Shown here piece by piece: positions 1 to 24,000 of a stretch of DNA of 24,000 nucleotides. Position 1 is the stretch's first letter. The number at the start of each line of letters is the position of its first letter. A program made the position numbers and the translations under genes. A model generated the notes under the pieces. It was not told where the DNA came from. It did no database searches and was given only the letters and a program-made list of their open reading frames with translations. The stretch is from Oscillospiraceae bacterium LCP25S3_E10 (lineage in GTDB: Bacteria; Bacillota; Clostridia; Oscillospirales; Acutalibacteraceae). The stretch lies in assembly GCA_052117325.1 (NCBI GenBank), contig JBQKJJ010000002.1. The stretch is one strand, 5' to 3'.

Positions 1-595
1 TTAATGTTGAGAGAATTCCCCCTATAATTAACGATTCAATTATAGATAAAATTCCCGTAACTACAAAGGCAATACCTGCATTTCTGTTAGCAACATACCA
101 GTTTTTATCACTTTTTCTAGTCCATGATGTTCGCACCCCTACAACTCCGTTGTATTTTGTTTTCGGTAAAAAGTTACCTGTACAAATAAGGACGACACTA
201 AAAATACAATTTACAACCGGGAAAAGAGTATCCATATTAAGTGACGAATTTTGGGATAACATAAAGGATGTAATTATAATAATACATTGGAGTAGACCAA
301 GTGCAGATGTTATTATTGTTGCAATTATGTATAGAACATTTATATTGCTTTTTACTTTTTCAATATCATCAGTATTTGAAATTGAATAAAATTTAATATA
401 TATTATCCAAAATAAATAAAACGCAATTATTATACCGGGGAAAATAAGGTTTTCATATTTAGAACCCCAACGGTCAACATCGCCGTTAATGTTATAGTGT
501 ACCGGTACAATATCATTCATAAAAAATAGAGATATTACAGTAATTACAGCCGGTGCAAAAGAAATAATAAATAATATTCTATTTTTTAATTTCAT
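1..595 (-). CDS. SdpI-family (DUF1648/SdpI-like) polytopic membrane protein; the C-terminal end runs off the window
   Basis: My own minus-strand translation starts at ATG 595-593, 7 nt after GGGGAGG (609-603). It reads MKLKNRILFIISFAPAVITVISLFFMNDIVPVHYNINGDVDRWGSKYENL ... GVVGVRTSWTRKSDKNWYVANRNAGIAFVVTGILSII and stays open to the window edge, which is presumably why it is missing from the ORF track. It has several hydrophobic helices, and its R-T-x-W-T and W..NR segments resemble B. subtilis SdpI. It lies directly downstream of an SdpR-like gene. Confidence 0.7.
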   Translation of the reverse strand, partial: MKLKNRILFIISFAPAVITVISLFFMNDIVPVHYNINGDVDRWGSKYENLIFPGIIIAFYLFWIIYIKFYSISNTDDIEKVKSNINVLYIIATIITSALGLLQCIIIITSFMLSQNSSLNMDTLFPVVNCIFSVVLICTGNFLPKTKYNGVVGVRTSWTRKSDKNWYVANRNAGIAFVVTGILSIIESLIIGGILSTL

Positions 596-608
596 TAATA
601 TACCTCCC

Positions 609-872
609 CTAAAATTGCTTTAACCAAATTATAAGTTCATCAAATAAAGATGTATTAAGTTCATAATAAACATAATTTTTTTCTTTTGTTTCAATAATGA
701 GGTCATTCTTTTTTAGTAAATTTAAATGATACGATAACGACGCGGGAGATATTCCAATTTTTTGGGCAATATCCCCTGCTATCATTTTATCCTTTTTTAA
801 TAGTATCAAAATGTCTCGTCGTGTTGAATCAGACAATGCTTTGAATGTACCCTGTAAAGACAATTGCTTCAA
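609..872 (-). CDS. ArsR-family winged-helix transcriptional regulator, SdpR-like autorepressor
   Basis: The 87-aa ORF contains FKALSDSTRRDILILL...IAGDIAQKIGISPASLSYHLNLLKK, a typical ArsR/SdpR HTH. The codon at 872-870 is TTG and directly abuts GGAGG (877-873). The in-frame TTG at 863-861, 9 nt after the RBS, is therefore the more likely start. Confidence 0.85.
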   Translation of the reverse strand: MKQLSLQGTFKALSDSTRRDILILLKKDKMIAGDIAQKIGISPASLSYHLNLLKKNDLIIETKEKNYVYYELNTSLFDELIIWLKQF

Positions 873-887
873 CCTCCAGTTACCAAC

Positions 888-911
888 CTATTTAAAAATA
901 TTTTTAAATAG
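888..911. promoter_or_regulatory. Perfect 24-bp palindrome CTATTTAAAAAT/ATTTTTAAATAG; candidate operator of the SdpR-like repressor
   Basis: Read directly from the sequence: the two 12-nt halves are exact reverse complements. It lies between the predicted promoter (923-951) and the RBS of the regulator gene. Confidence 0.4.
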
Positions 912-922
912 ATTGTGACCTT

Positions 923-951
923 ATTATAACAAGCCCTTAGAAAAAAATCAA
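923..951 (-). promoter_or_regulatory. Sigma-A type promoter for the sdpR/sdpI-like operon
   Basis: On the minus strand: TTGATT (951-946), a 17-nt spacer, then TATAAT (928-923). Confidence 0.5.
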
Positions 952-1237
952 TAAAATTTATTTAAAAAAATAACAGCACATTTTGTTCAGGTAATGCCCC
1001 ATATTATAAAAATTCGATAGCCTATAAAAATCAAAAAACACTTGAAATTAATTATGTATTAATAGATAGCTTTAAGCAATCACCCTCGCCACATAACCGC
1101 GGAAACCGCAAACCCAAATATATCGGGTTATTTCGTTGTATTATAAGTTTATAAAGCCTAATTATCACAATAATAACTTTGTATAAGCAGCATTATACAA
1201 AACAACATACCAAATTTACAAAATTTAAAATTTAGTA

Positions 1238-1266
1238 TTGACTTTATAAACAAAATGTAATATAAT
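1238..1266 (+). promoter_or_regulatory. Sigma-A promoter of tRNA-Leu
   Basis: TTGACT (1238-1243), a 17-nt spacer, then TATAAT (1261-1266). It lies about 35 nt upstream of the tRNA. Confidence 0.6.
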
Positions 1267-1301
1267 AATTTTTGTTCGGTAATGAACACGGTACACTATA
1301 T

Positions 1302-1386
1302 GCGGGTGTGGCGGAATTGGCAGACGCGCTAGATTTAGGTTCTAGTGTCAGCAGACGTGGGGGTTCAAGTCCCTTCACCCGCACCA
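1302..1386 (+). tRNA. tRNA-Leu (anticodon UAG), class II with long variable arm, CCA encoded
   Basis: Manual cloverleaf. The acceptor stem is GCGGGTG/CACCCGC. The anticodon stem is CTAGA/TCTAG with loop TTTAGGT, giving anticodon TAG. The variable arm is GTC-AGCA-GAC and the T-loop is TTCAAGT. The discriminator is A, followed by CCA (1384-1386). Confidence 0.9.
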
Positions 1387-1417
1387 GTGCGAAATTGTTC
1401 AAACGGAACTTTAAAAA

Positions 1418-1463
1418 GGGATTGCTGCAAACCGTTTGGTTTGGCTGCAATCCCTTTTTATTT
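1418..1463 (+). terminator. Rho-independent terminator after tRNA-Leu
   Basis: Imperfect long hairpin GGGATTGCTGCAAACC...GGTTTGGCTGCAATCCC, followed by TTTTTATTT. Confidence 0.6.
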
Positions 1464-1624
1464 GACCACCTTACCCTGCTACAGAACAATTCAAAATGCA
1501 GAGTGTTTTCACCATAAATTTTCTTTATTCCTTATCTAAGATTAGTCATATCTGTTTATATGCGGATACATTCTTAACAGCAACATTAAACAGTAAACTT
1601 TTAAAAAATATCAAAAATTAGGTG

Positions 1625-1653
1625 TTGACAATTTATTAATAAGCTGATATAAT
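1625..1653 (+). promoter_or_regulatory. Sigma-A promoter of the CAU-anticodon tRNA
   Basis: TTGACA (1625-1630), a 17-nt spacer, then TATAAT (1648-1653). Both hexamers match consensus perfectly. Confidence 0.65.
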
Positions 1654-1670
1654 AATTTGGCAATAGCAAC

Positions 1671-1747
1671 GGATCATTAGCTCAGTTGGTTAGAGCAACC
1701 GGCTCATAACCGGTAGGTCCCGGGTTCGAGTCCCTGATGATCCACCA
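1671..1747 (+). tRNA. tRNA with CAU anticodon: elongator tRNA-Met, or lysidine-modified tRNA-Ile2. It is not initiator-like. CCA is encoded.
   Basis: Manual cloverleaf. The acceptor stem is GGATCAT/ATGATCC, so positions 1 and 72 are paired. The D-arm is GCTC-AGTTGGTTA-GAGC. The anticodon stem is ACCGG/CCGGT with loop CTCATAA. The T-loop is TTCGAGT, with one C.U mismatch in the T-stem. There is no 3xG-C anticodon stem, so an initiator is unlikely. Confidence 0.85.
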
Positions 1748-1787
1748 AAAACCACCGTAATTTTGATTGAATTACGGTGGTTTTTTA
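1747..1787 (+). terminator. Rho-independent terminator after the tRNA(CAU)
   Basis: Stem AACCACCGTAATT/AATTACGGTGGTT with loop TTGATTG, followed by TTTTTT. Confidence 0.75.
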
Positions 1788-1862
1788 TATAGTTCATCTT
1801 GTGCACACTTTGTTTTTGTGATAAACTGATTGCGACAAATTGAAATTTATGGAGGCAACATA

Positions 1863-2060
1863 ATGGAAAACAAATGCAGTAAATGCGGAGGAGAATTAGT
1901 AACCGGTCGTTTGATGACCTCGTCGTGGCATGTTGAATTTATTCCGCTATGTGATGTAAAGAAGTTAAAGCGGAGACATATAGGTGTAATTTGCGACACC
2001 TGTGTTGAATGTGGAAACATTGAAAACATCCGTGCAGAAAATCCGGAAGCCTTGAAGTAA
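1863..2060 (+). CDS. Small hypothetical zinc-ribbon protein (65 aa)
   Basis: ATG at 1863 lies 7 nt after GGAGG (1851-1855). The sequence is MENKCSKCGGELVTG...VICDTCVECGNIEN, with two CxxC pairs. A terminator follows at 2176-2215. No family was recognised beyond the zinc-ribbon pattern. Confidence 0.45.
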   Translation: MENKCSKCGGELVTGRLMTSSWHVEFIPLCDVKKLKRRHIGVICDTCVECGNIENIRAENPEALK

Positions 2061-2175
2061 ATTTTGGTTTGACGGTATATTCCAAGTTCTTGCCCTGTTT
2101 GAGCAGGGGTGCAATTTCTCCGTATAAGGGTGCATTACACTCCACTTTCTATCAAAATTGTGATTTTGCTCCAAT

Positions 2176-2215
2176 AAAAGCATTTACTAAAAAAGGTAAG
2201 TGCTTTTATTTTTTG
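2176..2215 (+). terminator. Rho-independent terminator
   Basis: Stem AAAAGCATTTAC/GTAAGTGCTTTT (one G.U pair), followed by ATTTTTT. Confidence 0.55.
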
Positions 2216-2235
2216 TAAAACATAAAACCACTTTG

Positions 2236-2273
2236 CAAAAAAGGCTCATCACCTGTTTTACGGTGACGAGCCT
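2236..2273 (-). terminator. Terminator of the minus-strand rsmE-mtnN-pdxK unit (also hairpin-competent on the plus strand)
   Basis: Stem GGCTCATCACC (2243-2253) / GGTGACGAGCC (2262-2272) with one mismatch. On the minus strand it is followed by TTTTTT (complement of 2237-2242). It lies about 55 nt downstream of the stop at 2327. Confidence 0.6.
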
Positions 2274-2326
2274 TTTGCTTTGGTTGAAAAGTAATTTAAA
2301 CTTTAACAGTAATTATATTTTTTAAT

Positions 2327-3184
2327 CTACTGATTTTCAGTCTTTCGGTCATTAAGCATTTTTATTAACTTTGGCAACGCTTTTTCAAAATCTACACCAT
2401 ACCAGTGGTAATCCTTATTTTTCAAGGTTTCTCTGATACATTCCACTGTAAAATTAACGGCAATTTGCAGTGCGTCCTCCTTTGAAAAGCCCTCTTGCAT
2501 TAATGCACCTGTAAAGGCTGAGGCAAACACATCGCCTGTACCGTGAAAGCTGTATGGTAGCTTTTGGGAATAATACTCAAAAAAGCTGTCGTTTTCCCTA
2601 TCATAGGACATTACACCTACAGTGTGGCTGTCAAAACTAACACCTGTAATTGCACAGTAGCCACAACCCTGCTTGCTAAGCCTTACAAGAACATCTTTTA
2701 TAAATTCTTTGGTGTAATTATCCCCCACATAAGGAATATTCAGCATATAGCAAGCCTCTGTAAGGTTAGGCAAAATTACATCGGCACAGCCGCACAGTTT
2801 TGCCATTTCGTCAGCAAAATCCTGTGTAAAGCCCTTGTAAAGGTTTCCGTAATCTGCCATAGCCGGGTCCACAACAACAATATTTTTGTCGGTTTTAAAC
2901 TCCTTAAACACCTGTGACATTATTTTTATTTGCCGTACAGAACCCAAATAACCTGTGTATATAGCGTCAAAGTCTATTTGTTGTTTTCTAAGCATAGCAA
3001 CAATAGGTTCAATTTCATCGGTAAGGTCGTGAAAGGTAAAGTCTGAAAACGCCGTATGACAGGAAAGTACCGCTGTAGGTATAACAGACGCCTCTACGCC
3101 CATTGCCGAAATAACAGGCAGTGCCACAGTAAGAGAGCACTTTCCCACACAGGAAATATCCTGAATCGTAACAATTCGTTTCAT
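2327..3184 (-). CDS. pdxK: Pyridoxamine/pyridoxal kinase (ribokinase superfamily, PdxK/PdxY type)
   Basis: 285 aa. The N-terminus MKRIVTIQDISCVGKCSLTVALPVISAMG and the C-terminal GTGDVFASAF anion-hole motif are typical of pyridoxal-family kinases. Confidence 0.8.
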   Translation of the reverse strand: MKRIVTIQDISCVGKCSLTVALPVISAMGVEASVIPTAVLSCHTAFSDFTFHDLTDEIEPIVAMLRKQQIDFDAIYTGYLGSVRQIKIMSQVFKEFKTDKNIVVVDPAMADYGNLYKGFTQDFADEMAKLCGCADVILPNLTEACYMLNIPYVGDNYTKEFIKDVLVRLSKQGCGYCAITGVSFDSHTVGVMSYDRENDSFFEYYSQKLPYSFHGTGDVFASAFTGALMQEGFSKEDALQIAVNFTVECIRETLKNKDYHWYGVDFEKALPKLIKMLNDRKTENQ

Positions 3185-3196
3185 TGGCAGTACCTC

Positions 3197-3910
3197 TTAA
3201 TCAAAAAATGCCTTAATTACCTTTAATGTTTCGTCTGCCGCCAAAAACTTAAACTTTTCAAAATCCATATAGTCGTTGTCGTCTATAGTGTCTGATATTG
3301 CCCTTAGAACGGCAAAAGGAACATGGTTGCGGTAACATACCTGACCAATAGAGGCGCCCTCCATTTCGCAACAGTATGCGTCAAAATACTCGCCGATTTC
3401 CTTGCGGGCTACCTTACTGGAAATAAACTGCTCGCCTGAAGCAACAGTACCATAGTAAACATTTACATTTTTTAAGTCTTTTTTGCACTCTGCAATTATT
3501 TTATCGGTTAATTCCTTATCCGCCGGAATTTCCGTGATAATTTCATCGCTGAATTGTATAGTACCTCGTGGGTAAATTTCGTTATTCTCTTCGCCAATAT
3601 CTACCAAACACCTGTTGTCGTGGTTTACCACACGGCTTGAAACAACAATGTCGCCTATTTTAAGCTGTGTACTTAATGCACCTGCAACGCCGCTGTTAAT
3701 AATAGCTGACGGCTTGTACTGCATAATCATAGCCTGTGTACACATAGCCGCATTAACCTTGCCTACGCCGCACTGTGCCAAAACACAGTCTTTGCCGTTT
3801 ATACTGCCTTTATAAAAGGTTATTTGGCTTATTTCGGTTTCTTCAATATTGTCCATTAATTTTTTAACGCCTTCAATTTCAATATCCAACGCACCTATAA
3901 TTCCCAGCAT
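3197..3910 (-). CDS. mtnN: 5'-methylthioadenosine/S-adenosylhomocysteine nucleosidase
   Basis: 237 aa with MLGIIGALDIEIE..., CGVGKVNAA and EMEGASIGQVC motifs characteristic of MtnN/Pfs. Confidence 0.9.
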   Translation of the reverse strand: MLGIIGALDIEIEGVKKLMDNIEETEISQITFYKGSINGKDCVLAQCGVGKVNAAMCTQAMIMQYKPSAIINSGVAGALSTQLKIGDIVVSSRVVNHDNRCLVDIGEENNEIYPRGTIQFSDEIITEIPADKELTDKIIAECKKDLKNVNVYYGTVASGEQFISSKVARKEIGEYFDAYCCEMEGASIGQVCYRNHVPFAVLRAISDTIDDNDYMDFEKFKFLAADETLKVIKAFFD

Positions 3911-3936
3911 AACAATCTCCTTACTTTTTATATCTG

Positions 3937-4662
3937 CTAACCAAGATTTCCCGTTTCATACATTATAACAGAAAGTGCCGTAAGCGGCGCAGTTTCTGCC
4001 CTTAGCACACGCTTGCCCAGGGTAGCAGCACTACCGCCTTTGCTTACCACAGAATCCACCTCTGTTTGCTCAAAACCACCCTCTGAGCCAATAAATATAT
4101 TAACATTTTGGGCTGTTTTGTCAATAACATTTCCTATATGCTCACCGCCGCACTCATAAAAAATTATATTACAGCAGCTATCCTCAAGGCTTGCTACGGC
4201 CTGTTTAAAGGTTTGTGCCTGTTTAACCTGCGGTATAACTCCCCTGCGTGACTGCTGTGCGGCCTGCAGTGCAATTTTTTGCCAGCGTTCCACTTTTTTT
4301 CTCAAGGACTTTTCGTCCGGCCTTGAAATACACCGTGCCGAAATAACCGGCACTATGCTTGTTACCCCCAGTTCTACTGCTTTTTGTACAATAAAATCCA
4401 TTTTATCTCCCTTTGGCAATGCCTGATAGAGGGTTACTGCCACATTGGGTTCGTTTTGGCACTTAAACTTGCTATTAACCTTAACAGTGATATTTCCCGG
4501 CACTATATTTTCTATAGTTGTACTGTACTGCATACCACAGCTGTCTACAAGGGTTATTTCCTCGCCGATTTTCATTCGCAAGGACTTTTCAATGTGTTTT
4601 GCGTTTTCTCCTGTTATAGTGTAAGTATCTTCATTAAATGGCTCTGTAAAAAACCATGCCAT
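3937..4662 (-). CDS. rsmE: 16S rRNA (uracil1498-N3)-methyltransferase RsmE
   Basis: The ORF track gives 3937-4713. I prefer ATG 4662 (MAWFFTEPF...), which is preceded by GGGGTGA and gives the typical RsmE N-terminus (M-x-x-FF). PUA-like N-domain and SPOUT C-domain motifs are present (IGSEGGF, RAETA). Confidence 0.85.
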   Translation of the reverse strand: MAWFFTEPFNEDTYTITGENAKHIEKSLRMKIGEEITLVDSCGMQYSTTIENIVPGNITVKVNSKFKCQNEPNVAVTLYQALPKGDKMDFIVQKAVELGVTSIVPVISARCISRPDEKSLRKKVERWQKIALQAAQQSRRGVIPQVKQAQTFKQAVASLEDSCCNIIFYECGGEHIGNVIDKTAQNVNIFIGSEGGFEQTEVDSVVSKGGSAATLGKRVLRAETAPLTALSVIMYETGNLG

Positions 4663-4779
4663 ATTATCACCCCACAATAATATATCAGAATTATATATTT
4701 TTTGCAAACCCAAACTTAGGTATAATATACACTTGCCAATCTGTTTTGTAATTTTGTTATTTCAGCTTAGTTAAAGCCA

Positions 4780-5274
4780 CTACATTGCTCTCCATACGCA
4801 GCAATTCTTTTTTCTCTCTATTCCGCCGCCGTAGCCTGTTAAGCTACCCTTTGAGCCAACCACCCTGTGGCACGGTACTATAATTGATATAGGGTTATGC
4901 CCTACTGCATTGCCTACAGCCTGTGCAGACATTTTTTCTATTCCCCGTTGTTTTGCTATAGTCCTTGCTATATCTCCGTAGGATACAGTTTCACCGTAAG
5001 GAATATCCAAAAGCATTTTCCACACTGTCATTCTAAAATCAGTACCATTTAGCAACAAAGGCGGCGTAAAATCCGGAATTTTATTATGAAAGTAAATATC
5101 CAGCCAACGCACCGCCTGTTCTGTAGCATCTGTAGCTTGATTCATGTATTTTTCAGAAAGGGTTTCACCAAAAAATCTTGAATTTTCAAACCATATGCCT
5201 GTTACCAAGGTTTCATTGGAAGCAATGGTGATACTCCCTAAAGGGGATTTATATTCCTGTATGTAATCCAACAC
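4780..5274 (-). CDS. ogt: Methylated-DNA--protein-cysteine methyltransferase
   Basis: 164 aa with the active-site PCHRVV motif and a GYGGG segment. The start is GTG 5274 or TTG 5271, after AAGGAGG. Confidence 0.9.
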   Translation of the reverse strand: MLDYIQEYKSPLGSITIASNETLVTGIWFENSRFFGETLSEKYMNQATDATEQAVRWLDIYFHNKIPDFTPPLLLNGTDFRMTVWKMLLDIPYGETVSYGDIARTIAKQRGIEKMSAQAVGNAVGHNPISIIVPCHRVVGSKGSLTGYGGGIERKKNCCVWRAM

Positions 5275-5334
5275 TGCACCTCCTTAACCAGAAATTAATT
5301 ATTTATAACCTAACCAAATTATAACATTAAAACA

Positions 5335-5371
5335 CAAAAACAACCACACCCTACTGCAAGAATGTGGTTGT
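5335..5371 (-). terminator. Terminator downstream of ilvD (bidirectional hairpin)
   Basis: Stem CAACCACA (5341-5348) / TGTGGTTG (5363-5370), flanked by A5 on one side and T6 on the other. Confidence 0.55.
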
Positions 5372-5403
5372 TTTTTGTTATGTGTTATTAGTATTCGTAA
5401 AAA

Positions 5404-7080
5404 TTATTGGTTTACATCAAGAATTGCGCCTGTGTTGCCGGATGTAACCATTGCGGCATATCTAGCCAAATAGCCTGTTTTAATTCTTGGCTCTTTCGGC
5501 TGCCACTCTTTTCTTCTTTCTGCAAGCTCTTCGTCTGAAAGCTTAACATTAATCTTGTTTGCCATAATATCTATAGAGATTATATCGCCGTCCTTAATTA
5601 ATGCAATAGGACCGCCTACTGCTGCTTCAGGAGATACATGACCGATAGCTGCACCTCTGGTAGCGCCCGAAAAACGACCGTCTGTAATAAGTGCAACTGT
5701 GCTTCCTAAGCCTCTGCCCATAATAGCCGATGTAGGGTTAAGCATTTCTCTCATACCAGGGCCGCCCTTTGGTCCCTCGTAGCGAATTACAACAACATCG
5801 CCATCGTGGATTTGGTCGCCCATTATAGCTTTCATAGCGTCCTCTTCACAGTCAAATACTCTGGCAGGACCTTCGTGTACAAGCATTTCAGGAGCAACCG
5901 CACTTCTTTTAACAACACATGAATCAGGAGCAATATTACCTCTTAGAACTGCTATACCACCTGTTTTGCTGTAAGGGTTATCAACAGGTCTAATAACCTC
6001 CGGGTTCTTATTTTTGCAAAGAGCAATATTTTCGCCTACAGTTTTACCTGTAACTGTCATACAATCTGTATGTAAAAGTCCAAGCTTATTAACCTCGTTC
6101 ATAACAGCGTAAACGCCGCCTGCCTCATTAAGGTCTTCCATATGGTGAGGGCCTGCAGGAGCAAGATGACATAGGTTAGGTACTTTATCACTAATTTTAT
6201 TTGCAATATCTAGGTTAATTTCTATGCCTGCCTCGTGTGCAATAGCCGGTAGGTGCAGCATACTGTTTGTACTGCAGCCAAGAGCCATATCAATAGTAAG
6301 AGCATTTTCAAATGCCTCTTGAGTCATAATGTCACGAGGCTTAATGTCCCTCTTTAGCAGCTCCATAATCTGCATACCTGCCTTTTTAGCAAGGCGGATT
6401 CTCTCTGAATATACAGCCGGAATAGTACCGTTGCCACGCAAGCCCATACCAAGAACTTCTGTAAGGCAGTTCATAGAGTTTGCTGTGTACATACCTGAAC
6501 ATGAACCGCATGTTGGACAGGTTTTTTCTTCATATTCTGTCAGCTCTTCCTCTGAAATCTTGCCCGCTGCATAAGCACCAACAGCTTCAGAAGCAGCCGA
6601 AAAACTAACCTTGCAGCCGTTTACCGTACCTGCAAGCATAGGACCGCCGCTTACGAAAATTGTAGGAATATTCATTCTGGCAGCTGCCATTAACAAACCC
6701 GGAACATTCTTGTCGCAGTTTGGAATCATAACCAATGCGTCAAAGCCGTGTGCCATTGTCATACACTCTGTAGAATCAGCTATTAGGTCACGGGTTACAA
6801 GTGAATATTTCATTCCCTGGTGTCCCATAGCGATTCCGTCACATACTGCTATAGCCGGGAAAACAGCCGGAGTACCGCCTGCCATAGCTACACCAAGCTT
6901 TACAGCCTCTGTAATCTTGTCAATATTCATATGTCCCGGAACAATTTCATTAAATGAACTTACAATACCTATAAGGGGTCTTTTCTGCTCCTCTGCTGTA
7001 AATCCAAGAGCATTAAAAAGTGTTCTGTGTGGTGCATTTTGAGCGCCGTTTTTTATTGCGTCACTTCTCATCTCATACAA
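5404..7080 (-). CDS. ilvD: Dihydroxy-acid dehydratase
   Basis: 558 aa with RSDAIKNG..., [17 protein letters not shown] and TDGRFSG motifs of IlvD. ATG 7071 (MRSD...) is an alternative start. Confidence 0.95.
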
Positions 7081-7165
7081 TCCTTTCTTACAATCTTATT
7101 TCTAATATATTTTGCAAGGAATATATTTTAAAAAGAATATACTCTACCCTGTGGGATTTATTATC

Positions 7166-7194
7166 ATTATAAAATTAATAATTGTTACTGTCAA
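7166..7194 (-). promoter_or_regulatory. Sigma-A promoter of ilvD
   Basis: On the minus strand: TTGACA (7194-7189), a 17-nt spacer, then TATAAT (7171-7166). Both hexamers match consensus. The leader is only about 80 nt, too short for a T-box. Confidence 0.65.
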
Positions 7195-7241
7195 GAAGTA
7201 TTGCCGCATAAGTAAAGAATGTTTTAATAGCTTTTGCAATT

Positions 7242-7273
7242 AAAAAAGCAAGCAACGCTACAGTGCTGCTTGC
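7242..7273 (-). terminator. Terminator of the cohesin/dockerin gene cluster
   Basis: Stem GCAAGCA (7248-7254) / TGCTTGC (7267-7273) plus inner pairs. On the minus strand it is followed by TTTTTT (complement of 7242-7247). Confidence 0.6.
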
Positions 7274-7313
7274 CCTTGTGAAAACTCACATTTTTATTTT
7301 TGTTAAGTTTTTA

Positions 7314-8009
7314 TTACTCTAATATTAATGCCCTTAGCATCGTAACATCGTTAGCATCAAACTTACCGTCTTTATTCAGGTCATTTTTTGCTATTTCCTC
7401 TGCGGTCATATCATCTGCATGAACATATTTACCGGCTATTATTAAATAGTCAGAAACTGTTACAGCATTGTCACCATCTAAGTCGCCAACCAAAGTTTCC
7501 GGCTGAGCTGGTGCTTCTGTTTCAGGGGTAGAAACAACTTCTAATTTCTCTGTAAATTTGTCTGTAATTTGCTCAAAATTATTATTAACTATATCTGTAA
7601 TACTGTAGTTAAATGGCAGTTCATCTGCCGCAGCGTCCTCGTTAAGTACAAACTCTACAGCAGCAACAAGCTGTCCGCCGCTTATCATATAATCCATTCT
7701 TCCCAATGCGGCACAAATTCTCAAATTGTCCGATTCGTCCTTAACTTGAGTAATAGCATCATTTAGGAAGCTGTATGTTGTTGACTGATTGAAAGACAGC
7801 TTATCGGAATTATATTTAACTATAAAGTCAATACCGCAAAAATCGCTGTCAACATCTGAAGGCAAATATAGTGAGTATCTAAATACTGTGCCTGCCTTAT
7901 ATTGGCCTTTTTCAGGATTGACCTGGGCTGATGCAGTCACTGCAAACAAAGATGTTACTATAATCAGCACACCCACAAATGACGCTAATAACTTTTTAAC
8001 TTGATTCAT
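7314..8009 (-). CDS. Secreted single-cohesin-like module protein with C-terminal dockerin (adaptor-scaffoldin-like)
   Basis: 231 aa. The signal peptide is MNQVKKLLASFVGVLIIVTSLFAVTASA. A cohesin-like beta module spans about aa 29-160 (GTVFRYSLYLP...GIDFIVKYNSDKLSF...VAAVEFVL). An acidic Pro-rich linker is TPETEAPAQPE. The dockerin (aa 174-231, nt 7317-7490) has two Ca-binding loops, DLDGDNAVTVSD and DLNKDGKFDAND. Confidence 0.75.
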   Translation of the reverse strand: MNQVKKLLASFVGVLIIVTSLFAVTASAQVNPEKGQYKAGTVFRYSLYLPSDVDSDFCGIDFIVKYNSDKLSFNQSTTYSFLNDAITQVKDESDNLRICAALGRMDYMISGGQLVAAVEFVLNEDAAADELPFNYSITDIVNNNFEQITDKFTEKLEVVSTPETEAPAQPETLVGDLDGDNAVTVSDYLIIAGKYVHADDMTAEEIAKNDLNKDGKFDANDVTMLRALILE

Positions 8010-8100
8010 TCTGTTCAGTTCCTTTCAAATAACGAATTTTTAAAAATTCATTATTACTTTTGTTATTCTTCCAACCTACAAAACCTAACGGAACTAATAC

Positions 8101-8817
8101 TTAATCACTGACGCTGTCTGCCTGCTTTTGTTTTTTCTTTTTATATACAATAGCAACTACCACAAGTACCACTGCTGCTGCGGCAACACCTACAATAGCC
8201 CATATCATAAACGGGTTACTGTTGTTTGTGTTGTTGTCATTTACAACGGATGCGGTATCTGCAGTTGCAGAGTCCTGCTTTATTGCGTCCATACCGTCTA
8301 CAGGATTTACGATTTCACCGTCATATTTGCCCTTTTCAATTTGTTCATTTATTGAATAGTCAGATGAGGTCATATCCTTTAAATCTGTATCGTACATTTC
8401 GGACACAGCTATTTTTATTTCATTATCTGAAGCCTTTTCTTTTACCGTAAAAGATGCTGAAATAAGTAGCTTTTCTTCTTTAAAATCAAAACCCTTTGCG
8501 GCGTCAATGGCTGCAAATTTTATTGACCCTGTTTTTTCGGAATTGGCAATGGTTTGTCCCAGATTTGGTACATTAATACTGCTTTTATCCAATTCCAAAG
8601 AATTGCTGTCGTACTTAATCTCAGCATTTATGCCGGAACAGTTTTTGTCCGCCTTTAGTTTCACAGTAAATGTAACTGTATCTCCCTCGTTAAATTCCTT
8701 TGAATTAACGGTAACAGTATTTGCGGCAAAGGCCGTAATCACACTCATAGCAATAATTACGGTAGCTGCTGCAAAGCAAGTTATTATTCGACTGGCTATA
8801 TGGCTGTTTTTCCTCAC
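8101..8817 (-). CDS. Membrane-anchored single-cohesin-like protein (candidate anchoring scaffoldin)
   Basis: 238 aa, with GTG start 8817 placed 9 nt after GGAGG (8832-8828). It has a signal peptide/N-terminal hydrophobic segment and a cohesin-like module at about aa 33-145 (GDTVTFTVKLKADKNCSGINAEIKYDSNSLEL...ISASFTVKEKA). A Ser/Asn/Asp-rich spacer follows. The C-terminal TM helix is FMIWAIVGVAAAAVVLVVVAIVY (nt 8143-8211), followed by a KKKKQKQ tail. I saw no LPXTG motif. Confidence 0.7.
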   Translation of the reverse strand: MRKNSHIASRIITCFAAATVIIAMSVITAFAANTVTVNSKEFNEGDTVTFTVKLKADKNCSGINAEIKYDSNSLELDKSSINVPNLGQTIANSEKTGSIKFAAIDAAKGFDFKEEKLLISASFTVKEKASDNEIKIAVSEMYDTDLKDMTSSDYSINEQIEKGKYDGEIVNPVDGMDAIKQDSATADTASVVNDNNTNNSNPFMIWAIVGVAAAAVVLVVVAIVYKKKKQKQADSVSD

Positions 8818-9112
8818 TATAGAATTCCTCCATACTGATTATATAAATGATATTTTTTCTACGCACTGTTTAATCGTCTATTTTTTTGATAAGCCCACAA
8901 ATTCAGCAAGCAATAAAGTGAAATATTGATATGCTTACATTAACTCTGTAAAAAATAAAAATCTCTTTTGCCACACATCTGCAAAGACTTAACTTTACAT
9001 ATACATACACCGGCCCCTGCTACCTGTAAATATTCGTTTACAACAAAAGGCCTTGGTAAGATTTTCAGCTTGCCTTAATAACTAAATAACAATATCATAA
9101 AATAAACGAAAT

Positions 9113-9141
9113 AGCAAGCACCACAGATTGCAGTGCTTGCT
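9113..9141 (-). terminator. Terminator (possibly partial) after the large scaffoldin gene
   Basis: Stem AGCAAGCAC (9113-9121) / GTGCTTGCT (9133-9141). On the minus strand it is followed by a T-rich ATTTCGTTTATTTTAT. Confidence 0.5.
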
Positions 9142-9166
9142 AAGACAAATTGGATTTACCGATTAA

Positions 9167-12100
9167 TTAAGATATCAGTTTCTTCAAAGCTGAAATATCG
9201 CTCATATTAAATCTGCCGTCACCGTTTATATCAGCCGCCTCAAGCTGCTCGGCTGTAATGTGGTCTATCTTTAGATACCAAGAACAAATTACTGTGTAGT
9301 CACTCATTGTTACACTGCCGTCATTGTCCAGGTCGCCAAGAAGTCTCTTAGGCTCTACACGAACATAGCTTTCAAAAGCTGAACCGTTTTTCGGCTGGTA
9401 CTCATCGTCAACATATGTTAAGCTGCTGCCGTTAATATCGCAAAGCTCTCTCATTCTGTATGAAAGTGTAGTTGTACAATCCTCTTTAGCAATAAACTGC
9501 AAGCAAATTAGCTTTTGAACTGTTCCTGTGTTGTAGTTTAAGCCCTTTGACAAATCATCAATGCTCTTAACATTGTTATATACTGCCTCACCAGGAATCT
9601 GTGTTGAGCTTAGGAATATATCACCAGGGAATACGCTTGGTTTTACAGCGCTGTCACCCAGTGCGTAATCTATCTGTGCAGTACCTGATGCAAAGCCGTT
9701 ATTCTCGGCAAATTCTTTGTTGATTTCAAGCTTGTCGTTATCATAGAACATATCTACTGTCCAACCTGAAATATCAATACCTGTTGAAGGTAATACCAAT
9801 TCTACCCAATAATCAACCTTGTCACCCTTCTTAACAGTTACCTCTGTTGCAGCTGTAGTTGGTCTCTGTGTAGGCTGCTCTGTAGGAGTTGTAGGTGTAG
9901 TTGGTGTTGTAGGTGTTGTAGGTGTAGTTGGTGTAGTTGGAGTTGTTGGAGTTGTAGGTGTAGTTGGTGTTGTTGGTGTTGTAGGCTGTTCGCTGGAAAC
10001 GATCTTATAATCCTGACCGAACTTAGCACCGTCTGCAGCCTGGTATGTACCGTCAATATATGCATTGTCTAGGTCTACATCGCACATTTCTCTTAGTCTG
10101 TAGCTTAGGTTAATTGTGCCTGTTTCCTTAGCTGTGTACTGTACGCATATTAGCTTCTGAGTAGAACCTGTGTTTAGTCCCAATGAAGAATGTACAGCGC
10201 TTACAAATGAAACTCTTGCCTTTGTATCCTTAATGTCAAGCATACTTCCGCCAGGAAGTGCTGCAGGTGTTGTAGTGTTGCCTATTGCATAATCAATAGC
10301 TGCTGTACCGCAAGCATAACCTGCTGTTGCAAATGAAGAATCATATTCAAGCTTATTGCTGTCATATAGGAAGTCAACAACCCAGCCTGATACATCTTTA
10401 CCGCTTTTTGGAATATTTACTTCTGCCCAGTAAGCAACCTTGTCGCCCTTCTTAACAGAAATTTCCTTAGCTGCTGTTGTTGGAGCTGTCAGCCATTCGT
10501 CTGTTGATGGATCTGTTGGTGTTGTTGGGTCTGTTGGTGTTTCGCCGCTTACAACAGCACTGTTGCTGCTTGAAACCTTTGTTGTTACAGGTTGTCCTGT
10601 CTGTGAGTTATACTGGTTTTCAGCGTCAAGACCAATAGCCTCTTTCATCTTATAAGAAATAGTAGCTGTTCCTGCTTTCTTAGCTACAAATGAAACAGTA
10701 ATTAGGTTCTTCTGTGTTGTAAAGTCGTAAGTTGTAGTAGGTGTACCGATACCAACTGTAGAAATCAGTCCGTCTTCCTCGGTTCTCTGCTGTGTCATTC
10801 CTGAAATGTTAGGGAATGATACTGAATTTACTGTAAGTAGTGATGAATCATAGTTAATATCTGTTCTAAAGCCGTAAAGCTTTTCAGCAAACTTAAAGTC
10901 AACCTTGTAAGTTACTGTGTCGCCGGCTTTAAATGTAACCTTTGTTGAACCTGTTGTTGCATCCTCTGTGCCACTCTGAACAACAGCGTTCTGTGAAATT
11001 GACAAACCGCTTACAGGCTTAGCATTTACTACAAGGTCGTTTTCGTTATCGTCAATCATTTCGTTGATAGTGTAGCTAATCTTGTATGTGCCTGCCTTCT
11101 TAGCTGTAAAGCGTACTGTCTGAATTGTAGTATTGCTTTCTGCTGTATAGCAGTCATTTGCAGGTGCAAGTGCAATAGCACTGATCTTGCCTGCAGTTGT
11201 AGTATTAACTATCTCTGTACCCTTGTTTGAACCAAGAGTATCTACACCGTCTTTACTGTATGTAGTATCAAGTGCAAAAGCAGAAGCGTCGTAATTTGTT
11301 GTTATGTTATAAGAACCAATCTTCTTTGATGTTTTTGCATCTACAGTAAATGTAACTGTATCTCCTGCCTTTACAGTAACAGATTTTTCACCGGTTACCT
11401 GTGTTCCAGGAGTGGTTGGTGTAGTAGGTGTCTGTGTTGGAGTAGTTGGAGTAGTTGGAGTAGTTGGAGTGGTTGGTGTAGTAGGTGTCTGTGTTGGTGT
11501 TGTTGGTACTTGTGTTGGATCTGTTGGGTGGATGTTTGTACCTACATAAGCAAACGGAGCTGTAACATTGTCCTCGTCGCTCTTCTCTTTACTGTTCTTC
11601 TCATGGGAGGCACCTGCATCACTTTGGTCTGCATTGTCATTCATTGACAAATCATAAGGCAGACAGTCCATACCGGACTTACCAAATGTGGCAATGTTCA
11701 TAATGCCGACACCTTTAGATTCAATGTCGCTCTTTGTAACGCCAAGAATTGAAAGCGGAATAGACATCTCATAGTGGAAGTCCATTCCATCGCTGTTGTG
11801 GCCCTTTGTATTAAAGTCAACCCAAGCAGCACTTTGGTTGCACATATCGCCTATGACTCTGTTGTGACTTTGACCATAACCGCCGTCAATGCCGTAAACA
11901 TTTTTGCTGACTATACCATCACCATATTTGAAGTTAATACCTGCTGTTGATGAATTGTAAACTTCCTTTGGATTAAGGCCTGTGCTGTCACCTGAGTATA
12001 CAAAAGGTCCGTTTGAACCGTTTGTAGAAATTGCAATAAGTCTGTTAAAGCTTCTGTCAATAGTAATACCTGAATCCCAAATAGTACCTGATGTTTGCAG

Positions 12101-12628
12101 CTTACCGCTGTTTCCTATTGCGTCAGACTTACCTGTATCAATCGCAATAAAGAAAGGTAAATTCTGATTTTGGTACAAATGACCCTGTGTTAACGGATAG
12201 TCAGCAGCAGGAGCAACAACATCCTGAACATTTGTCATTTCCCACATTAGGTACAGGTTATTGTCGTCCCAAGCACCGTACATAGCGTACATATCAATAG
12301 GTACCTCGTGCATTGAATCATCACGATATACTCTTGGGTCATCGTTTGCTGTACCCTGAGCAATAAGCATTGAGCTATCCCAGTCAGAAATGTCTCCATC
12401 TATAGTTATGGTCTTATTTTTACCAAAACCTGTGCCATTTGTGGAGTAGTAGCTGGCTAATGAAGATGAGCTTGCATTTGCACTGCTCAAAGCTGTTGGA
12501 CCGACCTTTGCTGAGTCGGCACTTTGCTGGTTTGTGCTTGTAGCTGCTGTTGCAGGAACAACGCACATTGACGCAACCATTAAAGCCGCAAGAACTGAGC
12601 TTACAACTTTACGCTGGTGTTTTGCCAT
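9167..12628 (-). CDS. Large secreted scaffoldin-like protein: signal peptide, ~300-aa N-terminal domain, four cohesin-like modules separated by Thr/Pro linkers, C-terminal dockerin
   Basis: 1153 aa, with ATG 12628 placed 8 nt after GGAGG. The signal peptide is MAKHQRKVVSSVLAALMVASMCVVPATA. Module motifs are VTVKAGDTVTFTVDA...NYDASAFAL, VTFKAGDTVTYKVDF...NYDSSLLTV, ISVKKGDKVAYWAEV...LYDSNKLEY and VTVKKGDKVDYWVEL...FYDNDKLEI. The dockerin is LLGDLDNDGSVTMSDY...ADINGDGRFNMSDISALKKLIS. Confidence 0.8.
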   Translation of the reverse strand: MAKHQRKVVSSVLAALMVASMCVVPATAATSTNQQSADSAKVGPTALSSANASSSSLASYYSTNGTGFGKNKTITIDGDISDWDSSMLIAQGTANDDPRVYRDDSMHEVPIDMYAMYGAWDDNNLYLMWEMTNVQDVVAPAADYPLTQGHLYQNQNLPFFIAIDTGKSDAIGNSGKLQTSGTIWDSGITIDRSFNRLIAISTNGSNGPFVYSGDSTGLNPKEVYNSSTAGINFKYGDGIVSKNVYGIDGGYGQSHNRVIGDMCNQSAAWVDFNTKGHNSDGMDFHYEMSIPLSILGVTKSDIESKGVGIMNIATFGKSGMDCLPYDLSMNDNADQSDAGASHEKNSKEKSDEDNVTAPFAYVGTNIHPTDPTQVPTTPTQTPTTPTTPTTPTTPTTPTQTPTTPTTPGTQVTGEKSVTVKAGDTVTFTVDAKTSKKIGSYNITTNYDASAFALDTTYSKDGVDTLGSNKGTEIVNTTTAGKISAIALAPANDCYTAESNTTIQTVRFTAKKAGTYKISYTINEMIDDNENDLVVNAKPVSGLSISQNAVVQSGTEDATTGSTKVTFKAGDTVTYKVDFKFAEKLYGFRTDINYDSSLLTVNSVSFPNISGMTQQRTEEDGLISTVGIGTPTTTYDFTTQKNLITVSFVAKKAGTATISYKMKEAIGLDAENQYNSQTGQPVTTKVSSSNSAVVSGETPTDPTTPTDPSTDEWLTAPTTAAKEISVKKGDKVAYWAEVNIPKSGKDVSGWVVDFLYDSNKLEYDSSFATAGYACGTAAIDYAIGNTTTPAALPGGSMLDIKDTKARVSFVSAVHSSLGLNTGSTQKLICVQYTAKETGTINLSYRLREMCDVDLDNAYIDGTYQAADGAKFGQDYKIVSSEQPTTPTTPTTPTTPTTPTTPTTPTTPTTPTTPTTPTEQPTQRPTTAATEVTVKKGDKVDYWVELVLPSTGIDISGWTVDMFYDNDKLEINKEFAENNGFASGTAQIDYALGDSAVKPSVFPGDIFLSSTQIPGEAVYNNVKSIDDLSKGLNYNTGTVQKLICLQFIAKEDCTTTLSYRMRELCDINGSSLTYVDDEYQPKNGSAFESYVRVEPKRLLGDLDNDGSVTMSDYTVICSWYLKIDHITAEQLEAADINGDGRFNMSDISALKKLIS
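9170..9343 (-). other. Dockerin module of the scaffoldin
   Basis: There are two EF-hand-like loops, DLDNDGSVTMSD and DINGDGRFNMSD. The LLGDLDND codons were verified at 9343-9320. Confidence 0.75.
9350..9859 (-). other. Cohesin-like module 4 (about aa 924-1093)
   Basis: See module 3. Confidence 0.55.
9881..9985 (-). repeat. Imperfect 9-bp tandem repeat (about 11.7 copies) encoding (Pro-Thr-Thr)11-Pro-Thr linker
   Basis: Codon-by-codon reading of 9881-9985 gives 11 x PTT followed by PT, with synonymous variation between copies (ACA/ACT, CCA/CCT). Confidence 0.9.
9995..10483 (-). other. Cohesin-like module 3 (about aa 716-878)
   Basis: Paralogous to module 4. Compare KKGDKVAYWAEV with KKGDKVDYWVEL, SGWVVDFLYD with SGWTVDMFYD, and QKLICVQYTAKE...LSYRLREMCD with QKLICLQFIAKE...LSYRMRELCD. 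Confidence 0.55.
10550..10963 (-). other. Cohesin-like module 2 (about aa 556-693)
   Basis: See module 1. It shares the motifs KAGDTVT and NYD-S. Confidence 0.55.
10994..11398 (-). other. Cohesin-like module 1 (about aa 411-545)
   Basis: Boundaries come from the flanking linker and a Gly/Ser/Thr spacer. It is paralogous to module 2 (FTAKKAGTYKISY vs FVAKKAGTATISY). Confidence 0.55.
11411..11497 (-). repeat. Exact 30-bp direct repeat (11411-11440 and 11468-11497, 57-bp period) inside the first Thr/Pro linker
   Basis: AGTGGTTGGTGTAGTAGGTGTCTGTGTTGG occurs twice on the plus strand. It encodes the PTQTPTTPTT segments of the linker spanning 11405-11527. Confidence 0.85.
11543..12457 (-). other. 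Scaffoldin N-terminal domain (about aa 58-362), function unknown; possibly carbohydrate-binding (CBM9/DOMON-like motif)
   Basis: The TITIDGDISDWD ... YGAWDDNNLYLMWEMTN ... FFIAIDTG pattern resembles the D-G-x-x-x-x-W / W-D-x-x-x-L-Y signature of CBM9-like sugar-binding modules. This is motif-level recognition only. Confidence 0.3.
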
Positions 12629-12899
12629 TAAAATTCCTCCTTTTTCTTCTCTATGTAAGCATATCTATGCACTTTTTATTATAAAGAACTTCAATAAAAA
12701 TTACAATGGTTTTTATCATAGCAAAATCAAAATCGTATATTATAACAAAAAACACTGGAAAATTTTATACAGGATAACCTCTAAATTTATGTCTTTACAA
12801 AGAAAAAAGACACGCAACAGTTAGATTTGTAGGCAATATCAAAAAGCTATCTATATTTATATGCAAGTTTACGAACAATTTTAGCAACATCTGTATAAT

Positions 12900-12945
12900 A
12901 AAAATAAACAGCTAAGGCGACAAGCCCAAAAGCCTGCCGCCTTAG
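12900..12945 (-). terminator. Terminator downstream of galE
   Basis: Stem GCTAAGGCG (12910-12918) / CGCCTTAGC (12937-12945) with inner pairs. On the minus strand it is followed by TGTTTATTT. Confidence 0.55.
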
Positions 12946-12984
12946 CAACCATTACATATTGAAACATAAAAAATTATTTACAAA

Positions 12985-13998
12985 TTATTCCTCATAACCC
13001 TTTGGATTGTTAGACTGCCATCTCCAAGAATCCTTGCACATATTCTCCAAGGTTTCTTCAGCCCGCCAGCCAAGAACATCTCTTGCCTTTGTCGGGTCTG
13101 CATAGCACTCTGCAATGTCGCCGTCTCTTCTAGGCTTAATTACATAAGGTATCTTAATATCGTTGGCTTTTTCAAAAGCTTTAACAATATCCAAAACACT
13201 GTAGCCTATGCCTGTACCAAGGTTGAATATTTCTGTACCCTTGTTTTTGTGGGCATATTCTATTGCCTTTACATGTCCCTTTGCCAAATCAACTACATGT
13301 ATATAGTCTCTTACGCCTGTACCGTCGTGAGTTGGGTAATCGTTTCCGAACACTCCCAGCTGAGGCAGCTTGCCGATAGCAACCTGTGTGATATACGGCA
13401 GCAAATTGTTTGGAATACCTGTAGGGTCTTCGCCTATTCTGCCGCTTGGGTGAGCACCTATTGGGTTAAAGTACCTTAGCAATACTACCGACAAATTTTT
13501 GTTAGCTGCAGCAGCGTCTGTTAAAATTTGCTCTATCATTAGTTTTGTCCAACCATATGGGTTAGTACAGCCTGTTTTCATACCCTCTACAAGAGGCACT
13601 CTTTCAGGCACTCCGTAAACTGTAGCCGACGAACTAAATACAAAATTGTTTACATTATATTTTGCCATAGCCTCCAGCAAAGTAAGCGTAGTATCAAGGT
13701 TATTTCTATAGTACATAAGCGGCTTTGCAACAGACTCACCTACAGCCTTGAAGCCTGCAAAATGAATTACTGCGTCAAAGTTCTCTTTTGCAAACATACT
13801 GTCAACCTTTTCTTTGTCTGCAACATCTATATTATAGAAAGGAATATCCTGCCCTGTAAGCTCCTTTAGTCTTTCAAGCACTGCCGGCTTACTGTTTGAA
13901 AGGTCGTCTGCAATAACTGCCTTGTGGCCTGCCTTTATAAGCTCAATGCAAGTGTGGCTGCCGATAAATCCGGCGCCGCCTGTAAGTAAAATTTTCAT
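12985..13998 (-). CDS. galE: UDP-glucose 4-epimerase
   Basis: 337 aa with MKILLTGGAGFIGSH (Rossmann GxxGxxG) and an S..YG.TK-type catalytic region (NPYGWTKLM). The length is typical of GalE. Confidence 0.95.
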   Translation of the reverse strand: MKILLTGGAGFIGSHTCIELIKAGHKAVIADDLSNSKPAVLERLKELTGQDIPFYNIDVADKEKVDSMFAKENFDAVIHFAGFKAVGESVAKPLMYYRNNLDTTLTLLEAMAKYNVNNFVFSSSATVYGVPERVPLVEGMKTGCTNPYGWTKLMIEQILTDAAAANKNLSVVLLRYFNPIGAHPSGRIGEDPTGIPNNLLPYITQVAIGKLPQLGVFGNDYPTHDGTGVRDYIHVVDLAKGHVKAIEYAHKNKGTEIFNLGTGIGYSVLDIVKAFEKANDIKIPYVIKPRRDGDIAECYADPTKARDVLGWRAEETLENMCKDSWRWQSNNPKGYEE

Positions 13999-14041
13999 TT
14001 ATATACCTGCTTTCTGCAAAAAACTAGATTATTTTATACAG

Positions 14042-14070
14042 ATTATAACAAATATAAAATTTCTTTGCAA
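14042..14070 (-). promoter_or_regulatory. Sigma-A promoter of galE
   Basis: On the minus strand: TTGCAA (14070-14065), a 17-nt spacer, then TATAAT (14047-14042). Confidence 0.55.
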
Positions 14071-14198
14071 TAACAATAAAAACTTTTACAAATTATATCT
14101 GTTTTCGCAAACACAGCCTTAAATTTTCTGCAATATTTACAGTCTTAAAGCTTTATAATAATCTTTCATAACACTGCGCCGCACAACTTAACAAAAGC

Positions 14199-14242
14199 AA
14201 AATGCTACGGACTATATAAAATCAAATAGTCCATAGCATTTT
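14199..14242 (-). terminator. Long hairpin (17-bp stem, one mismatch); probable terminator of the agrD-agrB unit
   Basis: AAAATGCTACGGACTAT (14199-14215) pairs with ATAGTCCATAGCATTTT (14226-14242). On the minus strand it is followed by GCTTTTGTT. It lies about 150 nt downstream of the agrB stop. Confidence 0.45.
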
Positions 14243-14391
14243 GTTTCTATACTCAGCATATAAAAATCGTACCATATGCTGATTTCATCTCCCATATGTA
14301 CCTATCTGTTTTGTATTTTTACCGTTAAGCCGCATAAAAATACGTAATAATACCGATGACCGACTTGCCGGTGTCAACCACATTTACCCGG

Positions 14392-14964
14392 TTACTCCCG
14401 TGTACCGGCTTTATTTTTGTACTTTCCCAATATCAGTAAGGCAGAAAGCACAAACCACGCATATGAAATGCAAAAAGCCATACTATATTTGGAAGTTAAA
14501 ACAAGCAGCAACATTATACCGAGTTCAATTAATAAAATAATAGCGCTGCGCCTCCTGTATTTTATAACTTCATCTTTGTTAATATATTTATAAACACTAT
14601 CTACAGGTGATAAAACAAATATAGCAGGCAGCCCCACTACCGCACACAGGATAATAACCCAGGTAAAGTCGGTAAAAAAGGTCAGCAATAAATTTAATGT
14701 TGTAATAATACAACAAGATATTGCCAGACAAGAAATAAAATTCTTTGCATGGAAGCCACCGGCATACTGCCTCAGCACTGCAAATGTCCCAAAAAATACT
14801 ATTGTCTCCAGCACATTTCCAAATAATATGCCGATTATGAGGAATATGCAAAATGAAAAAACCATTTCCTCAATTAGTTGTAAGCCAAAGCAATATACCT
14901 TCCGCTCGTTTTCCTTTATAATGTTGGCTTCCACCATATACGCAACAATTTTATCTCTTAACAT
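14392..14964 (-). CDS. agrB: AgrB-family accessory gene regulator B (membrane endopeptidase that processes AgrD)
   Basis: Multi-TM protein with LRQYAGGFHAKNFISCLAIS. The His and Cys are 7 residues apart, the same spacing as the catalytic His/Cys pair of S. aureus AgrB. The N-terminus MLRDKIVAYMVEANIIKENERKVYCFGLQ matches the clostridial AgrB pattern. I therefore prefer ATG 14964 over the ORF-track start 14979. Confidence 0.85.
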   Translation of the reverse strand: MLRDKIVAYMVEANIIKENERKVYCFGLQLIEEMVFSFCIFLIIGILFGNVLETIVFFGTFAVLRQYAGGFHAKNFISCLAISCCIITTLNLLLTFFTDFTWVIILCAVVGLPAIFVLSPVDSVYKYINKDEVIKYRRRSAIILLIELGIMLLLVLTSKYSMAFCISYAWFVLSALLILGKYKNKAGTRE

Positions 14965-15112
14965 TCTTGAACATCTCAATTTCCTTTGGTGCTACAGGCT
15001 GATGAGCCAAAATACTTGATGTTGTATTCGCACTGTTGATGATTATCTTTTCTACTGCACTCTTTGTGATTTTGCATAGGTTTGTTTTTAGTGATGCCTT
15101 TAGTGATTTCAT
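14951..15112 (-). CDS. agrD: AgrD-like cyclic autoinducing peptide precursor (53 aa); not in the ORF track
   Basis: My own translation starts at ATG 15112-15110, after GGGAGGTGAGAGAT. It reads MKSLKASLKTNLCKITKSAVEKIIINSANTTSSILAHQPVAPKEIEMFKNVKR with stop TAA at 14953-14951. It has an amphipathic N-terminus and a short core. The charged tail, beginning HQPxxPKE, resembles the AgrB-recognition tail recalled from clostridial AgrD peptides. It overlaps the agrB start by 14 nt. Confidence 0.7.
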   Translation of the reverse strand: MKSLKASLKTNLCKITKSAVEKIIINSANTTSSILAHQPVAPKEIEMFKNVKR

Positions 15113-15174
15113 ATCTCTCACCTCCCTCAACTAGATTTTACATCTTAAAAATAGAAATAACAATACAGTTTGAC

Positions 15175-15204
15175 AAAACGATGAAAGAATTGTAAAAACG
15201 ATGA
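15175..15204. promoter_or_regulatory. Two copies of AAAACGATGA spaced exactly 20 bp apart, 60-90 bp upstream of agrD; candidate regulator-binding direct repeat
   Basis: Copies at 15175-15184 and 15195-15204, read directly. On the agrD (minus) strand they read TCATCGTTTT. Confidence 0.3.
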
Positions 15205-15256
15205 GTTTTTGGCAAAAAGCGTACAAATGTTTTGAAGAATAAATTTTTTTCATTGT

Positions 15257-15300
15257 ATAAAAAGGCCTTTTCAGATAGTTTTTTTCTACACTGAAAAGGC
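15257..15300 (-). terminator. Terminator of the ABC transporter operon (bidirectional hairpin)
   Basis: Stem GCCTTTTCAG (15265-15274) / CTGAAAAGGC (15291-15300). T-runs are present on both strands. Confidence 0.6.
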
Positions 15301-15350
15301 TGGCTTTTTTAATTTTTAAATTTTAGTGTTGACAAATAAAAAATTCTTGA

Positions 15351-16526
15351 TTATTTTTCTTTCAAAAGTACGGCAAGCTGTATTTTCTGTGTAAAGTTTG
15401 TCATTCTTAAACATATAGCAGCCACAACAGCTACAAATACCCCAAGAACAATTAAAGCACTTACAGGACTTACCTCTGCAGTAAGGGTAATCAGTCCTCC
15501 CTTTACCATTGAGGCAAGAATAGGGTTAAGTATAAGCTGTGCGCACACCGCCGACAATGCCAACGCTATTATATATGCTATTAACAGCAGCAGCAAATAT
15601 TCCAAAAAGATAATTACAAATATATGCCCTGTTTTGTAGCCAAGCGCCCTATACAGGGCAAGCTCGTTGGTTCTGTTTTTAATACAGCCGGAAATAAATA
15701 TTGAGGTGCCCATTACTGTCATTACCAAAAATACTGCCAAAACAATAACCATAATAATAAGTGACAGGTTAAAGGTGCTTAGGTCTATTCTAAAGCTGTT
15801 TTCGTAGGCAACGCCTCCGTATTTTTCACATTCATCAATAAGCTGTTGCTTATTTGTACCCTTTGCCAAAGCAAGGCTGTATGTTATACTCTCGTTTTCG
15901 TCATCGGCGCTTTTTTCGGAATATTTTAAAAGCTGGTCGCAGCTTGTATATATACACTGGGTATCAAGGGCAGGGTCGGTAACATCGTAGGTGCCTGCTA
16001 CCTTTAGCTTGTATTGGTTGCCGTTTTCATCAACAAAGTTTAGCTCCTTGCCCACAAACTTTTTACAGTCCACATCTATCCGCATTTGGGTTTGCAGGTC
16101 TTTGTCGTGGTAGATTTCCGGCATAAGCACAGTGTCTTTGTCGGTACTTTTTAGCTGACTGCCTTTTGTAACCACAGGCTCATAGTCCATATGTAAATAC
16201 GACAGATTAACAGTTGAATTAAAGGTTTTGTCGGCAGAGGTCAGCACTATGTCATATGGCGAAATGCTTATACCCTCAACGCCATCCATAGCCGCCAGCT
16301 TATCCTTTGCACCTTTGTTATTTATGTCTACATCTACCATTAGTTCCTTATTGTAAGGGTGGTTGTTTACCTTTTGGTCCATATCCGTCCACAGTCTGAT
16401 AACTACAGATGAAGTAAGCAATATACATATAACGCAGATAGCGTTAAAAATTACAAACACTATGCTTCTTGCCTTTTGCTGAGTAACAGACGCCTTTATA
16501 AGCATTAAAAAATTAACTATTGTCAC
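15351..16526 (-). CDS. FtsX/MacB-type ABC transporter permease (second permease of the operon)
   Basis: 391 aa with one N-terminal TM, an extracytoplasmic domain of about 200 aa and three C-terminal TMs. The GTG start overlaps the ATPase stop (GTGA). ATG 16505 is an alternative start. Confidence 0.85.
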   Translation of the reverse strand: MTIVNFLMLIKASVTQQKARSIVFVIFNAICVICILLTSSVVIRLWTDMDQKVNNHPYNKELMVDVDINNKGAKDKLAAMDGVEGISISPYDIVLTSADKTFNSTVNLSYLHMDYEPVVTKGSQLKSTDKDTVLMPEIYHDKDLQTQMRIDVDCKKFVGKELNFVDENGNQYKLKVAGTYDVTDPALDTQCIYTSCDQLLKYSEKSADDENESITYSLALAKGTNKQQLIDECEKYGGVAYENSFRIDLSTFNLSLIIMVIVLAVFLVMTVMGTSIFISGCIKNRTNELALYRALGYKTGHIFVIIFLEYLLLLLIAYIIALALSAVCAQLILNPILASMVKGGLITLTAEVSPVSALIVLGVFVAVVAAICLRMTNFTQKIQLAVLLKEK

Positions 16527-17197
16527 CGCTTTTCATCCCCCAGTACGCCGTCCTTCATATAGTAAACTCTGTCTGCATACTCCAAAATACTTTCGTTATG
16601 CGACACCACCATAATTCCCTTGCCCTGCTGTGCAAGTTCTTTTAGCAGTGTGAATATAATTACCTCGTTTTCGCTATCAAGGTTACCTGTAGGTTCGTCT
16701 GCCAAAATAAAGTCGGGGTCATTTGCCAAGGCTCTGGCTACAGCCACACGCTGCTGCTCTCCGCCCGAAAGCTGGCTAGGGTAGTGCTCTGCACGCTCTG
16801 ACAGTCCTACTACATCTATTAGCTCCTTTGCCTTTTTTTCCATTTCTGCCTTGTTTTTATACTCCGGGTTAATCAGCATTGGCAGCATTACATTTTCGTA
16901 TGCCTTTAGCTGTGGGTTAAGGTGAAATGCCTGAAAAACAAAGCCCAGGCTTTTTTGGCGTACATCTGCAATAGCGTTTTTAGGCAGCTTTGAAACATCC
17001 TTTGAATTAATGAATATACTGCCGCTTGTAGGCAGGTCCAGTAGACCTATCATTTGCAGCAGGGTACTTTTGCCCGAGCCGGAGTGTCCCATTACTACAA
17101 TAAATTCCCCTTGGTTAATAGTAATACTTACTTCTTTTAACGCTGTTACCTTTTGGTTGTAAACCTTTACAAGGTCTTTTGCTACTATTGAGTTCAT
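16523..17197 (-). CDS. ABC transporter ATP-binding protein (MacB/LolD-like)
   Basis: 224 aa. It has Walker [10 protein letters not shown], signature LSGGEQQR, Walker [12 protein letters not shown] and H-loop VVSHN. GGAGG lies upstream of ATG 17197. Confidence 0.95.
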
Positions 17198-17256
17198 AAA
17201 ATATCCTCCTTATTTTTATGTTTTTGCTAATTTTCAAAATTTATTATATAAACGCC

Positions 17257-18660
17257 TTAAGCGTTCATAGCCTCCTGAGGCTGTATTTTTGCTATGTTGT
17301 ACACCATTATAAGCAAGCAAACAAGCGGTATAACCAGTATAACCCCAAAAGCTATGGCAAGCAGTATTAAAAAGCTTGTCCATGGCATTACATACATTTG
17401 CTGTGCTGTGTCGCCCGACGAATTAATAAGATTTATTAACAGCACCGCTGCCGCCGACAACGCACCGCCTATTAACAATGCCTTTACAGCCAGTATTATA
17501 TTTTCAAGGTACATACTGTAGAAAATTTGACTTGTTTTGTAGCCTACGGCTTTCATAAGTCCTATTTCTGCCTTTCGCTCGGCTATGTTGTTATGCACGC
17601 TTAAAAATATATTTATAACCGTAAGCAGTAGTATAGCCGCCGTTAAAAATGTACCTACACCGCCAAAAATTCCCGTAAACGCAAGCATAGATTCGTCAAT
17701 ATAGCCTACCTGCACACCGGCATTAAAGCCCATACTTTTAAGCTGGCTCATTACCTCTGCAATGTTGTCTATGCTGTCGGCTGTAACAACATAATCTCTT
17801 GCGTATTCATCGTTTATATATTCATCAAGGTCGTCCTTCATACCGTTTTTCACGGCATTGTCAAGTGCCATTTTATCTATTTTTTCGGCTGTTGCTTTCG
17901 ATACTAATATACTATCACCGCCATCCAGTGAAGTTGCCTTGGAGTAGTAATAAATACCCACCACCTTTAGCTTGTAGGTTATTTTCGGCAAGCTGGTCCA
18001 TTCGCCCAGATAGCCCTTTTCGTATCCTCGTTTTTCACCCTTTGTAAATTGATGTATAAGATATTCCAAATCTACGGTAATTGTTTTGCCGATAAGACTT
18101 TCTGTGCTTATTTTTTCACGGGCTACGGTATTTCCTAAATCTTCGTCTATATCCTCATAAGTAAAGGTATGGGGTAATATACAGCTCATTTCAGGTGCTT
18201 TGTCCAGCCCGGTTCCTTTTATTACCTTGTTTATGTAATCACTGTCATAAAATTGTTCTCCTAAGCCTGCAGTAAGCTTATCTAAATTGGTTTCGCTTGT
18301 TGTGTTGCTTACATCCTTATTATTTTCATCTGTAATTTTAGTTATTGTTATCATTTCCGGCATAGTAGGAAGCGCCGCCCTTTCACAAGAAACAACATGC
18401 TCAAGCGAAAGAACATCACCCATTGTTTTATCTGTTATTCCCTTTCCTCCACTTGGATAGCAAGACTCCGGCATTATATACCCTTGCCTGCATATTTTCT
18501 TATTTTTATACTCATCACAGGTAGTATTTACAATGCTTAAAAAACCTACCAGCAGCGTAACTGCCACTACTGACAGTATCATCATAACCATTACAGTGTT
18601 TTTTCTTTTTGAGCCTTTCAGGTTTGCCCTAGCTAAAAATAAATTGTTGCTTATTCTCAT
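17257..18660 (-). CDS. FtsX/MacB-type ABC transporter permease (first permease)
   Basis: The ORF track gives 17257-18693. I prefer ATG 18660 (MRISNNLFLARANLKGSKRKN...), which lies about 9 nt after GGAGG. It has one N-terminal TM, an extracytoplasmic domain of about 300 aa and three C-terminal TMs. Confidence 0.85.
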   Translation of the reverse strand: MRISNNLFLARANLKGSKRKNTVMVMMILSVVAVTLLVGFLSIVNTTCDEYKNKKICRQGYIMPESCYPSGGKGITDKTMGDVLSLEHVVSCERAALPTMPEMITITKITDENNKDVSNTTSETNLDKLTAGLGEQFYDSDYINKVIKGTGLDKAPEMSCILPHTFTYEDIDEDLGNTVAREKISTESLIGKTITVDLEYLIHQFTKGEKRGYEKGYLGEWTSLPKITYKLKVVGIYYYSKATSLDGGDSILVSKATAEKIDKMALDNAVKNGMKDDLDEYINDEYARDYVVTADSIDNIAEVMSQLKSMGFNAGVQVGYIDESMLAFTGIFGGVGTFLTAAILLLTVINIFLSVHNNIAERKAEIGLMKAVGYKTSQIFYSMYLENIILAVKALLIGGALSAAAVLLINLINSSGDTAQQMYVMPWTSFLILLAIAFGVILVIPLVCLLIMVYNIAKIQPQEAMNA

Positions 18661-18862
18661 AAAAAAATACCTCCACTTCCTATAATACAACAACTGCGTT
18701 TATAGGAGTAAAGGTATTTTTAAAAAACAATCCGCCAAAAATCGGTTTGCAAATAAGTCTTAAAATTGTATAACCCAACAGCAATTTGTTCTGTTTACCG
18801 TAATTAGCCCTAAAAAACACAACTGTAATTCTAAAAAATTGTAAGCTTTTAACTTCGCTTGT

Positions 18863-18891
18863 ATTTTAACACCTTAAGGAGGCAAAGTCAA
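18863..18891 (-). promoter_or_regulatory. Sigma-A promoter of the ABC operon
   Basis: On the minus strand: TTGACT (18891-18886), a 17-nt spacer, then TAAAAT (18868-18863). This implies a leader of about 195 nt. Confidence 0.5.
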
Positions 18892-18979
18892 CAATGCTAA
18901 TAAAATATTTTTCACCTGCTATAGCTGTAAAAAAATACGCCATCTCATATTTGCAATATAATTAAACCACACTTGCCTA

Positions 18980-19008
18980 TTGACAATATACACATTGTGC
19001 AATATAAT
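18980..19008 (+). promoter_or_regulatory. Sigma-A promoter of the aro operon leader
   Basis: TTGACA (18980-18985), a 17-nt spacer, then TATAAT (19003-19008). Both hexamers match consensus. Confidence 0.65.
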
Positions 19009-19071
19009 AAGGCTGTAAGATTTCATAGGGGACATCACGGGCATTTTGCCAACGATGTTAAGAGGTTTATT

Positions 19072-19161
19072 ATGGCACAGCTTAAATCAAAGAATTTTAC
19101 ATTTTTTGGTTACTTCAGCAGTTATTCTGTTGGAGCTTATTTTGCTTGTGTAAAATCTTAA
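19072..19161 (+). CDS. Candidate Phe/Tyr-rich leader peptide (29 aa) of the aro operon
   Basis: AAGAGG (19060-19065) lies 6 nt before the ATG. The peptide is MAQLKSKNFTFFGYFSSYSVGAYFACVKS, with 5 Phe and 3 Tyr. It is the C-terminal part of the ORF-track entry 18973-19161. Confidence 0.55.
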   Translation: MAQLKSKNFTFFGYFSSYSVGAYFACVKS

Positions 19162-19208
19162 CAGTAAGTTACCTTATGAAGCCTAATTGATTTTATATTT
19201 TTGGTTTT

Positions 19209-19245
19209 AAACGGAGCTTACTGCAAGCTCCGTTATTTTTATTTT
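19209..19245 (+). terminator. Intrinsic terminator (attenuator) immediately upstream of aroF
   Basis: Stem AACGGAGCTT (19210-19219) / AAGCTCCGTT (19225-19234) with loop ACTGC, followed by ATTTTTATTTT. It ends 13 nt before ATG 19259. Confidence 0.7.
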
Positions 19246-19258
19246 CGGAGGTTTTAAT

Positions 19259-20278
19259 ATGATTATTGTATTACAAAAGGGAACAACACCACAGCAGGCC
19301 GAGGAATTTGGCAAACAGCTGGAAAAAAGCTACAATATAAAGGTAAATCTTTGGGAGGGCGTGCAAAGCTCTGTACTGGGCTTGATAGGCGACACCACTT
19401 CTATAGATATTGACGCTATTAATGCACAGTCGCTTGTAGCTAATGTTCAGCGTGTGCAGGAGCCTTATAAAAAGGCAAACCGCAAGTTCCACCCGGACAA
19501 CACTGTTATCACCCTTGACAACGGCACAAAAATAGGCGACGGCAACTTGGCTATTATGGCTGGCCCTTGCTCTATAGAGGGTGAGGAGCAGATTTGCGGT
19601 ATAGCAGAGTCTGTAAAAAACAGCGGTGCTGTTATTTTGCGTGGCGGTGCGTTTAAGCCTCGTACCTCGCCGTACTCTTTCCAGGGCTTAAAGGGCGAGG
19701 GCCTAAAATATATGGAAGAGGCAAAGAAAAAAACAGGCCTGCCTATAGTTACTGAAATTATGGCGGCAGAGCATTTGCCTTTGTTTGAAAATGTAGATAT
19801 TATTCAGGTAGGTGCAAGAAATATGCAGAACTTTGAGCTTTTAAAGGAGCTGGGCAAAATTGACAAGCCTATACTTTTAAAGCGTGGTCTTGCCTGCACT
19901 ATCGAGGAGCTTTTGATGAGTGCCGAGTACATTATGGCAGGCGGCAACGAAAGGGTAATGTTCTGCGAAAGGGGTATTCGTACCTACGAAACCTACACCC
20001 GCAACACTCTTGACATTTCTGCTATACCGGCACTTAAAAAGCTTTCGCATTTGCCTGTTATTATTGACCCAAGCCACGCTGCCGGCAAAGCTTGGATGGT
20101 AGAGTCGCTGTCTATGGCGGCTGTTGCGGCAGGAGCTGACGGCTTGATTATTGAGGTACACAATGACCCTGCACACGCTTTGTCAGACGGTGCACAGTCA
20201 CTTACACCACAGCAGTTTGACGCTACAGCTAAAAAGCTGTTTGCACTAAAAAATGCTTTAAACAGCATTAACGAATAA
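19259..20278 (+). CDS. aroF: 3-deoxy-7-phosphoheptulonate (DAHP) synthase, type I-beta, with an N-terminal regulatory domain of about 70-80 aa
   Basis: 339 aa. The catalytic core carries AGPCSIE, RGGAFKPRTSPYSFQG and DPSH motifs of the KDOPS-like DAHPS subfamily. The N-terminal extension MIIVLQKGTTPQQAEEF...VQRV resembles the ferredoxin-like regulatory domain known from Thermotoga-type DAHPS. Confidence 0.9.
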   Translation: MIIVLQKGTTPQQAEEFGKQLEKSYNIKVNLWEGVQSSVLGLIGDTTSIDIDAINAQSLVANVQRVQEPYKKANRKFHPDNTVITLDNGTKIGDGNLAIMAGPCSIEGEEQICGIAESVKNSGAVILRGGAFKPRTSPYSFQGLKGEGLKYMEEAKKKTGLPIVTEIMAAEHLPLFENVDIIQVGARNMQNFELLKELGKIDKPILLKRGLACTIEELLMSAEYIMAGGNERVMFCERGIRTYETYTRNTLDISAIPALKKLSHLPVIIDPSHAAGKAWMVESLSMAAVAAGADGLIIEVHNDPAHALSDGAQSLTPQQFDATAKKLFALKNALNSINE

Positions 20279-20357
20279 AATTAAAACGCATATAAATGGC
20301 GTTTATTAAGGTAGTACAGGCTGTTGCCTGTTGCTTAGTTGATTAGGAAGTTTGTTT

Positions 20358-21188
20358 ATGAATATAGTTATATCCGGCCTAGGCATAATCGGCGGTTCAT
20401 ATGCTAAAGCCATAAAAAAATACACAGACCACACGGTTATAGGAATTAACCGCAGTGAAAGGCCGTTAAAATTGGCACTGGAGTGCGGTGCTATTGACAA
20501 AATAGGCACTAAAGAGGATTTAAAAACAGCCGATATGCTTATACTGGGTACTTTCCCTATGGCAGCTGTAGAATTTATAGAAAAAAACGGCGATTACATT
20601 AACAAAAACTGCATTGTTACCGACACCTGCGGAATAAAGGGTAAAATATGCCCCGAAATGGTTAGGCTGTCCGAAAAATACGGCTTTACCTTTGTAGGCA
20701 CCCACCCTATGGCCGGCAAGGAAACAAACGGCTTTGAGTCAGCCGACGCAGACCTTTTTGTGAACGCCTCTTGCATAATAGTACCCTGCAAGGCCGACAA
20801 CACCGCAGTAACCTTTGTAAGCGACTTTGTGCGTGCCATAGGCTTTACGCAAACCCCTGTGGTAACCCCACAGGTACACGACAGAATGATAGCCTTTACC
20901 TCGCAGGTGCCTCATGTTATGGCCTGTGCCTATGTATTAAGCCCTGTATGCAAAAATCACAAGGGCTTTTCGGCAGGCAGCTACCGTGATGTATCGAGAG
21001 TGGCTAAGATAAACGCAAAGCTGTGGACAGAGCTGTTTTTGGAAAACAAAGAGCCTCTTACAGCGGAGCTTGACACACTTATTGACAATTTAACACAAAT
21101 ACGCAACAGCATTGCAAATAACGACGACCAAGGGCTGTGTAAGCAGCTGCAAATGAGCAGACAGGTTAAGGAGGAGCTAAAGGAATGA
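20358..21188 (+). CDS. tyrA: Prephenate dehydrogenase
   Basis: ATG 20358 lies 7 nt after AGGAAG; the ORF-track start 20352 is a TTG. The N-terminal dinucleotide fold is MNIVISGLGIIGGS, and a GTHPMAG motif is present. Confidence 0.85.
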   Translation: MNIVISGLGIIGGSYAKAIKKYTDHTVIGINRSERPLKLALECGAIDKIGTKEDLKTADMLILGTFPMAAVEFIEKNGDYINKNCIVTDTCGIKGKICPEMVRLSEKYGFTFVGTHPMAGKETNGFESADADLFVNASCIIVPCKADNTAVTFVSDFVRAIGFTQTPVVTPQVHDRMIAFTSQVPHVMACAYVLSPVCKNHKGFSAGSYRDVSRVAKINAKLWTELFLENKEPLTAELDTLIDNLTQIRNSIANNDDQGLCKQLQMSRQVKEELKE

Positions 21189-22237
21189 AAACACTGCATA
21201 TTGCAACGGGAAAGCCCTACGATATTATAATAGAGCGTGGTATTATTGACCAATGTGGTACATATGTACGGGAGGTATCAAGGGCAAAAAAGGCGATGAT
21301 TATTTCCGACAGCAATGTTTTTCCTATTTACGGCGTCAGAGCAGAGACCTCTTTAAAACAGGCCGGATTTGAAACCTCGCAGTTTGTCTTTACTGCCGGT
21401 GAAGAAAGCAAAAGACTTGAAACCATTGCACAAATGTACACTGCACTTATAGAAAACAGCTTTACAAGAAGTGATATTATTGTAGCCCTAGGCGGCGGAG
21501 TTGTAGGCGATATGAGCGGGTTTGCCGCCGCTACATATTTGCGGGGTATAGACTTTGTTCAAATACCTACCTCACTGCTGGCACAGGTGGATTCATCTGT
21601 AGGCGGCAAAACAGGCGTAGATATTCCACAGGGTAAAAATTTAGTAGGTGCTTTTTGGCAGCCAAACACAGTGCTTATAGACCCGGACACCTTAAACACC
21701 CTTACACCGCACTTTTTTGCAGACGGTATGGGCGAGGTTGTTAAGTACGGCTGTATAAAGAGCGAAAAGCTTTTTGAAACACTTGAAAAGGAAAACGCAC
21801 CCGACATTATAGACGACATTATTTATCAATGTGTAGAAATAAAGCGTGATGTAGTGCAAAGGGACGAGCGTGACCACGGTGAACGGGCATTGCTTAACTT
21901 TGGCCATACATTAGGTCACGCTATCGAAAAGGAGCATAGCTTTAAGGGTGTATCACACGGTGAGGCTGTAGCCATTGGTATGGTTATGGTAACAAGGGCA
22001 AGTGAAAAGGCCGGCATTACCCCTGCAGGTACAGCCGACAGAATTGCACAGCTTTGCAAGAAGTACAACCTGCCAACCTGTGACACAACACCTATAGAGA
22101 GAATTGTGAAAAGCTCTTTCTCCGACAAAAAGAGCAGCGGCGACAGCATTGGCTTAGTTGTGCTGGATAAAATAGGTGAAAGCAAAGTCTACCCTGTTAA
22201 AAAGACCGATATGCTTGGCTTTGTAACAGGTAAATGA
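21185..22237 (+). CDS. aroB: 3-dehydroquinate synthase
   Basis: 350 aa with GGGVVGDMSGFAAATYLRG, SSVGGKTG and NFGHTLGHAIE motifs. There is an ATGA overlap with tyrA. Confidence 0.95.
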   Translation: MKTLHIATGKPYDIIIERGIIDQCGTYVREVSRAKKAMIISDSNVFPIYGVRAETSLKQAGFETSQFVFTAGEESKRLETIAQMYTALIENSFTRSDIIVALGGGVVGDMSGFAAATYLRGIDFVQIPTSLLAQVDSSVGGKTGVDIPQGKNLVGAFWQPNTVLIDPDTLNTLTPHFFADGMGEVVKYGCIKSEKLFETLEKENAPDIIDDIIYQCVEIKRDVVQRDERDHGERALLNFGHTLGHAIEKEHSFKGVSHGEAVAIGMVMVTRASEKAGITPAGTADRIAQLCKKYNLPTCDTTPIERIVKSSFSDKKSSGDSIGLVVLDKIGESKVYPVKKTDMLGFVTGK

Positions 22238-22269
22238 TATAAAGATACACAACAAGGAGATGAAAAAAT

Positions 22270-23532
22270 ATGAGTAAGGTTAGAGTATTTCCCTCTGTTT
22301 TTAACGGAGAGGTAACACTTCCGCCCTCTAAAAGCGATGTTCACCGTGCCATACTTTGTGCGTCGCTTGCAAGGGGCAAAAGTGTAATATCCCCTGTAGA
22401 TATGTCCCAAGATATTTTGGCAACCATTGACTGTGCCAAAGCCTTGGGAGCAGATATTACCGTTGAGGGCAACACCGTATATATAGACGGTACAAATTTG
22501 TTTGGCAGCAAAACTGCAGAGCTTAACTGTAGGGAATCCGGCTCTACCCTGCGTTTTTTCATTCCTGTAGCAGCTGTAGGCGGCGTGGCGGCTACCTTTA
22601 CAGGCAAGGGCAGACTGCCCCAGCGTCCTATAGGCATTTACCTTGACTGCCTGCCGAAATTCGGTGTAAAATGTAATACAGAGGGCGGTTTACCACTTGA
22701 TATAAGCGGCAAGCTACAGCCGGGCAACTTTGAAGTGCCGGGCAATGTAAGCTCGCAGTTTATTACAGGGCTTTTGCTTGCCCTGCCCCTTACAGGCAAG
22801 GACTGTACTATAACCTTAACCTCGCCGTTGCAGTCTGTTGGATATATTAATATGACAATACGCACTATGGGCGTGTTTGGTGTAAAGGTAGAGGCAACAG
22901 AAAATGGCTACTTTATTAAGGGCGGTCAAAGCTACAAGCCATGCCGCTACACCTGTGAGGGCGACTGGTCCCAGGCGGCTTTCTTTATGGCAGCCGGTGC
23001 ACTGGGCGGACAACTTACACTAAAGGGCTTGCGTACCGACTCAATACAAGGGGATATGCAGTGTCTGGAAATTTTTAAAGAGTTTGGTGCTGATGTAACA
23101 GTAACTCCAAATGGTATTACCGTTACAGGCGGAGATTTAAAGGGCATTAGCATAGACGCCACACAAATTCCCGACTTAGTGCCTATTTTGGCAGTTACTG
23201 CCGCATTTGCAAAGGGCAGTACAAATATTTATGGGGCGGAAAGACTTAGAATAAAAGAAAGTGACCGCCTAAACGCAATATCTACCTGTTTGAATAAGGT
23301 AGGTGCAAAGATAACGGAAAAGCCTGACGGGTTAATTATTGAGGGCGTTAAAAATGCCGCAGGCGGAAGTGTAGAGGGCTATAACGACCACAGAATTGTT
23401 ATGTCTATGGCAATATGTGCTGAAAAATCCACAGCACCAATAGAAATAAGCGACAAAGAAAGTATAAATAAGTCTTACCCAAGCTTTTTTGAGGATTATA
23501 AAAAAGTAAAGGGCAAGGTTGAGGAAATATAA
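22270..23532 (+). CDS. aroA: 3-phosphoshikimate 1-carboxyvinyltransferase (EPSP synthase)
   Basis: 420 aa with PPSKSDVHRAILCASLA, RESGSTLRF, LRIKESDR and NDHRIVMS motifs. Confidence 0.95.
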   Translation: MSKVRVFPSVFNGEVTLPPSKSDVHRAILCASLARGKSVISPVDMSQDILATIDCAKALGADITVEGNTVYIDGTNLFGSKTAELNCRESGSTLRFFIPVAAVGGVAATFTGKGRLPQRPIGIYLDCLPKFGVKCNTEGGLPLDISGKLQPGNFEVPGNVSSQFITGLLLALPLTGKDCTITLTSPLQSVGYINMTIRTMGVFGVKVEATENGYFIKGGQSYKPCRYTCEGDWSQAAFFMAAGALGGQLTLKGLRTDSIQGDMQCLEIFKEFGADVTVTPNGITVTGGDLKGISIDATQIPDLVPILAVTAAFAKGSTNIYGAERLRIKESDRLNAISTCLNKVGAKITEKPDGLIIEGVKNAAGGSVEGYNDHRIVMSMAICAEKSTAPIEISDKESINKSYPSFFEDYKKVKGKVEEI

Positions 23533-23563
23533 ACAGTAATATATAAAGTAGGAGGCTGTGCCA

Positions 23564-24000
23564 ATGTCATCTTGTTGGGGCAACAAAGTAAAAATATCAA
23601 TATTCGGCGAAAGCCACGGTAAGGGTATAGGCGTGGTTGTAGACAATTTGCCTGCCGGTGAAAAAATAGATATGGAGCAGGTGCTTATGCATATGGGCAG
23701 GCGTGCTCCCGGTAAGGACAAAACCGCTACACCAAGGCTTGAAAAGGATTTGCCGCAAATACTAAGCGGTATGCTTAACGACACCACCACAGGTACGCCT
23801 ATGTGTGCTGTTATAGAAAACACCAACACCCGTTCAGGGGACTATGGCAATTTATTAACAGCTCCAAGGCCGGGGCACGGCGACTATCCGGGTTTTATAC
23901 GCTACAACGGGTTTAACGACATTCGTGGCGGCGGTCATTTCTCCGGCAGACTTACTGCTCCTATTGTATTTGCAGGTTCTGTATGCCGACAAATTTTAGA
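23564..24000 (+). CDS. aroC: Chorismate synthase, N-terminal part (continues beyond the window)
   Basis: My own translation starts at ATG 23564, after GGAGG (23551-23555). It reads MSSCWGNKVKISIFGESHGKGIGVVVDNLPAG...RRAPGK...RPGHGDY...RGGGHFSGR and stays open to the window end. Confidence 0.9.
   Translation, partial: MSSCWGNKVKISIFGESHGKGIGVVVDNLPAGEKIDMEQVLMHMGRRAPGKDKTATPRLEKDLPQILSGMLNDTTTGTPMCAVIENTNTRSGDYGNLLTAPRPGHGDYPGFIRYNGFNDIRGGGHFSGRLTAPIVFAGSVCRQIL

Follow-up and report, generated by a model that had tools for sequence, protein, structure and literature searches.

A CBM74-bearing scaffoldin cluster from an Acutalibacteraceae bacterium, probable core of an amylosome-like cohesin-dockerin complex

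Organization of the locus

The window, which is the whole stretch of 24,000 nucleotides that was analysed, contains three consecutive open reading frames on the minus strand: gene 1 (9167-12628, 1153 amino acid residues), gene 2 (8101-8817, 238 residues) and gene 3 (7314-8009, 231 residues). They are flanked by ilvD (5404-7080) and galE (12985-13998). A preliminary description of this DNA had placed three minus-strand genes between ilvD and galE, each with a signal peptide. The open reading frame list reproduces its coordinates exactly, and a succession of basic residues, hydrophobic residues and Ala-X-Ala can be read at the N-terminus of all three proteins. Its recognition of a cohesin/dockerin scaffoldin cluster was also correct. 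The layout recalls the sca type: a multi-cohesin scaffoldin ending in a dockerin, an anchor with one cohesin, and a small adaptor with a dockerin and a probable cohesin.

The version of the locus found in the window occurs in only one other assembly, L080 (97.7% nucleotide identity). Compared with it, dN/dS is 0.086 for gene 1, 0.079 for gene 2 and 0.135 for gene 3. Because these values are low (0.08-0.14) in all three, they are genuine genes under purifying selection and not chance open reading frames. Gene 1 is preceded by a terminator-like hairpin, which lies after galE, and by a promoter-like site (TTGTAA-17-TATAAT, 12678-12706, minus strand) with 10 of 12 consensus matches; such sites are no more numerous in the region than in shuffled sequences, and this one is to be read as a consensus match. 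Terminator-like hairpins on the minus strand were also found 3' of gene 1 (9112-9142, a 14-bp stem followed by a T-rich tail, by scan) and 3' of gene 3 (7238-7277, RNA fold of -17.3 kcal/mol, z -2.97, with a U run after it). The spacing between genes 2 and 3 is 91 bp. As previously reported, no glycoside hydrolase is encoded in the 24-kb window. Dockerin-bearing enzymes are likewise absent from the window and from the flanks of close relatives, and searching the protein collection with a dockerin profile yielded one fragment.

Gene 1, the scaffoldin

The open reading frame and its domain calls identify gene 1 (minus strand, as are all features below) as the primary scaffoldin. The chain consists of a signal peptide, a Ser-rich spacer, a CBM74 module, a Pro/Thr linker, cohesins 1 and 2, a linker, divergent cohesin 3, a second Pro/Thr linker, divergent cohesin 4 and a dockerin. 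The copy in L080 is 99% identical in amino acid sequence. The signal peptide (residues 1-28, 12545-12628), read from the translation as ending in VPATA before AT, is kept in relatives. The first Pro/Thr-rich linker (11417-11533) is built of TPTTP repeats, with tandem DNA repeats at 11415-11518. The linker between modules 3 and 4 (9854-10012) has 12 units of the TPTTP type (tandem repeat 9881-9990, period 9, 12 copies), and in Clostridium sp. CAG:964 its place is taken by TEAPTVAP repeats.

The CBM74 starch-binding module (about 310 residues, approximately 57-365, 11534-12460) gives no match in a Pfam scan. In a phmmer search against the PDB it matches 7uwv/7uwu, the CBM74 of Ruminococcus bromii Sas6, with an E-value of 3.8e-55 over query residues 27-440. 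Homology to characterised members covers the whole module (about 300 residues), and its identity to many CBM74 modules from amylases and dockerin proteins is 65-78%. Related organisms also carry CBM74 on amylases of the GH13+CBM26 kind and on dockerin proteins resembling Sas6. The ligand residues of Sas6 (bioRxiv 10.1101/2022.11.20.514607) were compared with gene 1 in the phmmer alignment. Trp373, His289, Glu290, Asn403 and Lys556 of Sas6 are identical in Trp184, His107, Glu108, Asn206 and Lys349, respectively. Phe326 is replaced by Tyr144, the commonest variant, and Asp549 by Glu343. The main ligand residues are thus conserved despite these two replacements, while the peripheral residues Arg336, Ser338, Tyr524 and Lys464 are not matched. 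It is important to note that mutation of Trp373 or His289 abolishes or strongly reduces starch binding by Sas6 (bioRxiv 10.1101/2022.11.20.514607), and that in the literature searched CBM74 is known only from starch-active proteins.

Because gene 1 begins with a starch-specific CBM74, starch is the indicated target, and on this homology the cluster most likely targets starch. The preliminary description had left the first 400 or so residues of the protein undescribed and had regarded the substrate as not deducible from the window. The CBM74 (E 4e-55 to Sas6) lies in just that part, so the substrate can be inferred from the window and this view is not supported.

The whole protein scores 58.4 bits with the Pfam cohesin profile (PF00963, cut-off 24.1 bits). 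Cohesin 1 (residues about 405-545, 10994-11416) gives 34.6 bits (E 2.6e-8) and cohesin 2 (about 553-690, 10559-10972) gives 37.1 bits (E 4.5e-9). Modules 3 (about 715-872, 10013-10486) and 4 (about 926-1090, 9359-9853), of the X-type, are 44% identical to each other, and module 4 ends about 10 residues before the dockerin. They have no Pfam cohesin match even at E<=10, no PDB cohesin was found for them by a profile of 15 homologues, and they carry an insertion of about 20 residues relative to canonical cohesins. Their profile, however, aligns with the canonical cohesin profile in hhalign at 99.5% (E 1.4e-22, 137 columns; controls 0.1-0.3%). An AlphaFold2 model of the divergent cohesin, made from the same homologue alignment, including module 4, that was used for hhalign, has a pLDDT of 90.6. 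Its first 27 Foldseek matches in the PDB are all cohesins (TM 0.43-0.57), and the best is 7uvg, cohesin 1 of R. bromii Sca5 (TM 0.52). The profile comparison and the model show that modules 3 and 4 are a divergent cohesin subfamily, one that is invisible to Pfam.

The dockerin (residues about 1094-1153, 9170-9349) scores 45.1 bits with PF00404 (cut-off 22.9 bits), matches PDB dockerins and contains the calcium-loop repeats DLDNDGSVTMSD and DINGDGRFNMSD. In gene 1, as in gene 3, the score is above the cut-off and two 12-residue calcium-binding loops, with Asp or Asn at positions 1, 3 and 5 and Asp at position 12, can be read from the alignment, as in type I dockerins. The four cohesin-like modules and the dockerin proposed earlier for this protein are consequently of two kinds: modules 1 and 2 and the dockerin are supported by Pfam, modules 3 and 4 by hhalign and AlphaFold. 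An HMM search had been suggested as the check that could refute the cohesins; run with Pfam, it would wrongly reject modules 3 and 4.

The protein could also be mainly a starch adhesin that tethers the cell to granules, with the cohesins acting as spacers or binding non-catalytic partners only, and with no assembly of enzymes. The protein is long, has Pro/Thr linkers and carries the CBM74 at its distal tip; modules 3 and 4 differ from canonical cohesins and have the insertion; and Sas6 and Sas20 of R. bromii are non-catalytic adherence proteins. However, the two canonical cohesins are 85-90% conserved among strains, and the number of cohesins per scaffoldin in relatives varies from 3 to 6 by module duplication, as would be expected of docking sites and not of spacers. 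In addition, adhesion and enzyme assembly are not mutually exclusive. We regard a pure adhesin as improbable.

Gene 2, the membrane anchor

Gene 2 (8101-8817) has a GTG start with GGAGG upstream and encodes an anchoring protein composed of a signal peptide, a cohesin, a polar stalk of about 45 residues, a C-terminal transmembrane helix and a Lys-rich tail. The cohesin (residues about 34-157, 8347-8718) scores 32.0 bits with PF00963 (E 1.7e-7). It is 91-92% identical to the CAG:964-type copies and 91-98% conserved among strains. The helix (residues about 203-225, FMIWAIVGVAAAAVVLVVVAIVY, 8143-8211) has a Kyte-Doolittle 19-residue mean of 2.96 and is followed by KKKKQK. The transmembrane feature is present in all relatives. 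The one cohesin and C-terminal transmembrane anchor of the preliminary description are borne out by the Pfam score and by this conserved hydrophobic helix. Neither gene 2 nor any of its relatives has an LPXTG-like motif beside the hydrophobic segment, and in place of the sortase signal of R. bromii-type anchoring scaffoldins there is a plain C-terminal transmembrane helix. The stalk may be short for a protein that has to reach across a Gram-positive wall.

In ten related loci (L001, L002, L005, L006, L007, L008, L011, L080, L082 and L083) the scaffoldin gene is followed by one for a small cohesin protein that has a C-terminal transmembrane helix; the two genes are directly adjacent in all of them except L008. 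In L006 the anchor gene is present and the scaffoldin has no dockerin.

Gene 3, the putative adaptor

Gene 3 (7314-8009), an open reading frame with the architecture of an adaptor, encodes a signal peptide, a probable cohesin, a short linker and a dockerin. Among 5.8 billion proteins only one other cluster was found (P0121, 98%). The dockerin (residues about 173-231, 7317-7493, repeats DLDGDNAVTVSD and DLNKDGKFDAND) scores 31.5 bits with PF00404 and is 44% identical to that of gene 1. The N-terminal domain (residues about 29-160, 7530-7925) reaches 18-19.5 bits with the Pfam cohesin profile (E 0.0012 at 19.5), which is below the cut-off of 24.1. An exhaustive HMMER search with this domain gave 7 matches. 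Among them are P0127 and P0123, which are matched in parts that Pfam scores as cohesins; the database-wide E-values to proteins matched in this way are 2.8e-6 and 2e-4. Its hhalign match to the cohesins of its own locus is weak. The first 47 PDB matches of its AlphaFold2 model (pLDDT 74.7) are all cohesins, the alignment behind the model having itself held true cohesins. The domain is therefore a probable divergent cohesin; of the cohesin and dockerin assigned earlier to the 231-residue protein, the dockerin stands and the cohesin is only probable.

The dockerin of gene 1 is 64-74% identical among variants of the same species group (dN 0.22), while the gene 2 cohesin is 91-98% identical, so they are unlike a tightly co-evolving pair. 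The complex might be wired differently: the gene 1 dockerin would bind a cohesin of its own protein or the gene 3 cohesin, so that complexes are polymeric or cell-free as with R. bromii Amy4/Sca1, and the gene 2 cohesin would take dockerins of enzymes or of gene 3 and not that of the scaffoldin. Besides the diverged dockerin and the nearly constant cohesin, the scaffoldin of L006 and the co-occurrence of gene 3 with the window-type gene 1 dockerin are in keeping with such wiring, and self-binding is documented for Amy4. The adjacency of genes 1 and 2 does not discriminate, as it fits either arrangement. We consider this wiring decidedly unlikely.

Relatives of the locus

The closest genome is that of Clostridium sp. 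CAG:964 (ilvD 99.5% identical in amino acid sequence), which has the same locus but with neither CBM74 nor gene 3. Gene 3 is absent from the CAG:964-type loci, which keep the scaffoldin and the anchor. Since the nearest genome is without the adaptor gene and CBM74, the three-gene cluster is not a fixed unit, and the scaffold can evidently persist without CBM74. Scaffoldins that combine CBM74, cohesins and a dockerin are widespread in more distant Acutalibacteraceae genomes, where the same transmembrane-anchored cohesin comes next, and CBM74 and cohesins are joined in one protein at 25 of 79 species-representative loci. By their record names, these distant genomes are mostly rumen or animal-gut assemblies.

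The retention of scaffoldin and anchor without CBM74 in CAG:964-type strains would suit a generic cohesin-dockerin scaffold with non-amylolytic cargo (for example, mucin-, protein- or plant-wall-degrading), in which CBM74 is an optional adhesion add-on of some strains. The lack of an enzyme gene in the window agrees with this, and in Limousia, also of the Acutalibacteraceae, cohesin-dockerin complexes are predicted to serve mucin degradation (PMC12997984). However, almost all more distant relatives carry CBM74 on the scaffoldin, so this is the ancestral state. In CAG:964 the first 25 or so CBM74 residues survive in decayed form, which indicates that the module was lost there and not gained here. 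The restriction of CBM74 to starch-active proteins also argues against the generic scaffold, which we regard as unlikely, if less so than the two alternatives above.

Proposed function

We think it reasonably probable that the locus provides the structural core of a starch-targeting cohesin-dockerin complex resembling the amylosome. Gene 1 would be the secreted primary scaffoldin, its N-terminal CBM74 binding the helical alpha-glucan of starch granules. Its four cohesins, two canonical and two divergent, would take up dockerin-bearing partners whose genes lie in other parts of the genome; starch-binding proteins and GH13 amylases and pullulanases are the presumed ones. Its C-terminal dockerin would plug the assembly into another cohesin. 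Gene 2 would be the cell anchor, a type-I membrane protein whose transmembrane helix holds the cohesin outside on the stalk of about 45 residues; this cohesin most likely receives the gene 1 dockerin, or the gene 3 dockerin. Gene 3 would be a small adaptor of the ScaC kind that could extend or re-route the assembly. Starch binding, dockerin-cohesin pairing, the nature of the cargo and surface exposure are the steps that we infer.

A cohesin scaffoldin joined with a starch-binding module is found here in one protein, CBM74 with four cohesins. The scaffoldin-anchor gene pair, the recurring CBM74-cohesin design and Sca5 as the best structural match also count for the amylosome-like reading. Against it count the loss of CBM74 in the closest genomes, the dockerin-free scaffoldin of L006, dockerin variability, the possibly short gene 2 stalk, the window's lack of a dockerin enzyme, the mucin system in another genus of the family and the below-threshold cohesin of gene 3. 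The locus is probably an amylosome-like system, a variant of an already known cohesin-dockerin type.

The literature searched credits only a handful of species with breaking down resistant starch in the human gut; R. bromii is the primary degrader, and its amylosome is the only one studied. It is possible, at somewhat less than an even chance, that a CBM74 multi-cohesin scaffoldin with a transmembrane-anchored cohesin is an amylosome architecture widespread among Acutalibacteraceae of gut and rumen, CipA-like and not R. bromii-like, with a cohesin subfamily that standard HMMs miss, and that the linked presence of CBM74 and adaptor marks granule-attaching strains. No description of such a CBM74-scaffoldin/transmembrane-cohesin architecture was found in the literature searched. 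If this is true, the presence or absence of CBM74 and adaptor within one gut species would separate strains able and unable to attach the enzyme complex to resistant-starch granules. Strains differing by a clean CBM74 deletion of about 300 residues and by the adaptor gene, with housekeeping genes 97-99.5% identical, would provide a natural loss-of-function contrast, and the two alleles could be screened in diet-intervention metagenomes. A second amylosome design would widen the candidates for primary starch degraders and give a natural blueprint for starch-directed designer scaffolds. Because half of the gene 1 cohesins and the CBM74 are unseen by Pfam, HMM-based censuses undercount and mislabel such systems.

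Comparison with known systems

The R. bromii amylosome (Sca1/Amy4, Sca2-Sca5, Sas6, Sas20) is a starch-devoted cohesin-dockerin complex, as the present one is proposed to be. Both have a scaffoldin with starch-binding modules (in Sca5, X25 modules and two cohesins), a CBM74 component (Sas6 in R. bromii) and anchors that are, or here are predicted to be, cell-bound. Structurally the divergent cohesin matches the Sca5 cohesins best, with no similarity to solved R. bromii cohesins detected at the sequence level. However, CBM74 is here part of a scaffoldin that has four cohesins and ends in a dockerin, while in R. bromii it is on a protein apart from the scaffoldins, together with CBM26 and BIg domains and a dockerin. 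For anchoring there is a transmembrane helix here and a sortase signal in Sca2 and Sca5, and the window organism is from another lineage, the CAG:964 group.

CipA of Clostridium thermocellum unites several cohesins with a CBM that targets the substrate, and its C-terminal dockerin has a non-canonical module close before it, an arrangement to which gene 1 appears analogous. The CBM is an N-terminal CBM74 (starch) here and an internal CBM3 (cellulose) in CipA, the module before the dockerin is cohesin-like here and an Ig-like X module there, and the present anchor has no SLH domains.

The sca cluster of Ruminococcus flavefaciens (ScaA, ScaC, ScaE) similarly groups a multi-cohesin scaffoldin with a C-terminal dockerin, a cohesin-dockerin adaptor and a single-cohesin anchor. 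The order and architectures of the three genes agree with this primary, adaptor and anchoring clustering, with the adaptor missing in the nearest genomes. ScaE, however, is sortase-anchored, the substrate is the plant cell wall, ScaB and CttA have no counterpart here, and the present adaptor gene, almost an orphan, is strain-specific.

In H. luporum, C. cibarium and Lachnoclostridium sp. MSJ-17 (PMC11557425), single-cohesin scaffoldins are predicted to have a transmembrane helix at the C-terminus, the same predicted anchoring mode as in gene 2. Those are isolated genomic predictions, cellulosome-type or unassigned, whereas gene 2 is a conserved partner of a CBM74 scaffoldin across a clade. The Limousia 'mucinolysome' (PMC12997984), another cohesin-dockerin system of the Acutalibacteraceae, also has scaffoldins with several cohesins, and a single-cohesin anchor is the predicted partner of their C-terminal dockerins; it differs in its sortase anchor, its mucin-active cargo and the absence of CBM74.

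Results

Between ilvD (5404-7080) and the gene for a galE-type epimerase (12985-13998) there are three minus-strand open reading frames, and the ORF list agrees exactly with the preliminary description: gene 1 (9167-12628, 1153 amino acid residues), gene 2 (8101-8817, 238 residues, with a GTG start behind GGAGG) and gene 3 (7314-8009, 231 residues). The remaining genes of the window are housekeeping genes coding for a thiamine/pyridoxal-type kinase, a nucleoside phosphorylase, an RsmE-type methyltransferase, MGMT, AgrB, a MacB/FtsX ABC transporter and DAHP synthase. A local HMM scan covering every ORF of the window detected no further cohesin or dockerin gene, and an NCBIfam scan of the three proteins gave no meaningful match.

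Some features around the cluster were also recorded. Two tRNA genes are located on the plus strand of the low-GC left end (1302-1383 and 1671-1744, Rfam 54 and 68 bits), and a small ArsR-like HTH ORF is found at 609-872 (minus strand). Ahead of the AgrB homologue (14392-14979, minus strand, Pfam E 3e-41) lies a small ORF at 14951-15130 on the same strand, called as 53 residues in L080, an assembly with the window's version of the locus, and at most 59 residues long in the window. This ORF may code for an AgrD-like peptide precursor, and the pair may constitute a candidate cassette for quorum sensing, immediately upstream of galE and of the scaffoldin locus.

The transcription signals were assigned by consensus scans only. 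They place a strong terminator-like hairpin 3' of galE, a promoter-like site 5' of gene 1 and a terminator-like hairpin 3' of gene 1. Genes 2 and 3 are separated by 91 bp and followed by a hairpin with a U-run (-17.3 kcal/mol, z -2.97); directly after it comes a perfect sigma-70 consensus, TTGACA-17-TATAAT, at 7166-7194 (minus strand), 5' of ilvD. Gene 1 is likely transcribed alone, and genes 2 and 3 jointly.

The N-terminal part of the scaffoldin contains a module that the preliminary description missed. Residues 27-440 of gene 1 match the CBM74 of R. bromii Sas6 (PDB codes 7uwv and 7uwu) with an E-value of 3.8e-55 in a phmmer search of PDB sequences. A Pfam scan of this region gives no match, which explains why both the domain scan and the preliminary description left it blank. 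The ligand-binding residues were mapped by alignment to 7uwv and 7uwu, using the Sas6 residues described in bioRxiv 10.1101/2022.11.20.514607. Sas6 residues Trp373, His289, Glu290, Asn403 and Lys556 are identical in gene 1 as Trp184, His107, Glu108, Asn206 and Lys349, respectively. Two substitutions are conservative, Phe326 to Tyr144, which is the substitution seen most often in the family, and Asp549 to Glu343. Four peripheral hydrogen-bonding residues differ, and the Sas6 loop 374-384, specific to close Sas6 relatives, is missing, as in most CBM74s.

Reports of CBM74 concern amylases or dockerin proteins without a catalytic function. Full-text searches of the open-access literature and preprints turned up only the paper on Sas6 and an unrelated survey of CAZymes, and no paper that describes CBM74 in a protein with cohesins. 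It is this module that points most strongly to starch as substrate, and the earlier statement that the substrate could not be deduced from the window is not supported.

The Pfam cohesin profile scores 58.4 bits over gene 1 as a whole, 34.6 and 37.1 bits for its canonical modules 1 and 2 alone, and 32.0 bits for gene 2, against a cut-off of 24.1 bits. The dockerins proposed for genes 1 and 3 are confirmed at 45.1 and 31.5 bits, respectively. The cohesin-like modules of the preliminary description are borne out as cohesins by profile HMM for modules 1 and 2 and for gene 2, but not for modules 3 and 4 of gene 1, which have no match even at E<=10, or for the N-terminal domain of gene 3, which reaches only 18-19.5 bits. 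A dockerin census, in which a profile of the two dockerins was compared with 5.8 billion proteins, returned one 95-residue fragment and is uninformative on cargo.

Modules 3 and 4 (residues ~715-872 and ~926-1090) are 44% identical to one another and differ from the canonical cohesins by an insertion of about 20 residues. A profile of 15 homologues found no solved cohesin among PDB sequences. However, profile-profile comparison (hhalign) of 15 divergent modules with 58 canonical cohesins of the same protein family gave a probability of 99.5% (E 1.4e-22, 137 columns, 21% identity), while control profiles of CBM74 and dockerin gave 0.1-0.3%. The AlphaFold2 model of module 3 has a pLDDT of 90.6 and a pTM of 0.87, and its 27 top-ranked PDB matches by Foldseek are cohesins without exception, led by cohesin 1 of R. 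bromii Sca5 (7uvg, TM ~0.5, E 1.4e-4). By homology and predicted fold, modules 3 and 4 form a divergent cohesin subfamily. In most related scaffoldins with a dockerin, a divergent module lies ~10-15 residues ahead of it, so a structural role beside the dockerin is a possible alternative for these modules.

Gene 2 consists of a signal peptide, a cohesin, a polar stalk of ~45 residues, a 23-residue hydrophobic helix and a Lys-rich tail, in keeping with the cohesin and C-terminal transmembrane anchor described earlier. An LPXTG-like motif next to the helix is missing from the window and from all relatives examined, so that by its sequence gene 2 codes for a membrane-anchored and not a sortase-anchored cohesin. 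Single-cohesin scaffoldins with such a transmembrane anchor are predicted for a handful of other genomes (PMC11557425). A motif G-(E/T)-(I/V)-V-(N/D)-P-x-x-(G/Y) at the end of the cohesin (residues ~165-175, window ~8290-8325) is conserved in all anchor proteins. The VNPxxG in it was considered as a sortase signal and rejected, being 25-40 residues before the helix and too distant for sorting.

The dockerin of gene 3 is solid, while the cohesin proposed for the same protein is only probable. Its N-terminal domain is nearly an orphan: among 5.8 billion proteins there is one other cluster (database protein P0121, 98% identical), an exhaustive HMMER search against 1.84 billion representatives gave seven matches, and a metagenome scan for gene 3 found no relatives. 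Two of the seven, P0123 (E 2.8e-6) and P0127 (E 2e-4), match over Pfam-called cohesin regions, and hhalign detects weak similarity to the cohesins of the locus itself. The AlphaFold model (pLDDT 74.7) has only cohesins among its matches; since true cohesins were present in the input alignment, this evidence is supportive and not independent. The domain is probably a divergent cohesin. Gene 3 differs between the window and L080 by 10 synonymous and 5 non-synonymous changes, and the resulting dN/dS of 0.135 indicates that it is constrained.

The nearest species representative is Clostridium sp. CAG:964 (L001), with protein identities of 99.5% for ilvD and 97% for galE and 91-99% DNA identity in the flanks; nothing functional was found in the literature on it. 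At the same locus L001 has a scaffoldin of 855 residues with different linker repeats and without CBM74. The anchor gene is present and gene 3 is missing. Window positions 11404-12369 (966 bp, CBM74) are replaced by 60 bp in L001 (10254-10313), and 7226-8144 (919 bp, gene 3) by 102 bp (13590-13691). A decayed stub of the first ~25 CBM74 residues remains in L001, which marks the difference as a deletion. A recent gain in the window's lineage was rejected on account of this stub and of the CBM74 in more distant relatives. The L001 assembly has a gap, translated as a string of X, within divergent cohesin 3 (~11560-11610), so that identities of module 3 to L001 are slightly uncertain.

Two long metagenomic contigs of CAG:964 type (L082 and L083) agree with L001. 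The CBM74 and gene 3 segments are both present in the window and L080 and both missing in L001, L082 and L083, a strain-level polymorphism in which the module and the adaptor gene are jointly present or jointly missing. Only two Logan assemblies, both made from runs of a single accession series, share the window's version: L080, a 10.4-kb contig with 97.7% nucleotide identity, and L081, a 1.8-kb fragment with gene 3. At 10001-13153 of one of the CAG:964-type contigs, L083 (proteins P0001-P0003), divergent cohesin 3 has recently been duplicated in tandem. In some strains of this type the duplication gives five modules in 1037-1050 residues, so the number of cohesins in the scaffoldin is not constant within the species.

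Evolution is much more rapid in the scaffold genes than in the genes beside them: against CAG:964, dN/dS is 0.375 (gene 1) and 0.24 (gene 2), compared with 0.006-0.06 for ilvD and galE. The gene 1 dockerin (9170-9349) is the most diverged module, with dN of 0.22 and 64-74% amino acid identity among close-strain variants; across the window and the scaffoldin C-termini of L001, L082 and L083, residues 10-11 of its first Ca-loop switch among MS, YA and LA. The gene 2 cohesin, its presumed partner, has kept 91-98% identity. A mirror-tree comparison of the two sets of identities was uninformative with so few pairs.

A single protein combines CBM74 with cohesins, a divergent cohesin and a dockerin in 25 of 79 species-representative loci. 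The carriers are Acutalibacteraceae and Ruminococcus-labelled metagenome-assembled genomes, mostly from rumen or animal gut by their record names, and in six of these loci a gene for a small transmembrane-anchored cohesin comes after the scaffoldin gene. The scaffoldin of RUG158 (L006, 814-4653; also P0019 and P0020) has CBM74, five canonical cohesins and a terminal divergent cohesin without a dockerin, and the anchored cohesin gene still comes after it.

Discussion

Judged by its module identities and gene pairing, the locus is a predicted amylosome-like scaffold. The reading of the preliminary description as a cohesin/dockerin scaffold with a sca-like gene set is retained, apart from its view of the substrate. 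Starch binding, cohesin-dockerin wiring, cargo and surface display are inferred from what CBM74, cohesins and dockerins are known to do. Several observations make a simple model less secure. No enzyme gene is located nearby, the scaffold persists without CBM74 in sister strains, divergence of the dockerin is decoupled from that of the anchor cohesin, and RUG158 has an anchor gene beside a scaffoldin that lacks a dockerin. In addition, mucin-directed cohesin-dockerin systems have also been predicted in Acutalibacteraceae (PMC12997984).

The unusual features of this scaffold are the CBM74 borne by the scaffoldin, the cohesin subfamily invisible to Pfam and the use of a membrane anchor instead of a sortase signal. 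Gene 1 is similar in architecture to primary scaffoldins of the CipA type, and the three genes taken together recall the sca cluster of R. flavefaciens, gene 3 taking the part of ScaC. The functionally closest known system is the amylosome of R. bromii. In R. bromii, however, CBM74 sits on Sas6, a dockerin protein in its own right; the scaffoldin Sca5 binds starch through X25 modules, and sortase acts on the anchors. Here CBM74 is part of the scaffoldin and the predicted anchor is a membrane helix.

Follow-up and report, generated by a model that had tools for sequence, protein, structure and literature searches.

The agrD and agrB genes

The window, that is, the whole 24-kb stretch of DNA analysed here, carries on its minus strand a short gene, agrD, for a 53-amino acid precursor peptide (15112-14951), and agrB, for a membrane peptidase/cyclase of 190 amino acids (ATG at 14964, stop at 14392). 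An earlier note on this DNA had proposed that the 53-codon ORF is AgrD-like, has a strong ribosome-binding site and ends within agrB in another frame, all of which we could confirm. A GGAGG sequence (15125-15121, minus strand), kept in the related loci L001 and L005, lies 8 nt before the agrD ATG, and the final 14 nt of agrD (14964-14951, minus strand) are shared, in another reading frame, with the start of agrB, an arrangement that couples the translation of the two genes. In relatives, the spacing between the two genes is -4 nt (L006, L007 and L008), +1 nt (L012, L014, L015, L017 and L019) or +5 nt (L003).

Compared with the NCBIfam model TIGR04223 (cyclic lactone autoinducer peptide), the agrD product scored 23.7 bits, above the cutoff of 19 (E = 4e-05), with residues 14-44 aligned to positions 5-35 of the 38 in the model. 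This was the lowest score among the individually scored peptides; the same model matched 11 of the 11 aligned peptides of the relatives at E <= 0.01 and five further representatives at 26-38 bits. No Pfam family matched the peptide at E <= 10, including the Pfam AgrD model, which we take to be built from staphylococcal sequences, so that the missing match is no argument against an AgrD function. A match to the darobactin family (14.5 bits, cutoff of 45) was dismissed as noise. Judged by these sequence comparisons, the small ORF is an AgrD, far beyond chance. The gene is not unannotated, as had been claimed, given that the identical peptide is present in NCBI under four accessions (MCI6008160.1, MDD6446666.1, MDY2855536.1 and MGO5077038.1) and is already named “AgrD family cyclic lactone autoinducer peptide”.

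The agrB product matched Pfam PF04647 (E = 2.8e-41, 141.3 bits) over residues 4-178, corresponding to positions 2-182 of 185 in the model. Its score against the staphylococcal-type model NF002210, 41 bits, is far under the equivalog cutoff of 282, so the protein is a member of the family rather than an orthologue of the staphylococcal type. The start at 14964 is preferred because of an N-terminal K-I-V-x-x-M-V that homologues retain and a Pfam match that extends from residue 4 onwards; some gene callers choose Met10, yielding 181-amino acid versions. The predicted catalytic residues, His72 (14751-14749) and Cys79 (14730-14728, both on the minus strand), lie within GGFHAKNFISC and, as noted previously, are 7 residues apart; both are invariant in all 18 AgrB homologues, but the loci were retrieved with a search pattern that included the His motif, so that only Cys79 provides an unbiased test. 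The counterpart dyad, likewise 7 residues apart, is His77/Cys84 of Staphylococcus aureus AgrB. Searches of the PDB with the AgrB sequence, both alone and as a profile, matched no solved structure, and the catalytic residues are therefore judged by conservation only. Hydrophobic stretches are evident in the AgrB sequence by eye. The exact AgrB of the window is also carried by assemblies GCA_052117245.1, GCA_052116925.1, GCA_034089045.1 and GCA_022770565.1 and by scaffold_76 of ENA contig ERZ28615732.

Both genes are under purifying selection, with dN/dS of 0.13 for agrD (versus L005) and 0.18-0.19 for agrB. The possibility that the small ORF is a chance or non-functional remnant, and agrB a relic, could draw on the lack of a Pfam match and on the modest TIGR04223 score. 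That score nevertheless exceeds the curated cutoff, the ribosome-binding site is strong, and the ORF, with a near-invariant core, is retained upstream of agrB in relatives in which AgrB is just 41-47% identical. Furthermore, on at least 22 independent contigs, gene callers called the 53-amino acid gene and the exact AgrB is present. Together with the dN/dS values (0.13 for agrD, 0.19 for agrB), these observations effectively refute the remnant reading, which we give almost no chance of being correct. Thus, agrD and agrB are real genes that are translationally coupled, maintained by selection and, as described below, organized as a transcription unit of their own.

The predicted ring and the mature peptide

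The AgrD peptide is predicted to consist of a leader (residues 1-31), the ring core Ser32-Ser33-Ile34-Leu35-Ala36, encoded by tca agt att ttg gct (15019-15005, minus strand), and the follower HQPVAPKEIEMFKNVKR (residues 37-53). In a gap-free alignment, six Cys-type AgrDs have their ring Cys at the position of Ser32 (15019-15017, minus strand), the predicted nucleophile, as in SANTTCTWISHQPKTP versus SANTTSSILAHQPVAP, and five Ser-type AgrDs have Ser there. This alignment supports, as a prediction, the earlier proposal that the S-S-I-L-A ring is closed via Ser32 and that AgrB cuts between Ala36 and His37. The Ser at ring position 1 is retained without exception in about 10 Ser-type cores, whereas positions 3-5 vary (SSILA, SSFLA, SSFWN, SSFYA, SSLWA, SSFFS, SSIFA, SSAFF and SSIIA), the pattern expected for a specificity-determining ring. 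Ser32 and four further residues lead into the His37-Gln-Pro-x-x-Pro of the follower, where conservation reaches at least 90% at Gln38, Pro39 and Pro42.

Within the Ser-type clade, Ser33 is conserved nearly to the same degree as Ser32, and one representative, P0112, has Cys at ring position 2 (TTSCFVAHQP), so that the assignment of the nucleophile depends on the alignment, and closure by Ser33 (a four-residue ring) or by Thr31 (a six-residue ring) has to be considered. However, all six Cys-type relatives place their sole ring Cys in the Ser32 column, followed at position 2 by T, S, A or G, all of them small; AgrB products as a rule have five-residue rings. Closure by a residue other than Ser32 accordingly appears quite improbable.

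The mature signal may be a lactone or a lactam. A Ser lactone is not new in kind: a tail-free Ser-lactone autoinducer of Clostridium thermocellum was reported by LC-MS/MS (PMC5322536), Ser lactones occur in rare cases, and clostridial autoinducing peptides are without N-terminal extensions (PMC8251862). The lactone-or-lactam fate of Ser-cyclized autoinducers is an acknowledged open point (PMC8251862). Here, the leader could be lost completely, and an O-to-N shift to the Ser32 alpha-amine could then produce the head-to-tail cyclo(SSILA) of identical mass, an outcome that we take seriously although we do not favor it. It would parallel the tail-free clostridial thiolactones, which turn spontaneously into lactams that are the active signals (PMC8251862), and the NTT motif ahead of the ring is common to Cys-type relatives that lose the entire leader. 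Conversely, the Ser peptide of C. thermocellum was reported to be a lactone that matched a synthetic standard (PMC5322536).

Gene order, promoter and transcription unit

The earlier note regarded the D-before-B order with overlap as unusual. Our survey of 18 related lineages does not bear this out: a tight D-B arrangement was found in 10 of them, in a sample that was seeded with the AgrB motifs of this clade and hence gives proportions that are not general. The order is ordinary for the clade, the normal form being agrA-agrC-agrD-agrB. The agrA-agrC pair lies directly upstream of agrD-agrB in L003, L006 and L007; at L008, agrC is seen, and the contig stops before any agrA. The A-C-D-B order is also published for agr2 of Clostridioides difficile R20291 (agrA2-C2-D2-B2), a four-gene locus in which, like in L003, L006 and L007, agrD precedes agrB, the reverse of the S. 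aureus order (PMC12274312, PMC8534292). For genome scanning, this means that agrD before agrB with no agrCA within 24 kb is normal in this clade and needs no anomaly flag. A second agrD at the canonical position downstream of agrB was sought and rejected, the sole ORF there (14383-14285, 32 amino acids) being without AgrD features.

Upstream of agrD, we found a tandem direct repeat that consists of box 1 (TCATCGTTTTTACAA, 15204-15190) and box 2 (TCATCGTTTTGTCAA, 15184-15170), both on the minus strand, the latter overlapping a -35-like TTGTCA. With a period of 20 bp, the boxes agree at 13 of their 15 positions, a score reached by only 3 of 1000 shuffles. Box 1 is identical in the window, L001, L002 and L005; box 2 of L001, L002 and L005 differs at one position (GACAA for GTCAA), still inside the searched consensus. 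In L003, where agrAC is adjacent, ATCATTTTGTCAA shares the offset (-91) and period (20) of box 2 of the window and belongs to a repeat that matches at 11 of 15 positions and is not significant alone, and L006 and L007 contain analogous repeats with periods of 21 and 20, respectively, the scores of which were reached by none of 1000 shuffles. No such repeat was found within 240 nt at L008. Across all loci searched, the boxes occur at the agrD promoter only; they are absent upstream of the stand-alone agrA of L022, so that autoregulation of the agrAC promoter by way of these boxes is unlikely. The match to the classical 9-bp LytTR consensus is only partial, and we consider the tandem boxes a candidate operator for an AgrA of the LytTR type.

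Just downstream of the boxes lies a promoter-like sequence, identified by consensus match only (9 of 12 positions), with TTGTTA as -35 and TAAAAT as -10 separated by a 17-nt spacer (15163-15135, minus strand); an alternative by consensus is TTGTCA/TATTTT (15176-15148, minus strand). Further upstream, folding predicts the intrinsic terminator of the FtsX/ABC operon (15300-15259, minus strand), with a 14-bp stem followed by UUUUU (dG of -16.5 kcal/mol, z = -5.0; none of 200 shuffles folds equally well), and the stem is preserved in L001 by a compensatory change, CAG/CUG to CGG/CCG. This terminator isolates agrDB as its own transcription unit. The FtsX/ABC genes were considered as possible members of the module and set aside, given the strong terminator in between and the presence of agrAC at that position in other Ser-type loci. 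No convincing terminator was found after agrB, and an Rfam scan detected two tRNAs only, with no RNAIII-like or other RNA near agrDB.

Probable location of the sensor genes

The window contains no AgrC or AgrA homologues in the 14.4 kb downstream of agrB or in the 8.9 kb upstream of agrD, in agreement with the earlier note. In the same species (L059), neither gene occurs within about 22 kb downstream of agrB, where a leftward walk from the gene for a 285-amino acid kinase reached RimP; a search from an 87-amino acid HTH gene led only to contigs shorter than 1 kb. In the sister species Clostridium sp. CAG:964, by contrast, three contigs hold agrD-agrB together with a convergent agrA-agrC pair, which lies on the opposite strand at a distance of 30.8-33.5 kb downstream of agrB. 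CDC79392.1, a protein of Clostridium sp. CAG:964, is identical to the product of the stand-alone agrA of L022, and the same genome also encodes AgrB (CDC79502.1) and AgrD (CDC79503.1); the tetranucleotide signatures of L022 and the window are correlated at r = 0.968. The AgrC and AgrA of L022 are 38-49% and 40-50% identical, respectively, to the kinases and regulators linked to Ser-type agrDB and fall inside their clade. In addition, there are agrAC variants at 91-92% nucleotide identity, the divergence expected for the species of the window because the window and L005 are 91.3% identical. The AgrA variants P0160 and P0164 (92.8% identical) mapped to other samples and were not found on a contig with the exact AgrB of the window, and no sequence overlap was found between the agrDB-side and agrAC-side loci.

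The module described previously as an orphan is thus an orphan inside the window but probably not at the genome level, and the suggestion that its sensor could be of another type is probably wrong. It is unlikely, in our view, that agrDB is truly orphan in this species, agrAC having been lost, with the peptide sensed by an unrelated kinase or serving above all to disturb agr signalling in neighbouring species. Such a loss would fit the lack of agrC and agrA in the 24-kb window and, in the same species, in the ~22 kb that follow agrB, as well as the fact that no same-contig link to agrAC was obtained for this species, and two-gene agrBD loci, such as agr1 of C. difficile, do function without agrCA (PMC8534292). 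It is less readily reconciled with the retention of agrAC on the same contig in the sister species, with the agrAC variants of fitting divergence, and with the tandem boxes, which are kept across both species, with no change in box 1 and a single substitution in box 2, although the ~30 nt just upstream diverged.

We consider it likely that the region represents the half (agrD-agrB) that produces the signal in an agr system that was ancestrally agrA-agrC-agrD-agrB and was split in this lineage. By analogy with the family, AgrB would use His72 and Cys79 to cut AgrD after Ala36 and hold the peptide as an acyl-enzyme, which Ser32 would attack to form the five-residue S-S-I-L-A ring. The leader would then be removed, probably leaving no exocyclic tail, as in other Clostridia. 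The predicted product, a cyclic pentapeptide of 471.269 Da ([M+H]+ 472.277), would be a lactone, possibly with subsequent rearrangement to the isomeric lactam. Going by the relatives, an AgrC-type (HATPase_c_5) kinase and a LytTR regulator would sense the peptide; their genes would lie outside the window, about 30-35 kb downstream of agrB and on the strand opposite to it, and the regulator might bind the tandem boxes, resulting in autoinduction of agrDB.

Comparison with known agr systems

In the prototypic S. aureus agrBDCA system, the His and Cys of the AgrB dyad are 7 residues apart, AgrD consists of a leader, a five-residue ring and a charged, Pro-containing follower, and a LytTR regulator brings about autoinduction from a pair of direct repeats spaced by about two helical turns. 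The locus in the window resembles it in the dyad spacing and the predicted AgrD layout and, as proposed here, in paired repeats as the target of the regulator and in the logic of autoinduction. In contrast, the B-D-C-A order, the thiolactone with a 2-4-residue tail and the divergent RNAIII promoter of S. aureus are not seen in the window, and neither is any divergent transcript partner at agrDB. Macrocycles closed through a Ser hydroxyl by AgrB-family enzymes are represented by the autoinducing peptide of Staphylococcus intermedius/pseudintermedius and by GBAP of Enterococcus faecalis; these belong to other phyletic groups, have other cores and both carry N-terminal tails, and the GBAP ring comprises nine residues.

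The four genes of C. difficile agr2, in which we assume the AgrD2 ring to be Cys-based, are contiguous, whereas in the lineage of the window, going by the sister species, about 31-34 kb separate the A-C half from the D-B half, and the two halves are on different strands. For the two-gene clostridial agrBD loci, we know of no dedicated AgrCA of the matching subfamily in the same genome; these loci are Cys-type, unlike the Ser-type locus in the window, for which the sister species has a matching AgrCA. Like the pair in the window, these loci, namely, C. difficile agr1 and the agrBD loci of C. perfringens and C. botulinum, have no adjacent agrCA, their regulators being encoded elsewhere (PMC8534292). 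Clo1313_2818 of C. thermocellum (Acetivibrio), a clostridial relative that bears cohesins and dockerins, also combines a Ser nucleophile with a tail-free five-residue ring followed by an aromatic residue or His and a conserved Pro; its peptide was detected by LC-MS/MS, and agrCA is not co-located (PMC5322536). The two systems differ in their cores and in that the C. thermocellum agrD stands alone, with no identified AgrB, whereas the window has an agrB that overlaps its agrD, and candidates for the sensor pair can be named.

Implications

The agrD-agrB pair is genuine but ordinary, both the gene order and the Ser ring having published precedents. Its direct significance is modest: a common human-gut lineage of Clostridia, the CAG:964 group, carries an intact producer of an agr peptide signal that is kept by selection. 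The analysis yields specific predictions, namely, the signal cyclo-SSILA with [M+H]+ 472.277, an operator consisting of two 15-bp boxes (15204-15170), and the location of the sensor genes. Alongside C. thermocellum, the locus also provides a second natural example for studying the lactone-versus-lactam fate of tail-free Ser-cyclized autoinducers.

More speculatively, the Ser-Ser-type AgrDs (SANTTSS-x3-HQP) of Acutalibacteraceae and Ruminococcus might constitute a distinct tail-free, Ser-cyclized chemotype and, jointly with this, the circuit of the CAG:964 group might be split into producer and sensor units about 31-34 kb apart that are wired via conserved AgrA boxes; we put this combined proposal forward tentatively and consider it doubtful at present. 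If true, such a split could allow the producer and the sensor to be regulated or exchanged independently. The CAG:964 lineage is abundant in the human gut. As a separate observation, cohesin/dockerin surface proteins are encoded near agrDB.

The agrDB gene pair

The agrD gene (15112-14951, minus strand) is a 53-codon ORF encoding exactly the peptide quoted in the earlier note, with the ribosome-binding motif GGAGG read from the sequence 8 nt 5' of its ATG. As described there, it overlaps by 14 nt the 190-codon agrB (ATG at 14964, stop at 14392, minus strand), the product of which matches Pfam AgrB (PF04647, E = 2.8e-41) over its entire length. We prefer 14964 as the agrB start because the N-terminal nine residues are kept in homologues and the alignment to the Pfam model already starts from residue 4; some gene callers take Met10 instead, producing 181-aa versions. 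The His and Cys noticed previously, 7 residues apart, are His72 and Cys79, both invariant in 18 of 18 homologues, of which only the invariance of Cys79 is an unbiased test because the His motif belonged to the search pattern that retrieved the AgrB homologue loci.

The 53-aa peptide had no match in a Pfam search and scored 23.7 bits against NCBIfam TIGR04223 (“AgrD family cyclic lactone autoinducer peptide”), for which the curated cutoff is 19 bits, confirming the proposed assignment to AgrD. The gene can be called unannotated only with respect to the ORF track of the earlier note, given that the identical sequence carries the AgrD family name in NCBI (MCI6008160.1, MDD6446666.1, MDY2855536.1 and MGO5077038.1, from Oscillospiraceae bacterium LCP25S3_E10 and Ruminococcus sp.) and that gene callers predicted it in at least 22 independent contigs. 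The AgrB accessions MCI6008159.1 and MDY2855537.1 are numerically adjacent to two of these records, MCI6008160.1 and MDY2855536.1.

The closest reference genome is that of Clostridium sp. CAG:964, with an AgrB 88% identical to that of the window; members of the same clusters bear public names such as Acutalibacteraceae, Oscillospiraceae and Ruminococcus. Measured against the CAG:964 lineage, which like the window has no adjacent agrAC, the agrD of the window has a dN/dS of 0.13 and its agrB one of 0.18-0.19, similar to the 0.14-0.15 of the neighbouring FtsX gene. The agrDB pair is maintained, with no decay.

Predicted autoinducer

In a gap-free alignment, Ser32 shares a column with the single ring Cys of six AgrDs with Cys at ring position 1 (Cys-type), for example, SANTTCTWISHQPKTP of locus L013 versus SANTTSSILAHQPVAP of the window. 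The relatives with Ser at this position (Ser-type) never deviate from Ser at position 1 and have Ser (nine) or Cys (one) at position 2, with variation at positions 3-5 (SSILA, SSFLA, SSFWN, SSFYA, SSLWA, SSFFS, SSIFA, SSAFF, SSIIA, SCFVA) and conservation of the flanking NTT and HQPxxP. This pattern is characteristic of a specificity-determining ring of five residues, predicted to close through Ser32, with predicted AgrB cleavage between Ala36 and His37, in agreement with the earlier proposal. The predicted product is cyclic SSILA (calculated monoisotopic mass 471.269 Da), as a lactone or a lactam.

A Ser lactone, as proposed in the earlier note, has precedents. A tail-free Ser-lactone pentapeptide from an AgrD-type gene of C. 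thermocellum, reported by LC-MS/MS, is a direct precedent for the Ser-closed, five-residue ring predicted here (PMC5322536), and Ser lactones are a rare but known variant (PMC8251862). Clostridial autoinducers generally lack an N-terminal tail and, in the thiolactone form, convert to lactams; the same paper explicitly leaves open what becomes of Ser lactones (PMC8251862). In the Ser-type relative with Cys at ring position 2 (protein P0112, SANTTSCFVAHQPVAP), closure via Ser (five residues) or via Cys (four residues) is possible.

Gene order

We surveyed small same-strand ORFs around each AgrB match retrieved. An AgrD-like ORF lies directly 5' of agrB in 10 lineages, Ser-type in the CAG:964 group, L003, L006, L007 and L008, and Cys-type in L012, L014, L015, L017 and L019 (Lachnospiraceae and relatives); it has the canonical 3' position in L009-L011 (C. 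mangenotii) and L013, and no AgrD candidate was recognised around agrB in L016, L018, L020 and L021, proportions that are not to be generalised because the sample was seeded with AgrB motifs of this clade. All 11 aligned AgrD peptides matched TIGR04223. The agrD stop and the agrB start are nearly in contact in every D-B locus surveyed (-14 nt in the window, -4 in L006-L008, +1 in five loci, +5 in L003). Most D-B loci have agrA and agrC directly 5' of agrDB, that is, the A-C-D-B order published for C. difficile agr2 as “agrA2C2D2B2”, “arranged in an opposite order to that of S. aureus” (PMC12274312, PMC8534292). The D-before-B order and tight coupling, which the earlier note considered unusual, are clearly normal in this clade.

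A probably split circuit

The agr module had been described as an orphan, and this holds inside the 24-kb window, where no agrC or agrA was found; nor is there an agrCA pair in the next ~10 kb 3' of agrB past the window in its own species (L059). However, P0060, an abundant kinase 49% identical to the L003 AgrC, was identified with a profile of the L003, L006, L007 and L008 AgrC proteins; in L022 its gene and that of a LytTR regulator form a stand-alone pair without agrDB nearby. L022 is tied to this lineage by its tetranucleotide signature, which correlates with that of the window at r = 0.968 (0.964-0.983 for orthologous-locus controls, at most 0.89 for all other loci), and by its AgrA, which has the same sequence as CDC79392.1 from Clostridium sp. 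CAG:964, a genome that also encodes AgrB CDC79502.1 and AgrD CDC79503.1. Both sets also occur together in two more assemblies (MEE0569344 with MEE0569262/3; MFR3075142 with MFR3075114/5). On three contigs of this sister species, agrA-agrC lies 33.5, 30.8 and 30.8 kb past the agrB 3' end, on the opposite strand; if the window is syntenic, the pair would be located roughly 16-19 kb beyond window coordinate 1.

Stand-alone agrAC variants in the same gene context share 91-92% DNA identity, a divergence equal to that between the window and CAG:964 (91.3% identity). Among the contigs looked up, none of these variants was placed on a contig with the exact AgrB of the window, so the split is shown for the sister species and we infer it for the window. 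The genes for producing and for sensing the signal appear to form two separate units, about 31-34 kb from each other.

Two 15-bp direct repeats, TCATCGTTTTTACAA (box 1, 15204-15190) and TCATCGTTTTGTCAA (box 2, 15184-15170), lie 5' of agrD with a period of 20 bp and abut -35/-10-like hexamers. The boxes match at 13 of 15 positions, a score reached by 3 of 1000 shuffles, and the pattern was not found elsewhere in the window or in L001-L022 outside orthologous agrD promoters. In the sister species, box 1 is identical, box 2 has one substitution, and about 30 nt just upstream have diverged. Among loci with adjacent agrAC, analogous repeats precede agrD in L006 and L007, at periods of 21 and 20, respectively, and for either locus 0 of 1000 shuffles attained the score; L003 contains ATCATTTTGTCAA at the window's offset and period, not significant alone. 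Known LytTR/AgrA operators are pairs of direct repeats spaced by about two helical turns beside the promoter. The boxes are a candidate operator of this type, matching the classical 9-bp consensus only in part.

The observation in the earlier note and its inferences on AgrD, AgrB and Ser32 were right; the missing annotation, D-before-B order with overlap, Ser lactone and orphan status are already recorded or typical of the clade. The only new point of some interest is the apparent split of the circuit, with the producer promoter still carrying the tandem candidate operator boxes.

The Cys-type D-B loci (L012, L014, L015, L017, L019; Lachnospiraceae) contain an AGTTAG(G/A)TG motif 5' of agrD (for instance, CCCAGTTAGGTG in L017), by eye closer to the classical staphylococcal AgrA box than the Ser-type boxes are.

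Genomic neighbourhoods

Two ABC_membrane+ABC_tran half-transporter genes (568 and 578 aa) and a gene of the lactamase_B family invariably come before the stand-alone agrA-agrC, in a region adjoining rpsL-rpsG-fusA-tuf (L022 1790-5239; L070/L075 6151-9601). In L062, L063, L066, L067 and L076-L080, gene callers break the 385-aa methyltransferase gene after agrC into two pieces (114+198, 157+228 or 257+122 aa), and the L043 AgrC is called at 401 instead of 431 aa; frameshifts or errors in the assemblies may account for this.

On the same strand 5' of agrDB is an FtsX/ABC/FtsX transporter operon, separated from agrD by a strong intrinsic terminator (15300-15259, minus strand; dG -16.5 kcal/mol, z = -5.0) that is preserved in the sister species via a compensatory base-pair change. 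In this FtsX/ABC cluster (15351-18693, minus strand; also L001, L023-L031), FtsX copy number differs among strains, the window having two genes and many relatives three, and a 144-aa gene is an optional member.

On the 3' side are galE, a 1153-aa scaffoldin-like protein and housekeeping genes. Directly 3' of galE are three adjacent cohesin/dockerin genes (7314-12628, minus strand), encoding the 1153-aa protein (cohesin domains, Pro/Thr linkers, C-terminal dockerin; 1045-1162 aa across strains and species), a 238-aa cohesin protein and a 231-aa dockerin protein, the last with no gene call in the sister-species locus L001.

Further along are tRNA-Met (anticodon CAT, 1671-1747, plus strand) and tRNA-Leu (anticodon TAG, 1302-1386, plus strand). 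Strains differ in a three-gene insertion that L061 has and L059 lacks (locus coordinates about 12300-14200) and that touches window positions 1-872; its genes encode a regulator of the ArsR-type HTH_20 kind, a membrane protein resembling DUF1648/SdpI and an Rce1-like protease. The window holds its HTH gene (872-609, minus strand), and therefore its strain has the insertion, which resembles an sdpR/sdpI-type immunity module.

Follow-up and report, generated by a model that had tools for sequence, protein, structure and literature searches.

A probable Phe/Tyr leader-peptide attenuator upstream of an aroF-tyrA-aroB-aroA-aroC operon in Clostridia

How might a bacterium of the Clostridia adjust the synthesis of aromatic amino acids to their supply? 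The question is raised by a stretch of 24,000 nucleotides from Oscillospiraceae bacterium LCP25S3_E10 (contig JBQKJJ010000002.1; from here on 'the window'), in which the genes aroF, tyrA, aroB, aroA and aroC follow a short open reading frame (ORF) rich in phenylalanine and tyrosine codons and an intrinsic terminator. Judged from the sequence, from folding models and from related loci, this leader is very probably a ribosome-mediated (leader-peptide) transcription attenuator that ties expression of the operon to how much charged tRNA-Phe and tRNA-Tyr is available. The proposed leader would sense phenylalanine and tyrosine together, and would offer a clean example, from an uncultured lineage of gut or rumen-type Clostridia, of leader-peptide attenuation acting where aromatic amino acid synthesis begins.

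Elements of the aroF leader

The leader starts from a promoter that matches the consensus at 12 of 12 positions in a promoter scan (Table 1); transcription is expected to begin near 19015. Eight of the 29 codons of the leader ORF encode Phe (positions 9, 11, 12, 15 and 24) or Tyr (positions 14, 18 and 23). The terminator hairpin has a predicted energy of -14.8 kcal/mol and its U-tract ends 13 nt before the ATG of aroF (19259). Among the downstream genes, the last ORF is one that we take to be chorismate synthase from its GESHG and RPGH motifs rather than from a profile search. The best match of the encoded AroF is from an Acutalibacteraceae metagenome-assembled genome (MAG; 93% identity), which places the window in the clade Clostridia.

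Table 1. Features of the leader and of the downstream operon, with positions in the window
Feature	Position	Strand	Sequence, details and source
Sigma-70-type promoter	18980-19008	+	TTGACA 18980-18985, 17-nt spacer, TATAAT 19003-19008; sequence and promoter scan
5'-UTR hairpin	19031-19059	+	ACAUC..GGCA UUU UGCC..GAUGU, ahead of the ribosome binding site; seen in minimum free energy (MFE) folds
Shine-Dalgarno sequence of leader ORF	19060-19065	+	AAGAGG, 6 nt 5' of ATG 19072
Leader peptide ORF	19072-19161	+	29 codons and UAA, MAQLKSKNFTFFGYFSSYSVGAYFACVKS; inside the covariance-model match 19057-19244
Regulatory codon stretch	19096-19143	+	Codons 9-24: 5 Phe (UUU x4, UUC x1), 3 Tyr (UAC, UAU, UAU)
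ORF-internal hairpin	19113-19144	+	CUUCAGCAG-UUAUU-CUGUUGGAG (19113-19135), then CUUAUUUUG; flagged by terminator scan, MFE folds
Antiterminator strand (segment 2)	19162-19173	+	CAGUAAGUUACC; begins directly 3' of UAA
Small hairpin between segments 2 and 3	19177-19209	+	19177-19183 with 19203-19209; in both constrained folds
Intrinsic terminator	19210-19245	+	10-bp stem 19210-19234 (segments 3 and 4), loop, U-tract; DNA AACGGAGCTT-ACTGC-AAGCTCCGTT at 19210-19234, then ATTTTTATTTT at 19235-19245; RNA stem AACGGAGCUU/AAGCUCCGUU, loop ACUGC, U-tract AUUUUUAUUUU
Shine-Dalgarno sequence of aroF	19247-19251	+	GGAGG; sequence
DAHP synthase (aroF)	19259-20278	+	N-terminal regulatory extension; NCBIfam, translation
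Prephenate dehydrogenase (tyrA)	20352-21188	+	NCBIfam
aroB	21185-22237	+	NCBIfam
aroA	22270-23532	+	NCBIfam
Chorismate-synthase-like ORF (aroC)	from ~23562, runs off the window (24000)	+	Translation

A first-pass annotation, made from the sequence alone, had listed the promoter, the ribosome binding site with its 29-codon ORF, the eight aromatic residues (5 Phe, 3 Tyr) within codons 9 to 24, the 10-bp hairpin with its U-tract, the pairing of the nucleotides after the stop codon with the terminator, the order of the five genes and the absence of a T-box; all of these were recovered as it had described them, the genes by NCBIfam and translation (aroC by its motifs).

The hairpin in the 5'-UTR probably lies outside the conserved core, and the stretch that it occupies has no alignment to the closest relative (L001). 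A perfect TTGACA-17-TATAAT promoter is also present upstream of the leader ORF of L001, at a different distance. The hairpin within the ORF (19113-19135) is retained in L001 with UA and UG pairs swapped and may possibly serve as an RNA polymerase pause hairpin. A further small ORF at 18894-18965 (MLIKYFSPAIAVKKYAISYLQYN) was rejected as a leader candidate: it is positioned upstream of the -35 element, outside the leader transcript, and was treated as a chance occurrence.

Competing structures and a proposed kinetic switch

Segment 2 can pair with 19213-19223 of the terminator, forming seven Watson-Crick pairs, one G.U pair, one A-U pair and, with A19171 bulged, two C-G pairs. The energy of this duplex is -14.1 kcal/mol (RNAduplex), with z = -2.9 in comparison to shuffles of the upstream segment. 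Both conformers use 19213-19223 and are therefore mutually exclusive. They are also nearly equal in energy: constrained folds of 19157-19246 gave -20.0 kcal/mol for the terminator and -18.6 kcal/mol for the antiterminator conformer, a gap of 1.4 kcal/mol. The small hairpin between segments 2 and 3 is compatible with both of them. For folding of the whole leader, z was -4.8.

With its 3' arm present, the terminator has the lowest free energy in each of the ribosome states modelled; the switch must therefore be kinetic, with the outcome fixed before RNA polymerase has made the 3' arm. In folds of the leader prior to synthesis of the 3' arm, segment 2 is paired in every modelled state except for the one with a ribosome on the stop codon. 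In the full-length MFE fold (19015-19258), the freed 3' arm (CUCCG) pairs with CGGAG at the Shine-Dalgarno sequence of aroF, and this fold is antiterminated. When the ribosome states were modelled across related loci, the 5' arm of the terminator was sequestered in 89% with a stalled ribosome and in 60% with a ribosome at the stop codon, a modest separation. Folding of full-length leaders with a ribosome mask was discarded as a test: it returned the terminator as MFE structure in 93-98% of the loci at any ribosome position and cannot discriminate, and it was replaced by the folds lacking the 3' arm and by the z-scores of the duplexes.

From these elements, a sequence of events can be proposed. 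Transcription would begin at the consensus promoter, near 19015, and a ribosome would translate the leader of 29 codons. With ample Phe-tRNA and Tyr-tRNA it would reach the UAA (19159-19161), where its footprint would cover segment 2; the 5' arm of the terminator would then be free, the hairpin would form and RNA polymerase would terminate in the U-tract. A shortage of either tRNA would stall the ribosome within codons 9 to 24, the proposed stalling sites, and leave segment 2 exposed; this could pair with 19213-19223 as soon as these nucleotides are transcribed, block the terminator and allow read-through into aroF. The decision would be taken before the 3' arm of the terminator emerges. Translation of the upstream ORF (uORF), stalling and occlusion by the ribosome are steps that we infer from the arrangement of these elements. 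In the classical attenuator model, the state without translation is superattenuated; in the window, where the antiterminator strand lies just past the stop codon, the state without a ribosome is predicted to be antiterminated.

The sequence GGAGCUUA (19132-19139) copies the 5' arm of the terminator and can pair with 19165-19173, which makes it a candidate 'segment 1', a role that is suggested by this complementarity. The resulting 1:2 duplex is weak, with -8.5 kcal/mol and z = -1.3. Another candidate for an anti-antiterminator or pause helix, between AUUUUACA (19094-19101) and UGUAAAAU (19149-19156), has the same energy of -8.5 kcal/mol and z = -2.2. In L001, the 1:2 partner differs from that of the window.

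Recurrence of the leader among related aroF loci

Of 80 related genomes, 71% have an ATG-initiated ORF dense in Phe and Tyr codons in the 300 nt that precede aroF; with the same search, such ORFs were found in 1.2% of reverse complements and in 8.4% of dinucleotide shuffles. Metagenome loci show the same pattern, and most related leader ORFs are preceded by a Shine-Dalgarno-like sequence. The peptides range from 16 to 60 amino acids and are highly variable in sequence, the density of Phe and Tyr being the only constant: family-wide, the densest window of 12 residues consists of 31.5% Phe, 25.2% Tyr and 1.7% Trp, at least two Phe and at least two Tyr are found in it at 86 of 105 loci, and YFYF occurs in many of the related peptides. 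The L001 counterpart of the leader peptide is MAQQKSKNYTFFGYFGSYSVEVYFACKT.

The RNA elements recur too. In an alignment of 29 related leaders, all nine of nine terminator pairs have double changes, and the homologous stem is 85-92% paired. Over 105 loci, the segment following the codon cluster is complementary to the 5' arm of the terminator with a mean z of -2.2 (t = -14.7; the loci are phylogenetically related and p-values are inflated accordingly). The antiterminator strand starts at a median of 19 nt (IQR 16-28) past the last codon of the cluster and, in 97% of these loci, at or before position +12 of the stop codon. In 84% of the 105 loci, the antiterminator is placed so as to be blocked by a ribosome on the stop codon and left free by a stalled one. 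To judge from the sequences, the distances of the antiterminator strand from the codon cluster and from the stop codon agree with the footprint of a ribosome.

In sum, many Clostridia have in common a uORF with Phe/Tyr codons, a terminator and a correctly placed antiterminator; the particular base pairs formed in the window are not strictly conserved. The L001 homologue of the antiterminator is a weak one (-8.9 kcal/mol, z about 0), and the strongest alternative pairing there is a different 1:2 helix. A change of CAG to GAG in the L001 antiterminator is compensated in the loop of the terminator, where CUG is replaced by CUC. A metagenome scan for closer relatives found none nearer than L001 (best AroF identity 78%), so that fine-scale covariation of the window's antiterminator rests on this one compensatory change.

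A covariance model (R1) was built from 29 other leaders, with the window and L001 left out and the aroF leaders of Clostridium sensu stricto included. It matches 19057-19244 of the window, over the full length of the model, with 60.8 bits (E = 6.6e-12) and reaches at most 15 bits elsewhere in the 24 kb; a second match at 8349-8525 (14 bits) is inside a minus-strand ORF with a cohesin domain and was dismissed as an AT-rich chance match. R1 finds matches in 40 of 81 sources, each of them lying immediately 5' of aroF, and places the window leader in a single family with those that precede aroF in Clostridium mediterraneense, C. thailandense and an Acetobacterium-like contig. Cultivable relatives such as Oscillibacter valericigenes and Ruminococcus sp. 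zg-924 are among those matched by R1. The Phe/Tyr-sensing logic of the first-pass annotation has gained comparative support from the frequency of the ORF, from covariation and from this score; what has to be amended is that the terminator, once its stem is complete, is the MFE structure in all modelled states and the switch must be kinetic.

Searches of Rfam yielded no match in the leader, either at gathering thresholds or at E <= 10, and in particular no T-box, Phe_leader or other leader family or riboswitch. The four low-scoring matches obtained at E <= 10 between 18690 and 19300 belong to unrelated families and are all located upstream of the transcribed leader. Rfam 15 had no match on the window or the Clostridium leaders, and a search of ten leader-bearing loci at gathering thresholds returned nothing relevant. 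The same Rfam search detected T-boxes at four related loci (L070, L021, L028 and L064), so a T-box in the window, if present, would have been detected. Searches of Pfam and NCBIfam with three of the leader peptides identified no families. None of Rfam, Pfam and NCBIfam contains the leader class, and such leaders consequently go unannotated in genomes and MAGs.

Some conserved features go beyond the number of aromatic codons. In many members, the aromatic cluster is entered through CGA-UUU (Arg-Phe), a near-invariant codon pair. At its exit, a block G-[YF]-F-[AC]-C-x-K, encoded by 'GGN UAU UUU GCN UGY .. AAA', is found from Clostridium and Acetobacterium to Oscillospirales (G-A-Y-F-A-C-V-K in the window), and its GG is retained even where the amino acid differs. 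A P1 stem candidate (GCACG:CGUGC) has some covariation in a subgroup, with 51% of cells paired over 29 sequences; a P1 formed by downstream pairing of the box 'CGAUUUACAGG' was rejected, with a mean z of only -0.5 over 21 loci. It is conceivable, but we think it improbable, that these features form a second conserved layer, in which the codon pair and the exit block program ribosome pausing or nascent-peptide arrest, or in which a P1 or pause element synchronises RNA polymerase with the ribosome. The device would then do more than passively sense hungry codons.

The codon pair and the exit block, which the choice of Phe and Tyr codons does not account for, together with the modest separation of states in the ribosome model, could be read as signs of a real attenuator with a different sensor: one conformer would be stabilised by a small ligand, by a tRNA or by an RNA-binding protein acting in trans, the ORF being incidental or only modulatory. 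Firmicutes do use protein-mediated attenuation, for example by TRAP and PyrR. This explanation is nevertheless unlikely: no Rfam family including the T-box matches the leader at E <= 10, an ORF with ATG and Shine-Dalgarno sequence is kept across very divergent sequences with a Phe and Tyr density that matches the products of the pathway, and the spacing of the antiterminator fits a ribosome. We regard it as still less credible that the product of the ORF is a hydrophobic micropeptide with a function of its own, or that the ORF mainly affects the translation or the stability of aroF, with the hairpin being a leaky terminator or stabiliser instead of a switch responsive to amino acids. The pairing of the 3' arm with the Shine-Dalgarno sequence of aroF in the full-length fold and the recurrence of the C-terminal exit block would agree with such a function; against it stand the wide variation of the peptides, their lack of a Pfam or NCBIfam family, the enrichment of antiterminator complementarity and the position of the ORF, which is always between promoter and terminator directly upstream of aroF. 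Chance, finally, is effectively refuted as a source of UUU/UAU-rich frames and a hairpin in an AT-rich intergenic region: Phe codons do arise easily from U-rich sequence at the low GC content of this leader (0.30), and a sequence-only nhmmer profile of 103 leaders, superseded by the covariance model, had its top match on the leader with E = 0.04 and high compositional bias, too weak on its own, but the excess of the ORF over both controls, the R1 score and the covarying terminator speak against it.

Relation to known attenuators

Ribosome-mediated attenuation, the reading that we prefer, was not new to such loci. The first-pass annotation had framed it as unusual for this lineage and 'classically proteobacterial'; this framing has to be given up, as uORF-12 and uORF-13 are known from Firmicutes (PMC6429828) and an aroF uORF from Acholeplasma (PMC8632094). 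Stav et al. 2019 (BMC Microbiol 19:66, PMC6429828, Additional files 1 and 3) describe, for Firmicutes, the 'aromatic amino acid attenuators' uORF-12 and uORF-13. The gene aroF follows about half of the uORF-13 examples, tyrA is the neighbour found next most often, and the authors read the motif as a trp-like transcription attenuator (PMC6429828 supplement), having reached the same interpretation independently. Both motifs resemble the window in having a short Phe/Tyr-rich ORF immediately upstream of the stem of an intrinsic terminator, in Clostridiales and other Firmicutes, and the neighbours of uORF-13, aroF and then tyrA, correspond to the gene order in the window. In the uORF-13 consensus, F-Y-F falls within the loop of stem P1, whereas the window has F-F-G-Y-F and A-Y-F, not a strict F-Y-F. 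The parts of the published definition that we find in the window are the sequence features, the downstream genes and a host from the Clostridia (PMC6429828 supplement), and we infer that its leader is identical in kind to uORF-13. It is an example of a putative kind that was already proposed for Firmicutes in 2019, and not a discovery. The names uORF-13, uORF-12 and 'aromatic amino acid attenuator' were not found in the main texts of the literature and are present only in the supplement of 2019. For a class known only from there, more than 100 loci, a geometry consistent with the ribosome footprint and a working covariance model are a gain in strength; the mechanistic understanding is unchanged, as the trp and phe operons had established the principle and an earlier proposal had extended it to aroF of Firmicutes.

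The leaders pheL-pheA and pheM-pheST of Proteobacteria (Rfam Phe_leader; PMC3082878) have, like the window, an ORF rich in Phe codons and mutually exclusive hairpins, with the position of the ribosome deciding between them. There is no similarity in sequence or structure to Phe_leader (no Rfam match at E <= 10). Phe and Tyr are interspersed in the window and not arranged as the run of Phe of the pheL type, the controlled genes are those of the common shikimate pathway and the Tyr branch instead of pheA, and the host belongs to a Gram-positive lineage of the Clostridia.

Leaders upstream of aroF have also been described from other lineages. In Corynebacterium glutamicum, aroR is an F-Y-F leader upstream of aroF that acts as a ribosome-mediated attenuator on DAHP synthase; its host belongs to the Actinobacteria, and its peptide and RNA structure are distinct according to Stav et al. 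(PMC6429828 supplement). The motif uORFC-13-1 is found exclusively upstream of aroF in Acholeplasma and was proposed to act by attenuation (Brewer et al. 2021, PMC8632094). Like the window, it has a promoter, a ribosome binding site and a uORF containing Phe codons, next to which lies an intrinsic terminator; by its description it differs in its occurrence in Mollicutes, in a distinct consensus and in a U-run coding for at least one Phe, with no mixed Phe/Tyr cluster.

At two of the related loci (L070 and L021), the place of the attenuator upstream of aroF is taken by a T-box leader (RF00230), which also senses tRNA charging and also chooses between terminator and antiterminator. The T-box binds uncharged tRNA directly, without translation, and is in these loci an equivalent tRNA-sensing device; the window has no T-box match. 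As the only experimental hint of such attenuation, premature termination within the 5' UTR of aroF has been reported for C. difficile (Fuchs et al. 2021, PMC8237595).

Elements and folding of the aroF leader

The promoter claimed in the first-pass annotation is present in the sequence 18700-19500, with a 17 nt spacer between TTGACA and TATAAT, and is the only 12/12 match of this region in a promoter scan. The leader ORF was also correctly described: it starts 6 nt 3' of the AAGAGG ribosome binding site, has 29 codons, ends with UAA and encodes MAQLKSKNFTFFGYFSSYSVGAYFACVKS, with five Phe and three Tyr in codons 9 to 24. The claimed terminator (AACGGAGCTT-ACTGC-AAGCTCCGTT, then ATTTTTATTTT) is present too, and the aroF start codon follows 13 nt after the end of the ATTTTTATTTT run. 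As the upstream neighbour is divergent, the hairpin does not end a preceding gene: it is placed between the promoter and aroF, the gene it serves. The genes 3' of the leader are, in this order, DAHP synthase, prephenate dehydrogenase, aroB and aroA, followed by a chorismate-synthase-like ORF that continues past the window end.

The pairing proposed between 19162-19173 and 19213-19223 was confirmed base by base (-14.1 kcal/mol; z = -2.9 compared to shuffles), and terminator and antiterminator are mutually exclusive as claimed: both need 19213-19223. In constrained folds of 19157-19246, the terminator conformer has -20.0 kcal/mol and the antiterminator conformer -18.6 kcal/mol; the leader in full folds more stably than its shuffles (z = -4.8). 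When the transcript was folded to position 19224, before the 3' arm, the antiterminator formed without ribosome and also with a ribosome mask at F9, F12, F15, Y18, Y23 or F24; it was lost only with the mask on the stop codon. Once the stem is complete, the minimum free energy structure in every ribosome state of the masked folds is the terminator, thus the choice must be kinetic, like in classical attenuators.

A hairpin within the ORF, followed by CUUAUUUUG, may be a pause site; it is kept in the closest relative with UA/UG pairs swapped. In the full-length minimum free energy structure, which is antiterminated, CUCCG in the released 3' arm of the terminator pairs with the aroF Shine-Dalgarno sequence (CGGAG), which hints at a possible additional effect on translation. 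A second small ORF of 23 codons (MLIKYFSPAIAVKKYAISYLQYN, five aromatic residues) was rejected as leader ORF: it sits 5' of the -35 element, outside the leader transcript, and is probably a chance product of AT-rich DNA.

Features of the window and of related aroF loci (L numbers: loci collected for comparison)
Feature	Position	Strand
tRNA-Leu(TAG)	1302-1386	plus
tRNA-Met(CAT)	1671-1747	plus
ilvD (dihydroxy-acid dehydratase)	5404-7080	minus
Intergenic region upstream of ilvD	7081-7313	
Cohesin/dockerin ORFs	7314-8009, 8101-8817, 9167-12628 (1153 aa)	minus
AgrB-family protein	14392-14979	minus
Upstream neighbour of the leader	17257-18693	minus
23-codon ORF (rejected)	18894-18965	
Promoter	18980-19008 (-35 18980-85, -10 19003-08)	
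AAGAGG	19060-65	
Leader ORF	ATG 19072, UAA 19159-61	
Equivalent of CGA-UUU box	19090-19101	
ORF-internal hairpin	19113-19135	
Segment 1 candidate	19132-39	
G-[YF]-F-[AC]-C-x-K block	19132-19158	
Terminator hairpin	19210-34	
CUCCG:CGGAG pairing	19225-19252	
aroF ATG	19259	
CGA-UUU box, examples	L002:2282-2457, L011:2222-2459, L081:983-1160	
G-[YF]-F-[AC]-C-x-K block, examples	L103:368-548, L155:188-401, L064:2155-2386, L080:2150-2397	
T-box upstream of aroF	L070:2168-2419 (aroF 2501)	
T-box upstream of aroF	L021:442-699 (aroF 775)	
T-boxes nearby in loci	L070:1716-1979(-), L028:4759-5003, L064:1727-1929(-)	

Recurrence of the leader in related aroF loci

The comparison covers AroF relatives from 80 species genomes and 80 metagenome contigs. 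In most of these loci, aroF is preceded by a small ORF dense in Phe and Tyr codons and then by an intrinsic terminator, including those of Oscillibacter valericigenes, Clostridium mediterraneense, C. thailandense and Acetobacterium carbinolicum; MSTFTFAAEYRYFSFTYYFGKAYFGLAENECV and MLSIALFTFAYYYYYYFTKSNSDLCCKQF are two of the leader peptides. In 71% of the 80 genome loci, an ATG-ORF with five or more F/Y in a 12-residue window lies at most 300 nt upstream of aroF, versus 1.2% of reverse complements and 8.4% of dinucleotide shuffles, so that the small ORF and its aromatic codons, whose conservation the annotation had proposed to check, are indeed conserved. The densest window consists of 31.5% F, 25.2% Y and 1.7% W and contains at least two F plus at least two Y in 86 of 105 loci: the leader family uses both amino acids.

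The terminator has double changes at 9/9 pairs in an alignment of 29 leaders, with 85-92% of cells paired. A covariance model of 29 leaders, built without the window and its closest relative, matches the window full-length at 19057-19244 (60.8 bits, E = 6.6e-12); the next matches are the terminator palindrome read on its reverse strand (15.1 bits) and a site within a coding region (14.4 bits). Across 81 sources, the model had 40 matches at E < 0.01, all of them on the coding strand immediately ahead of aroF.

Among 105 non-redundant loci, the segment following the aromatic cluster is complementary to the 5' arm and loop of the terminator (mean z = -2.2; z < -2 in 55%; t = -14.7, with a p-value inflated by the common descent of the loci). 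The antiterminator strand starts at a median of 19 nt (IQR 16-28) past the last cluster codon, just past the footprint of a stalled ribosome, and in 97% of loci no later than +12 of the stop codon; a terminating ribosome therefore covers the strand or has just unwound it. Both spacings are found together in 84% of loci.

The closest AroF relative, L001, is an Acutalibacteraceae MAG with 93% AroF identity, by which the window is assigned to Clostridia. It keeps the leader ORF, and a CAG-to-GAG change in its antiterminator strand has a counterpart in the terminator loop, where CUG became CUC. Its antiterminator helix is weak (-8.9 kcal/mol) and the helix between an ORF-internal strand (segment 1) and the antiterminator strand is strong (-14.4 kcal/mol, z = -2.5). 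In the window, the segment 1 candidate GGAGCUUA repeats terminator 5'-arm sequence and could pair only weakly with 19165-73 (-8.5 kcal/mol, z = -1.3); the helix of L001 is formed by another ORF segment. Thus, the fine wiring drifts fast while the logic stays.

Many related leader ORFs open their aromatic cluster with a near-invariant box, (G)CA CGA UUU ACA GG; the window equivalent is AAG AAU UUU ACA. CGA is used in 25/39 Arg-Phe pairs, yet in only 37/212 of Arg codons in related leader ORFs, which suggests a constraint on RNA or decoding speed rather than on the peptide. Near the ORF end, the block GGN UAU UUU GCN UGY ... AAA (G-[YF]-F-[AC]-C-x-K) is common to Clostridium, Acetobacterium and Oscillospirales; its GG is kept despite a codon change from Gly to Arg in L011, and its Cys codons start the antiterminator strand in several loci. 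That the CGA-UUU pair and this block reflect a further layer of programmed pausing or arrest is a long shot.

Relation to T-boxes and known attenuators

Rfam 15 had no match to the leader down to E <= 10, neither to T-box, Phe_leader nor other leader families, in agreement with the lack of a T-box noted before; the negative is meaningful because the same search detects T-boxes in related loci. Two of these, L070 and L021, have a T-box directly upstream of aroF instead of the leader-peptide attenuator, a replacement expected if the element senses tRNA charging. Of the two aroF paralogues in genome CAJJZS01, L017 has a Phe/Tyr leader and L028 does not.

The comparative evidence supports the annotated reading, and the leader is probably a Phe/Tyr leader-peptide transcription attenuator, with a predicted mechanism. 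The view that this mechanism is essentially proteobacterial is out of date, and novelty of the attenuator is not supported: the 'aromatic amino acid attenuators' uORF-12 and uORF-13, found from Clostridium novyi, were already proposed in 2019 (Stav et al. 2019, PMC6429828, Additional files 1 and 3). uORF-13 (336 examples from Bacillales, Clostridiales, Thermoanaerobacterales, Negativicutes and metagenomes) precedes aroF in about half of the cases, with tyrA next, and consists of a short ORF, whose F-Y-F lies in the loop of a stem, P1, and of a terminator after it; uORF-12 (1258 examples, F-Y-rich peptide) is mostly found ahead of transporters, and also ahead of some shikimate genes (PMC6429828). 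A motif that precedes aroF in Acholeplasma, uORFC-13-1 (Brewer et al. 2021, PMC8632094), is a further case, as are the aroR leader of C. glutamicum with its F-Y-F, as cited in the Stav supplement (PMC6429828), and the His-leader attenuators of relatives of C. difficile (Ashniev et al. 2022, PMC9413887). A premature termination event was observed in the aroF 5' UTR of C. difficile itself (Fuchs et al. 2021, PMC8237595). The window leader fits the textual definition of uORF-13 on features other than the strict F-Y-F/P1, for which a P1 candidate had 51% of cells paired in the alignment of 29 leaders, and shares a covariance-model family with aroF leaders of Clostridium sensu stricto; judged by this description, it is therefore likely a uORF-13 member or close sister. 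The attenuator motif was not found in Rfam, Pfam or NCBIfam. The leader is thus a well-documented addition to an already proposed class.

Other loci of the window

At gathering thresholds, the only Rfam 15 matches in the window are two tRNAs. Three ORFs encode cellulosome-type scaffolding proteins, with cohesin and/or dockerin type I domains, as would fit a Ruminococcus-like fibre degrader. The intergenic region upstream of ilvD has about 230 nt. A gene for a peptide-pheromone-processing protein of the AgrB family (accessory gene regulator B) may have a small AgrD-like precursor ORF beside it.
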